From Somniosus microcephalus (taxonomy: Eukaryota), in assembly GCA_052327205.1 (NCBI GenBank), contig CM126214.1, positions 25,668,001 to 25,732,000 of the forward strand: a stretch of 64,000 nucleotides of DNA. The letters run 5' to 3'. Positions 1 to 64,000 of the stretch are shown piece after piece. The notes under the pieces were generated by a model. That model did not search any database and was not told the DNA's origin. It saw nothing but the letters and a program-made list of their open reading frames with translations. The position numbers and the translations under genes are program-made. Each line of letters begins with the position of its first letter. The first letter of the stretch is position 1.

Positions 1-272
1 CCGGATAAAGGGTAGGCCATTCAGGACTGAGATGAGAAGAAATTTCTTCACACAGAGGTTGGTGAATCTTTGGAATTCTCTACCCCAGAGGGCTGTGGAG
101 GCTCAGTCATTGGGTATATTCAAAACAGAAGTCGATAGATTTCTGACTAGTAAAGGCATCAAGGGATATGGCGATAGGGCCGGTGAATGAAATTGAAGAT
201 CAGCCATGATCTCATTGAATGGCGGAGCAGGCTCGAATGGCCTACTCCTGCTCCTATTTCTTATGTTCTTAT
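1..272 (+). mobile_element. CR1 LINE 3' end
   Basis: Encodes the RIKGRPFRTEMRRNFFTQRLVNLWNSLP-type ORF2 C-terminus, then the 3' UTR and TTCTTATG tail. Very similar to the copy at 42957-43458. Confidence 0.9.
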
Positions 273-534
273 TATGTCTGCAAGAAAAACCTAGATAAAT
301 TCCTTCACCCCTTCCATTAATTATTCCATAACTAATTATGCTGAAATGTGTGGCTTTCACTTAGAACCTTCCCACACAGCTAGCTTAAGATTGGGAATTT
401 GTGGGGATTGGTTATGCATGAACCCCTGTTTCATCTTTCTGCGGCACAGAGTGTTTCGATTGCCTGTATTTATTTCACAATATGAACTTTGTCTTTCAAA
501 AATCATCATAACTTCTATAATATGTTTCTTGCAG

Positions 535-896
535 GTTCCATTGCAAAGATTGGACTAATTGATGAAAACATCAACATTCAGAGACCAGACTGTTCCACTC
601 TGCAACAACATAGAGCAGGTCTACAGGATCAAATTCATCATCACATGGCTTTGGCAAGTTTTTTCCTGCCAGAGTCCCACTATGGAATCCCTGCTCCAAA
701 CCCGAATGTTAATCAGGCACCTGCCCTGTACCCCACGTACTGCCAGAGGGTTTCCCATACTCTGGCAGCTCGTCCCACCTCGCTCATTCACCATTCCCAT
801 AAATTATCAGACTTGATCCAAAAACCCAGTAGCATGGGGAGCCTGCGACATGCCAAACAACATGCTAATTTGCTGGGCCTTAACCTCCAATATTAA
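535..896 (+). CDS. Terminal coding exon of a probable paired-like (SHOX-like) homeobox gene with a C-terminal OAR-like motif
   Basis: Acceptor tgtttcttgcag|G at 534/535 (phase 1); open frame to TAA at 894-896. C-terminus KPSSMGSLRHAKQHANLLGL resembles the SHOX OAR KNSSIADLRLKARKHAEALGL. AATAAA at 974 and 1147. The homeobox exons would lie upstream of the window. Confidence 0.65.
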
Positions 897-973
897 AGAG
901 CTTTTGTATTAATCATCGAATATGTGGATGTCCACGTGCTTTATATAGTAGAACATTTGAAAGTGAACAAAAA

Positions 974-979
974 AATAAA
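974..979 (+). terminator. Polyadenylation signal of the + strand gene
   Basis: AATAAA about 80 nt after the stop codon; a second copy at 1147-1152. Confidence 0.5.
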
Positions 980-2435
980 ATGAGTTTACATTGAAATTTA
1001 ATTCCTTCGCTTTATTTAATTATTTTACTTGTATCACCCAAAAAAATTGCCTACATACAGGATAAGTGACGTTTAACTGAAACATGCATTTTTGAATGCA
1101 ATCTCCCCATTAAAGAAGTATAATAATTGTAAATACTGGTACACTAAATAAAAGGTCACTGTTTAGGCTGCTGCTCTGGAACATCTGCATGATTTAAGAG
1201 CCATCAAACAAAAGAATTAAAAATTGTCAATGGGGCCAAAGATCTGCAGCCCTTTTGGACGACTTCTGCTGTGGTTCCAGTGGGAGTGCTGTGGAAGAGA
1301 GGCAAATTAGGCCGGGATCCAGAGAGATTGGGTCTCAGCCTCCTGCCAAAGTTTTCTGATGGGGCGGGGTGCAGTGGAGCCTCCACCCACCCCAAACAAG
1401 GCCAACAGTGTAGATCGGGACAGGAATAGGGGAGTGGACTCCCAGCCCAGAGTTTCCACGTCCCCGGCCTATAAAACAGCAGATGAATCATTGATTCACA
1501 AGACTCGTAGCGAGACCTAATGTACCAGCCCATCGAATGGCAGAAGTCAGTTCCATCTGGGGTTCTAGACCTGGACTCCCGAATGGGAGGCAGTTTTGCG
1601 GTCACCTCTTGACCGGGCATCCAAAGCCACATTTTGCAGCATGTCCACCATTGCAGGGACTTGAAGTGTGCCTCCAGTGGCAGGAGCACCCACCTCAATT
1701 AGTTAAAATTAGGAAACCCCCTTCTGACACTGAAGAGTCTGCCAGGGTCAGCACAGGGGGTTCCTGACTGGCACATCCTGGCATTTACTCTGGGATGCTG
1801 CCCCCATAGACCCTCGGCCTCAGAGTCTGTACTTTATATCAACCAAGTATGATATTCAAAAAATTAAATGTGAGGTTAAATATAAGTTAACTGTTTATGT
1901 TTATAAGCTCTTCTATGGATTGAGTTTCATTAATTTGGTTCTCGAAGGTATAAGGTGCCGTGGTACTCTATACATATCTTTATTTGGTTGTGTCTTTATA
2001 CATCTGTGTTCTCCTTCATGCACCAATCATTCACCATAAGGACAGGTGAGCAGTCTCCAGCCAAACTATATATAGTTTATTAAACAGAAAACTAGGCATC
2101 ATTTTTAAATAAATAAGCTACACCTTGTAAAAGAAACCAGAAAAAAAAATTCTAGGCATTGAGATACATTCTATGAGAATGCAAATAGAGCCTCCATTTA
2201 AGAACATATTGGTGTTCACAGAGACTTCTAAAGATTTATATTAAAAGAATTACATCCCTTTCAACAGTTACCAACAAAAGACAGTCACGTTAAAAACTGC
2301 TTAATGACCTGTCAGTACGAGAGGTGCATGTTGCAGTGTGACCCACTCAGCTCAAGAACCTTTACTCCTGAGCTGGACGTTCCAAACTCAGTATGCTATA
2401 GACCCACCACAACTGAGGTGCAGAACTTTGAATAA

Positions 2436-2497
2436 CAACAGAAAATGCTGGAAAGAGAAATTTGAGTTGACGTTTCGGGTCGAAACCCTTCTTCAAA
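2436..2497 (-). mobile_element. Penelope 3' fragment with degenerate hammerhead
   Basis: Minus strand TTGAAGA-A-GGGT(TTCG)ACCC-GAAACGTC-AACT, plus the CAGAAAATGCTGGAAA motif shared with the other Penelope copies. Confidence 0.65.
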
Positions 2498-3399
2498 TAG
2501 CTGAGTTGGTGATTTTATTATTTATTTCCTTCAAATTACTCTCCTGAAGAAAATGGCTCATACTGGGTACAATTACATTGGCAACAGTCCTCCAATACCT
2601 CACCCAAGTGGCTATTCTGCATCTGTAAGTCCAGATAGAGAGTGTCAGCAGGCTTAAACAGCAGGAGGGAAGGTGATGTCAATTATAGTCATTCCAACAC
2701 TGCCCTGACTGAGATCAACTCATTCACATACAATGGATTGAACCTTTAACATTCCTGATCTCTATGGGTACTAATCAAATATCCAATTGACTTAAGTGTG
2801 AGTTATTCAGAAGCAGTAATATTTAAAGGGTAAATGCCAATGAACAATGAAGAACGAGTAATCAGCATAAAATAGAACAATCAAATTGCTTCAACTTAAT
2901 GTTTTTCAAGCAATTTGACTATATCCAAAAACTAAATTTATAACATCATAAAGAAAAAACTCAAAATATGGCTCGGTTTAATTATTCCTTTATCTTAGAC
3001 ATCCCTCTGCACAGGCCAGACCCCAGCTATGTGGCCGATCTGCCCAATATTTGCAGTAGGCTTTCTTGCCAATATTTCCTGGGCCTGAGAATGCTCCATC
3101 CATTTGCAAAATGTAATTATGGCCTGTGGCAGCTGGGAGTCTACCATTTTTACATCAAGCAAAGTTGTACTTTCCAATGCTGTGATAGATAAAGTTAGGA
3201 ATTTGTGCAGCCCAACTTTATTTATTTATGAAATTTTCACCGCTGAAGGAAATCGGCTGCTTTGTGGACCATGAGACATGTTTAGCTTATTGGCAGGCAA
3301 TGTTCAGCCAACTTATGTTACTTGAGTCTTGAGACACTCTGGGCAATAAGTTTAATGGAGATTGTATGGAAGTGGATGCGTGACTACACTGAATAATAA

Positions 3400-3630
3400 T
3401 AAACAATAACAATTTACATTTATATAGTGCCTTCAATGTAGAAAAACGTTGCAGGGTGCTTTACTGAGGCATAATCAGACAAAAATGGACATCAAGCCAA
3501 ATAAGGATTAAGGAGAGTCTTAAAGGAGGAGGGGGTGGTGGAGAGGTGGGAAGAGTTTAGGGAGCAAATTCCAGAATATGGGGCCTGGAAGGCTGAAGGC
3601 ACAGCCGCCAATGATGGGGTGTAGAGAAGG
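3400..3630 (-). mobile_element. L2 LINE 3' end
   Basis: Same tail family (…GGCACTATATAAATG…TTGTT) and body as the L2 pieces at 41190-41440 and 44950-45145. Confidence 0.6.
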
Positions 3631-4653
3631 AGACAAATAAAACCGTATCCCACCAATAGTTTTCTATGTCTGTATGTGTGTGTGTCTGTATCTAACGGAG
3701 CACAGCAGCAATAATAATACAATACAATAAATACAGCTAAAACTGCAGCCCATTGATAATTAGTAAATATATACAGAATCAATATTAATAATATAGCCAG
3801 AGCTGAAGGACACCCCACATCTTTCCTACCCACTTTTTCACCATCTCCAAAGTCAGGCCTTGTGTTCTAGCTTCCTGCAAATGCAGCAAGACAAAAAACA
3901 CACACACACCCCACACGACACACACACACCCACCCACCAATCCTCACACTTACAGAACGAGACAAATCGTTTCTGCGATTGTCAGAGCTGAGTCCGGGTC
4001 AAGGTCTTGGGCAGATGAGAAGAAAAGGAAATAGATATGAAATATACAGGAAAGAAAAGACAGACATCCAGGAGAAAAGGTGCGAGAAACATACAGAAAA
4101 GGAGTCAGACACAGATAGAGATTGAGAGAGACAGTCAGGGACCAACCCACAGATACCAAAGGAACAAATGTGTGAGAGGCATAGCAAGAGAGAAAGTGTG
4201 GAAGACAGAGAGGGAGCCAGAACAAATGAGAGAGACAGAATATCAGGAAGTGAGAGAATTTTTTTCTATTGTTTTTGCCTGTGAGTAATGCCACAGAAGA
4301 TCAATTGTAATATTAAACACTGTGTATTTACTGTTGTAACCCTCCCGTCATTCTAAAACAACATCTGCTCCAGTTTACTGTGAGTGGTGCCACAGGAGAT
4401 GACGCTAGTTCTTTTTTAAATAACTGATATCAGGTGTGATATTTTGGGGTGAAAAATAAACAGTGCTTAATTTTGAAAGAGTACAGTCACAAATTCTAAA
4501 GAACATTTTGGTCTATTTGTAAGATTAAATCTGTTATTTATACTGGACTGGGGAGTTAGTTACACCCTCAGTATCTGATGAACATTAATCTGCAGCCAGT
4601 TGTAGATGTAGTTTCCTAACCACAGACCCAGGCTGCGTTCTCACTTTACAGTC

Positions 4654-4862
4654 ACCTCCAAGTCACACATTGGAAGTATATCACCATTCCTTCATCGTCG
4701 CTGGATCAAAATCCTGGAATGCCCTCCCTAACAGCACTGTGGGAGTACCTTCACCATACAGACTGCAGCGGTTCAAGAAGGCGGCTCACCACCACCTTCT
4801 CAAGGGCAATAAATGCTGGCCTTGCCAGCGACGCTCGCATCCCATGAATGAGTTAAAAAAAA
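4654..4862 (+). mobile_element. Non-LTR retrotransposon 3' end (same family as 16358-16719 and 35250-35925; clade uncertain)
   Basis: SFIVAGSKSWNALPN…LQRFKKAAHHHLLKG, then AATAAA and an A-rich tail. Confidence 0.8.
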
Positions 4863-6056
4863 GCCCAACACATATCTTATCTCTAGCATCCTTACATGCT
4901 GGACATGCAGTGTGCTATGACCTACTTTACAGCTTACACTGTTTATCTGTTCAATTTGGTCATCTTTACTCTGCTGTTACACTTTTTCCAATAAATTGCT
5001 CAGTGACAGGAAAATCGAGAACTTCTCAGTTAACTCTCTGACTGCTGGATTTTATTTACATCTTTCAATCCTTACTTTACTTAGCCTGAATAATTGTTAA
5101 AGGTATGTTTTGAATATATTCTTTGAGACATTGCACATGTTTTTGTCGTGAGCAGTTCCGATCCGGACTAAACACCACCGTAGTTCATATTACGGAATTG
5201 GCTGTCATAATAATAATGACATTAAAATGGCGTGAAAATTGAATTATATTTCATGATGATGTGGATTTGTGACCCACAAACTGTGCAGGCTGGAGGAGGA
5301 TGCATGTTAGCAAGGGCATTATTTGGATGCTGTAGTCTGTTCCATTATCAGTTCATACTGCCAAGACTTAAATGGGAAAGCAAGCTTAGGACTCTACTTT
5401 TTAATCACAATTCTCTGCTGGGAATCCAGTGCTTTGACGACAGTGTTTCTGGACCGTCCGGCAACAAACGTTTAGCAATTCAGACAAAAACCTTATGACC
5501 AATTTTTCTTTCCCCTTCTCTTACCTGGGTGCCTGAAGTTGCATTTGCCTAACCTAAACAGCCTGTATTTCTGTGGTTAGATTATTTTAATAGGCCTTGT
5601 GCCTGTAAGTGGGGACAGCCTGTAAGGACAACCTTTGCTGCAAGCCTCAGCTTTATTTGAACTTGTCTTGTGTGCTTAGCTATTGCTGGCAGACAACAGC
5701 TACAGTAATAAGCACCAGGTGTAACTAAGCTGCTTCTAGACAGGTGTTACTTCCTGAATTTCAGTGCTAACAGAAATACATAGGTTCAGTCTCATTCTTC
5801 AGAATCATAACAAATCCAGAAACAATTAATTTAAAATCACATTTACTTTGCTGTACTGTAATGCAGCGCATTGCAAACTTTGAGTATTTCATTATTACTG
5901 ACATTGCATTACTTAACCTGCATACACACCGACATTAAAGTATGAATAAAAGCAAAAATGTTAAGTAGCACAGTATGTCACAGTACCCATATACAAAGTC
6001 ATGGCAGAGAGGAGTACAAGTTTGAAGCCCAACACTGCTGAAAGAAAGAAATGTAA

Positions 6057-6180
6057 GAAGTCACACAACACCAGGTTATAGTCCAACAGCTTTATTTGAA
6101 ATCACAAGCTTTCGGAGCGCTGCTCCTTCGTCGGGTGAAGTGGAGAAATGCATAAAGACACAGCTTATATAGTCAGAGAA
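6057..6180 (-). mobile_element. Penelope-type 3' end with hammerhead-like core
   Basis: Minus strand CCGACGA-A-GGAGC(AGC)GCTCC-GAAAGCTT…AATAAA…GGACTATAACCTGGTGTTGTG. Confidence 0.65.
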
Positions 6181-6227
6181 TCATGTCAGATGTTTACAGG
6201 TAATGTTTCCAACTGCCATTTATCACA

Positions 6228-6655
6228 AAGAAAGAAAGACTTGTATTTATATAGTGCCTTTCACAACCTCAGGACATTCCAAAGCGCTTTACAGCCAATA
6301 AAGTCCTTAGGAAGCACGGCAGCCAAATTTCACTCAGCAAGGTTCCACAAACAGCAATGTAACGATGACCAGATAATCCGTTTTTCTTAGTGATGTTGGC
6401 TGAGGGACAAATATTGGACAGGACACCGGAGATAACTCCCCTGCTCTTCAAATAGTGCGTTGGGATCTTTTACATCCACTTGAGGGGGCAGACGGGACCA
6501 CGGTTTAACGTCCCATCTGAAATACGGCACCTCCGACAGTGCAGCACTCCCTCAGTACTGCACTGGAGTGTCAGCCTAGATTTTGTGCTCAAGTGGGACT
6601 TGAACCCACAACCTTCTGACTCAGGCGAGAGTTCTACCCACTAAACCATGACTGA
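6228..6655 (-). mobile_element. tRNA-derived Deu-domain SINE (SacSINE1-like)
   Basis: tRNA-like head with a GGTTCAAGTCCC B-box, a central domain and an L2-like tail. Homologous to 8630-9047 in the opposite orientation. Confidence 0.8.
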
Positions 6656-7802
6656 ACTCCTGAGCTCAGCTGTATGCCTAGTGGTGGCCCCCCCAAAGTG
6701 GGAAGTTATCGCAGAGCTGTTGTCATGTGGCATGGGAGCAAATTGGCAGAAAATGATTGTGATCTGGGAATATATAAATATATGGTGTTATTATTCACTG
6801 CAAAAGCAGATTGTTTGATATTTGGAGTGACATTAGCCTAACTTGATGCATTTTTTGCCTGCAAAATTGACCGTGACACACACATACATATTTTTGAGAT
6901 TTAATGGCTCATTCTAACTTCCAGCGGTGATGGAAAATAGGTGGTAGCAGATTGGCCACTTGTAATACACCCCGACAGATTTTCCATTCCATTGAAATGG
7001 GGATATGGCCTCCTTCGTCTGTGTTTGTCTTGTGATCTTGTGACCTACTTTCTTTCTTTGACTGAGAATATTCCAAAAGTGACTGGAAAGAGATTTACAG
7101 CAGATTATAAAACATGCATAAAACACAGGTGTTAAAGCGAATGTGTGAAACAATTTATATATAATCCCAATTGGGATCTATGCCAAGTGTTGCAGCATTT
7201 CTAATAGACAAGGTTTTTATTCATTTCCTTCTTCACAGAACTCCAGTGTTGCATCTTCAGATGTCTGCCATTGTCTGAAACAAATGAATATATTTTATTC
7301 CTTTTTCTCCATTTAATTGTAAGACTTTTTAAGGTGTCAGGTGATACTAAAATATACCGATTGCTAAAAATGTTTTAAAAAATTAAAAATCAAAATGGAT
7401 TCATTAGCGTGGTGTGTATAACACCAACATTTCTATATAACAAAGACTACAAAATTTGGTTTAAAAAAAGCCACTAAGCCATCTGTGGGTGAATATGTGC
7501 TCGTGCACCTGGTGTGTGCACTAGTATTAGGGCTGTCCACAATTTAATATCTTAAGCTGCATGGGGCCAATTGTACTGTCACTGCCTCTGTGATCATTAC
7601 AAAATCGATTCGACAGAATGGGAGAAATCAGAGTGTCTTCACTACCTAAGAATCCTGTGCATTTCAGAATTTAAAAAAAATGTTGAATGCTTTTAAAGAC
7701 GTATAATTATATTCAGTGGTTGCCTCAATAGGAACTCACATCTGTCTCTCTGCTACACAGAGTCTATAAAAACTGCCAGATTTGAGTCATTGGGCACATA
7801 TA

Positions 7803-7962
7803 AGAAACCGAAAATGCTGGAAATACTCAGCTGGTCAGGCAGCATCTGTGGAGAGAGAAACATTTCTCTCTCCGCAGATGCTGCCTGACCTGCTGAATAT
7901 TTCCAGCATTTTCTGTTTATATTTCAGATTTCCAACATCCGCAGTATTTTGCCTTTTGTATT
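7803..7962. mobile_element. Foldback of two Penelope 3' ends (hairpin 7810-7913)
   Basis: About 51-bp inverted arms around a 2-nt loop; the arm sequence matches the Penelope ends at 13340-13390 and 18708-18760. Confidence 0.85.
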
Positions 7963-8629
7963 AAGATCTGAATGAATTCATTTCCCATCTTCAATTTGCC
8001 CATAGCTGAGAGTTGAGTACTGGATCAGCTAAATAAAGGGCGATTAAGCCTTCAAGATAAAATTAAATGCCTTGTACATGTCACTAAAAAGCAGGGCAGG
8101 GCAAACAGGAGTAAAAATCTAGCACGGTGTACTCCATGGGTGCACTGGCAATGTGCTTACATGAGACAGGCTGAAAATGGAATATCCAATGGTATTGGAG
8201 ACAACATTTTCAACTAACTTTTAATTTTTGTAAGCATAGTAAAACCTCTACAAACTTTCAATTTTCTTGTAATGAGCTTTAATAAAATCCACCAACTTTG
8301 GACTAAGTTCTCTTGGATCCTCAGCTCTCTGCTTTGAAAAAATACATAGAATTTTTTTAAGTTTTTAATTAAAGGCCAGGGTATATTAATAATGCCCTTT
8401 TTATTCAGCAAACAGGTTATCTTGTCAGGGAATTAATATATTCCCAGGGCAGATGCAGTGATGCTTTGACACTTTAAAAACGTCAAGTTGACATGGTTGT
8501 GGATCGCTGTAAATTAGACAACATTTCTCAAATTTAAAATGGCTGTTCAGAGACAAGAGACTGAAATCCATTTTAGAACTATACCAATATAACTTGTATA
8601 TAAAATCTTCCTTTTGTGACCCCCCAATG

Positions 8630-9047
8630 CGTCAGCCTTGGCAGCTCGATTGCCTCCAAGTCAGAAGGTTGTGAGTTCAAGCTCCACTCCAGAGACTTGA
8701 ACACATAATCTATGTTGGCAGTTCAGTACTGCAGGAGTGCTGCACAGTCAGAGGTGCTGCTTTCTGGATGAGCTGTAAAACCAAGGCCCTGTCTCGGGTG
8801 GATACACAAGATCCTGTGGCACTATTGGAAGAAGAGCAGAGGAGTTCTCCTGGAGTCCTGGTCAACATTTATCCCTAACCATCACCAGATTATCTAATCA
8901 TTTATTTCATTGCTGGTTGTGGGCCCTTGCTGTGTGCAAATTGGCTGCTGTGTTTCCCTAAATTACAACAATGACCACTGTTTAAAAAGTACTTCATTAG
9001 CTGTGAGGTGCTTTTGGACATCTTGAGGTTGTGAAAGGTGCTATAAT
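8630..9047 (+). mobile_element. Deu-domain SINE (SacSINE1-like)
   Basis: GTCAGAAGGTTGTGAGTTCAAG head and …GTGAAAGGTGCTATAA tail; homologous to 6228-6655. Confidence 0.8.
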
Positions 9048-9501
9048 TTTTAAAAATCATAAACAAAACAATTATAGGCTAAGTCCCTCTGACAGTTGTG
9101 AGTCCTTTAAGAAATATCAGACTTTGTATTGCTCTTACCATTTCTGTTTGCAAACCCGAGTTTGGCCAACTGCCATAATAACCGCCAAGGCAATAGCTTT
9201 GCAGATGATGAGTGGAAAAAAGTTTAACAGGTCATAGTTGAATGCTGGAAAAATAAGAAAATAGTAATGACGTAAAGGTGAAAAAATGATCGGTAAAGAC
9301 ATTTTAAATTTTGAGACTTAGCATGGTTTCAAGTTGTGATGAATGATGTCCAGTGTCATTTCTGCCTCCATAGATGGCATATTTTAAGGTAGAATCGGCA
9401 CAAATGGTTTAACCTCCCTTTCATCATGCCAACCAACTCTGGAGGGTGGGCGGGGAGTGCAATGCCTTACCCTGCTAGGCCTGCCAATCGAGAGTCCTGA
9501 T

Positions 9502-9879
9502 TCGGGTTGCCAATCCTCCAGCATTGTCCTGGAATCTCCAGGAATTGAGGATTAATCTCCAGGACACTGCTGCCAGCAACCAGGAAAAAAAAATCATTGG
9601 GGGCATTAAAAAAAGTGTTTTTTTTTTTCCATTTTCTTTTAAACACTTTTGCTTTTTAGTTATAAAAATATTGGAGATGTGGTAAAAAGGCTATTTGTCC
9701 GAGAGTCAAGAATCATCAATCGGGTAATGAAGAGTCTTCTTATTTCTGAATTGGCGTGGGTAGGTGGTGCTCCGCGAGGATGCACGTCAGGCACCCAATG
9801 CCAGGAGCGCAACGGTTGGAGTCAGGCGGTCACGTGACAAAACCTCCAGGAATACGTCCAACCGGAGTTGGCAACCCTA
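9502..9879. mobile_element. Non-autonomous hAT-type DNA transposon (MITE)
   Basis: TIRs GGGTTGCCAA (9504-9513) / TTGGCAACCC (9868-9877); degenerate 8-bp TSD GTCCTGAT / GTCCTGGC. Confidence 0.7.
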
Positions 9880-10059
9880 GTCCTGGCTGAGTGAAACTGT
9901 CTCCAAATAACTGAAGTAATGGGTGAGCAGAGACAGAAATGGAGATAAGAGAAACAGACGTGAAAAAGATGGAAATGGCATAGCCAAATAACTCCCAGAA
10001 GTACAGACGGGACTGGGAGTTGCATGTAGAATCATTGAAATTTAGATGTCTGAATGCAA

Positions 10060-10500
10060 CCAGTACTTCTGCAGTAATGGTTTCTAGTCCTGCAGTTGCA
10101 TGGTCACCTTTGGAGTCATTCAAGGATCTATCCTTGGCCCCACCCCCTTCCTCATCTACATGCTATCCTTTGGTGACAGATTCCATATGTATGCCGATAA
10201 CATCCAGGTCTATCTCTCCACTTTTCTTGACCCCATGTCCATCTCCATGGTGCCAGACTACCTGGTTGATGTTAAGTCATGGATAAGTCACAACATCCTC
10301 CAACTGAACATTGGGAAGACTGAAGCCATTGTTTTCAGCCCTCACCACAAACTCCATTTCTTTGCCATTGACTGCATCCTCTGCCCCAGTCACTTTTTCA
10401 GAAACCATAGTATTAGCTTCGAACCCTGCATCGCATCCATTACCAAGATTACTTATTTCGACCTCCACAACATTGCCCACCTCCGCCCTTTCCTCAGCCA
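10060..10500 (+). mobile_element. L2 LINE reverse-transcriptase fragment
   Basis: GVIQGSILGP…FHMYADNIQVYLS…SWISHNILQLNIGKTEAIVF. Confidence 0.85.
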
Positions 10501-11207
10501 AGTAATTTATGTACATTATATAAACATCAATGGACCCAGCACTGCTCCTGGAGGCATCCCATGTGTTGCCTCTTTGCAAGCCAATCCAGCACCAAGCACA
10601 ACTATTCTTTGCTTCTCTGCTTCACCCAATTGTCAAGTGATTTTGCTAAGTGATTTGGAGTACCATTTTTTACTTGCCACCATTCCCCTTAAACACTGGA
10701 CACTCTGAGGTCTCAATATACTTGAGCTACTTGGAGAAGAGAAGATGAACAGGAATGGTTGGATGCCAACCACTCAAACCAAACTGCTGCTTCTAACTGA
10801 AGCACTGCTCCTGAATGAGCTGCTCTCGTACTCAATTGCTTCACACTGATTAAGCTTTGTTTCTGTCGATGGTGCTGTTGTACATTCTGGATGTAAGAAG
10901 ATTTATTCCTCTATCATTCAAACTTATACTTTAAAAAATAGCTTCATGCTATGAAAAGTCAATATAAAATGTACGCATAGATCACAGAGAACGCAACATA
11001 TTTCTACATTCTAATCAATGGTCAAATATAAGTGATTGATAGCATAACAAATGAAGAAGTGAGACTAGACGAGACATGATGTTGCTCATATATAGAAATC
11101 TTAACTGAAAGCACAGATACCCGAGTGACTGACAACAATATTATATTAATACATGGAACTGGAAGGTATGTATTTTTAAAAGTACTAGTAAAATTGATGC
11201 AACTCAC

Positions 11208-11528
11208 CATGAACTTGCACATTTATCGAACCCATTGCAATGATCTGTGATGACAAATATGTGGTAGCACAGCAGTAGTAAACGCCAGCATCTTCATTTT
11301 GGAGGTTGGAGAGAGTAAGTGTAAAATCATGTCTGTCTGCTGCCACAGTTTGGTTGCTGATGTTGCCTCTGTTTATTGACATCAACTGGCTACAGTTTTC
11401 ATTATCCTTTGTCCAAAATACTCTGAGTGTGTTATTCAAATGCTCATCAAATTTTGCAATACACTGAAGCTTTAGGGAGCCTCCTCTTAGTCCTCTCATT
11501 TTGGAATTGGGAATAACCAGCTTGAAAT
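11208..11528 (-). CDS. Ig domain 2 exon of the BTLA/CD160-like gene
   Basis: Phase 1-1 exon of 321 nt (ttaag|AT … CATG|gtgagt). DFKLVIPNSKMRGLRGGSLKLQC…VFWTKDNENC…FTLTLSNLQNEDAGVYYCCA…INVQVH, with canonical Ig Cys, Trp and DxGxYxC. Confidence 0.9.
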
Positions 11529-11779
11529 CTTAAGATTCAAAAATAAAACTATTTGTGATCATAAGATTAAATAAAATGTGCATTGTTTTGTGTCCGAGAA
11601 CAGGAGGTTATTAACAGGAACTAAGTATTGGAGAAAATACCAGCAATTATTGAATTTAACAACTTTTATTTCTGTTGTGCCTCTTGCATAGAAAATGTCT
11701 CAGTACTTGTTAGGGAAGAGGGAAGGAAAAGGGGAAAATAGAAGCTGGGTGGGAATGAAGCCAGTCAATTCAAAGGGAA

Positions 11780-12320
11780 TGGTTTAAGAGGGCGGAGGGA
11801 GGCGTCAAGATGGAGGGTTCTGGGGAAGCAGTTCCAGAAGTCAGGGAGAGTATGGCTGGAAGAATGGCTGCTGTTGCTGGAACAAAGATATTGGGAATGA
11901 GGATTAATCCAGTCAGAGGAGCTTAGGGTACGTGCAGGGACATTAAACTGGAGGAAATCACAAATGTGGGGTGGGGCAAAGCCATGAAGGATTTTAAAAT
12001 GAGAATGTGGATCTTCTAATCAGTCTGCTAGAGCACGAGAAGACAGCGGGACATTGCAAGGATGTTGGCGACCGGCGTGCAGGAAATCATTAGAGAGGGG
12101 ACATGGGAGGCAGTGATCTGGATAAGTTACAGTTAGTACAGGGTGGATGTTAGGAAGCTAGCAAAGAGAACACTGGAGCAGTCAAGCCTCAAGGTGATAA
12201 AGACCTCGATTAGGGGCTCAACAGTGCTAGGGGAGAGGCAGAGAACGAAGCAGGCAATGTTTGTGGTTATAGATCAGATGAGGTTAACAAACCTCAGCTC
12301 AAGCTTGAGCAGGATGCCAG
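11780..12320 (-). mobile_element. Degenerate L2 LINE
   Basis: Purine-rich plus strand matching the reverse complement of the other L2 3' regions in this window. Confidence 0.55.
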
Positions 12321-12359
12321 GGCTAATTAGGGTTAGCCCTTTAACAGTTTCCTGGCCCA

Positions 12360-13432
12360 AACCATCTCCTTTTCACCATTCCCCACCAGGACGGCCTGCG
12401 GGACCTCCGCTTCTTCCTTGAACAGAGGCCCAACTAGTCCCCATCCACCACCACCCTCCTCTGTCTGGCTGAACATGTTCTTACATTTAACAACTTCTCC
12501 TTTGACTCCACTCACTTCCTCCAAATAAAAGGTGTTGCTATGGGAACCTGTATGGGTACTAGCTATGCCTGCCTTTTTATGGGATATGTAGAACATTCTT
12601 TATTCCAGTCCTACTCATCCCCTCCCTCAACTCTTTTTCCGGTACATTGATGACTGTATTGGTACCACTTCCTGCTCTCACCCCAAACTGGAAAATTATC
12701 AACAACTTTGCTTCCATTTTCCACCCCTCCCTCCTCCCTCACCTTCACATGGTCCATCTCTGACTCTTTCCTACCCTTCTTCAATTTCTCTATCTCCTAT
12801 TTCTGGGGATAGGCTGTCAACGAATATCTACTATAAGCCCACCGACTCCCACAGCTACCTTGATGACTCTTCCTCCCACCCCGCTTCCTGTAAGGACTCT
12901 ATTCCTGCCTCCCAGTTTATCTGTCTCCGTCGCATCTGCTCGGATGGTGCCACCTTCCACACCAGTGCTTCTGATGTCCTTTTTCCTCAACTGAGGATTC
13001 CCCTCCACCGTGGTTGACATGGCCCTCGACCATGTCCATCTCATTTCCTGCACTTCTGCACTCACCCCTTCCCCTCCCTCCCAGACCCATGATAGGGTTT
13101 ACACCTCCTCTAGACTCATCTTTTGTTTCTTTACTTGTCCCATTGCCACCTGTTTCTGCCTTGCACCATCATCTCTTTTTGTCATTTAATCACTCCTGCC
13201 TTACACACTTTCACAGACCTCAATCTTTGTTCTTTCCTCCCCTCCCCCCTTTCTCTGCCTCTGTTTTTGCTTAAAAGCTATTACATTAACTTCTTCCAGT
13301 TCTGATGAAAGGTCATCGACCTGAAATGTTAATTGTTTCTCTCTCCACAGATGCTGCCTGACCTGCTGATTATTTCCAGCATTTTCTGTTTTTATTTCAG
13401 ATTTCCAGCATCCACAGTATTTTGCTTTTGTA
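12360..13432 (+). mobile_element. Penelope-like element: RT fragment, internally deleted, with 3' UTR
   Basis: FNNFSFDSTHFLQIKGVAMGT…FFRYIDDCIG…YYKPTDSHSYL…LRRICSD; 3' end carries a hammerhead core. Confidence 0.9.
13297..13335 (+). ncRNA. Minimal type I hammerhead ribozyme motif (Penelope-associated)
   Basis: CAGTT-CTGATGA-A-AGGTC(ATC)GACCT-GAAA-TGTT-AATTG; stem III has decayed from CG to TG. Confidence 0.65.
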
Positions 13433-14192
13433 TTCTAATTTATGTGTGACTCATCTATAACTTTGATAATGATGTCATAGGTTCATGAATGCTTACCAGT
13501 TACTGAATAAACTGTGATAATAGATTTAATTATCTTTTAAAGGGAATTGATTTTAAAGGGGAACTTCCTGCATTAACTGATCCAGATAATCATTATAAAC
13601 ATTAAAAGTGCTAAATCACTCCACATACTCAAACACAAATACGGGCATCTCAATTTGACTTTGTAAGGGTATCTCACATCTTAAACTAAATGAGTATATG
13701 ACCATTGCCTAGGTACAACATACACCATCTAAAAGCTGCCAATACTACACCCATCATATTCATTTCACAGATGCATCACATGTGATCTGAACTCCATTTC
13801 TAAAATAATGTACAGGAAATTAAGCCACATATATGACTGCTGTCAGATATTAGCTAAATGGAGAAATACAGGCTCTTGCATTGCCAACAAAGCTCTTAAA
13901 CATGGACACCTTTGTTCTGGTGGTTACATCGCAGATATGTGCAGGAGGCATACATGAGTCTCAGATATGGCTGAACTGAAAGCTATTAACGAAGGTTGTA
14001 TTGTACCGTATATTCTAGGTTGAAAATTGCAACAATAATTGGCAAGAGTTTAAAAGGAAATATTCAGGGAGTAGATTTGTAGCCTTGCACAATACCGTGT
14101 AATTTTTAAATACTATGCTGTATATTTAATACTATACATTTTAAAACTAGCTTAAAATTATAACTTGTTATGCCCAATGTTTTGACACTTAC

Positions 14193-14549
14193 CAATCACC
14201 AAAACTGTTATTATGTGACCCATCACAGTGCCTAGGCTGTAGCTGGGGAGCCTGCCCTGACACTGATAATGTCCACTGTGGCTAATGTGAGCAGGAGATA
14301 TCCGAAGCAAAGAAGTCATTGTACCAGGCCCATTACGTAGGATGTACGTGGTCCGATTGACATATTCATCCAGCTGAGCCAGCAACGTGCAACTTTTTGA
14401 TGTTACCTTACACCAATTCAATTCTGGTTCAGAGGAACTGTTCTCACAGTAGATAGCTTTGCACGAGAGAGAAAGCGTGCTGCCTTCCACAGCGTAGATT
14501 GTGGATTTTGAATAAGAGAGTTTTAGTTCACATCTGTTTTGATTCTGCC
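14193..14549 (-). CDS. Ig domain 1 exon of the BTLA/CD160-like gene
   Basis: Phase 1-1 exon of 357 nt (tttag|GG … ATTG|gtaagt). GQNQNRCELKL…LSLSCKAIYC…WCKVTSKSC…HSGHYQC…MGHIITVLVI, with six Cys in the BTLA arrangement. Confidence 0.9.
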
Positions 14550-14898
14550 CTAAAATGGAGGAGAAAAACATGAATAAAACTGACTGTATTTATTGGATAT
14601 TTTGTGAAATATAAATTATTGGGTGAAGGTTAATTAGTTGTAATATTTTACTATATACTGGTTAGATTTTTTCATTGGATAAATGTCAAGTAATGAGTTC
14701 TTTGAGGAAATAATGGAGCAAATTGATAAAGGAAATGCAGTGGATTGCTGTGCATATGGATTTTCAAAAGGCATTTGATAAAGTGAGGTTTGCTAATAGA
14801 ATTAACACATGGTATTAAAGGGAATGGGTAGCAAGGATAGAAAGTTGGCTAAAGGACAGAAAACAAAGAAGTGGTTAATGGATATTCTTAAGAGTGTG

Positions 14899-15423
14899 TG
14901 TAAATATGATCTCTTTTTTTACTTTCAGTATTAAGCTAGATTGCAGTTTAGTATTAAGTTTTGTTAGTGTATAATTTTATTTTACTCTTTAGAATGCATG
15001 AAAAGATGATGTTGAAACAGAAATTTCTTACAGTTAAAGCTGATATCTTCAAGGTCCATACAGTGAGTCATCATCTGCATGAACAGAAAAACATTGTGTC
15101 GAGACTGAGAGAGAGATAAGGGGAGTCACAAGGAACTGTGCATCTGGACAAATACGTGTTTTGGGCTTTTGTTAGCGTAGAGGCATTCACTAGGCGAAGA
15201 CGACAGTCATAGACAGGAAGAGGCAACTGGCATCCATAGTTATGACCCCTACCTAAATCAGACCAGGTAATATAATTTGCTCTGTTTTGTTAATTACTGC
15301 TTCGATGCTTGCATATATCGACCTTTGTTTCACTTCTTAAAATAAAATTATTACTGTAACCCAATGGTGTCGGCTCTAACCTATTGGACAAGTAAAAGAG
15401 GCCTAAAGGTAAGGTTTCTTACA
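14899..15423 (+). mobile_element. Probable LTR (solo or partial) nested in the CR1
   Basis: Begins TGTAA and ends TTACA, with AATAAA about 80 nt before the end; splits a contiguous CR1 motif. No TSD seen. Confidence 0.5.
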
Positions 15424-16357
15424 ACTGGTAGATGCAAACAATGGTGTCCCCCTGGGTCAGTGCTCTTTTCAACATATATGCATGATCTGGACTTGGGTAT
15501 CGTGGCACAATGAAAATATTTGCAGACAACACAAAAAGAGAGTGTGCGTTTGACCATGAAGCAACTTCAGAAAGACAGACGGGGTGGCACGTTGAGCAGA
15601 TAGAGCTCAAATGAAAATGAGAAATGGGAGGTGATATATTTTGGGAAGATGAGTAAGGAGATGAACTATACACTCAATTGCAAAACTTTAAAAGGAGTAG
15701 AGGAGCAGAAAGACTTAGATTTTCAGAAGCACAAATCTTTAAAAGTGGGAGAACAAGTTGCTGAAGCTTTGAAAAGGTATACAAGATCCTAGCTTTTATA
15801 GAAAGGGGTATAGAATACAAAAGCAAAGATGTAATGCCAAAAATATGCAAGTCGCTGGTTAGACTACATTTAGAATGTAATGTCCGGTTTTGGGCGCTTT
15901 ACTGATGTCAAGACCATGGATATGGTGCAGCAGAGTTTCATTAGAATGATACCAGGGATAAGAGTCTTTAGTTACGAAGGGAGACGAGAGAAACTGGGGC
16001 TCTTTTCAATAGTACAGAAAAAGGTCGAGAAGGTCTGCTGGTGGTAAAAATTATGCAAGGTTTTGATGAGATAAATAGGGAAAAATTAATTTCAAAGTTT
16101 GGCGAGTTGGTAATTAAAAGGGCATAAATTTAAGATCAGCACCAAAGGAAGAGGTTAGTAACAATTTGTTTTTAAACGCAGAAGTGTGTTAGGAAATGGA
16201 ATGTCCTTTAGAAGCAGTAGTGAAAGAGTCTATAGGATACATTGTTGAAATAGAAAATTTGAAGAGAGTATAGGGAAACGGAAAGGGATTGAACTAATTG
16301 TACAGATCTTAGAGAGCCAGTACAGCTGCAACTTAAAAATACATTTAAAAATATTAT

Positions 16358-16719
16358 TTTATGGGATGTGGGCGTCACTGGCAAGGCCAGCATTTATTGC
16401 CCATCCCTAATTGGCCTCGAAAAGGTGGTGGTGAGCCGTCTTCTTGAACCGCTGCAGTGCTGTTAGGGAGGGTGTTCCAGGATTTTGACCCAGCGATGAT
16501 GAAGGATTGTCAATATACTTCTAAGTCAGGATGGTGTGTAATTTGGAGGGGAACTTGGAGGTGGTGGTGTTCCCATGTGCCTGCTGCCCTTGTCCTTCTA
16601 GTTGGAAGAGGTCGTGGGTTTGGGAGGTGCTGCCGAAGAAGCCTTGGCGAGTTGCTGCAGTGCATCTTGTAGATGGTACACACTGCGGCCACCCAGTGGT
16701 GGAGGGAGTGAATGTTTAG
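16358..16719 (-). mobile_element. Non-LTR retrotransposon 3' end (family of 4654 and 35250)
   Basis: AAVCTIYKMHCSNSPRLLRQHLPNPRPLP. Confidence 0.85.
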
Positions 16720-16733
16720 ATGGCCTCCTTCTG

Positions 16734-17095
16734 ATCACAGAAATCACAGATCACAGAAACCCCACAGTGCAGATAGAGGCCATTTCGGCCCATCGAGCCT
16801 GCACCGACACATATCCCACCCGATCCCCGTAACCCCTACACCAACACATATCCCACCCTATCCCCGTAACCCCACGTATTTAATCCCCCCTAACACTAAG
16901 GGTCAATTTATCATAGCCAATCAACCTAACCCGCACATCTTTGGACTGTGGGAGGAAACCGGAGCGCCCGGAGAAAACCCACGCAAACACGGGGAGAATG
17001 TGCAAACTCCACACAGACAGTCACCCGAGGCCGGATTCGAACCCGGGTCCCTGGCGCTGTGAGGCAACAGTGCTAACCACTATGCCACCGTGCTG
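16734..17095 (-). mobile_element. HE1 (V-SINE) of elasmobranchs
   Basis: tRNA head GCACGGTGGCATAGTGGTTAGCACTG…GGTTCGAATCC, V domain GTGTGGAGTTTGCACATTCTCCCCGTG…GGGTTTTCTCCGGG…CCGGTTTCCTCCCACAGTCCAAAGA, and a CR1-like tail. Confidence 0.9.
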
Positions 17096-17578
17096 TAATA
17101 TTCTATGATTCTACAACTTAGTTCGGATACTTTAGTGGAACACAAGTGTTGATTCAACATTTTCATAAAAGTCGATTTATTTGTTATAAAAGCTTAGACT
17201 AATCACTATCATATTCAGAAAGAGGGGTGAACACAAAATTAATCAGTTGAAATATTTTCTATACACCAAAAAACACAAAATATGAGATAGCATAATCAAT
17301 TAGTTTTCATTAATCATTCACACAACATAATTCTACACACTTGTTTGAGTGCCACAAAACAAGGCCTTTACCATGTATTAGCAAAGATTATTCTAACATC
17401 AAACAGAAGAACAGAAGTTACAAATGTGGCGCTAATGCAAGCACGGACATGAAGGATTAAATGATCTCCTTCTGAGCAGAAATTTTTATGATTCTATAGT
17501 TTTGATAACCTATTTATAAAAATATCTTTCACACTGCTAGGTGTTAAAAAAAATTGACAATTGTAAAATTGTTCCCAC

Positions 17579-17663
17579 CTTGTACTGTGGCCATCCACCA
17601 AGTAATTAATAAAAATGCCCTTCCAAGAGGCACCGTTACACGTCTAGGGTGTTGACGGATCAT
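17579..17663 (-). CDS. Leader (signal peptide) exon of the BTLA/CD160-like gene
   Basis: ATG at 17663; MIRQHPRRVTVPLGRAFLLITWWMATVQ(G). Phase-1 donor AAG|gtggga matches the phase-1 Ig exon. Confidence 0.75.
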
Positions 17664-17812
17664 CCCAGCGTGTGTTCAAAGTACTGCTTTCGATATAAAC
17701 TTTTCAAAGTGAATGTTGCATTCTCTAAAGCAGCCCTCACAAGCCCTGTGATTTCCGTCCCATACTGAAAGGTGGAACAAAGCACAGTATTTAACTACGC
17801 ATTATCCGTTAG

Positions 17813-17825
17813 CAGGAAGTGGTTT
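17813..17825. promoter_or_regulatory. ETS-RUNX composite site in the putative promoter of the Ig gene
   Basis: CAGGAAGTGGTTT, about 150 bp upstream of the ATG. Confidence 0.5.
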
Positions 17826-18707
17826 GTTTTAAAAGAAACAGCCAGGCACCAATAAAACTGAATCTATTTGTATCGTCAGTAGGTGACAATGAATGTGATC
17901 TTTCCATAACTACAGTAGGCTTTCCGTTTAAATTTTAATTACCAATATCATTCAGAAAGAGGTAGAAGGTGGTCATCTTTTTAATTGCAGTTTCTGAAAA
18001 AAGTATTCACACAGTTATACAGACTGGAATTAAAAATAAGCCAACTGTTAAAATATCTTGCTAGTGCCACTCATTGTGAAGGTGCTTAAGGTGGAGATGA
18101 GCTTCATGGTGTGTGAGATTGTGAAATTAAGACTTAAGATTTGCATTTATATTGCGCCTTGCACAACCTCAGGACGTCCCGAAGCGCTTTACAGCCAATT
18201 AAATACTTTTGAAGTGTAGGCACTGTTGTAATGTAGGAAATCACCTCTGGACTTTTTCTTTAAATCCTCGTGCTACATTTGAAAGGGAATTAGGGGAAGT
18301 GTGGAGCCACAAGTTCTAACTTACTTCTGCTGTAAAAGCTTCAGTACCTCCCTAATGTTTGACACTCGGGCAAACCATCTGTGTGGCAGGATGACTGGCC
18401 CTGGTGCAGGAGAGGAGACTGGGGTCAGGAAATCAAGCAGAGATCCTCATCACCAGATACCTATCTGAATCACACAACGTTGAGCCTTCCAACTAGCCTT
18501 TCACACTGGCCTAAAGTGCACTTGTATCTTCATAAGCCTAATTTTATTATAACATATGCAAATTACATTGAGATAAGGCTGGGCACAATTTGTTAATATT
18601 AGATGGACAGTAAAGGGAAGACAGTAAAGGCTGTTCAGAACGCAAGTTCTTAAAAGCTAAATTGCACAACTTTTCATTACTGCAACCTATATTCTTAAAA
18701 TGGCTAC

Positions 18708-19694
18708 AGAAAATGCTGGAAAAACTCAGCAGGCCAGGCAACATCCGTGGAGAGAGAAACAGAGTTAACGTTTCAGGTTGAAACCCTTCTTCAGAACTGA
18801 GGAAAAAAGCAGGAAATGAAACAGATTAAAAAAGGCCAGTTTGGGGGCTGGGAAATGGGGGAGGGGATGAAAGAACAAAAGGGAAGGTCTGAGAAGTGAA
18901 GAGACATCAAGACGAGACGAGATGGTGTTAGGACAGGTAAAGAGACGAAGGATGGCTCTAGATGAGGTGTGAAATGCGCTGGCAGAATGAGAGACAGCTG
19001 CCATGTGGGAGAGAAAAAAGAGAGGCACAAACCAAAGGTGTGGATAAAAAATATATATAAATATAATAGGGGCCGAGGTTATGATCTGAAATTGTTGAAC
19101 TCGATAGAGAGTCCGGAAGGCTGTAAAGTGCCTAATCGGAAGATGAGGTGCTGTTCCTTGAGCTTACGCTGAGCTTCTGTGGAACAATGCAAGAGGCCGA
19201 GGATGGTGAGGTCTGAGTGGGAATGGAGCGGTGAATTGAAATGACAGGCGACCGGAAGCTCGGGGTCACCCTTACGGACTGAACAGAGGTGTTCCGCAAA
19301 GCGGTCACCCAATCTGCGTTTGGTCTCCCCAATGTAGAGGAGACCACATCGTGAGCAGCGAATACAGTATACTAGATTGCAAGAAATACAAGTAAATCGC
19401 TGTTTCACCTGGAAGGGGTGTTTAGGGCCCTGGACAGTGGGAAGGGGGGCGGGGAAGTACAAGGGCAGGTGTTGCATCTCCTGCGCTTGCACGGGAAGGT
19501 GCCGGGCGAAGGGGAAGGGGTGCTGGGGGTGATAGAGGAGTGGACTAGGGTGTCTCGGAGGGATGCTGAAAGGGGAGGGGAGGGGAAGATGCGTTTGGTG
19601 GTGGGATCACCACGAAGGTTGCCTGGCCTGCTGAGTTTTTCCAGCATTTTCTGTTGTTATTTTGGATTTCCAGCATCCACAGTATTTTGCTATC
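18708..19694 (-). mobile_element. 5'-truncated Penelope element with GIY-YIG endonuclease, inverted terminal segment and 16-bp TSD
   Basis: NLVYCIRCSRCGLLYIGETKRRLGDRFAEH…HFNS…EQHLIFRLGTLQPSGL. 36-bp perfect inverted repeat at 18707-18742 / 19618-19653. TSD TTCTTAAAATGGCTAC at 18692-18707 and 19695-19710. Confidence 0.92.
18763..18798 (-). ncRNA. Minimal type I hammerhead ribozyme motif (intact core)
   Basis: AGTT-CTGAAGA-A-GGGTT(TC)AACCT-GAAACGTT-AACT. Confidence 0.7.
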
Positions 19695-21142
19695 TTCTTA
19701 AAATGGCTACTAGATTGAGTATTAAAGGTGAATGCCTTCTTTCCAGACAGCAATCATGATTCTTTCATTTTAAGGTGCCTGGGTTATTTGTAAAGAAGCC
19801 ATTGTTGTCTGCAACATATTACACAACTTTTGTCATTCTGACAGGCCTAACCCAGTGGATGGTGTCCAGCTGCAGGACTGAGAATTAACAGAGATTTTAC
19901 CCCCCAAAAGTGTTCTTCAGGCATCAGGAGTCGTACACCAGGTTCTCAGACAGGACGTTCAACTAAGTGCCTGAGGCCTTGTGTATTAACAGTTGTGTGC
20001 ACGTGAATTATGTAGTAACTCAATAAACCCTCACAAAAGCATCCTCTGCACTAGCTCATTTAACATGGATGCCCATCTTTTTACCTGCTGTTACCTTATT
20101 CTGCACCATCAGGGCAAAAAACAACTTTCTAGACTAAGCTGTAATAAACTACAACCAAATATAATGCTGCAAAAATGGCAAGGTTTCAGCCTTGCAACAG
20201 TGTATGTTAAATGTCTTTGAGAACCTAAGCTAGTGCTCTTCCCAAGGTGCTTTGCCAGTGGCAGGAGTAACTTTGGTGTCTGACTACTGGGAGCCTCTTG
20301 GAATTGAAGGGACTCTCTACTTCCTTGTGCTGGGTCATGAGGTGATTCTGCACTGGTTTCATCATATTCAATGCCATCAGTGGTTGGCTGATCTTGCCTG
20401 CTATTTGGTACATTTGCCATTTGAATGATGGTGGAGTAGGAACAGCAGGTGTAGCATCAACCCGAGAAGCAGTTGCCTCATTCATGTCTATCCAGCTATG
20501 CTCCTGCTGGGCACTCCCTCAGCATGTCCACTGATCTACAAGGGAAGCAAGCCTGTGGGCAGCCTAGAGGTTTGTGAAGCCCTGGATTATGGCTGTCTCC
20601 ATTCAATACCCTAACACTTTGAAGCTAGATAAAAGAGCCTGATGCACACTTGAGCCCATCAGCACCATACATCCCCATGCAAAGGATCTCTGCCACCTGG
20701 GTGCTCCATTGCAAAAGGCCACAAGATTGCCAAGTGCTCCACTGTAAACTGCAGTTTCAAGGAGTTGTTATGCAGAACTACACATCTGTGCTGTGAGTAC
20801 TGGATGCCCACACAAATCACTAGACTTTGTAGGGTGTTATGAACAGGTACAAATGACGCAGCTAATACCAAATTCTTGCAACAGGTGGGATGAAAGATGC
20901 TGCGTGCTGCCAGCTTCTTCTATACACTGGGAGCGTTGGCTGGTGCTGGGGGAACTCTTCCAGAAACTGAAGAACGTGTTAGAATGGTGGCTCCAAAGCA
21001 TCCCGTCAAATACTACTTGCATAGTAATGTACTGTGTTGTCATAGTGCTGTCTGTGCCTGTGTGAAAGTTAGTGAATAAGGGTAGAAAGACCAGAAATAA
21101 GAGCATCAGAGCCGGTGGAAGGTGTCCAGCTTCAATTCACAT

Positions 21143-21455
21143 ATGAACAGGAGTAAACCATTCAGCCCCTTGAGCCTGCTCCACCATTCAATGATTGCAG
21201 CTGATCTGTACCTCAACTCTCATTTCCCTTGCTACCCTTACCTAACAAAAACAAAATCTATGGAACGGTCTTGAAAATGTCAATTGATCCAGCATCCACA
21301 GCCTTCTGGAGGAGAGAATTCCAGATTTCCACTACCCTGAGAGAAAAAGTGCTGCCTGATTTCACTCCTAAGTGGCCCAGCTCTAATTTTACGATTGTGC
21401 CCCCTTGTTCTGGATTCCCCCGGCAGAGGAAATAGTTTCTCTTTATCTACCCTGC
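21143..21455 (-). mobile_element. CR1 LINE 3' end
   Basis: RVDKEKLFPLPGESRTRGHN…. Confidence 0.85.
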
Positions 21456-22334
21456 TTGATACGTAGCTGTAAAGCGCTGTGGGACATCTGGAGGTCATGA
21501 AAGTGCTATATAAATGCAAGTTCCTCCTTCTTGTGGACAATACATGTTTCTAATACAAATTTTAAAAATATTTTCATATATATTCGTTTTTAAATTCAAG
21601 TTAGTAATCTTTATTGATTACAAGAGCACACACTTCAATATTCTGTCATACGAGTGGTCTTTCATTGTTCTCCGGGTGAATGATTGCCATCCAGAAAATC
21701 TCTAATATAATTAAGAATTTAAACACATAGACCAGCTGGAACTGAAAAGACATACTGCAGCAAGCAGGCAACCAGGATATTTCCATTTGAACTTTAGTTT
21801 CCACAGAAAAAAGTCTGCATTTGGACACTATGAAATTAAAAGCAATTTAAAAAACTACTGTAAATTTTCTTTTATATGGACTCATTAAGATATAGCCTTA
21901 CCCCAGCTCCATGACTATCGCTATAAAATTATCCATTTTGAGTGTAGAAAGCTCCTCTAAGCCAGGGTATGCATGTGTGGAGGGAGCAGGGGAGAAATAA
22001 TATGTTGTTTCTGGTCATAATAGTACACATTTATCAAGTTTCACAAGAAATATCAGACCAAGTGTTATGTAGATGGATGTTAAATAAATCCTACAGAAGG
22101 ATGAAATATAATGATCTAAACCTCCACCAACAGCTGTAAAATACAACCATGCTGCATGTCTACTAGTGATTAGCTCTAACATTTAGAAGTGGAACCTGCA
22201 ACCAACACGACACGATTGTCGGCGATTAAATACTTCGTAATCTAACAGAAAAATTATGCCAGTAGTCTCACCCTCATGATGCAAATTTTCCACTGAAATT
22301 CACGTGCAAAGAAAAAAGGGAAGATAAAGACATA

Positions 22335-23132
22335 GGGGTAGATTTTCCTGAAGCTGTCGGGAAGGAGGCGGGACTACAACTTTTGGGTTTTAGTCCCGCC
22401 TACATCGATGTCCGGCCAATCCGCGTAATTTTCCCTTGATTGACCTCGTTGAGCCCGCCCAGCGGGCTCAGCAGGCCAATTAAGGGCCACCCGGCAACAG
22501 GTGACGTCACAGACTGAAATTTCATCTGTCAAGAATTCTTGACAGATGAAATATCAGTGTTTCACAGCTGTTTGAAGTTGTCAAACACTGACAGTCTGAC
22601 TTCTAACCGGAGTCCTTCTACACAGACTCAGTTAGAAGTCTCACCGGCAATGAAAGCTGAAGGCTGTCACTTTCGACAGATCGCAGCCATTTTGCTTTCA
22701 GTGCCAGCTGAGTGATGGACTCCCGAAACCTGGAGGAAGAAAGGCTGTTAAGGTAAGTACAGGTAATTTAAACTTGCACACTTACCTTTGCACTTATGCA
22801 CCCATCACTCATCTGAACACCGACATCGCGACCCCTCCAAGTCCTTCAACCCGACGGCTCTAACCTGGCGTGGTTTGGAGCCGTCGGGAATCCCACATGA
22901 CACCCCTCAAAATAGGGATTAGGTCAAAAACTGCCCGTTAACAGGCAGTTAATTGGCACTAATCCCTTCCCACATCAGGTCGGCGGGTCCCAGTGCGGGG
23001 CGGGTACCCGCCTCCTGTGAAACTTACGTGGAGGCGGGTTTTGGGCGGGATGGTGTCGGGATCCCCAAATTCCGGATTTCCCCCCCCAACACGCCTGAAA
23101 CCCCGCCTGACTGCTCCATGAAAATCTACCCC
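22335..23132. mobile_element. PIF/Harbinger-like MITE with many internal hairpins
   Basis: 13-bp perfect TIRs GGGGTAGATTTTC / GAAAATCTACCCC; 3-bp TSD ATA/ATA. Confidence 0.8.
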
Positions 23133-23538
23133 ATAGCTTTAAAACATTTTTTTTTTTAAAAACACAGGAGATTTGACAAATATGTTTCAGTCCATGTTTT
23201 TAAAATGGGGTCACCAGCAGTCAGAACATTTCTGTACTTTCTACTTACTAGCTCATTACTTCCGTTGTACACAAACATTTTCTGCAATGACGACAACTAT
23301 CCTTTGAGTAGAGGACACGGTCTTTTGGAACTCAGGACATGGGGTCTCTGGGACCGTGTTAATATTTGCATGGGTTTCACCACAGAAAGAGGTCTGAAAG
23401 CCAATGCAGCTAACTGCCAGTGATTATGGAAGCATGCCCCAAATACTTCCCAATTATGTCCCTCAGTTGCCAAAAAACTGTGTGGACAACTGTTCAACAG
23501 AAAATAGCACTCTTCAGTCTTGAGTATTTAATCAACTA

Positions 23539-23853
23539 CAAGAAACTCTCGATTTACCGGCACCCAAACAACCGGCAAAATTCAGGAGTAGGTTCAGTTA
23601 AGTTTTTCTTCATATTAGTGGCCGTTTCTTGATTCTTGGCTGTGTAATCGGGGGTTCCTGCACTTGTTGCTAAGCAACAGGGACGCTTAGTCTGTGGCCA
23701 GGCTTCTTGCACCTGTTGCTAAGCAACAGGGAAGCCTGGATTTGTTGCTGTGTACAGGGCTCTCGTATCTTTTAACTATAACTCTAATCCGGACTTTTTG
23801 ATAAACCGGCACCACGCTGGTCCTTTTGGTGCCGGATAAAAAAAAGTTTCCTG
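23539..23853. mobile_element. Tc1/mariner (Tigger-like) MITE, copy 1
   Basis: TA-flanked TIRs CA(A/G)GAAACT / AGTTTCCTG; homologous to 37278-37594 in reverse orientation. Confidence 0.75.
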
Positions 23854-24149
23854 TACCTCAAAATAATATTGGTGCAATGATTTAATTATTCTCTAGTGTG
23901 CAGATCTATGCTACTAATGTCGAGAGAAGTAGGAACAAATTTCTCTACATCTAGAAAAAATCCTCATTTTAATCCCAAATAATTAGGCGAGGGAGAAAAT
24001 TGAAAATATACTAGCTGATCTTAATGCTGTTCACAATAGATCAGAGAATACACCTACACCCTTTCCCTAACAGGAGAATTACACCAGGTTAGCCAACCTC
24101 CTGTTGGCACTGCTCATGAACAAAGAAAACTCTCCCTTCAGCACATAAC

Positions 24150-24440
24150 CTAGGCTGACATTCCCAATGCAGTGCTAAAGGAGCACTGCATTGTCAGGAC
24201 ACATTAAACCAAGGTTCCATCTGCACCCCTCAGTGGACATGGATCTCAAGGCACTGTTCGAAGAGGTGTAGGGATTTCTCCTGGTATCCTAGCCACTAGA
24301 ACAGTATCACAAAGAATTAACTGGTCATTAATTTCACTGCTGCTTATGAGAGATTACTGGCACAGAATAATTGTCATGGTTGCCAGCACAAGGCTTCAAA
24401 AATAATTCAGTGTGAAATTACCTGATAAGGTGCTATAAAT
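24150..24440 (+). mobile_element. Degenerate Deu-domain SINE
   Basis: CTAGGCTGACA…CAATGCAGTGCTAAAGGAGCACTGCATTGTC…GGTGCTATAAAT. Confidence 0.55.
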
Positions 24441-25189
24441 TATTTCTGTAACTATTTCTCTTTTCCAATCTAATTCTTAGTTCTTCTCTCCATCTTTCTA
24501 CACCCCTTTTCCCTCTCTGTATGGATGTCACTTATGATGTCTGTCTCCAACAGTTTTTTTTAAACAAGTCTTCTCTATGTCTATCAAAAGCTCTAAAACT
24601 CTTGCACGTTCCTTTACGAATGCACACGCATTTTCATATCTCGCCTTGTTAAAATCCAAGGTACATAGCAAGTTAGAGGTGAGGACTGGAATCGGATCAG
24701 GACAGGCTACCAGGAACTGTAACAGATGAGAGAAACTAGGTATGTGGGGGGGGGGGGGGGGGGGGGGGTTTGGGGAGGGAAGAGGAGGCGGCAGCTCTCG
24801 GGGTAGTTGGACCGAGGTAGCTGAAGTTTGGAAGGAGAGTGGCACAGAGGGGAGTCAGCCAGATCAGAATGATGATTCTGGAGTCTAGCTTGTCGGTTAG
24901 GGTTCTGGCAGGTTCGCTACTTATAAGCCACTGAGCATTAAATGACTGATTTAACAGCATAGTTTTTAAAATTCTGTTAAGTAATAAATCCTGTATTAGA
25001 AGTTTAATGTTCAAAAAATTGAAGTGCTAAACTTACGCTTCCAATTTTGTCAACTTTTGTTTTCTTCCATTCTTTTTAGGGGCTGAATTTCAAGTCCTAC
25101 CTCTTGCACTTGAATAACCCTTGAAATCATGCAGTGGAACAGTTTATATAAAGCGAAACAGTGTAGTAATTAAACTTAGGATGTCAATT

Positions 25190-26772
25190 ACATAGAAACA
25201 TAGAGGATAGGAGCAGGAGTAGGCCATTCGGCCGCTCGAGCCTGCTCCGCCATTCAATGCGATCATGGCTGATCATCCAAATTCAGTACCCTGTCCCTGC
25301 CTTCTCCCCATATCCCTTGATCCCTTTAGCCTTAAGAAATATATCTAACTCCTTCTTGAATATATTTAATGAATTGGTCTCTACTGCCTTCTGTGGTAGA
25401 GAATTCCACAGGTTCACCACACTCTGGGTGAAGAAATTTCTCATCTCTGTCCTAAATGGCTTAGCCCTTATCCTTAGACTGTGACCCCTGGTTCTGGACT
25501 CCCCGACCATCGGGAACATCCTTCCTGCATCTAGTCTGTCCAGTCCCGTCAGAATTTTATAAGTTTCAATGAGATCCCCTCTCATTCTTCTAAACTCCAG
25601 CGAGTGTAAGCCCAATCGACCCAATCTCTCCTCACAAGTCATTCCTGCCATCCCAGGTATCAGCCTGGTGAATCTTCGCTGAACTCCTTCCATGGCAAGA
25701 ACATCCTTCCTCAGATAAGGCGACCAAAACTGCACACAATACTCAAGGTGTGGTCTCACCAAGGCCCTGTACAACTGCAGCAAGACATCCTTGCTCCTGT
25801 ACTCAAATCCTCTCGCTATGAAGGCCAACATACCATTTGCCTTCTTAACCGCCTTCTGCACCTGCATGCTTACCTTCAGCGACTGGTGCACAAGGACACC
25901 CAGGTCTCGTTGCACTTCTCCTTCTCCCAATCTATTGCCAGTCAGATAATAATCTGCCTTCCTGTTTTTGACACCAAAGTGGATAACCTCACATTTATCC
26001 ATGTTATATTGCATCTGCTATGCTTCTGCCCAATCACCCAACCGGTCCAAATCATCCTGGAGTTTCTCGGCATCCTCCTCACAGCACACACGCCCACCCA
26101 GCTTTGTGTCATCTGCAAATTTGGAGATATTTCATCTAGTTCCCTTGTCTAGATCATTAATACATAGTGAATAGCTGGGGTCCAAGGACCGATCCCTGCG
26201 GTACCCCACTAGTCACTGCTTGCCACTCGGAAAAAGAGCAGTTTATTCCAACTCTTTGCTTTCTGTTTGCCAACCAGTTCTCTGTCCAAGTCAATACCTT
26301 GCCCCCAATCCCATGTGCCTCAACTTTACATACTTATCTTTTATGCGGGACCTTATATCGAAAGCCTTTTGAAAGTTCAACTACACCACATCCACTGGTT
26401 CTCCCTTATCTATTTTACCAGATACATCCTCAAAAAATTCCAGTAGATTAGTCAAGCACGATTTATCTTTTGCAAATCCATGTTGACTTTGTCCAATCCC
26501 GTCACTGTTTTCCAAGTGCTCTGCCATTACATCTTTTATAATGGACTCTAGCATTTTCCCCACGACCGATGTCAGGCTTACCGGTCTGTAGTTCCTTGTT
26601 TTCTCTCTACCACCTTTTTTGAATAGTGGGGTAACATTAGCTACCCTCCAATCCATGGGTACTGTTCCAGGTTCCATCGAATGTTGGAAGGTGATCAGCA
26701 ATGCATCTACTATTTCTAGGGCCACTTCCTTAAGTACCCTAGGATGTAGATCATCAGGCCCTGGGGATTTAT
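25190..26772 (-). mobile_element. Young CR1 LINE, 5'-truncated (RT domain to 3' tail)
   Basis: KSPGPDDLHPRVLKE…NYRPVSLTS…SCLTNLLEFFE; an intact 243-aa C-terminal ORF (LVRPHLEYCVQFWSP). Confidence 0.95.
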
Positions 26773-27303
26773 GAACACTAGCTTTTAGTAAGACCCTGTC
26801 ATGACCCAAAAGGATTTAAAAAAAAAAGTAATCTGCCTGTGGTGCTGTTCATGATGAATTGAAGATATTTAAAAAAATATACAAGATGGTGATGGAATTG
26901 AGAGTTACTTCAGAAACCCATTCCACAGAACCTAGTGGTCAGATGGTGACTGATGCACAGCAAATGTGGAGGTAGCAATTTACAAAGTGACAAAAGTAAG
27001 GTTTGTAGCAAGGAAGTGTGTATTGTACACTATATAAACAAGGTAGACAGACAAATAAAGCTTGTTCTTGATCATGTGTGGCTTTTTACCTTCGGTAAAA
27101 GATTTCATATAAAAGGAAAAAACCCGACGTGTCCCTCGAGCCCCACGGTCAGACTTGGCCAAGACCAGGAAATGATGCAATGGAACAAGTTCAAAAACCA
27201 TTTGCCTGACCGCCCGGCTAATTAGGTAAGGACAGAAGGCACCTGCTGGAATGTGATGAAAAATAAACGAAGAAAGGCAAAAGTCAACAGAAGTTTTTAC
27301 ATT

Positions 27304-27309
27304 TTTATT
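27304..27309 (-). terminator. Probable AP3D1 polyadenylation signal
   Basis: AATAAA on the minus strand about 590 nt after the stop, followed by T-rich sequence. Confidence 0.5.
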
Positions 27310-27900
27310 GGTTTATCGACACAAAAGATACAGCAGCTTGTCAATTTTTTTCTCCAAGAGGGAATGTTGATAGTAAATTATTTTAAACACATTGTTCAAA
27401 ATCCTAGAATCAACACACAGGATTCTACAAGAGAACTCTACATGCTAATTTGACAGTTTTGACCATCAAACAAAACACCACTATTTTTTTTGGAATAAAC
27501 ATTTAATTAAGACAAATTTAAAGTAAATGTTCAGTCCCTGACACAGACTGGCAGACTACTTTGGGTTCACAGCTGCTTGCACAGCATCACTACAGTTCAA
27601 CTCTTCAGGAATGCAGGATCAATTTGAAATACACAAACCAGTTCAATACACTCGAGGAGTCTGGATAGCTGAATGTCTGCTGGTCTCGGTAACCAGTATA
27701 ATACACGTGGCTGCATTAGGAGGTTCTGGTGAAACTGTACGTGGAGTAGTGGCCAAAGAAAACAAAAAAAACCTTGGAACACGCAATCAGGATGTCTAAC
27801 TGTAAATGACTGTGAAGATAAATAATGCACATGCCTTGTGTTATGTAGTTCATGCTTTCAGGGGAAAACATAATACAGTTCTAGTGCGATTTACAACAGC

Positions 27901-27999
27901 TCAGCACTTTTCTGTCAATGTCTGCTTCAATTCATCAAGTAGGTTTCCCAGAAGGGTAGAATCGTTGCATTTCCCATCCACAGAGATGGAGTTATCACC
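27901..27999 (-). CDS. AP3D1: AP3D1 last coding exon
   Basis: GDNSISVDGKCNDSTLLGNLLDELKQTLTEKC*; matches the vertebrate delta-adaptin C-terminus. Confidence 0.95.
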   Translation of the reverse strand, partial: GDNSISVDGKCNDSTLLGNLLDELKQTLTEKC

Positions 28000-29210
28000 C
28001 TATTTAAAATAAAATTGTAATTCATCACACTTAGTTTAAAAGCAGAGGTCAGTTCACTATCAAAATAGAGTTTATCTTCTAAAGTCTGCTTCCAAATTCA
28101 ATATTCCAGTTTGAAAGGACTTGGCGAAATCCTGAGCTCCCCTAACTAAGCTGGCAAATGCAATGCCCAGTGTGACCCTGAGCTATTAAGACCAAGTTTT
28201 ATCATTTGTCTGTGCTGAGTGAGCTGGTGCTGAGGCAATGGCAGGAGTACTACAATCAGCCTCGGCACTACTGACTGATGTGCTTGTTCAGCTGTGATGC
28301 CCTTTGTGGCCGAAATGCCTAAAACTTAACTGTCTAGACTTAAGAATGGCCACTTGGGTGAGATACTGATGGGCTGCTGACTGCTTTGGAACTTTATTCC
28401 AGTATAAGTCAGGATAAGAGGGGAGTATATTGAACATTTATTTTTTTTAAATAGTGGGAATAAGACGAGGATTGGCATGTGGGACACTGATCCTCGCTCC
28501 CACAATGAAGCCTCTCACTGGCAGACAAGTTGCCTACGTCTGCCTCACTCACGACCAGGAGACCAAACACAGCTGGCCTCATACAGGCTTCCAGCTAGGG
28601 GCAACATGCTGATATCTGCCAATAGTAGAATGAACAGATCACTTATTTCAAATCAAGTGCATTGGGGAGGTTAGAACAGTACAAAGTATTATACAAACTT
28701 CAAAATTCTGATTTTAAATGGGTACTCCAGACTCCCCAAAACATACACTGAACACTCCTAAAAATCGCAGTTTCCAGGCAAATTTTCAATCAAATGAATT
28801 TGAGTTACTGAAGAATATATGAATTTTCTTAACCCAGTTTACACTATCCTCTTGATCCTGAAACAAACCAACCCATTTTAGAGCATAAATAGGCCAAGAA
28901 ACATTAGGGTAGGTTTTACTCTGCAGCACATTTGGAAACGACAGTATAAATCTCTAGATTCCTCCCTGCTATCAACCAACCTTACAAAAAGAGTGAAGAT
29001 AGTGGTGGCATCCTGCAGAAGTCTTGCACTGCAATCTCCAACCAAAGCAAGACTCCGTGTGATAAGCATGATACACACAAACAGGATGGGCTTAAACTAT
29101 TGGAGTCACATGCTTGTTTTCAGAAACTGCTGGCGGTCAAGGATGAGACACAACTAAAAGGCTTCTGACAAGGATGCATCACAATATTCTAGTTTTAGGC
29201 TCATACTCAC

Positions 29211-29290
29211 CATTTTCACCAAAAGACACATGTGATGACCCTGGATAGAACGGCTATACATAGATGCACATGAATTGATTCGTTCCACAA
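29211..29290 (-). CDS. AP3D1: AP3D1 exon
   Basis: VVERINSCASMYSRSIQGHHMCLLVKM; cag|…|gtgagt. Confidence 0.95.
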
Positions 29291-30539
29291 CTGGGAAGAT
29301 GAAACGAAACAGATTATTTCACATATACTGCCACAATGTACTATTTCAAAATCACTAACTCTCAACATGTTCTAGTGAAGCGAAATTCCACTTTAAAAAA
29401 AAAATGTAGTTACTATTTCATTGCACTTTTCTGTCATCCTTTTACTGAAATGATGGATCTCTGAATATACATGCAATTGGAGGGCAGATCCAGAAGCTGA
29501 GAGAGTTAATTTTCTACACTGTCTAGAAGTAATGACATACTTCAGGTACGATTTCTGTAACTGTGCCAGAATGAAGTACATTCTAAACAGAATTTTGAAG
29601 TAGCCTTTAAAATCAATTACGAGTAGCAACTTAAAAACTGGCCCATATAGGTTTAAAAAAAAAAAAAAATCATTGTCAGTGTAACTAATGTAAATGGAAA
29701 ACACACTGAGCATATAAAGCAGAATGAATTGAATACAGTGCTGGTCTGATGCATGCTGGATATACGCAATACCCATTAGTAATTTGTACATTGCTACGAT
29801 TGTAAATGCATCACTAACACTCAAACTGCTAGGGCAGCTTTTTTCTTCACCGTTTTGGCAAGAATGAGACCGTAATCTCACAGGAGCAGTGTGTCAGCTC
29901 CAGGCAAAGAGTCGTCGTCGGCAATCCTCAACCCACGATACAAAGAATGCCATTATGTGACTCTTACAATTGCTTAGTGCGAGATTTATTGCGATGCATC
30001 TTTACGTGACAATGGACAGGTTACGTTGGGAATCATAGGCACTAAAAATTAGGGTAAGTGTCAAATGTACGACACAAAAGATACACTGGATTCAGCCAAT
30101 TACAGGGGGAAGCAGAGCTTGGATGCAATAAGTACAACCATTGCATACGCTGGAAATTGAATGTGTCAAATAAACATGCATTGTTGAAATCAAATTGCCA
30201 GTAAGAGGGTACACTGGGTTAGACAAAAAACACAGGCCAGAGCCATTGGTATTCCAAAAACATTTTGTCCACATGAAATAAACTGATGGCAGAAAACAGC
30301 ATTCAGCCATTATAATTCTTGGTTTTTTTCAGATTCCACTACAATGTTCACACGTGAAAGACCAAGTGTATTTTCTATGGGCTTTGAATGTTCCACAATG
30401 GCTCTGAATTGATCAGCTGGTACTTTGTAGAGCTGTGATTTCCATTCAGTCTATTTGCAATCAACTCTTAAACATTCAAATGAATCTCAAGCAGATGTGC
30501 GAGTACAGCAAACAACCCTCTGTGTCTAGAAACAAGTAC

Positions 30540-30661
30540 CTGAGAAATGGTGATGAAAGCAAATCTTTGCCAGAAGGAGCTGGAAGGAAATACTTATTCC
30601 ATCTACTTTTATTGAACTTATCTTTAGTTCACCAGATTCTAGCAATTTTGCAAATGCGTCA
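30540..30661 (-). CDS. AP3D1: AP3D1 exon
   Basis: SDAFAKLLESGELKISSIKVDGISISFQLLLAKICFHHHFS; phases consistent with neighbours. Confidence 0.95.
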
Positions 30662-32311
30662 CTGCAAAAGTAAAGAGGAAGCATTTAGAAATGGTACTAT
30701 GCAATCAAGAAGCTTTCAATAAAAGGAAGAAAGGACCAATTTGTAAGGCAGTGTGAGAACGTCAATACAGCCACAAGAAGCACAACTTGAGCTCAGACTG
30801 AGAATGAAAAAAGCTCAAAATTTGTTTTACTAGGTCTCAAACCTTCCCAACAACTAGCCTCATCAGGAGTAAAGTTTATCTGCACTTACTCAATTTACCA
30901 TGACCTATCCCATACATTGGAATCATTGTGCCCGCTGATTCTTGCCATGCTCCAGTTTAAAGAACACTTAAAAAACATGAAGCAGGAATGGTGCGGAGTT
31001 CCTGCTGCTGTTCTCAGTAGCTGGCAAGGCTACATTTATTGCCCATCCTTGGGTTCCCCAAGGTGGTTGGGGGCACCTTCTGGAGAAGTAATTGTTTTTA
31101 CAACCAAGAAGCCGGCAAGGCTACTTCATTGGGCATTAAGAGTCAACTATGCAGTGGAACTGGAGTCACATATAGGCCAGGCCAGAAAGGAGTGGCAGGT
31201 TGCCTTCCCCGAAGGACTGTAGTGAACCAGTTGGGTTATATTAGCAGCTTACATGGAGATTTTTTCACCTGCTGTCAGTCCACAAATTAAAAGATTTACT
31301 GAAATTACAACTGGTCAGGGGTTGCGTGCCCTGTACCACAAGCACTAAATTACATTGCTGTATTTGCTGGCATACGCCAGTTAATACACATCATGCCTGC
31401 TTTTACTGGTCATAAGCTCAACAAGTTGTCAGGTTTATTTATATTATTGTTTATGTTGCGGTTGTGTCACAAGTACTACACAAGGAGCTAAACACATGAA
31501 AGACCCTGACCAAAGTTCAACGGTGCAAGTTCCCGCTTGTTCAGTGCTAAAGGTCTGTTGATTGAGAAAAGTCTCGTCAATTCCTGCAATTTAATCAGTT
31601 GTCCAATATATTAAAAACAAAACTTGCAACAGCTCTCAAACACTGAGGTTGCTGTGTACAAGAAACATTGGAGCCACTTTATTGCTGCAGACACTCCAAC
31701 CCAATATCATTACGATGTTGAGCAATTATTCCAGATACGAATACCAGGAATTAAACTGAAAAGATAGAACAAGGGGAAGAACAGGATGCTCCTATTGAAG
31801 GATTATGGTTTTACAGAAGCATAGCTTTACACAAATTAACAAGAACCACTAGCTGCTTTACTCATTTACCAGTAAAACTGAAGTAGCATGCCACCACATC
31901 ATACCGCCCACTACAGGAATTGAAGATCTAGGATGTGTGCACATTCAATTGCATAAAGTACTCTGCTGCAAATAACTGGAAACAGAATAAATGTACATCA
32001 TTTACCCAAGACCATCGAACAAACCGGGTGATGCAAAGTACCGCAGGTCTGTCTTTAGTAAGCTGCAACTAAATTGCTAGTACAGACTTCTAATGAAGGA
32101 TCTCACCTAAAATGTTAACCTGTCTTTCACTTCAGATGTTGATTGCACATTTGACTGTTTTCTATTCTGACTTCAGTGAGTTCATATTAACGGTATCATC
32201 ACCTCATGACTATATAATGAAGTATCATTCTTGTTTGAGCTGTTTTGGGATCCCCTGAAGTTTTCATAAAGCAGAACTTTCCCAGTAAAACAGAAGAATT
32301 TGAAAACAAAC

Positions 32312-32397
32312 CTATAACAAGGCGTTGTGATCATGTACGAAGTGCAAGTGAAGTGTAACTTAAAATCAAGTTTTTCATGAGAAGATCCATCATCTGT
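32312..32397 (-). CDS. AP3D1: AP3D1 exon
   Basis: TDDGSSHEKLDFKLHFTCTSYMITTPCY. Confidence 0.95.
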
Positions 32398-32484
32398 CTG
32401 GGGGAAAAAAATAGAAATATGAAAGACTGAATATAATGCAAAGAAAATACAGAAACAGAAAAACTTGCCACTGACTGAACTTAC

Positions 32485-32573
32485 TTTGATTATAAATGTA
32501 AGTGTTCCTTTCAGTTTCTGTGGCATGACGATGCTTTCCACAGTAAACACAAACCGAGCTTCATTTGAAACTT
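32485..32573 (-). CDS. AP3D1: AP3D1 exon (NAGNAG acceptor; may start at 32570)
   Basis: VSNEARFVFTVESIVMPQKLKGTLTFIIK|gtaagt. Confidence 0.93.
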
Positions 32574-33381
32574 CTTCAGAAACAAAATGCAATTCAATAG
32601 GTTAGTCTTCTTAGACATGCAACAGTTAAATATAATTCAACAGCAATCAGTTCAAGTAATTCTACTGGGCACACAGAAATATACAATGCCCAAATGGTTT
32701 CACAATTTCATCAGAACCCAAAGCTTGTGTTGCAGCCTTCCAGCATACACACAGTTCCACTGTTGTTTTGAGTTTATACAGATTGCTGTCCCTTTTCTCC
32801 TGTGGTGTGTGAACTCCTCCACGGACATGTCAGGGAACAAAGCAAGCATGGCAAAACCAAATGTTGACAGACCGTGTGGCTGAAGATAGTGCACTACCAC
32901 CAAAAGGAAGGTTACTGTTCATGTATGTTACATAGAGGCAGTGACACGAGAATAAGTGAATGATAGCAATTTGTCCATCACGGTGAAAAACTTATTTGAG
33001 CAAGTGTAAGAAAATGTACAACTTGGCGAGATATTGTAAAATGAAACCAGAAAATGAGAAATACATAGGTCAGTCAAAATCCATAAAGCACTAAGACCCT
33101 CCCCGGGAACCCGAAACGTTAACCTGCCTTTTCTCTCCACAGATGCTGACTGAGCGGTTTCTTATTTCCAGCACTTTAATTTCCAGCAACTGCAGTTTTT
33201 TTTTATTCCCCTTTGTAGTTGTACAATATTAAGTTTATTCTTCAGGCATTTAATTTGTGGTAAAGCTCAAGAAGTTTAAAACCAATTTCTAGAGCAATGC
33301 TCAAATAGTTAGGAGTTATCTCAGTGTAATCCTAGAAGCAAATAAAATTACTGATCATGCCATATCAATGAAGCGTCTTAC

Positions 33382-33571
33382 CTGGTGGAAGCTGGAAAGG
33401 AACCGCTATACCATCGTGTATGGAGGACCCTTCTGATCGGACCAGTTTAGTGTTGAGAGAGTCTAAAACATTGAACTCCATTGACTTGAGATAACCGCTA
33501 CTTTGGTTTTCAAAGATAACCGATACAACCACTTGACTTCCATCCTGAAGATTTCCTTGAATATCACACAT
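33382..33571 (-). CDS. AP3D1: AP3D1 exon (ear domain)
   Basis: MCDIQGNLQDGSQVVVSVIFENQSSGYLKSMEFNVLDSLN…VPFQLPP|gtaaga. Confidence 0.95.
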
Positions 33572-35249
33572 CTAGTAAACAGTTTAAAAAAAAATGAAAC
33601 ACGTTTATGTATTTAAATAATCATTTTACACTAAAAAAAGCATTCAATACACTAGTCAAATTCCCATGGCATTGCACACGGGGAATCAAGACCAAGTATA
33701 GTATGCAGCTCAAGGAGGAACAATGGGAGGGGCAAAGGAGAGAAAATAAGACAGGACTGGATGGCGGAAAGACAAGGCAGCAAACATTCTTAGCCACAGG
33801 GGTTGGGGTGGTTCAGCTGTCACTGCTAAGCCTGTCTTTTCTTGACAGGTTTTGGGGGGGGGGGGGGAGGGAGGTGGAGAAAAGGCATTGGTGGCCTTTC
33901 AGATTAGTGGTGGGAATTTCACATAAGCTTCATTCCTCTCCCCAGCTCAGACTGTGTCACATGGTGTTGATCATGTGGTTTTAAGTTAAGTTGTGGCGAA
34001 TTGCATCGGGTTTATTGAACTACTAGGGGAGCAACTTTGTGCTGTTGGGGGTGGGTTACGAAAATGAAATCACTGGACTTCCCCCACTCAATGGTGATGG
34101 GCAAAAGTGGTTTTCCATTCTAATTAGGCCTCCGACTTTGTCTTTTGGAGTCGAGTTTCCTGCATTTCCAGGGGATCTAGCTTGCCTGTTAATGCTGGTA
34201 ACGATTGAGGTTCCACTAGTCGAGCCTGTAGCACTTTCCATCGTTTGGAAGTTTTAAAGGTATGGGGCGGAGGAGGGCGGAGAAAGGGATGCTGAATATG
34301 ATGCCGTTTAAAATTCCAGTAATACTTTTGGAGATTGCTTTTTCAGGTGATTAGTATCGAGGGGTTGCTGTACTGGCAGGTTGCTTAAGTGTTTCTTCAG
34401 ACTGTCAATCTTACTGGAACAGACTGACTGTAGAAAACTGGATATACCACAGCACTCTTGAAAATACTGTGTCTTTATTATGGAGCTATATGGGAAGTTT
34501 CGCTGCCAAAACCAAATGCTAGGGGAGTGCTTTGCACCCATCACAGGACGGGCATTTTTAGTAGCAAATGCTTATCATGGCACCACCTACAGGCACAACT
34601 GGTACTGCAAGCAACTGCTGGCACTTACAAAAAAATACACAAGGTGAAGAACTAAATATGAATTTATTTATCAAATTAAGAGTATACAAAGCTCCCTTTC
34701 TAAAACATTGTTGATTTCCCTGAACAAACATCTTCAGTTATTGGTGAAACATGCTGGGAGGAGAAGAGAAAAAAATCAGGAGTGGATGACTAAGGGCCTG
34801 TTTTCTTATGCTATGCTGTTCAGGAACGATCCTTTTGCCTGCTATTCTCATACTCCAATCATCAAGGACTCAGTCTTTGATGAAATTATTTTTCTCTGCT
34901 ACGGCTCCTTCTCAATGTGTGGCCTTCTACTGCTTGATATAGAATGACAGACATGCGAGTACATCCCCACTTGATGTTCTCCAGGTCTATGAATCTTGCA
35001 ATCAGTCTGTTCCAGTAAGGTACCTATCTGATATCAATAGATTTTTGGATATTAAGGAAACCAAGGGATATGGAGATATTGTACCTCAACTCCACCTTCC
35101 CGCACTATCAGCATGATCGTATTGAATGGGGGAAGCAGGCTCGAAGGGCCGAATGGCCTGCTCCTATTTCTTATGTTCTTAGGACATGTTTCAGTTGGTT
35201 TATACACCTCCCTACAGTTGGTACACTAATCAATTGTACATTTAAAAAA

Positions 35250-35925
35250 AATTTGTATATGGGATGTGGACGTCACTGGCATTTATTGCCCATCCCTAAT
35301 TGCCCTTGAGAAGGTGGTGGTGAGCCGCTTTCTTGAACCGCTGCAGTCAGTGTGAAGGTACTTCCACAGTGCTGTTAAGGAGAGTGTTCCAGGATTTTGA
35401 CCCAGCGACAATGACGCATCGGTGCAATACTTCTAAGTCAGGATGGTGTGTGACTTGGAGGTGTTCCCATGAGTCTGCTGCCCTTGTCCTTCTAGGTGGA
35501 AGAGGTCGCGGGTTTGGGAGGTGCTGCTGAAGAAGCCTTGGCGAGTTGCTGCACTGCATTTTGTAGATGGTACACACTGCAGACAAGGTACGCTGGTGGT
35601 GGAGGGAGTGAATGTTTAAGGTGGTTGATGGGGTGCCAATCAAGCGGGCTGCTTTGTCCTGGATGGTGTCGAGCTTCTTGAGTGTTGTTGGAGCTGCACT
35701 CATCCAGGCAAGTGGAGAGTATTCCATCACACTCCTGACTTGTGCCTTGTAGTCAGTGGAAAGGCTTTGGGGAGTCAGGAGGTGAGACACTCACTGCAGA
35801 ATACCCAGCCTCTGACCTGCTCTTGTTGCCACAGTATTTATGTGGCTGGTCCAGTTAAGTTTCTGGTCAATGGTGACCCTCCCCAGGATGTTGATGGTGG
35901 GGGATTTGCCGATGGTAATGCTGTT
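35250..35925 (-). mobile_element. Non-LTR retrotransposon RT C-terminus and 3' end
   Basis: YKAQVRSVMEYSPLAWMSAAPTTLKKLDTIQDKAARLIG. Confidence 0.85.
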
Positions 35926-36316
35926 GTTTGCAAATAGATGGTCACATCCGCTTGATCTATAATTACCAGTGTGACCCTAACCTGTTGTACCATTGTATTA
36001 GTGTATCACAATCTTACATATTTGTGTTGTAAACTGAGAATTACAGAAACATCTGTATTAAAAAAAAAAAAATCTGCTAGCTACAACTGTATGGAATCTG
36101 ATCACAGATGTGTAGTACAAGCCATACCCAAGACCATATAGTTTTCCACCTCGAGGAAGGTGCAAGAAATGGAAACAGGTATGAATGGGGATTAAATAAC
36201 GCAGGAAAAATTGAAGAACAAATATTCTGGAGCTATTTAAAAAATGCAATGCTTCATAAAAATTGTAACTTACATAAAAACTGTAATAATTTATACTGAA
36301 GTATTATGGTACTCAC

Positions 36317-36364
36317 CATTTTAATATAGGAATTTTCTGCCAGAAGGTAGTAGCTGGACATTGG
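36317..36364 (-). CDS. AP3D1: AP3D1 exon
   Basis: PMSSYYLLAENSYIKM; 48 nt, cag|…|gtgagt. Confidence 0.95.
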
Positions 36365-36399
36365 CTGTAAAATATTAAAAACATATGAATATAAAAAAA

Positions 36400-37020
36400 G
36401 ACAAATAGGAAATGACCCACTGATCCATCCAGCTTATCCAACACAGTTGTGATGCATCCAGTTGGAGCCATGTAATCTCCTGGGAGGAGCAAAAAGCACA
36501 GGCCAATTTGGCAGGGGGTGGGGGCGGTGGAAAAAGAGAAATAGCAAAATTCCTCTCCAATCGCCTTAGGCGATTGAAACTATTCCAGGAGGTCAGTGAG
36601 ACCCTGCAGGATACCTATTTCTTGTACATGAACCCTGCCCCAACCAAAAACAGGCCCAGCTATCACTTGAAGGAATACAGCAAATAATCATTCCTGGCAC
36701 GAGCTGGCAATCTATTCCACTGTTCTGTGGGAAAAGAACAGCTTAACATCCAACCTAGCTCTGTCCTTACATAACTGGTATAAGCATGACCCCTGGTCCT
36801 CCCTAACCTATCCAGTTGAAATAATAGGCCTACATAAACAAAGCTAGTCCCTTCATTATTTTATACATCTCAATCTAATTACCCATATGTCTGCACTTCT
36901 CTAAAATATAGAGACCCAGCTCATTGGGCCTATCTGGGAAACTGGTATTTTAAACTGGGAATTATCTTACAGCCCTTCTCTGGACCCTTTCTAAAGCTTC
37001 AATAACCCCCATCATGTGAG
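36400..37020 (-). mobile_element. Degenerate CR1-type LINE 3' region
   Basis: Minus strand contains LERVQRR- and RTRGH-like motifs. Confidence 0.55.
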
Positions 37021-37277
37021 CTTTTCAGAAACACTTTACACTTAATTCTTGAGTTAGATTTGTCGCAGTATTTCTGGGAACACAGGATTATATAAAATGG
37101 CCAAATATTGAAGCATGTTCAGAACAAAACATTCAACCAAGACATGTGTGTTTGAAATCTCGTTGCTATACGTATTAAAGATTAGTCTTCAGTGGGAAGC
37201 TTTTCAAATTGTGACTGGTTGTAAAGATAGTTCACCTTTTTCTTGGGTTAGGTTTGCTAGATTTAAACTGTCAACTA

Positions 37278-37594
37278 CAGGAAACTTTTTTTTAATCTGG
37301 CACCGACGGGACGCCGGTTCATCAAAAATTCCGGATAACCGAAAGCTATAGTAAAAGATACGGAGTGGAGAGCTCCGTATAAAGCAACACACCCTGTTGC
37401 TTAGCAACAGGTTCAGAACAATGGCCACAAGTTCCAAGCGTCTCTGTAGCTTAGCAACAGCTGCAGCCACACCCTTGCACAGCAACAGATCGAGGAAGGC
37501 AAGTAATAAAACTTACTTGAACCTACTCCTGAATTTTGCCTGTTAACCGAGATTTCCGGTTATTTAGGTGTCGGTAAATCAAAAAAGTTTCCTA
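37278..37594. mobile_element. Tc1/mariner (Tigger-like) MITE, copy 2
   Basis: TA-flanked CAGGAAACTTTTT … AAAAAAGTTTCCT; reverse-oriented homolog of 23539-23853. Confidence 0.75.
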
Positions 37595-38123
37595 TACTGT
37601 ATATTCTTTCACATGTCCCATGCATATACATATTTGCTGGCTTTTTAATTCAAGCATTAAATAGGCAGAAAAATCGTTAGTAGGCCAGACTTACCAATGG
37701 CCATTAAAGAATGCCAGAGAACAAGTTACCCTCCCACCCCTCACCTGTAGCTGGTGTGTGGCTCAGACAGACTCAATGGGCAGGAAAGGGAGGGAAAAAA
37801 GGGGAACGCCTCAAATAAAAATTTAAACTTAAAAAATTAGCTTTTGAACCTGAAGGTTACTGGCAATATTTAATACACAATGCTGCTCGACTTAATTAAA
37901 TGATTTCTCATTAGGGTCTGCAAATTTAAACATTTTGAAGCGGTTTCTCATCTATCACATTATCTTACAGAAAATAAGTGCATCAAAGGACCAGCAATAA
38001 AAGCACAACATAAATATCCACAATTTTTATTCAATAGCATTTATTTTGAAACAGTTCGCTCTGTATAAAAAGGACCACCATCACCCTGAATCTCAATACC
38101 TGCTAGTGTACAAATGAACATAC

Positions 38124-38264
38124 CGGTAAGGGCTCATCGTCCAAGCTGCCGTTCTGAACAGACTCTGGAGCCTCTTCGTCACTGTGGTGTTTCTTTTTCT
38201 TTGATTTCTTTTCTTCTTTTGACTTGTCTTTCTTATGTTTCTTCTTCTTGTGTTTTGACGACTT
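38124..38264 (-). CDS. AP3D1: AP3D1 exon (hinge)
   Basis: KSSKHKKKKHKK…EEAPESVQNGSLDDEPLP|gtatgt. Confidence 0.92.
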
Positions 38265-39599
38265 CTAATGCAGCAGTGGCACAGCAATCAGAAAATCTTA
38301 TTACAGGCCCCGCTACTTAAAAAGGTCTGTTTAACACGTTATATGCTCATGCTCAAGCAAAAAGCACTAACGTCAATTTCTATAGTGGCTGGTTATAGTG
38401 TCTTAAGTGCTCAGTTTAGTTTAGGCAGAAACAGAAATGCTGTCTTTTTTATTCAATATGATGCCCTCCAAGAAATGCAAAAAGCAATTCTTTCAGCAAT
38501 TAAGTTCAGTCTCTTTATTTGCATCATGCTCTGCAAATTGTAGCTGGCATAATTAGCACAATGCGGATTCAGCCTGGAAATGTGCGGTTTCTTTAATTAT
38601 GCTGTCTGCTCCAAGCACTTAACAGTGGTTCTCGAGTCAAAACAGAAAGCTCTGGCAGCTGCGGCAACATCTAGTTCAAGACTTTAAATGCGCTTCAGGC
38701 AATAACATCTTTATTGAAAGTGGTGATCGCCTGCCATAAACATTAACACTGACCCTGCAACTACACTGAATATCAGTGGTCAGCATCTGAACTGTGCGGT
38801 TTGATGTCAGAAACTCTGTCCCGAGATTATAAACTGATTGCAGATTAGAATTAATGGGCAAGAGGAGCACAAGCATTGCCTGATGTGAGTTTTAGATAAA
38901 CTATTTATTGCTCCCTGAAAGACAGAATCTGTTCCAGGAATAAAGTTTGGGAGAAATTCACAGACTGTGTCAAGTTTGTTTAACTTGAGTCTATCTCCTG
39001 ACCAGACAGCCCGGAAACAATTTAGATGAGGTGTCCCAAAGCTGGGCGATTCGAACACACTCGCAGTCCCTTATAAGTATATTTCAAATATGTATTTCTT
39101 TCCCATTATACTGGCCATCAACGGGCAAATCACGTTCGCATGAACGCGCCTGCTATAAGTGGTGGGGATTGTACTAAAGTGCCATTCAATTTGGGCTTGT
39201 GTTTTGATGTGCACTTTATAACCAACGAGAATAATAAAATTCCTGTTGGTGGCACTGTTGAGTTAATAGACATCACTGCTTAGCTACACCACTAATTGAA
39301 CTTAATACAACTGCAGTCCCTATTGTATTGTAGCCCTGGGTCTTATTTATTTACATTTGTACACTTCTCACAAATTTGCGACGTGCACATACAAACAACA
39401 TTTTGGCATACCAAATATTTTGAGGCATATATTACTTAAATATATTGGAATATCCAACACAACTTGGTACCACAATTAAGATGGAATACAAAAAGGGATA
39501 TGAACCTTTGAAGAGAGGACTTTTCTTAAATTCTAATCAAATTGTTTCTGATCCCCATATTCTGATACACAAATTAGCCTTTTACTAATTTACATGCCC

Positions 39600-41440
39600 T
39601 AGCCATGAACCCACATTTTTCTCTAGTTTCTATTCTATCTCCCCTCAAGTGTTCTCCGAGCTTATCTTGTCCACGAGATCCATTTCCCGCTCCTTTGTCC
39701 CTATTTCCACTAAGCGAATCACCTAACTTCCGTTCCCGACACCCATACTAGCTGACATTGTAAATGGCACTCTGTTCCCTCAGGTACAGTCCCTCTCCCC
39801 TTTTTTAAATCTACACGATCACCCCCCACCTCAAAGAATGAATCCTCAACCCCTCTGTCTTTGCAAACTACCACCATCTCCAACCTCCCTTTCCTCTTCA
39901 AAGTGCTCAAATGTGTCGTCACTTCCCAAATCTGTACCCATCTTTCCTGCAACTCCCTGTTTAAATCTCTCCAAGAAAGCTTTTCACCCCTGCCACAGCA
40001 TTGAAAAGATCCAAACCAAAGCCACAGGTGTCTCCTGTGACTATGCTGCATTATCCATGATGGATTTGCCAAAATGATGCATTTAAGGGGCGGTTAGATA
40101 AGCATGAGTGAGAAGGGAATAGAGGGTTACGCTGATAGAGTTAGAGGAGGCTTGAGTGGAGCATAAACGCCGGCATGGACTGGTTGGGCCAAATGGCCTG
40201 TTTCTGTGCTGTATATCCTATGTAATCCTTCTTACCCTCCAGGACCTCTTCCGTTGCCCAGCTCAGCAGGAATGCCCTTGCATGGTCCCAGTTAGCGAAC
40301 TGATCGGAGCCAGAGTAGCTCTGTCACCTCCAGACTTGACTATTCCAATGCACTCCTGGTCGACTTTCCACCTTCCATTCTCTGTAAACTTCAGCTCATC
40401 TAAAACTCTGTTGCCCTACCCTGCACCAAGTCCCACTCATCCATCACCCTTGTCCTCGCTGACCTACTTTGGAGAGGTACCACCAACGCTGCCTCAGCAA
40501 GATCCTGCAAATCCACTGGCAGGATAGGCGCACCATCAGTGTTCTCGCTCAGGCCAACAACCCCAGCATCGAAGCTTTGACTACGCTCATCAGCTCCGAT
40601 GGGCGGGCCACACCGCCCGCATGCCTGATACGAGACTCCCAAAACAAGCGCTCTACTTGGAGCTCCGACACGGCAGGAGAGCCTCAGGTGGGCAAAGGAA
40701 ATGCTTCAGACACCCTCAAAGCCTCCTTGAAAAAGTGCAACATCCCCTCGGACACCTGGGAATCCCTGGCCCAAGACCTCTCAAAGTGGAGGAGAAGCAT
40801 CCGGGAAGGCGCGGAACACAGTCTCTTCACCGGGAGCAAGCGGAAGCCAAGCGCAAACAGTGGAAGGAGCACACGTCAACCCAAGAACCCCACCCACCCA
40901 CCCCTTCAACCACTGTCTGCCCCACCTGTGACAGAGACTATAGGTCCCACATTGGACTCAGTCACCTGAGAACTCATTTTTAATGTGGAAGCAAGTCATC
41001 CTCGGTTCCGAGGGACTGCCCAAGAGAGAGACAGACTTTGGGTCCCGGTCCTCCAATATAACATTTTCATCCTCCTGTGAAATCCCTTCATGGCCCCATC
41101 TCCAGAACCTTCTACAGCAGTACAAACCCCTGCCCTCCCACCCCATGACTCACTGTTCCTCTGACTCTGGCCATTTGTTCCTGCCCCCACTCCTTTTGTC
41201 CCGCCACTGCTGGCCATGCCTTCAGCCATTGAGGCCCTATGCTCGGAAATTCCCTCCCTAAACCCTTCTGTCTCCCCACCCCTCTCCTCCTTAAAGACCT
41301 TCCTTAAAACCCACCTGTTTGACTAAACCTTTGTGGTCACCCCTCCTATTATCTGCTCCTTTGATTCAGTGTTAATTTTCTGATTACAACACCATGAAGC
41401 ACCTTGGGATGTTTTTCTATATACAGTAAATGCAAGCTGT
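39600..41440 (+). mobile_element. L2 LINE remnant interrupted by a CR1 tail (about 40070-40228) and an RTE element
   Basis: L2 motifs (ANYxxISNLPFLxKVL; SRLDYSNALL) and an L2 tail at about 41430. Confidence 0.7.
40469..41025 (+). mobile_element. RTE (BovB-like) LINE 3' end
   Basis: ERYHQRCLSKILQIHWQDR…RMPDTRLPKQALY.ELRHG…DTLKASLKKCNI…CPTCDR…HLRTH zinc finger. Confidence 0.9.
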
Positions 41441-42117
41441 GTGTGCTTGTTTGATTACCCAGCAAACATCAATGGGTTATGATTGTGCTTAAGCCCTTAA
41501 TTTTCTAAATAAAACTAGGGTGCCATTATAATAATGACCAACATGTACTTACTTGCAAATTATCTTCAGTAATAGTTTATACTTCAGAATATTTAACTAA
41601 CATTTTTTGAAATACATGATCATAGCAATTCAAGGGTTGTGCTGCTGAATGTAACGTTGTATGTGCACGGAATTCTAATTGTGCTTTAAGTAGAACAAGA
41701 TACTTTAACAGTCACTTAGTAACGTACAGAAGAGTGTATGCCTTAAGCAACAACTGTTTTCAAGCAAACAATTTTCAAAAGGAACTGAAGATAACAGGAA
41801 ACAACTCCAAGGTGAAAAACCAACAAAGGTTAAATTATTTAAGTGGCAATTATTAAAGGACAGAATGACAAATCCCAACATTACCAAAAGGATCTCGGGG
41901 AAGTGATTTGCGAAGTTTGATAAACTGGACGAAGTACTTCACTTACTGCAGCAAGCATACTTGAGTGAGCAGCAACAATTCCCTCGTTGAAATTTTGCGC
42001 TTGCTGAATTAAAAAAATTTTTTTTTTTTTTTTTTTTTAAACACGTGTGCTTTAGCACAAAATTGCTTTACGCAACAGCGAGTTGCCAAATCAGTCTCCA
42101 TAGAAATTGGTACTTAC

Positions 42118-42195
42118 TGCATCCTCTTCCTTATCTTCTTTTTCTTTTAATGTCTCTTCTGGTTCAGAAGCCACTTCATTTCTAAGTGGTTCTGG
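42118..42195 (-). CDS. AP3D1: AP3D1 hinge exon
   Basis: PEPLRNEVASEPEETLKEKEDKEEDA; 78 nt, phase 0-0, ttttgcag|…|gtaagt. Confidence 0.8.
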
Positions 42196-42956
42196 CTGCA
42201 AAAAGACATCAAAACTTTTCAACTGCTGAATGTCATCTGCACGACAACAAAACAATTTTCTTCACTTAATTTCAGTTCTCACCGGAAGTCAGCCAGCACA
42301 CCTGCAAACTTATACCAGCATTGCAATTATGATATTAATGTCAGCACAGGACTAAGTTGTAAAAGTATTTGTTCTCAGATTGTGGGCAAGGCTATATCTG
42401 TTGCCCATTCCTAGGTGCCCCTAGTATTGCTTACTAGGCTGGCAGGTTCCTTTCCTTGAAGGACATAAGTAAACCATTTGGGTTCTTACAACAACCCAAC
42501 AGCTTTCATGGTAATTTTGTCTATCATTAGATTAGTTACTAGATATATTGAATTCAATTTCACAACGAGTCATGGTGGGATTTAAACTCTCAACCTCAGA
42601 GCAGCTAGTTCAGTGCCATGACTAGTACACCACTGCACTCTGTGCCAGAAATGTTAATTCTAGAGTATAAATCCTCCACTTGCATGTAGTTATACAATTT
42701 TAAAGGAGCACAAGGAAGCCCACTGTATTAAACAATTTAGACACAAGTACTTCAAACAGCATAGAACAATCATAAAGACCAGCAAACATCTCCAAAACAC
42801 TGGTAGTAAAGTTCTTGGTTATATTTTTGATTTTCAACTATTAACTATACAAATACATACACAAATAATTCAAATGCATCTTTACCCTCATATTTCAAAA
42901 AATACAAGAAATAGGCAAGTTGACATTCTTGTTCTCTCAAATGATTTTTGTATAAT

Positions 42957-43458
42957 ATTTGCCATAGAGGGAGTGCAACGAAGGTTCACGAGATTGATTC
43001 CTGGGATGGTGGGGACTGTCGTTATGAGAAGAGATTGAGTAAACTAGGCCTGTATTCTCTTGAATTCAGAAGAATGAGGGGGGGATCTCATTGAAGCATA
43101 CAAAGTTATTACAGGGCTTGATAGGGTGAATGCTGGGAGACGGTTTCCCTTGGCTGGGGAGCCTAGAACCAGGGGCCACAGCCTCAGGATAAAGGGAAGG
43201 CCATTCAGGACTGAGATGAGAAGACATTTCTTCACAGAGGTTGGTGAATCTTTGGAATTCTCTACCCCAGAGGGCTGTGGAGGCTCAATCATTGGGTATA
43301 TTCAAAACAGAAGTCGACAGATTTCTGACTAGCAAGGGCATCAAAAGGATATGGCAATAGGGCCAGTGAATGGAGTGGAGGCAGGAGATCAGCCATGATC
43401 TCATTGAATGGCGGAGCAGGTTTGAAGGGCCTACTCCTGCTCCTATTTATGTTCTTAT
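42957..43458 (+). mobile_element. CR1 LINE 3' end
   Basis: AIEGVQRRFTRLIPG…RTRGHSLRIKGRPFRTEMR; same subfamily as 1-272. Confidence 0.9.
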
Positions 43459-43645
43459 AACATATCAATACAGACCCCACACACACTATTTCCAGTCTGA
43501 AAACTAATATAAATAGGAACTAGCTACCTATGTTTGAGAAATTTGTTGTAAGCTGCATGGAATCCTTTGCAAACCATCCAGCTTAGGGAGCACGATCTAA
43601 AATGAATAGCTGGTTAATGGGTGAATGGAACCCAAGTATACTGAC

Positions 43646-43699
43646 CTGTGATTTGCTTTGTACTGGATCATTAGACAGCCAGAAGTCCAAATCTGATCC
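43646..43699 (-). CDS. AP3D1: AP3D1 hinge exon (DLDFWLS motif)
   Basis: GSDLDFWLSNDPVQSKSQ; 54 nt, phase 0-0. DLDFWLS is a conserved delta-adaptin motif. Confidence 0.9.
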
Positions 43700-43809
43700 C
43701 TTAACAGGAAAAAGCAGAAAAAAATTCCAGCAAGATTGTAATCAAGATCTCTCATTTTGGAACAGATTAAAAATTACATAGATAGATGTAGAGAACACAA
43801 AAGACAAAC

Positions 43810-45145
43810 ATAGCGGGGCACTTTGCTGCAAATCCCTGTTTGAATCTCTTCAATCAGGTTTCCGTCTCTGCCGCAGCATTAAAACGGCCCTAATCAAATT
43901 CATAAATAACCTGCTCTGTGACTGTGGACGTGATTCCATTTCCCTCCTCGACCCATCTGTATCCTGACAGAGTCGACAACATCATCCTGCACCAACATCG
44001 CTCTTCTGTTGTCCAGCTCAGTGGAACTGCCCTCGCTCAATTCTACTCTTGCCTATCTAATCGTAGCCAGAGCATCTCCAGCAACGGCTTTTTCCCCTCT
44101 GCACCATTACCTCTGGAGTTGCCCAAGGATCTATCCTTGACCCTCACCTCTTCCTCATGTAAATGCTGCCCCTTGGAGACATTACAGACATGGGGTCAGC
44201 TTCCATGTGTACGCCAATGACACCCAGCTCGCCCTTTCCACCACCACTTCTCTAACCTCTCTGATTTGAGAGGCTTCTTGCCAGACATCCAGTCTTGCAA
44301 TTTCCACCAGCTAAACATTGGTGACCAAAGCCACAGTCTTTGACCCCCGCCACAAACTCCGTACCTTCACCGCTGGTTTCATCCCCTTCCAAAGCATCTG
44401 TCTCAGGCTGGAGCAGACTGTTTGCAACATTGGCATCCTATAAGACTGGAGCTGAATTTGACACTATATCCTCTCCATTACACTGACTGCCTACTTCCAC
44501 CTCCATATCATCACCTGGCTCTAGCCCTACCTCAGCCCATCTGCTGCAGAAACCCTCATGTATGCCTTTGTTACTTCCACACTCAACCATTCCAATTCTC
44601 TCCTGGCCAGCCTCCCAGCCTCAAACTTACATAAACTTTAGCTCATCCAAAGCTCTGTTGCTAGTATCCGATCCTGCACAGAGTCCCACTTACCCATCAC
44701 TACTGCCCTTGCAGATCACTGGTTCCAGGTCCCCCAGTGCCTCAAATTTTAAATTCTCATTCTCTTTGGATTCTGTCAGGGGCCTTTTTGTATTCTCCGC
44801 AAACTCCAGCAGAACCACATACCACTCCCCAAACTCTCCCTTCCTGACTATGGCCTCGTGCCTCTCCTCTCCATTTGCCCCATCATTGGCAGCCGTGCCT
44901 GAAACCACCTAGGACCTACACTTGGGAATTCTCTCCCTGTACCTCTCTGCCTAATAGGTTGTTCAAAGATGTGGGTTTTAAGGAGGGTCTTAACAAAGGA
45001 GAGTGAGTTGAAGAGGTTTAGGCAGGGAATTCCAGAGCACAGACAACTGAAGGCAGGGCAGCCAATGGTGGGATAAGGAGGAGAGGCAATGCACAAGAGG
45101 CCAGAATTGGAGGAACAAAGAGTTCGGAGGGTTGTCAGGCTGAAG
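43810..45145. mobile_element. L2 LINE remnants (+ strand RT, then a - strand 3' end)
   Basis: QSGFR…TALIK…GVAQGSIL…FHVYANDTQL-like motifs. Confidence 0.7.
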
Positions 45146-45455
45146 GATTCATATGCTGCCAGGGTAACTTTTACAATCACCTGCATGAGCAGACCAGCCT
45201 TCAAATTTCATGCCTCATCCAAAAGATGGGACCTCCAACAGTACTGCATTGAAGTGTCAGCCTAGTATATGTGCCAAAATGTTGGAGTAGGACATGAACC
45301 TTCTGGATCAGAGGGGAGAGCTCCAATAGAAAACCTAGCTGATAATCAAGTTCACCCAATGAAGGAAGAAGTTATTATGTTTAATATTTACTTGCTTAAT
45401 AAAAACAGATTCAAAGGAAGGCTATTTTTTGTCAAATGTACAGCACAGTACTCAC

Positions 45456-45587
45456 CTCTCCTGTGGATTTTTCATTTGCTTCCTCTTTGGATGTCGGTGT
45501 AATAATTTCTTCTTTAGGGGCAGCATGTTCATTCTCTGCATTTTCGTAAGACTTCTTGTGTTTTTTGCTAACTTTCTCTCTACCTTT
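45456..45587 (-). CDS. AP3D1: AP3D1 hinge exon
   Basis: KGREKVSKKHKKSYENAENEHAAPKEEIITPTSKEEANEKSTGE; 132 nt, phase 0-0, acag|…GAG|gtgagt. Confidence 0.8.
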
Positions 45588-46198
45588 CTGTACCAAGAGA
45601 ACAGATAGCACAGAAACAAAGCATTAATCACATGTGAAGAATATAATTGAATTCTCCCCAGCCAGCAGGCCAGGACTGCCAACACAACTTCACCTGATCA
45701 ACAGGAAGTGCACTCCTGCAGGGTGCGCAGCCCAGCCTACCTTTCCTGCTGTTTGAATTGGAAGGCTACACTGCTAGAGTCAGACCTAATTTAATCAGGT
45801 GAAACTTACTCAACAAGAGTTGGTGATTTGCTGTAAAACTATTTCCAGGTGGTAAATATTCCTGGTCATGTATTTTTTTTTTAAATCTAAAAATACTTGC
45901 ACTTAACCAGGGCATGACTAGGATGGTTACTGTAAATGTTAGCACTTGGAGTATTAACCAATACCTACTGCATGTGTTTCCAATTAATTATGACAAGTTG
46001 TGCAACAACTTTTACCAAACCAACACAAGGAAAAAGATGTACCAAGCTTTCAGGAAGGGAAATGATAAGGGCGAGTAGTTCTTAAACAGCAACACATTCC
46101 TACAACACAAGGTCTTAAAAGGAACTCCTGTGAAGCACTGTAGGACATTTTACTATGTTAAAAGGCACTATATAAATGCAAGTTATGGTTGTTGAGTA

Positions 46199-46332
46199 CA
46201 ATGTTCCCTTTCATTTTTTTTGGGTGCGTGGTCCATTCAAAATACCACGCATGCATGGTTTTTCCCATTTAAAAGCCGGTGAGCCGGCTGTACAGGAGCT
46301 CCAGGGTGCTGCGCGGCTTAAAGAGAACAATG
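46199..46332. mobile_element. Small hAT (Charlie-like) MITE
   Basis: TIRs CAATGTTCCCT / AGAGAACAATG; 8-bp TSD GTTGAGTA / GTTCAGTA. Confidence 0.7.
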
Positions 46333-47226
46333 GTTCAGTAACAATTAGCCAAATGACTAAGAATTAAGAGTAGAATCTTACTGTTCTAAAAATGGCAACA
46401 TTCATCATCAACGATAATGAATTCTCCAACATGGCTAAAAGGAAGCAGGGACTTTGAGAGCATTTTAAAAGCACACCACTGCATCTCATGCTTTATTAAG
46501 CTTGTAGTTCACTACTGTAACACAAGTAACCAGGACTAGCCATTAAAACCATTATAACTTATTTATATGTCCAAGAGCCAGAACCACTGTTGAAATAACT
46601 GAAACGATACACCGCTAGAATTAACATCCAGAGTGTCGACAGTAAATAATGACACCGTGTAATAATCGTAAGACTGTCATTTTATGCTGGAACAGTGTGT
46701 AAAATGCTAGTTACATCACAGGAGAAAAGCTGTAATTTTGTTGACTTTCACATTATCAGCATCTAACATTTTCAGACCATGAACACAGGCTAGGGGCCAT
46801 GTAAAGCTCTTCCCTCTGCTCTCCTCCAACAACGTGCCCGAACCTCAACCTCAGACAAGCACCCCCACCACACCAACGTAACTTGCACATTAACTATCCC
46901 AGCCATCGAGAGCCAGATGGACAGTTAGTCGTAATTAAGATCTGAATCATAGTTAAGTTCGTGTTGTAGTTTTGTACTCAATTTGAACTAGTTTTGAGGT
47001 ATTTTACTGCCACATTTGCAGCAATTAGTCCAGCCTGGATCTGAACTGGATTCCAGAGGTTGAGAGAATATCTGGTTATCCTACTGTGCTATGCCATCCA
47101 ATAGAGAGGCACCATTTAGATATTACTACTGGCAACAGTCTGATTTGTTCTCGATTAAGTCACCCTAAACAGTGACAGGGACCAACAGAGTTCCATAAAC
47201 TCCAAATTCAGAACAGTTTAGCTTAC

Positions 47227-47380
47227 CCTTTTCTCTTTATCCTTCTTTTTGTCTTTTTCTTTCTTTGCCTTCTTAGATTTTTTGCTTTTTTCCTCTACTG
47301 GGGCAGCTTCAACTTCTGGCGACTTCTTTTCAGTTACTCGGTGTGTCCTCACAGGCAGTTTTTCATTATCTGTCAAAGGC
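47227..47380 (-). CDS. AP3D1: AP3D1 exon
   Basis: (K)PLTDNEKLPVRTHR…KKDKEKR|gtaagc. Confidence 0.93.
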
Positions 47381-47694
47381 CTTTAAAATTGCATAGAAAT
47401 AAAGTTTTACAATTAAGTGGCTATTATTAGTTTAATAAAATGATACAGATGTGCAAAGGGTTTGGATTTCCACTCACTGCTCCATAATTTTAGTTTCACC
47501 AAACATTAAAAAAAATGTTTCAACAATTCATTCACAGAACAAACCAGGTGTGTTAAGGTGAACACAACTCATTGTCATGCAAGTAGGAAAATCCACGGTA
47601 ATACTCGCAAAACAATTTGATAGACAATTCTCAGCACATCCACATTTGGAAGAAAGCTTGAACCTTTTGAAAACATGTTGCTGATCAAGTTTGG

Positions 47695-47697
<3 letters not shown>

Positions 47698-47732
<35 letters not shown>
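47698..47732. repeat. (TA)n microsatellite
   Basis: Read directly from the sequence. Confidence 0.95.
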
Positions 47733-47736
<4 letters not shown>

Positions 47737-48739
47737 TGAGTGAGAATTAAATGTTTTCCTAGCGAATACAGTTTTCCAACAAGACTACTTCCAAGAACAA
47801 GCCAAAACACAAATCAGGCAATTTAAAGTCTATTTGCACAATCTGAAACATCATTGTATAATTAAAAAGGGAACACTAGTGTTTGAGTGTAGTTATTACC
47901 AAAGCATTAGAGGATTTGGGGGGGGGGGGGGGGGGGGAGGAGAAAGAGAGAAAGAGAGAAAGAGAAAGCATTTCAAAATTACTGACAAGTATTGTAAGGT
48001 AATGAATGGCCAGTTTTCTTGGGGAAACTTCAGAACATGAGAAAGCTGGTTAAGATCAGAAAGCAACAGGCAACTTGCTAATGCACACAATCAGGCACAA
48101 ATAGTGCAAAGCATGTACAAATTTCGGAGGAAGTCAGAATGCTGAGGAGAGTTTATCAAACTGGGAGAAAATCTGAAAGCAGAGGTTTAGTTCTTAAACA
48201 AGTCAGTATGAGAAACATTCTACTCAGAATACCAGCATGCCCATTTCACAAACAACGTAGAATTGGAATAGACAAAGCCCATTATCAAGTATCCCAACAA
48301 CAATTGTAAGGCAAGTAATGGATAGATACAAGCACAATATAAATTGCCTATTTTGAGATGTTGGGAGAAGCATTAAAAAAAAAGTTAGAGAAGTATAAGA
48401 ATTTCAACCTTTTCACAGCTTTCTAATGTAACTCTGATGTAATTTTAACTGAACGTCAATAACTATATGGCATCATGCCCACACCACATCTGGGTTTAAC
48501 CCTTTGATGACTGAAATTGCAAATTTGAATATTTAAGGAAAATTTTGAATAGCCTGAAATTTTATTGCATGTGTCAATATTCAGCTTTAACAAACAAAGC
48601 CATTTTTACCATATGAAAGTGTACTGGGTAGATATCAAAGGGATAAATCTTTAAAAAGACACTCAAACCCATCTCCAAGTCAAATTGATTGATGAAAGAT
48701 CACAAAGAATAAAAACACAAAATGTTACATTTTACATAC

Positions 48740-48763
48740 CTTCCTTTTTTCATAGGATTTAGA
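48740..48763 (-). CDS. AP3D1: Candidate 24-nt AP3D1 microexon
   Basis: aaag|TCTAAATCCTATGAAAAAAGGAAG|gtatgt; phase 2-2 and stop-free; about 160 nt of AG-free, pyrimidine-rich sequence upstream. Confidence 0.55.
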
Positions 48764-48850
48764 CTTTTGTTGGGACACAAAGATGATGGTTGTGCAAGCA
48801 GTAGAAAGAGAGAGAAAGAATGACAGGAAAAAAATGGAGTGGCGTATTAA

Positions 48851-48855
<5 letters not shown>

Positions 48856-48903
<48 letters not shown>
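48856..48903. repeat. (GA)n microsatellite
   Basis: Read directly; reads (TC)n on the AP3D1 sense strand. Confidence 0.95.
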
Positions 48904-48910
<7 letters not shown>

Positions 48911-50126
48911 AGATAGTCACAGAACTCATTAAACAGCCATAAATTAGTGATATTCATTTTGGAGCAATTATAAAACTAAGCATTGATGTTAAAAATTGCT
49001 GTGTTACCATAACACATTTTGCTATTACTGTAGTTACATCTAGAATCAGAATAGTTATCATGAAGAAAGGCCATATGGCCAGAGGTGCAATATTGTTACA
49101 ATTGTGATTTTACATTAAGATTGAGGGGAAGGGGGGGGGGGGGGGGGGGGGAAGGAATCTTAGTGTCTGTATCAAATCCTGTATGTGCATTCATGTAAAC
49201 CCAACTCCTGTTCAAAAGTACAGTAATGCATTTGATATTAAATATAGTTTAAAATGCATCCACACATCTTTAAGTATTTCAAGTTCAATTGGTCATAATT
49301 ATATGTAGTTTACATAGGCAACATTACACCAATTTAAAATGACTTTTGTCAACCTGTTTGAACGGATATAACTATACTGAAAGATTTTATTGAGTGTGCC
49401 ACTTAATGCTGTTTGTGTGCTTTGCAATTTCCCATATGGCAAACATTTGATCATGACTGGACTGTCTGGGGAGATGCTGAGCAAGGGTTTAAATAGATGG
49501 GGAGATAAGAAGAAGCAAACAAAAATAGAGAGTCGGTTCACGTGGCTCATTTAAATGGAAGACCAGACAGCCAGCTCCAGGATGCAAACTTGGCCACTCA
49601 AAGCCCTCTGTTAGAAGTGATAAAATGGCAAGGAAAGGAAGAGAAAGAGAGAACTTGATCTAAAGAGGGGCAGAAGACATCCAAAAAATGGGAGAATACG
49701 TCTAAAATTGGCTTTTTCTAAAGCATCTAAATTTGATAAACTGAATGAAAGAGCAAAGTCCAATAATTTTTGTTTACAAATGTGCAAACGTAAGGGGAAA
49801 AGGCTCAAATTATCTGCGAAAAAAACTGGGTTAATTTATTAATTACAATGCACGAAAATGGTGATTAAACATTAGCGTACAAAATGTACTTGCACTCATG
49901 CAAAGTATATGGCAGTGAGCCCCCAGTACTTGAGAATGACCCATTTATGATCATACTCGTACAGCACTAGTTTATAAATCACCTGAACATTTACCAGAAC
50001 CACTAATAATTTGCTTTAAGCAATTTGTGTAAATGTCAGCTGCAAACAAAATAAATGCTAATCGTTTCAAAAACAGTAGTTTCTTGGCTTTGTGACAATA
50101 CTAACAAATAACAAATGTATACTTAC

Positions 50127-50200
50127 TTATCCAAATCAATGTCCAGTGCTCTGTATGGATCATTAGGATCTTTATCATCATCATCACTAGGCAAGGCATT
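50127..50200 (-). CDS. AP3D1: AP3D1 exon
   Basis: NALPSDDDDKDPNDPYRALDIDLD(K)|gtaagt. Confidence 0.95.
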
Positions 50201-51274
50201 CTAAACAAAACCCAAAAACATTGAATACCATACTGTGGTGTTTAAAGTTCAGTGTGAACTTGTAGCATTAAGTGTTACCTTCTGCTAGAGATGTAGAAAG
50301 CATTGTATAGATGGATTATCGATAGGGATTAAAAAAAGTACAACACATAACCCTTCACTGCAATTATGTCGTCACTGGATTTTTCCCCACTATTCATTTC
50401 ATCTCAATGTGAAGTACCAGTGTACTACTTGGGGTCCAGCCAAATACCATGTTATAGCAATAACATGAATTAATTTACATAAGAACATAAGTAGGAGCAG
50501 GAGTAGGCCATACGGCCCTTCGAGCCTGCTCTGCCATTCAGTAAGATCATGGCTGATCTTCGACCTCAATTCCACTTTCCTGCACTATCCCCATAGCCCT
50601 TGAAATGTTATGTTCATTAATTTGGCATCCACTGTGGAAAAAATCCATTACAATGAAAGCTAGAAAGGGATCTGCAATAAATTAATTTAATAAACTCAAC
50701 CTAACTGATTTATAAACAATCTAATTTATGGGAATATACTTTTGAGTACATTAATAGCATGAGAGAGGAAGTGATGGATAATAATTTTTGACTTTAACAA
50801 AGCATTTGAACGGTTCACTATGTGCCTACTGTATTTATCCAGTACCTCTACAGCCTTCCGGTCTATATAATTCACACCATTTTATACATGCTGACTTAGA
50901 AACTAAAATACTTAAAGAACCAAAAATGCTAAATTTTTGGTATCTGGAAAAATACTTTGGAAATTTTAAAAAGCTTTCTTAACATTACCAAAATTCAGAG
51001 AGAGCAAGCGCAACAGCAAAATACAAGAGAATGAGAGAAAAAGTGAGAACACGAATGATAAAACTTGAGGAAAAAAAAAGGTGAGAACGCATGCACATGA
51101 CAGAAAAAGTAAGAGTAACCAGAGAGCGCATGACAGAGCACACTTGTGACAGTGCTTAACTGTGTACAAGAGAGCATGAAAAAGTAAGAGACAAGGCAAG
51201 AAGGCAAAAAAAAAGTGACAAGAGACCGACATCAAGAGAGCGAGATCAAAAGTATGCGAGAGAGAGAGAAAAGG

Positions 51275-51650
51275 AAAAGAAAAAGGATCTGCCTTTATAT
51301 AGGGCTATATCATTTCCTGAGAAGTCAGTCAAAGTACTTCATACAAAAGCGTTTTGATGTGCAGTAACTCAAGTAGGCAGATGGGACAGCCAATCGGCAC
51401 ACATCAAAATCCCCCAAACAGAAACACGATAAATGACCAGTTAATCTATTTCTTTGATGATACTGGATCAAGGACGATGGTTGGCTGGAACACCTGAACT
51501 CTTGGCTCTGTGGAACGGAATCTTAAATATCGGCTTGCACAGAGACTACCTTGGTTTAACATCTCATCCAAAGATGGAACAGTGCAGTACTCCCTCAAGA
51601 CTGCATTAAAATGACCCCCAAGATATGCAATATTGCAATCAAGGGTGAAC
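51275..51650 (-). mobile_element. Degenerate Deu-domain SINE with an expanded low-complexity tail (about 50990-51280)
   Basis: GGTTTAACATCTCATCCAAAGATGG…CAGTGCAGTACTCCCTCA, shared with 6228-6655. Confidence 0.6.
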
Positions 51651-51963
51651 ATGGGTTGCCAGTAATAGCCCTCTGTGCCCTGCCAATTTACTTAAACCAT
51701 GTCAGTAATATCGTTGGACACATCCAGAGGAGCGATTTGTCAATTTTGTGAACTTTTTGCTTGATTACTCAGATGACTGACATTCAAATTGCTTTTAGTG
51801 CGAGTTTTAAGAGCCTACTCAGTGTCCATACTTCATCATCTTGCTGGACAGAATAAATTCTTCTATCGCCTGTCAAATGGATCAACTGCCAGGATTGTCA
51901 ACCACTTAAATTCATCTGCTTTTAGCAGCACAGGGTGATAAAGGAGAACTTTTAACTACTAAC

Positions 51964-52151
51964 CTCAGGCATTTCTTCTGTGATAATGTCAACGTGATGA
52001 ACGGGAGCAATGTCTTCATCACTTTCCGTATGAAGTGAATCATGACGACGTTTGCCTTTCTTCTGTTTTTTCTTCTTTTTCTCTCGATCCTGCTTCTGCT
52101 GTTGCCTACGTTCTTCTTCCAGTTTTAGATACTGATCTGACAAAGGCATTC
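51964..52151 (-). CDS. AP3D1: AP3D1 exon
   Basis: GMPLSDQYLKLEEERR…TESDEDIAPVHHVDIITEEMPE. Confidence 0.95.
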
Positions 52152-52934
52152 CTGTGCACATCAATACAACATAGATCACTGCATCTAAACAGCCTACAAA
52201 TACTACAATTGCTTACAGAGAAACTCAGTAAAAAGGGCAACTGCATAAATCCTTGTGCACCATCGCACATGCAATTTTTTTAATGCTCTCACTCATTTAC
52301 AGTTCATCGAGGTGTGACCTAGACGCTAGATTTTATGCAACAAAAAAAAAAAAAATCCACTGCGATCAAGACTGAAGAAAATTGGAATTTGGAGAAATTA
52401 GCCCACAATTACTCAAATCAGAAAACTGCCAGCTCTGATGTAACCATCTCCAAGCTTTTGGCAACAGCTACCCATTTTCTCTGAAACTTTCTGATCAAAT
52501 AGTATACAGATGATTGGGTGAGTTAATTAATACATAATATTCTGGCCAAAAACTGCTGCAGATTTATCACCGCCGGTCTCTGCTGTCCCCCAAAGAATCT
52601 TTGTGATTTGCACACATTTCTTTTACTTGGTGACAGCAAGTTCCAACACTGTTGCTACTCATAGCATGGCAGGCAGAATGGTACTTATACATACATAGGA
52701 TATACAGCACAGAAATAGCAGAGTAAAAACAGCAGTGCTCTTCCCAGGCAAATACATTTAGCCAACACATCACACTTGCAATGATCAGCTATTGTGGGAG
52801 CTTGGACTTGAGGGAAAGCAGCTTCACTAGGACTCTCGGGCTACAAAAAACATCGCCAATGAGTAGAATGGAGAGCAACTACTTTTACATGCAATAAATA
52901 GAAGCTAGAGAACTGTAATAGTTGCATCAATTAC

Positions 52935-53010
52935 CTGGTACTCTCAATGGTACTGTAAGATCTATCTGCACCACAGGTATATGTTCCACACCACTGGCAT
53001 CCTGGTAATT
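52935..53010 (-). CDS. AP3D1: AP3D1 exon
   Basis: NYQDASGVEHIPVVQIDLTVPLRVP(G). Confidence 0.95.
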
Positions 53011-54014
53011 CTGAAATCAAACAAAATAGCAGCTGCTCATCAAATTAATCAATCGGTATCGTTCTCATATTCATGGTTTACACTGAGTTTCTGCCTTTTA
53101 AAATATTGGTATAAATGGAAAAGCTTCACATGCCTATCAAATGCAATACATTTCTCACTTTAGCCTGTGTGTGGTTATAACTCTGGAACTGCTCCAAGAA
53201 CAGGTATTCTAATTAAAGCACACTTGACATCTTTATCTGTTGTGATTTTGAATTTATTTCCAATAGCTAAAACATGCATCTTCACTTTATAAAGTTATTG
53301 TTGAAAACATTTCTTTCAAACATTATTCTACAGGACTAACGCAAATGTTTACATTTACTATTTTGGCTGTTGCCCTTTCCAATTTTCACCCCTTTCCTCC
53401 TACAGGCATTGACTCTTGTTGAGGAATGGCCCCACAGGCACTAGCAACCCTACAGCCCCTTGCCCAAATTCCTATTCTTCATGTACAAGGCCAGGTAGTA
53501 ACTGCCAGCAGCTGTGGATGTCAGCCGTTATGGGAGACAAGTCCAATCCTGTTCATAGCCAACACCCATATTTGTGCATTTTCTATCCAGTCATTGAATA
53601 GCAATTGGGGTGGAAATCCTTGCTGATTTATACCCTTTTCAGCTTAAGGACACCAATGGCAAATATGGCACCCCAAATGCTGCTTTATAGATGAGCCAAC
53701 ACAATGCAGACAAGGAATCTATCTTTGAGCCTTCCAAGCTACATGGCTTAGGCTTACACTTCTGTGTCTTATTCCAGCAAGCCACTGGGGAAGCCACTCA
53801 TTTTATCTACTTGCTCCCTTGTCACACTTTTTTCTGGTCAGGTAACTCAGACACTTGGGCAAGCCACATACAGCGTGTCCAGTCTAAATTTAAAAGTGGC
53901 ATTCCCTTCTCCACATACCTGCCCAACGAAGAGATGAAGATACATCGTAGTCACAATACTGAAAGGAGAAAATGCAACAAGAAACAGGCATAAAATTACA
54001 TGTGGTCAACTCAC

Positions 54015-54086
54015 CTTCTGAGGAGAAGGAGAACTTTTGATGTAAAATGGATTGTTTGCCTGTTCTTGTTTTCTTACTTCTCGCCG
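54015..54086 (-). CDS. AP3D1: AP3D1 exon
   Basis: RREVRKQEQANNPFYIKSSPSPQK. Confidence 0.95.
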
Positions 54087-55269
54087 CTAGGATGGAAACA
54101 AATTATATAAAATCACAAATTACATTTCATTTGAAACTTCACATCAGCTTAAAGGTTAGAAGACCTACGATTCCCCAGGCAACAAGTGGTTGATCACAGC
54201 AAAGTAGTCTGGAGGAAAAAAAAACTGCCTGCTTTCCCAGAAGGTCATTATAAAATAAATACATATTTATGTAACAAGGCATATATACACAAGAAAAGGA
54301 AACGCAGAAGAGGCAAAGTGTTTTGAGTATTAAGAACTTAATCTAATACATGTGCATAAGAATATCACCCAAAAGTATATAGTGAAGCACTTCAAGACAC
54401 TAAACAAAAAAAGGGGAGGGGAACAAACACCAAGCAGTGTTAGAACAGTTAAGAATGATAAGGAGGACTTGTTTGAAGAGTGAGTTTTTAAAGAAACTTT
54501 TTATGGTGGGAGAAAAGATGCAGCCAGGCAGAGGGGTTTAGGAAGACAATTCCAGATGGTATGCTGTGATGGATAAAGATATGCAACCAACTGTGTAGCA
54601 AAGTAGGGGGTGATGCACAATAGGCTAGACTTGGAAGATGATGTGAACTTGGACGTAGGGTTGGGCAATGCGATGGTGGGAATTTTAAATGGGGATGAGG
54701 ATTTTGAAGTCAATGCAGAGGGATGGAGAACCAGATAAAGGTTAGTGAGGACTGGGATGATAGGTGAGCTGGACTCAGCATGGAAGAAAATTGTGTGCAA
54801 TATAGTTTGGGATCAGTTGGAATTTAAGTGGAGTGGAGCTCAGGAGGCTGGCAAGAAAAGCTTTGGAGAAGTCAAGCTTGGAGCAGAAACACTCAGATGA
54901 GAGTTTCAGCAGTAACATAGATCACAAAAGGGACAAAGACAGACAATGTAAGGTGCATTAAAAAAAAAAATTCAACCTAAAAATATAAATAAAATCACAA
55001 GTAAATAACTTGATAAGGTACAAAAGTAAACAGATGTACTCCAGTGACACTAAAATCTTATCCCCACTTCTGGCAGTTTACTTTATCGCACTGGTAGCAC
55101 TATTTTCAGACTGATCACAGGTTTTTGAAAAAAATATATAATTCTGCATATGCTAGCACTGGATCTAAAACAGCAATTTAAGAAAAAAATACACATCTGG
55201 GGTTAAGGGCCTAACATTGAGGCAGGTCATCAATTACCTTTTCTGTCAAAGTGGGTTTCCAAAAGACAA

Positions 55270-57800
55270 TTCACACTTATTATGTAGTACCTTCACCATA
55301 ATAAAATCTCTCAAAGCAATTTACAGAGGTGAAAACAATCAGAATCAAGAATTGGTGGGAGAGGATTGGGGTGGTGACCAAAAGCAAGATCGAATAAGTA
55401 GGTTTTGACAGAGGGGAGAGCACAAGCGAGGTGGTGGGGTATGGTGCTTAGTGCTTTGCACCCGAAAGTGTAATGGAGTGATTAAAAAAGGCGACTACAG
55501 GAGAGGTCAGTGTTGGAACAGCAGAAGATTTGGAGACAAACATAGGGCTGAATGAGGTTGCAGAGATCGGAAGAGGGAAGGCTTTGGAGGGATTTGTAGG
55601 CGAGAAGGATTTAGAAACATAGAAGATAGGAGTAGGCCATTCGGCCCTTCGAGCCTGCTCCGCCATTCAATGCGATCATGGCTGATCATCCAAATTCAGT
55701 ACCAAATTTAGAAATTGGTTCCCTATCTGCCTATGGCAATGAAGTTTGAAGAGCGGAAGGAAATGTGACTTAGTGCAGGACTTTTGTACAAGTTGTAATT
55801 TGAGAAAGGGCAAAACTCAGGAGACTGACGGGGAGAGCATTAGAATAATCCAGACTGGAGGTAATGCATGCGGAGGCTGGGGCAGAGGTGGAAATAGGCA
55901 ATCTTGGTGGTGGCAAGGATTTGGGGATTGGAACTCAGTTCAAGGTCAAACAAGACACCAAGATTAAACACCATGGGGATTGGTCTGAAGGAATGCCCAG
56001 AGAAAATTAACAAATCAGGTGGCAAGGTGTGTTGTTTTAAGTAAGAGCTGAACAAGATGGCTTTGGGCTTGTCAGTGCAAAGTTGAAAGAAATCCTTGCT
56101 TATTTTGGACTTAAACATAGAAGATAGCAGCAGCAGTAAGCCATTCGGCCCCTCGAGCCCACTCCGCCATTTAATGAGATCATGGCTGATCATCCAAATT
56201 CAGTACCCTGCCCCTGCTTTCTCCCCATATCCCTTTAGCCTCAAGAAACATATCCAACTCCTTCTTGAATATATTTAATGAATTGGCCTCAACTGCCCTG
56301 TGGCACAGAATTCCACAGGTTCACCACTCTCTGGGTAAAGAAATTCCTCCTCATCTCAATCCTAAACGGCTTACCCCTTATCCTTAGACTGCGACCCCTG
56401 GCTCTGGACTCCCCCGCCATCGGGAACATCCTTCCTGCATCTGGTCTGTCTAGTCCTGTTAGAATTTTATAAGTTTCAATGAGATCCCCCCTCATTCTTC
56501 TAAACTCTAGCGAATATAAGCCTAATCGACCCACTCTCTCCTCATACGTCATTCCTGCCATCCCATGTATCAGTCTGGTGAATCTTCGCTGCACTCTCTC
56601 CATGGCAAGAACATCCTTCCTCAGATAAGGCGGCCAAAACTGCACACAATACTCAAGGTGTGGTCTCACCAAGGCCCTGTACAACTGCAGCAAGACATCC
56701 TTGCTCCTGTACTCTAATCCTCTCGCTAAGGCCAACATGCCATTTGCCTTCTTAACCGCCTGCTGCACCTGCATGCTTACCTTCAGCGACTGGTGCACAA
56801 GGACACCCAGGTCTCGTTGCACTTCCCCTTTTCCCAATCTATTGCCGTTCAGATAATAATCTGTCTTCCTGTTTTTGCCACCGAAGTGGATAACCTCGCA
56901 TTTATCCACACTATACTGCATTTGCTATGTATCTGCCCAAATCGTACTGGAGTTTCTCTGCATCCTCCTCACAGCACACACGCCCACTCAGCTTTGTGTC
57001 ATCTGTAAACTTGGAGATATTACATCTAGTTCCCTTGTCTAGATCATTTATATATAGTGAATTGCTGGGGTCCTAGCACCGATCCCTGCGGTACCCCACT
57101 AGTCACTGCCTGCCACTCGGAAAAACACCTGTTTATTCCAACTCTTGGCTTCCTGTCTGTCAACCAGTTCTCTATCCAAGACAGTACCTTACCCCCCAGT
57201 TCCATGTGCTTTAACTTTGCTAATCTCTTATGCGGTACCTTATCGAAAGTCTTCTGAAAGTCCAAATACACCACATCCACTGGTTCTCCCTTATCTATTC
57301 TACCAGTTACATCCTCAAAAAATTCCAGTAGATTAGTCAATAGACTTGATATGGCTAGGCAGTTCCACATACATTGGTGGTTGAGGAGTCCACAGCAGTA
57401 GCAGAGAAGTAAAGCCAAGTGTTGTCAGCACACACATGACAGTTGCCCCATGCCTCCAAATGATATTTCCATGGGTAAGATATAGATAAGAAAAGGAGTG
57501 AAGTGCCATAGAAGTAGACCATAAAGTAGAGATGGTGGGGAGGATTGAATGATCGATTTGAAAGATCGGAGATTTACCACTGATGCTTAGTGACACAAAG
57601 AATGTCATTGGTGTCCTTGACCAGGGCAGTCTCACTGTTGTGGGTAGGGCGGACTTCAGATTGATGGGAATAAAGTTTACTGAACGGGCTGGCAACGATG
57701 CATTCCAAGATTTGCGAAGGAGGAGAGATTGGGATAAGGTATAGCTGGACAGGGCAGAGGGATAAGGGTTGATGTTTTCTTTTTAGAAGAATGTGAAGAC
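55270..57800 (-). mobile_element. L2 LINE remnant interrupted by CR1 insertions (55610-55705 and 56114-57341)
   Basis: QSxxRPxHxSETALVKxTNDIL at about 57600. The short CR1 tail is flanked by TSD ATTTAGAAA (55609-55617 / 55706-55714). Confidence 0.7.
56114..57341 (-). mobile_element. Young CR1 LINE (same subfamily as 25190-26772)
   Basis: LTNLLEFFEDVT…SGVPQGSVLGP…LVRPHLEYCVQFW. Confidence 0.95.
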
Positions 57801-57809
57801 AGAAGTTAG

Positions 57810-60298
57810 ACAAGAGCATAAGAAAAGGAGCAGGAAATTCGGCCCTTCGAGCCTGCTCGCCATTTAATAATTTCATGGCTGATCTTTTACCTCAACTCCA
57901 CCTTCCTACACTACCCCCAATCTCCCTCGATTCCTCTAGTATCCAAAACTCGGTCTTGAATATCCTCAATGGCTGAGCATCCACAGCCCTCTGAGGTAGA
58001 GAATTCCAAAGATTAAAAACCCTTTAAGAAATTTCTCCTCATTTCAGTCCTAAATGGCCGACCCCTTATGCTGAGACTGTGACCCCTAGTTCTAAACTCC
58101 CCAGCGAGAGGAAACATCCTCCCAGCATCAACCCTGTCAAGCCCCTTAAGAATTTTATATGTTTCAATGAGATCACCTCTCATTCTTCTAAACTCTAGGG
58201 AACATAGACTTAGTCTACTCACTCATCATAGGACAATCCCCTCACCCAGGAATTGGTCTGGTGAACCCTCTAAGGCAGGTTTCTCCTTCCTTAGGCAAGA
58301 TCATCAAAACTGTACACAGTACTCCAGGTGTGGTCTCGCCAAGGCCCTATATAAATATAGTAAGACTTCTTGACTCTTATACTCCGATCCCTTTGTAATA
58401 AAGGCCAACAAACCATTTGCTTTCCTAATTGCTTGCTGTACCTGTATGTTAACAATGTGACTCGTGTACAAGGACACCCAGGTCCCGCTGAATACCAACA
58501 TTTCCCAGTCTCACCATTTAAAAAATATTCTACTTTTCTACCAAAGTGGTTAACTTCTCACTTCACATTATATTCCATCTGCCATGTTCTTACCCAATCA
58601 CTTAATGTCTATATCCCTTTGCAGCCTCCTCACAGCTTACTTTCCCACCTAATTTTGTATAGTCAGCAAACTTGGATGTATTACACTCGCATCCCCTCAA
58701 AGTCATTGATATAGATTATAAAATAGCTGAGGCCCAAGCACTGATCCATGCGGTATCCCACTAGTTACAGCCTGCCAATCCAATAATGACCCATTTATTC
58801 CCACCCTCTGTTTTCTGTCCATTAACCAATCCTCAATCCATGCTGATATATTACCCCCAATCCCATGAGCCCTAATTTGGTGCAGTAACTTGTGTGGCAT
58901 CTTATCGAATATTTCTGGAAAAACAAATACATCCCCTAGTTCCCCCTTATCTACCCTGCTAGTTACAACCTCAAAAAACTCTTAGATTTGTCAAACACAA
59001 TTTCACTCAAATCCATGTTGACCCTGCCCAATCATATGATTTCCTAAGTGCCCTGTTACCACATCCCTAATAATAGATTCTAGCATTTTCTCTATTAATG
59101 ATGTCAGGCTAACTGGTCTATAGTTCCCCGTTTTCTCTCTCCCTCCTTTCTTGAATAGCTGGGTTACGTTTGCAACCTTCCAATACACGGGGACCGTTCT
59201 AGAATCTAAGGCATTCTGGAAGATCAAAACCAATGCATCCACTATGTCTGTAGCTACCTCTTAAAACCCTAGGATGTAGGCCATCAGGTTCAGGGGATTT
59301 GTCGACTTAGTCCAGTACTATTTCTTCACTAATACTAATCTTCCTCATTCTCGCTGGACCCTTGGTTACCCATTATTTCCAGAATGTTGTGTGCCTTCTA
59401 ATGAAGACAGATACAAAGTATTTGTTTAATGTCTCTGCCATTTCCTTATTCCCCATTGTAATTTCTCCTGTCTCTGCCTCTAAAGGACGATGTTTACTTT
59501 CGCTAATCTTTTTCCACTTTACACATCTATAGAAGCTTTTACAATCTGTTTTTATGTCTTTTGCTAGTTTACTCTCATTCTCTTTTCTTTTTCTTTAAGA
59601 AATGTATTGGTCATGCTTTGCTGAATTCTATAATCCTCAGGCTTATAATATTTCCATAAAGAGTAGTAAGCCTCTTCCTTTAATCTAATACTATCTTTAT
59701 AACTTCTCATTAGCCAAGGTTGGACTACTAATCCCATGGGGTTTTTATTCTTATGGGGAATGTATATTTGTTGCGAATTATGAATTAACTTTAAATGTTT
59801 ACCATTGCTTATCTACAGTCATATGTTTTAATCTAGTTTCCCAATCTACCATAGCCAACTCAGCCCTCATAGCTACATAGTTTGCTTTGTTCAGATGCTA
59901 GACCCTAGTTTCAGACTTAACTAAGTCACACTCAAACTCAACCTCAACATTAAATTCTTTCATATTATGATCACTCTTCCCCAGAGGCTCCTTTGCTCCA
60001 AGGTTATTAACCCTGTCTCATTGCACAATACTAGATCTAAAATAGTCTGTTCCCTAATTGGTTCGTCATGCTGATCTAGAAAACTATCTTGAATACATTC
60101 CATGAACTCATCTTCCACACTATTACTGCAAATTTGGTTTTACCAGTCTATATGAAGATTCAAGTCCCCTATAATTACTGTATTACCCTTGTTACATGCA
60201 CCTCTAATTTCCTGATTTATACTCTGCCCAACACTACAACTACTGTTAGGGAGCCTATAAACAACTCCGAGTGTTTTCTGCCCCTTGCGGTTTCTTAC
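57810..60298 (-). mobile_element. CR1 LINE from the endonuclease domain to the 3' tail, abutting an AP3D1 exon
   Basis: RNRKGQKTLGVVYRLPN…VIIGDLNLHIDW (APE domain), WKVANVT.LFKKG…NYRPVSLTS (RT), and the 3' tail at about 57815. Confidence 0.9.
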
Positions 60299-60443
60299 CC
60301 TAGCAAGCTCATCTTCATCCATTTCCGGTTGTCTATGTCTGACAGTTCTTTGTTCCTCCTCATGGAATATTGTTTTCTTAGTGCTTTCATCATCTGAAGA
60401 GCTTTCTGAAGGTGCATCATTGATCCAGGCATCAAGATCCAAC
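60299..60443 (-). CDS. AP3D1: AP3D1 exon
   Basis: (G)LDLDAWINDAPSESSSDDE…EMDEDELAR|gtaaga. Confidence 0.95.
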
Positions 60444-60699
60444 CTGGAGAGAGAGAGGCCAAATAAAACACATTTTCAAGTACATATATAAACTCCATGT
60501 GGACACAATTGGCATCTTAAGAGGCTCCTCCAACCTGGAAGACCACTGCATACGCATGTATATACTACCACAATGACATGGCAAGTTTTGAAGGAGCTAG
60601 AGCATCTACTATCTTCCATGGCATTCTGTAGTTTCTCTCTAGGATTTGGGACTCCATAATTTTCCTCGAGTACAAATATCTCCTTCGGACCTTTTTTTG

Positions 60700-61345
60700 T
60701 CAAAAATTGATCAAGGTGCTAATATTGTCTCCACTAAGAGGAAGGAGGCTTTGGCTTCCTAGAAGCAACTGGAGGAGCAGATTTCGCAATTTGAATCTGC
60801 TCACAAGGCTCATCAGATTTAAGATCCTGCATGCCCTGTCGGAGGTACAATAGGAAACAGACTCAATTTTGATTTCTCATGTAGGAAGTACCTGAGTGTC
60901 TTATTCAAATTCATAGCAATTCTATACTGGGAGAATGGAAGTAAACAAAGATATCTTCTGGCTACACCTTCAGGGAACAAAAAAAGTGGCAATACTCCTG
61001 TGGTGAATTCAGGGAATGGTTGATTTAGTCATCCTAAGATTAACAATGAATCTAACCAGTTTTATTCTAAATTCTCCAAGTCAGAATCCAGGGATGCTCA
61101 CGAGGTCAATTTGCAGTAACCAGCATCATCTTTGGCTGGTGATTTTGGAGTATGAGGAGGAGGAGGATTTGGCTGCACCTGTGCCATCAGAGGAGTTTCT
61201 CCAAGCCATAGACTCTTTTCAGATTAACTGGGGCCCTGGACCTGATGGCTTCCTAATTGAAGTTTACAAAAAAAAAAAAAAAAAAAAAAAACTGGCCCCA
61301 GAATTAGTTCTTCTCTTACAAGTTTTTCCAAAACTACTCTCCAAA
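60700..61345 (+). mobile_element. Degenerate L1-clade LINE ORF2 fragment
   Basis: LAAPVPSEEFLQAIDSF…GPGPDGFLIEVYKK…LAPEL, matching the L1 pre-RT PGPDG motif. Confidence 0.65.
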
Positions 61346-63165
61346 CTCAATTCCTGATACTCCCAGAGATACATGGATCTCAATTTAAGGGCAAGAATGC
61401 CGCTGAATGTGCTTTCCACAAATTCATCTGTCTTGTATCTCAAAGGCACTAACCAAATTCTAGTGAACCTTCTGCACATTGACCATTTCCAATCAGCATC
61501 CTTACTGTGACTCTGGAACTGATCACACTATATTCTCTTTCCCAATACAAATTCATTGATTAGTATTAAAAAGCACCTCTGCTGGCAAACTGTTCCACAA
61601 TCTTATCACCCTTTCACTAAAACAAAAATGTAGCCTAAATTTCCTATTTTCTTTTGATATCTAACCATCTATCTTAGAATCCTGTGCCAAAAGAAAAATT
61701 TACCGAGATCCATAACCCACATAAAGCTTGAAGACCTCAATAAAACTTTCCTCATCCTACTTTTCCCGGAGTCTCAGAAGTTTGCACTTATTTCTCTCTG
61801 CCTACTAACCTAGCCTATCTAGATGTGTGAATTATCACACATTGGTTAGCATCTGTCACATTAGGGATTTTCATTTATTTGGCCAAGAAAGGCTTTTTGA
61901 TTTAAGTTATATATTTTGAATATGAACGTCAGATTTAGAATTCTAGGGGTTAACTCCCAAAGGGTCATCATCCTTTTCTTTCTGTTGACTGAGGAAAGCA
62001 GGCCAGAGCAACAGGAAATAGTTATGTCCTAGAAGTTAATGGGCCAGCCATAGAAAGTGCTTGTCAACAGTCTGAACAATTGGTGGATCATTATCACATT
62101 CTGACACCCAGTGGCCATTCACACATGAATGTGTTGGGAGAGAATTAATGCACAGAGCACCAAGTTCACTGCTCTGGGAAGAAGGGGCAGATAAACTGGT
62201 TTAATTGTCAGCCCTGTTTGGCCAATCCCCAGACAGGAGTGTGTTGAGGTCAAAAATCAAACCAGGGACCTTGGAGAGAAAACTGAAGTTAGAATTGTTG
62301 GAAAGACAGAGGGGTCAAGGCTGGTCTTGAGGGAGGTGACGATGGCAGTTTTTAAATGGAGAAGAAAATATGTTTATGCAAAAGTAACCATCTACATCAT
62401 TGAGCACTGGGGAAAGATAGTTAAGTGCTGCCAGTTCACACGACTGCAAGAAAAAATGAAGGGGTCTAAATGTAGTGGCCATTGTGTACAGAAGACTTAC
62501 CCCACTCTACCTACGACTAAAGTTTCTCCCCTCGTTTCCTGAAGGTGCCGGGGTACAGTTCTGCAGACACTGGCTGTCTCCAGTACTTTGACCAAAGTGA
62601 TAATTTTTCATGTGTGAACCTAGATGGGGAGGGGGAGTGTCAGCTGCTATTCAATTATGGGGGCATCAAAGCCAAGATCAGTCTGATGTCACTTGATGCC
62701 CATATGTGCACTCTCTCCAATAGGGCTCACTAAACTGTTGTCAGAAGCAGGAATTTTGGCTGATCTCCCAGAGGTCAGTTAACTCAGTGAAGACTCAGAA
62801 TTGAACTTAGGAATTTGCTAATCTGTTTGGTTTAGTATTTAACTGGCCTTTGTCCATTTGGTCTGGAGAGGAGCTACAACATTTAACAATGCAAGGCTGT
62901 AACTCAATGTTAACAATGCACAGTACTTGTAAACTTGATCAGTAGGGCACCAAGGCAATAGGATGAACCAGGAAGTGGTAAAAGTTCATTCTTTTCTTAC
63001 TTAACAAGTAATGCAGCAAAATTTGTTTTCCAATTATAATTCAGTTTGGTTTGGACAGCCATTTACTTAAATCACAGAAAATATCACAACTATAAAAAGG
63101 TCAGTTCTTTAAATTGGTACAGGTACTGTTAAATGCTCTTGAAATGCTGAAAATAGAGGTCTCAC

Positions 63166-63311
63166 CCATCTGGCAATGGAACTTTCTTCTGTGCTTTAGG
63201 AGCGACAGGGTTAAGTTCTCCAGCAAACAAAGCCATCACTTCTTCTGCTACAGGGACATCCTTAGCTTGAAGCTTTTGTATATATTTTATCAGCTGAAGA
63301 ATACAGGAAGC
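63166..63311 (-). CDS. AP3D1: AP3D1 exon (end of trunk; the gene continues beyond the window)
   Basis: ASCILQLIKYIQKLQAKDVPVAEEVMALFAGELNPVAPKAQKKVPLPD(G). Confidence 0.96.
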
Positions 63312-63392
63312 CTGGAAAATAAAAGTCAATGGTGACATTTATTGAAGGATATTTGTAGAACATTCACACCGTAAGATTCATATTCATATTAT

Positions 63393-63396
<4 letters not shown>

Positions 63397-63423
<27 letters not shown>
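63397..63423. repeat. (TA)n microsatellite
   Basis: Read directly from the sequence. Confidence 0.95.
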
Positions 63424-64000
63424 AGATCTGAACCACTGGCTGTGGGGAATTCACAAGCGAAATGATTTTAGTGTTGGTCGTCAATTAACAACAGTAAGGT
63501 ATCAGAGCAGACTTCTGCTCATGAAGCACAAAAATGAGTGTGTCTAAAATGAACATAGCTCAAAAGTACTAAATTTTCAGGTCAAAGACATGAGCTATCA
63601 TAACTAGCTTCACGACCCTGCTTGAATTCCTAGCAGGAACAAAAATGACTTTCCTGCAATTCAGGGGAACTGCACCTTAAACTGTTGATTGTGGGCATTG
63701 CTGAACCTATCCACTGCATTGCTGTCAGGAACAGGCAGGGCCAATTTCCTGATTTTTTAAATTTTGTGTTCAGCAACATTGTCTTGAAGCATAAAGCTCC
63801 AAATATGGGCAATGGTTACCACCATATACTTAGGACACAAGTTTCATTGATCACAATCAGAGGGAGGGATGGGACAAGGCCAAAGAGGTATTTAAACACA
63901 TGGATGAGGGACTCAAATCTATCCATAGTGGTGCAGGTAAAAAGGTTAACCTTGGCAACGACAGAAATAATTGTGGGGGGCGGTGAAAAGAATGGGATTT

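Follow-up and report, generated by a model that had tools for sequence, protein, structure and literature searches.

A putative second, fast-evolving Dmbx homeobox gene of cartilaginous fishes, with its last exon near AP3D1 in Somniosus microcephalus

A coding exon near the start of a 64,000-nucleotide stretch of Somniosus microcephalus DNA (the whole stretch analysed, hereafter the window) is judged by sequence comparison to be the final exon of a second Dmbx gene of cartilaginous fishes, one that evolves fast and coexists with canonical DMBX1 and for which we propose the name Dmbx2. The best explanation of the evidence as a whole, which we consider likely, is that Dmbx2 is a DMBX1 ohnolog from the early vertebrate genome duplications, lost in bony vertebrates. 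Gene models already exist at NCBI under the names “DMBX1-like” or “uncharacterized”. Dmbx1 is described as single-copy in terrestrial vertebrates, teleosts being the group with more than one copy (PMC2954992), Dmbx is described as lacking a 1R/2R paralogue “with a similar function” (PMC10972751 and its preprint), and the neural-crest table of the latter paper lists only Dmbx1, with no second jawed-vertebrate copy.

A second Dmbx copy across sharks, rays and chimaeras would alter the ancestral gnathostome repertoire, and the statement that no paralogue of similar function exists becomes testable in catshark or skate embryos. The two copies clearly had asymmetric fates, the homeodomain of one being invariant from shark to dog, while that of the other has changed by 15-27% and its OAR motif has eroded. 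Probes and annotations called “Dmbx1” in cartilaginous fishes may denote either gene. The surprise is moderate, given that models exist under automatic names and that hidden shark ohnologs are a familiar kind of result.

Structure and reality of the last exon

The exon opens at 535 with a 2-nt overhang and runs for 120 codons to a TAA at 894-896 (Table 1). The codon split at the 535 boundary encodes Gly, which is also found in 7 of the 10 aligned paralog rows from the database. A preliminary description of this DNA had reported a phase-1 acceptor, a 120-codon exon and a stop, all of which we found in the sequence; for the poly(A) signals that it also reported, a motif scan returned candidate hexamers at 974, 1109, 1147 and 1216, in an AT-rich region where chance matches are possible.

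Because 43 stop-to-stop ORFs in the window reach at least 110 aa, the frame of the exon being one of them, ORF length is weak evidence for an exon, and we accepted this one as real on homology. The window peptide (P0001, 119 residues) was 87% identical over its whole length to a Heptranchias gene model (P0002; E-value 2.7e-59), and a tblastn search with residues 208-328 of P0002 hit window positions 531-893 (E-value 1.8e-64). Among longer proteins, 7 of 93 candidates were related to P0001, all from sharks apart from one skate, with a best identity of 87%; the best-matching shark protein carries the NCBI automatic name “DMBX1-like”. Searching a 50%-cluster library yielded two matches, both from rays and both already members of the paralog group described below. 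The internal repeats of the window, which cover about 15% of it, leave the exon uncovered; bases 3-272 match a repeat present elsewhere in the window. With P0001 alone as the query, neither Pfam (at E<=10) nor the PDB returned a match, and the ESM Atlas returned nothing usable.

The exon is thus confirmed by homology as real and, on the sequence comparisons, ends a homeobox gene of the paired-like type. A tblastn search found no homeobox exons in the window, and the exon is connected to a homeodomain by orthology only. One homeodomain-like tblastn match at 16516-16599 (E-value 0.47) was discarded as chance, its sequence reading like the repeat-derived ORFs of the window.

Table 1. Features located in the window, with positions counted from its first nucleotide
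Feature	Position	Strand	Evidence or remark
3' splice acceptor of the last intron	515..534	+	pyrimidine tract and AG at 533-534; phase 1, Gly codon split
Last exon of the putative DMBX1 paralog, coding part	535..896	+	119 full codons and stop
Stretch detectably homologous to the canonical DMBX1 C-terminus	621..884	+	tblastn and HMM
Eroded OAR motif, shorter by one residue than that of DMBX1	822..881	+	12 of 21 columns as in the DMBX1 tail
Probable 3' UTR with candidate poly(A) hexamers	897..1221	+	motif scan
Ig ORFs of a two-Ig-domain receptor gene	14158-14589 and 11185-11529	-	both match Pfam V-set
Membrane-like exon of the Ig receptor gene	about 9141-9245	-	likely transmembrane
Neighbouring AP3D1 gene (exons sampled in two ORFs)	32182..60475	-	PDB AP-3 delta matches

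Assignment to the DMBX family

Searching with full-length P0002 yielded 2247 matches among 3312 candidates, the best 120 of which comprised 14 shark, ray and chimaera proteins and 106 proteins with the DMBX1 homeodomain, most of the latter named DMBX1. A profile built from 12 sequences of the group recovered the same 14 proteins first and then only DMBX1-type proteins (best 120 of 2166). All 13 complete homeodomains of the group, which belong to database orthologs of the window exon, have K50, and in each of them the recognition-helix residues V47, K50, N51 and A54 are unchanged. They match DMBX1 at 44-51 of 60 residues, that is 73-85% identity (seven shark rows and Pristis reach 80-85%; the remaining five, three rays and the chimaera among them, reach 73-78%); a within-family range of 80-100% homeodomain identity is quoted in PMC2211742, and Dmbx1 is described as a K50 gene (PMC2954992). 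Across both searches, all 142 non-group rows, from shark to dog, share one identical homeodomain, in a sample that consists of the best-scoring matches. Directly N-terminal of the homeodomain, a conserved Dmbx segment has near-invariant columns common to DMBX1 and paralog rows. The full-length relatives are about 328 aa long with one homeodomain, and a language-model (Atlas) search gave its top rank to DMBX1 (0.94), closely followed by DRGX and PHOX2A clusters (0.93).

The exon itself could also be compared with canonical DMBX1. Residues 263-360 of a shark DMBX1 (P0035) matched the window by tblastn with 36% identity (621-884; E-value 2.9e-5). We built an HMM from the C-termini of 102 of the 106 canonical proteins, leaving out four without the tail motif; it scored P0001 at 15.8 bits, against 8.7 for the best of 2000 shuffles, and ranked the ORF of the exon first of 2178 window ORFs (E-value 0.0015). 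This HMM is weak elsewhere, only 6 of the 15 group rows exceeding the best shuffle score. On these comparisons the exon almost certainly belongs to the DMBX family.

The preliminary description had read the exon as the end of an OAR-bearing homeobox gene and possibly a third Shox paralog. Its first part stands insofar as the gene is paired-like with an OAR-derived tail, and its second does not, the homeodomain of the orthologs grouping at the family level with a known gene, DMBX1. SHOX proteins do carry a C-terminal OAR, which the tail of the exon resembles, and the SHOX homeodomain has Q50, not the K50 of the group. The Atlas clusters shown, headed by DMBX1, include no SHOX row, and neither the best 120 of 2247 matches nor the best 120 of 2166 contain a protein named SHOX. 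The Dmbx segment before the homeodomain is shared with DMBX1, and the intron at 535, which had been likened to a phase-1 Gly intron lying just after the homeodomain in SHOX, sits 79 residues past the homeodomain end (as placed in the ortholog P0002). Taken with the 73-85% identity to DMBX1, this leaves a third SHOX paralog with a practically negligible probability. We rejected SHOX, SHOX2 and RAX2 on the homeodomain; human RAX2 lies at 19p13.3 (PMC2211742).

A paralog group in sharks, rays and a chimaera

The 14 database proteins (from sharks, rays and Callorhinchus) and the window peptide formed one group with a support of 100/100 in a tree that also included 17 of the 106 canonical proteins, 32 rows in all (no outgroup, long branches flagged). 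The order within the group is near the species phylogeny, with the chimaera outermost, the batoids together and the galeomorph sharks together. Stegostoma (zebra shark) has both genes, the canonical DMBX1 (P0035) on a 104-Mb contig and the paralog (P0005) on a 46-Mb contig; they are 40% identical overall. Because this species carries both, and because they fall in separate groups (100/100), the paralog is not a one-to-one DMBX1 ortholog. That it might be a paralog retained in chondrichthyans had been suggested beforehand, and every group member among the best 120 of 2247 and the best 120 of 2166 matches does come from a cartilaginous fish.

DMBX1 from shark keeps 81-83% identity to its lungfish and coelacanth counterparts. 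The paralog reaches 75% when two sharks are compared, 52-63% when a shark is compared with rays and 47% when it is compared with the chimaera, whose ortholog was not recovered by exon-only searches. The N-terminus and homeodomain of the paralog are far better conserved than the linker.

We found no description of a second Dmbx gene in the full-text literature covered, subscription journals lying largely outside this coverage. The available parts of PMC2211742, PMC3166657, PMC2491631, PMC10525774 and PMC4423293 mention no shark Dmbx paralog. The accessible supplements of PMC10115646 contain no match to “dmbx”, and those of PMC10208646 none to dmbx1, but none to ap3d1, mknk2 or mob3a either.

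Erosion of the OAR tail

Pfam OAR was detected in none of the 15 paralog sequences and in all 4 DMBX1 controls. The tail of the exon is nevertheless identical to that of DMBX1 in 12 of 21 aligned columns, one residue being gapped, so that the earlier proposal of an OAR to be found with Pfam holds for a degenerate OAR-like tail and not for a Pfam match on the peptide. By its sequence, the motif is homologous to the OAR of DMBX1 but degenerate. A homologous tail is present in 11 of the 14 database members and in the window; of the remaining models, that of Heterodontus (P0011) stops just past the exon boundary, that of Callorhinchus (P0014) stops inside the tail motif and that of Narcine (P0015) has an unrelated tail, which may reflect lineage-specific tail loss or annotation error.

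These altered or truncated tails, together with the fast divergence and the eroded OAR, could be taken to mean that the gene is decaying, or is a pseudogene, and retains little function. We consider this very improbable: the frames are open and the homologous tail is kept in 11 of 14 database proteins as well as in the window, the recognition-helix residues are unchanged in 13 of 13 homeodomains, and the N-terminus and homeodomain are conserved far beyond the linker. The exon probably encodes a low-constraint C-terminal tail in which the regulatory role of the OAR has been lost or changed.

Chromosomal setting

AP3D1 had been named as the neighbour of the gene, and we confirmed it downstream on the minus strand through PDB matches to the AP-3 delta subunit at 32182-32601 (E-value 1.2e-18) and 60140-60475 (E-value 2.2e-11). 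In the first of these ORFs (-), two consecutive AP3D1 exons, corresponding to AP-3 delta residues 1047-1076 and 1077-1115, share a single reading frame, with no stop in the short intron that separates them. We scanned 300 of the 342 non-repeat ORFs of at least 36 aa between the exon and AP3D1 (150 of 178 on the minus strand and 150 of 164 on the plus strand) and detected no kinase or Mob domain, as expected of MKNK2 or MOB3A, in a scan that can miss short exons, so that support from local synteny is indirect; the Pfam matches obtained were Ig, GIY-YIG and reverse transcriptase only.

The Ig matches belong to a two-Ig-domain receptor gene lying between the Dmbx exon and AP3D1 (9141-14589, minus strand). 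Its ORF at 14158-14589 matches pIgR (summed repeats) and BTLA (E-value 5e-5) in the PDB. The likely transmembrane exon has a lysine inside its hydrophobic stretch, and the tail may be very short. Adaptor-coupled activating immune receptors have such a transmembrane lysine. Retroelement remnants were located at 19082-19606 (-), 10088-10705 (+), 25283-26815 and 56289-57424 (both -), on the evidence of a GIY-YIG endonuclease match, a weak reverse-transcriptase match and LINE-like ORFs recognized by eye.

Published gene orders place DMBX1 and AP3D1 beside different members of the same families: MOB3C-MKNK1-KNCN-DMBX1 in cattle (PMC4472243) and AP3D1-IZUMO4-MOB3A-MKNK2 in human (PMC6585094). In the bamboo shark, the supplement of PMC10972751 has a Dmbx family member at 29.9 Mb and Mob3c at 29.2 Mb on chr11, and an Ap3d1 family member at 25.1 Mb and Mob3a at 21.6 Mb, 3.5 Mb apart, on chr31; its rows are unnamed, and we read their identity from the place in each family. 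The same supplement scores AP3D1 as the CLGL copy beta2 and gives AGL and CALR, both on chr11, the label alpha1; it labels the DMBX1 family CLGQ/CLGM, not CLGL, with duplication class “nd”. Its family table gives one Dmbx each for gar, frog and chicken, and also one for the bamboo shark, so that it misses the paralog. On hagfish chr7 it has two Dmbx-named genes, one of them directly followed by MKNK and MOB3 genes (140.39-140.62 Mb). Because a hagfish Dmbx adjoins MKNK and MOB3, the DMBX-MKNK-MOB3 block looks older than the jawless/jawed split.

Origin of the gene

We propose an ohnolog origin because DMBX1-MOB3C and AP3D1-MOB3A lie on sister genome-duplication chromosomes in the published tables. 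Dmbx2 would be the ohnolog on the AP3D1/MOB3A copy, the sister copy bearing DMBX1, MKNK1 and MOB3C, and it was probably lost in bony vertebrates; this loss is read from the best 120 of 2247 and the best 120 of 2166 matches.

The gene could instead be a DMBX1 duplicate that arose in the chondrichthyan stem, moved beside AP3D1 and diverged fast, with no bony-vertebrate loss. Its presence in chondrichthyans alone among the matches listed fits such a history, as do the failure to detect MKNK2 or MOB3A between the gene and AP3D1 and the differing CLG labels published for DMBX1 and AP3D1 (PMC10972751). An AU test on 17 rows, unrooted and without an invertebrate or cyclostome outgroup, left a chondrichthyan-only duplication unrejected (p 0.098), but dropping Callorhinchus, Pristis and Canis lowered the value to p 0.019 on 14 rows, again unrooted. 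A stem duplicate would further need a chance landing on the chromosome with the sister MOB3 copy, and the two Dmbx-named hagfish genes (PMC10972751) also argue against it; we consider it unlikely. It is also conceivable that some bony vertebrates (coelacanth, bichir, gar, lungfish or reptiles) still have the ohnolog in a more diverged or unannotated form. In favour of this, canonical DMBX1 fills the rest of the best 120 matches, and the chimaera ortholog, only 47% identical to a shark copy, was itself missed by exon-only searches. Yet the 12-sequence profile added no new member (best 120 of 2166), the matches from coelacanth, lungfish, gar, bichir and sturgeon carry the canonical homeodomain, and the family table has one gene each in gar, frog and chicken, although it misses the shark paralog too (PMC10972751), and we regard survival in bony vertebrates as distinctly improbable.

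Within the preferred reading of Dmbx2 as an ohnolog, a more specific version falls, in our view, just short of an even chance. Dmbx2 would stem from the first vertebrate genome duplication (alpha1 versus beta2), would possibly be the ortholog of the OAR-less hagfish copy, and would have been lost once in the bony-vertebrate stem; it would have kept K50 DNA recognition while losing its OAR, and may compete, under different regulation, with DMBX1/OTX in shark midbrain, retina or cranial neural crest. If so, the gene has been kept for more than 400 million years in cartilaginous fishes, and the working view of Dmbx as a gene left single-copy by both vertebrate genome duplications would be overturned.

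Proposed function

DMBX1 and OTX proteins prefer K50-type sites, and the OAR is a modulating module. Dmbx2 would encode a transcription factor, about 328 aa long, with a paired-like homeodomain of the K50 type. Because its recognition-helix residues 47, 50, 51 and 54 are unchanged, it would be expected to bind the same K50-type sites as DMBX1 and OTX and to repress, or compete with, OTX-driven transcription, a prediction that we regard as evenly balanced. Repression or competition would act through the conserved N-terminal region and the homeodomain, with regulation altered through the tail encoded by the last exon. DMBX1 is thought to be a repressor promoting cell-cycle exit in retina and midbrain (PMC4974023, PMC2954992) and is reported to bind OTX2, blocking OTX2 activation of p21 (PMC10707059).

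Comparison with known systems

The closest comparison is with DMBX1 itself (also MBX or OTX3), with which the paralog shares K50, identical residues at 47, 50, 51 and 54, the pre-homeodomain segment and a weakly homologous C-terminus ending in an OAR-derived tail. Unlike DMBX1, whose homeodomain is identical in 142 of 142 rows, the paralog changes 9-16 of 60 homeodomain residues; it is also about 35 aa shorter, has an OAR below Pfam detection and adjoins AP3D1, not MKNK1/MOB3C. We take DMBX1 to have one long last exon, so the intron of the paralog at 535 may be extra. SHOX and SHOX2 likewise have a paired-like homeodomain and a C-terminal OAR, but they are of another family, with Q50 in place of K50, and SHOX is absent among the best matches listed.

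The hagfish gene annotated “DMBX1-1” (EA30952, supplement of PMC10972751) is, like the paralog, Dmbx-named and has a homeodomain without an OAR match. Its orthogroup is not the main Dmbx one and is given a “Vertebrata” origin; the gene was named automatically, and the other hagfish copy is placed in a different Panther family (PMC10972751). Orthogroup OG_8269 has no further rows in the part of this hagfish supplement examined. Unlike the shark paralog, EA30952 adjoins MKNK/MOB3 and is 110 Mb from AP3D1 (PMC10972751). It is a candidate ortholog of the shark paralog.

The teleost genes dmbx1a and dmbx1b (PMC2954992) are retained Dmbx1 duplicates as well, with divergent C-termini in the teleost pair. 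They derive from the teleost duplication and have the canonical homeodomain, whereas the shark gene is separate and either older or of the shark lineage. Pdx2 is a differentially retained homeobox ohnolog. Alx3 (PMC3166657) is similarly a homeobox gene copy from genome duplication, retained by some lineages but not by others and changing faster in sequence. Alx3 and Pdx2 belong to other families, and the Dmbx paralog differs from both in that the members found here are all chondrichthyan.

Follow-up and report, generated by a model that had tools for sequence, protein, structure and literature searches.

A BTLA-family gene with two immunoglobulin domains and a lysine-bearing membrane anchor next to AP3D1 in a shark genome

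Background

The receptor BTLA is known in one form, an inhibitory one. A window of 64,000 nucleotides from the genome of the shark Somniosus microcephalus contains a gene with two immunoglobulin (Ig) domains, which raises the question of whether this gene is BTLA itself, a tandem of a BTLA-type and a CD160-type domain, or a relative with a different mode of action. The initial annotation of the window had favored the second of these readings and had proposed an undescribed shark member of a BTLA/CD160 family, pointing to an ancient checkpoint. Its exons, the motifs of both domains and the AP3D1 neighbor were all found again; the position of the gene end and the CD160 character of the second domain were not upheld.

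Results

The receptor gene lies on the minus strand of contig C13, downstream of AP3D1. This neighbor was identified by the Pfam domain PF06375 (51955-52212, E 8e-16); its exons (32185..60475) lie upstream on the same strand, outside the receptor gene, and the remaining exon-like frames were assigned by eye, without a relevant Pfam match. For the receptor gene, a splice-phase test gave a five-exon model with canonical AG/GT ends and a predicted product of 289 aa. Exon 1 (17579..17663, minus strand, as all exons given here) encodes the leader or signal peptide in 28 codons plus one base and ends, according to the splice check, in a phase-1 GT donor; with three of four shark RefSeq relatives it shares 64-76% identity (tblastn). 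Exon 2 (14193..14549) encodes the Ig domain D1 and exon 3 (11208..11528) the Ig domain D2. All three exons of the initial annotation, the leader and both phase-1 Ig exons (17663-17579, 14549-14193 and 11528-11208), were confirmed with AG/GT ends. Ending the gene at 11208, however, overlooked two exons. Exon 4 (9139..9244) encodes a transmembrane helix with a mid-helix Cys-Lys pair, followed by a short basic tail, and is 83% identical to a Heptranchias model (tblastn); the start of exon 5 (7217..7274) shares 79% identity with the Heptranchias tail (tblastn). In the Somniosus model, the first base of exon 5 completes the stop codon; in Heptranchias, the stretch matching the start of this exon codes for a longer tail without a Tyr motif. 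The first polyA-type signal occurs at 6905, and the 289-aa model ends in the same way as the Heterodontus X1 and Cetorhinus models. No RNA data set was listed as containing exon 2.

D1, which matches the Pfam families V-set/Ig_3, contains six cysteines, each of which is invariant in all nine aligned D1 sequences. Its best single-domain matches in the PDB are BTLA structures (20-21 bits, E 0.003-0.006), compared with weaker matches to CD160 (16 bits, E 0.06-0.08). A profile of the six other BTLA-like domains of the genome scored D1 with 49-60 bits, versus at most 14 bits for 16 control V domains. In a domain tree built without tetrapod or teleost sequences, D1 and these six domains form a single branch (support 100/99). 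Judged by such sequence comparisons, D1 belongs to the BTLA family at the domain level. The shark BTLA-like domain profile finds BTLA first (48-51 bits), followed by CD160 (31-34 bits), which supports a real kinship of BTLA and CD160 at the profile level. The His equivalent to BTLA H127 is kept in 9/9 D1 sequences. Among nine BTLA contact residues for HVEM/UL144, two are identical in D1 and three in the separate shark BTLA described below, a count that does not discriminate.

D2 is a V-set domain (Pfam E 2.5e-10) with four conserved cysteines. Its structure model reached a pLDDT of 87.5, from an input alignment rich in generic V domains, and the fold matches are generic Ig ties. BTLA was found among these ties at rank 17 in one fold search and at rank 27 in another (Z 12.3, rmsd 2.8, 100 aligned); CD160 was not among the matches listed, nor among the best 60 of 4606 or the best 60 of 1551 in further match lists. 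Searched separately, the first 63 aa of D2 matched neurofascin only (E 1.2), and atlas searches returned only generic V-set clusters. A model of the full-length protein had a pLDDT of 38, so a fold search on it carries no meaning. In the tree that joins D1 to the BTLA-like domains, D2 lies outside the D1+BTLA branch.

The helix of exon 4 (Kyte-Doolittle 19-mer mean 2.38) follows D2 directly, with almost no stalk, and the cytoplasmic tail consists of eight residues without Tyr. Relatives without a gene name, all of them computed RefSeq models, were found in nine shark and ray species. The transmembrane Lys is present in each of these species and in 11 of the 12 related models, the twelfth (Heterodontus) having no transmembrane exon; one whale shark model skips D2. 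The Cys-Lys pair is kept in 9/9 species while the tail varies freely: it has 7-35 residues, not more than a single juxtamembrane Tyr, and lacks any motif. No ITIM, ITSM or other inhibitory motif occurs in the gene model or in any of the 12 related models. The initial annotation had considered that transmembrane and ITIM/ITSM exons might have been missed; the former exists, the latter are absent. The hydrophobic segment, with its basic residues and then up to 35 aa of tail behind it, does not look like a GPI anchor, and the 35-residue tails of the rays in particular argue against a GPI signal. The combination of a basic transmembrane residue with the lack of a tyrosine motif is that of adaptor-coupled activating Ig receptors. 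Word-based searches returned elasmobranch relatives only (4 of 107 and 9 of 3308 candidates), which is no proof of absence in bony fish or chimaeras; a search restricted to 516-2000 aa scored 7998 candidates and gave three matches, of which one is a fused model from the white shark.

A separate BTLA, the existence of which the initial annotation had left as a question, is present on contig C10 (6.48-6.53 Mb). It possesses an uncharged transmembrane segment and YEN, ITIM and ITSM motifs, and in comparison with human BTLA its Ig exon reaches 35.8 bits, D1 only 20.7. The receptor gene on C13 is thus not BTLA. The C10 gene adjoins a CD160 candidate, PDZK1 and GPR89; the human gene order is GPR89A, PDZK1, CD160, RNF115 (PMC5518118). 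With the PDZK1/GPR89 markers on C10, the receptor gene next to AP3D1 does not occupy the position of CD160. For the CD160 candidate, neither a transmembrane nor a GPI exon was found in a scan that excluded C10:6.25-6.45 Mb. A further paralogue on contig C20 combines tandem BTLA-like exons with a charged (Arg) transmembrane exon. The likeness of exon 4 to the transmembrane exons of the C20 and C10 paralogues did not exceed that of shuffled sequences (193, 169 and 651 of 2000). The genome also contains two zeta/gamma-type adaptor exons with a transmembrane Asp; the accessible part of an older genome survey reports no FcR-gamma homologue in sharks (PMC4016189). POLR3C, an RNF115-type zinc ribbon and DAP10 gave no genome match in searches lacking a working control, which is no sign of absence.

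Discussion

On balance, we consider it probable that the gene is a BTLA-family paralogue encoding an activating receptor coupled to a borrowed ITAM adaptor, as the charged membrane anchor and the lack of an inhibitory tail suggest a counterpart of the BTLA brake. Its predicted product is a type I membrane protein whose outer domain is of the BTLA family, with a further Ig domain, a mid-membrane lysine and no tyrosine motif. D1 would face the ligand, possibly one of HVEM type, D2 may serve as a spacer, and the lysine could pair with an acidic residue in an adaptor of the DAP12 or zeta/gamma type, by analogy with SIRP-beta. The gene may have originated as a dispersed duplicate of a BTLA/CD160 ancestor. 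The checkpoint role proposed in the initial annotation is doubtful, because an inhibitory motif is missing and the transmembrane lysine is of the activating type; what stands of its family proposal is a two-Ig BTLA-family gene and the kinship at the profile level, but not the link of a BTLA-type to a CD160-type domain. Classical paired receptors are usually clustered close together; given this, the identity of only about 30% between D1 and the C10 BTLA and their location on different contigs count against the activating reading. We also note, as points weighing against activation, the few BTLA contact residues kept in D1, the near absence of a stalk and the survey mentioned above, as far as accessible (PMC4016189).

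The alternatives concern either the origin of D2 or the function of the whole protein. Regarding D2, a BTLA-type exon could have been placed by exon shuffling before an unrelated CD28H-like Ig exon and an anchor, leaving D1 as the only BTLA-family part. Elsewhere in the genome, D2 indeed matches a single exon (32 bits), which carries the E-I-P-P-P motif known from CD28H-type genes (according to the accessible part of PMC11599192). This exon also comes first among outsiders with the D2 profile (36.7 bits), and the AU test does not reject a clade of D2 with the CD28H-like exon (p-AU 0.149). Yet an E-I-P motif was looked for in D2 and not found, the gene has no YxN tail, and the BTLA-like profile scores D2 with 21-34 bits, while the CD28H-type exon reaches 8 and other V domains no more than 14; in hhalign, the two candidates tie (54.8 for the CD28H-type exon, 53.5 for the BTLA-like profile). 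We regard such a hybrid as quite unlikely; being a statement about origin, it is compatible with an activating mechanism. Very unlikely, in our opinion, is a tandem that preserves the common ancestor of BTLA and CD160, with D2 as the CD160-type domain. The motifs quoted for D2 by the initial annotation are present, including the K-x5-C-S stretch and the YxCCA ending of the CD160 motif, and the BTLA-like profile ranks D2 above control V domains. But 10/10 D2 sequences have Thr in place of the leading Cys of the quoted pair, the best-matching stretch of CD160 in the shark profile comparison lies in D1-type columns, and the hhalign score of D2 to the C10 CD160 candidate (33.6) is exceeded by unrelated V domains in several cases (up to 41.7). 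Moreover, the PDZK1-GPR89 locus lies elsewhere and is already occupied by BTLA and the CD160 candidate. PDB, profile and hhalign comparisons thus lend a CD160-type D2 no specific support; as far as sequence similarity can tell, D2 may be CD28H-like or a degenerate BTLA-like domain.

Regarding function, a non-signaling decoy or pure ligand is conceivable, whose BTLA-like domain would be displayed or shed to compete for, or to trigger, an HVEM-type TNF receptor on a facing cell, with the Lys serving trafficking or dimerization. The tail of only eight residues, the Heterodontus model without a transmembrane exon, the whale shark model without D2 and the invariant H127-equivalent His are consistent with this idea, as are the GPI, transmembrane and soluble forms of CD160 described in the accessible part of a preprint (bioRxiv 10.64898/2026.10.19.760050). 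The strict retention of Cys-Lys beside a variable tail and the long ray tails, which do not resemble a GPI signal, make it unlikely. A BTLA orthologue whose ITIM/ITSM exons had escaped notice would agree with the six-Cys layout and the best single-domain matches of D1; since the frame stops eight residues past the membrane, 0/12 related models have such a tail and a better-matching BTLA, complete with the tail motifs, lies on C10, this reading is refuted at the level of the gene model and extremely improbable.

For the activating BTLA-family paralogue that we prefer, a wider evolutionary scenario is tentative and rather doubtful: an adaptor-coupled activating BTLA that predates the shark/ray split would oppose the ITIM/ITSM BTLA on a common HVEM-type ligand. 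Within a family of four or more loci derived from a BTLA-CD160 tandem at PDZK1-GPR89, this activating BTLA would form one branch. The checkpoint would thus have begun as a paired-receptor system, of which mammals kept BTLA and CD160. If the kept relative does have an activating-type anchor, the checkpoint family would have included opposing receptors early in jawed vertebrate history; likewise, the tandem of BTLA and a CD160 candidate at the locus of human CD160 bears on the sharing of HVEM by descent. Literature searches, with supplements such as that of PMC11599192 outside their scope, yielded no paper that describes the shark gene or a BTLA relative anchored by a lysine.

Comparison with known systems

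The transmembrane isoform of CD160 has a transmembrane lysine and, to judge from a paper title, is reportedly activating. CD160 (PDB 6NG9, 6NG3) resembles the shark gene in lacking an inhibitory tail and in being matched by the shark BTLA-type profile (31-34 bits), but this match involves D1-type columns and not D2; in addition, CD160 is a single-Ig, mainly GPI-anchored protein, in contrast to the two Ig domains found here, and its PDZK1-GPR89 locus lies on another contig with a different gene. To CD28H and CD28H-like 1-3, as far as covered by the accessible part of PMC11599192, the gene is linked by the best other genome match of D2 and a similar W-T-K-D stretch; it differs in having two Ig domains and neither an EIP motif nor a tyrosine tail, and none of the synteny markers named there occurs at the shark gene. 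With BTLA (PDB 2AW2, 1XAU, 6NYP) it shares the six-cysteine layout of D1, the G0-strand His, Leu38, a leader followed by a phase-1 Ig exon and the type I membrane topology. Unlike BTLA, which has one Ig domain, it has two, together with a transmembrane lysine and no YxN, ITIM or ITSM motif; the Arg114 equivalent is lost in D1, and the true BTLA is a separate gene. Similar forms in fish may be the subject of Bernard et al. 2007, whose title speaks of 'multiple BTLAs'. The SIRP-beta1/2 type, finally, belongs to an unrelated Ig family; the inhibitory relative of the shark gene is unlinked and about 30% identical. According to the accessible part of PMC10729450, SIRP-beta1/2 have one transmembrane lysine and no tyrosine sites, recruit DAP12 and have an inhibitory relative in the family; apart from the use of an adaptor, which would have to be assumed for the shark protein, the same arrangement is seen here.

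Exon structure and neighbourhood

The gene is encoded on the minus strand. The leader exon (17663-17579) and the exons of the two Ig domains, D1 (14549-14193) and D2 (11528-11208), possess AG/GT ends and phase-1 junctions, and Pfam assigned an Ig domain to both D1 and D2, which confirms the leader and the two phase-1 Ig exons proposed by the initial annotation. The extent given there was too short: aligning RefSeq relatives to the window revealed two further minus-strand exons, the transmembrane (TM) exon 4 (9244-9139 according to the splice test, about 9245-9141 according to the alignment) and exon 5 (about 7276-7220). In the splice test, the stop codon spans the junction, taking two bases from the end of exon 4 and one from the start of exon 5; consequently, the predicted protein comprises 289 residues and ends 8 residues past the TM helix, similar to the Heterodontus X1 and Cetorhinus models. 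A Cys-Lys pair is located mid-helix. The gene model is derived from the genomic sequence and from computed relatives rather than from transcripts.

The window corresponds to G000:C13:25668001-25732000. AP3D1 (PF06375), likewise on the minus strand, is located upstream of the gene. Tail to tail with the gene, about 54 kb beyond the window start, are exons which we take to be REXO1 (L092:6582-8450 (+), a fetched locus at about 25.61 Mb of contig C13 in assembly G000); Pfam and PDB searches of these exons gave no match. Human REXO1 and AP3D1 are both located in 19p13.3. Remnants of LINE-type reverse transcriptases were recognised by eye in intronic and intergenic stretches of the window (10088-10708, 12592-13017, 19079-19606, 25286-26815, 56292-59260).

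A search with D1 found four uncharacterised shark RefSeq models (66-77% identity); cluster look-up and profile search raised the relatives to 12 models from nine species, six sharks and three rays. The TM lysine occurs in 11 of these, the remaining model being without that exon. Tail length ranges from 7 to 35 residues; no tail has more than one Tyr or contains an ITIM, ITSM or YxN motif.

Affinity of the two Ig domains

By the sequence of D1, the gene is assigned to the BTLA family, as initially suggested. The best single-domain PDB matches of D1 are BTLA entries (20-21 bits; CD160, 16 bits), and multi-domain pIgR outranks them only through summed weak hits. Further D1-type exons exist on contigs C10 and C20; with these included, a profile hits BTLA (48-51 bits) and CD160 (31-34 bits), in each case through D1-type columns. 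With a profile built from six BTLA-like domains, the gene itself being excluded, nine D1 sequences reached 49-60 bits and 16 control V domains at most 14. In a tree of 41 domains, whose controls were 15 of 30 fetched V-set loci plus one CD28H-like exon and which included no bony-vertebrate sequence, D1 and the six BTLA-like domains form a single branch (support 100/99).

D2 had been suggested to resemble CD160, which would make the gene a BTLA-CD160 hybrid. All 10 D2 sequences contain four cysteines; D2 has a threonine where BTLA and the CD160 motif quoted initially have the first cysteine of the short pair, and no histidine at the G0 position. The BTLA-like profile gave D2 21-34 bits, exceeding every control, which we count toward BTLA kinship. 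Elsewhere in the genome, D2 matches only one exon, which has the EIPPP motif, a CD28H hallmark according to a passage of PMC11599192. A V exon with EIPPP and GxG motifs (G000:C2:29446953-29447195) represents a CD28H/CD28HL-type gene. Profile scores of D2 were tied between the matched EIPPP exon (54.8) and the BTLA-like profile (53.5), and that to the CD160 candidate on C10 was 33.6, less than for some unrelated V domains. D2 is moreover placed outside the BTLA branch, and its predicted structure matches generic Ig folds. Its family assignment is thus ambiguous, these comparisons do not demonstrate a likeness specific to CD160, and the hybrid is unsupported.

Related genes in the genome

A separate ITIM/ITSM-bearing BTLA, whose existence was to be checked, is present on C10 (block G000:C10:6484200-6810000). 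Against human BTLA, its Ig exon (6527913-6528242) reaches 35.8 bits; downstream lie an uncharged TM exon and the final exon, in which YEN, ITIM and ITSM motifs occur. Upstream on the same strand lies a further family exon (6649317-6649658), the CD160 candidate, after which come an oppositely oriented PDZK1-type gene and GPR89; no anchor exon of the candidate was found in this block. Since part of PMC5518118 gives the human order as GPR89A, PDZK1, CD160, RNF115, the shark BTLA occupies the locus of human CD160, beside the candidate. The identity of the latter rests on position, because a single-sequence search matched BTLA (22-23 bits), whereas CD160 was not found at E 0.01. A 33.9-kb duplicate (G000:C10:6505416-6539270 and 6564081-6597929; 99.85% identical), which adjoins a 500-N gap and contains the BTLA Ig and TM exons once more, is probably an assembly haplotype duplicate.

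On C20, a BTLA-like gene (G000:C20:59387554-59394018) has a tandem pair of BTLA-type Ig exons, with an in-frame TAG in the second, and an Arg in its TM exon; it is possibly a second activating member. A single-Ig BTLA-like gene with uncharged TM (G000:C20:59310000-59351400) lies directly upstream of a TAS1R-like gene; white shark model P0013 joins the two, probably an annotation error.

Classification and proposed function

At gene level, the tests rejected assignment to BTLA, CD160 and CD28H. A literature search found nothing on the gene; passages of PMC13262535 class BTLA and CD160 as mammal-specific, and parts of PMC12151841 and PMC11599192 refer to "multiple BTLAs" in fish. Judged from the exons and their relatives, it is a real, conserved, unnamed BTLA-family variant with a predicted function.

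Nine BTLA residues contacting UL144 or HVEM were taken from parts of bioRxiv 10.1101/591883 and PMC8666650. D1 retains Leu38 and His127, with conservative changes at 35, 42 and 74; the C10 BTLA retains Arg42, Arg114 and His127. This comparison does not fix the ligand. A strict paired receptor is disfavoured because of the low identity to BTLA and the different contig.

A central TM lysine suits DAP12 best. The genome contains two exons of zeta/gamma-type adaptors, each with a TM Asp (G000:C14:86659861 and C40:10607082), probably CD3-zeta and an FcR-gamma-like gene; a passage of PMC4016189 reports FcR-gamma as not found in sharks. SIRP-beta1/2, as described in part of PMC10729450, have a TM lysine, through which DAP12 is recruited, and no tyrosine sites. 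The window gene shares both features; by this analogy, its product would pair with an ITAM-type adaptor and activate, and we infer a mode of action like that of adaptor-coupled activating Ig receptors.
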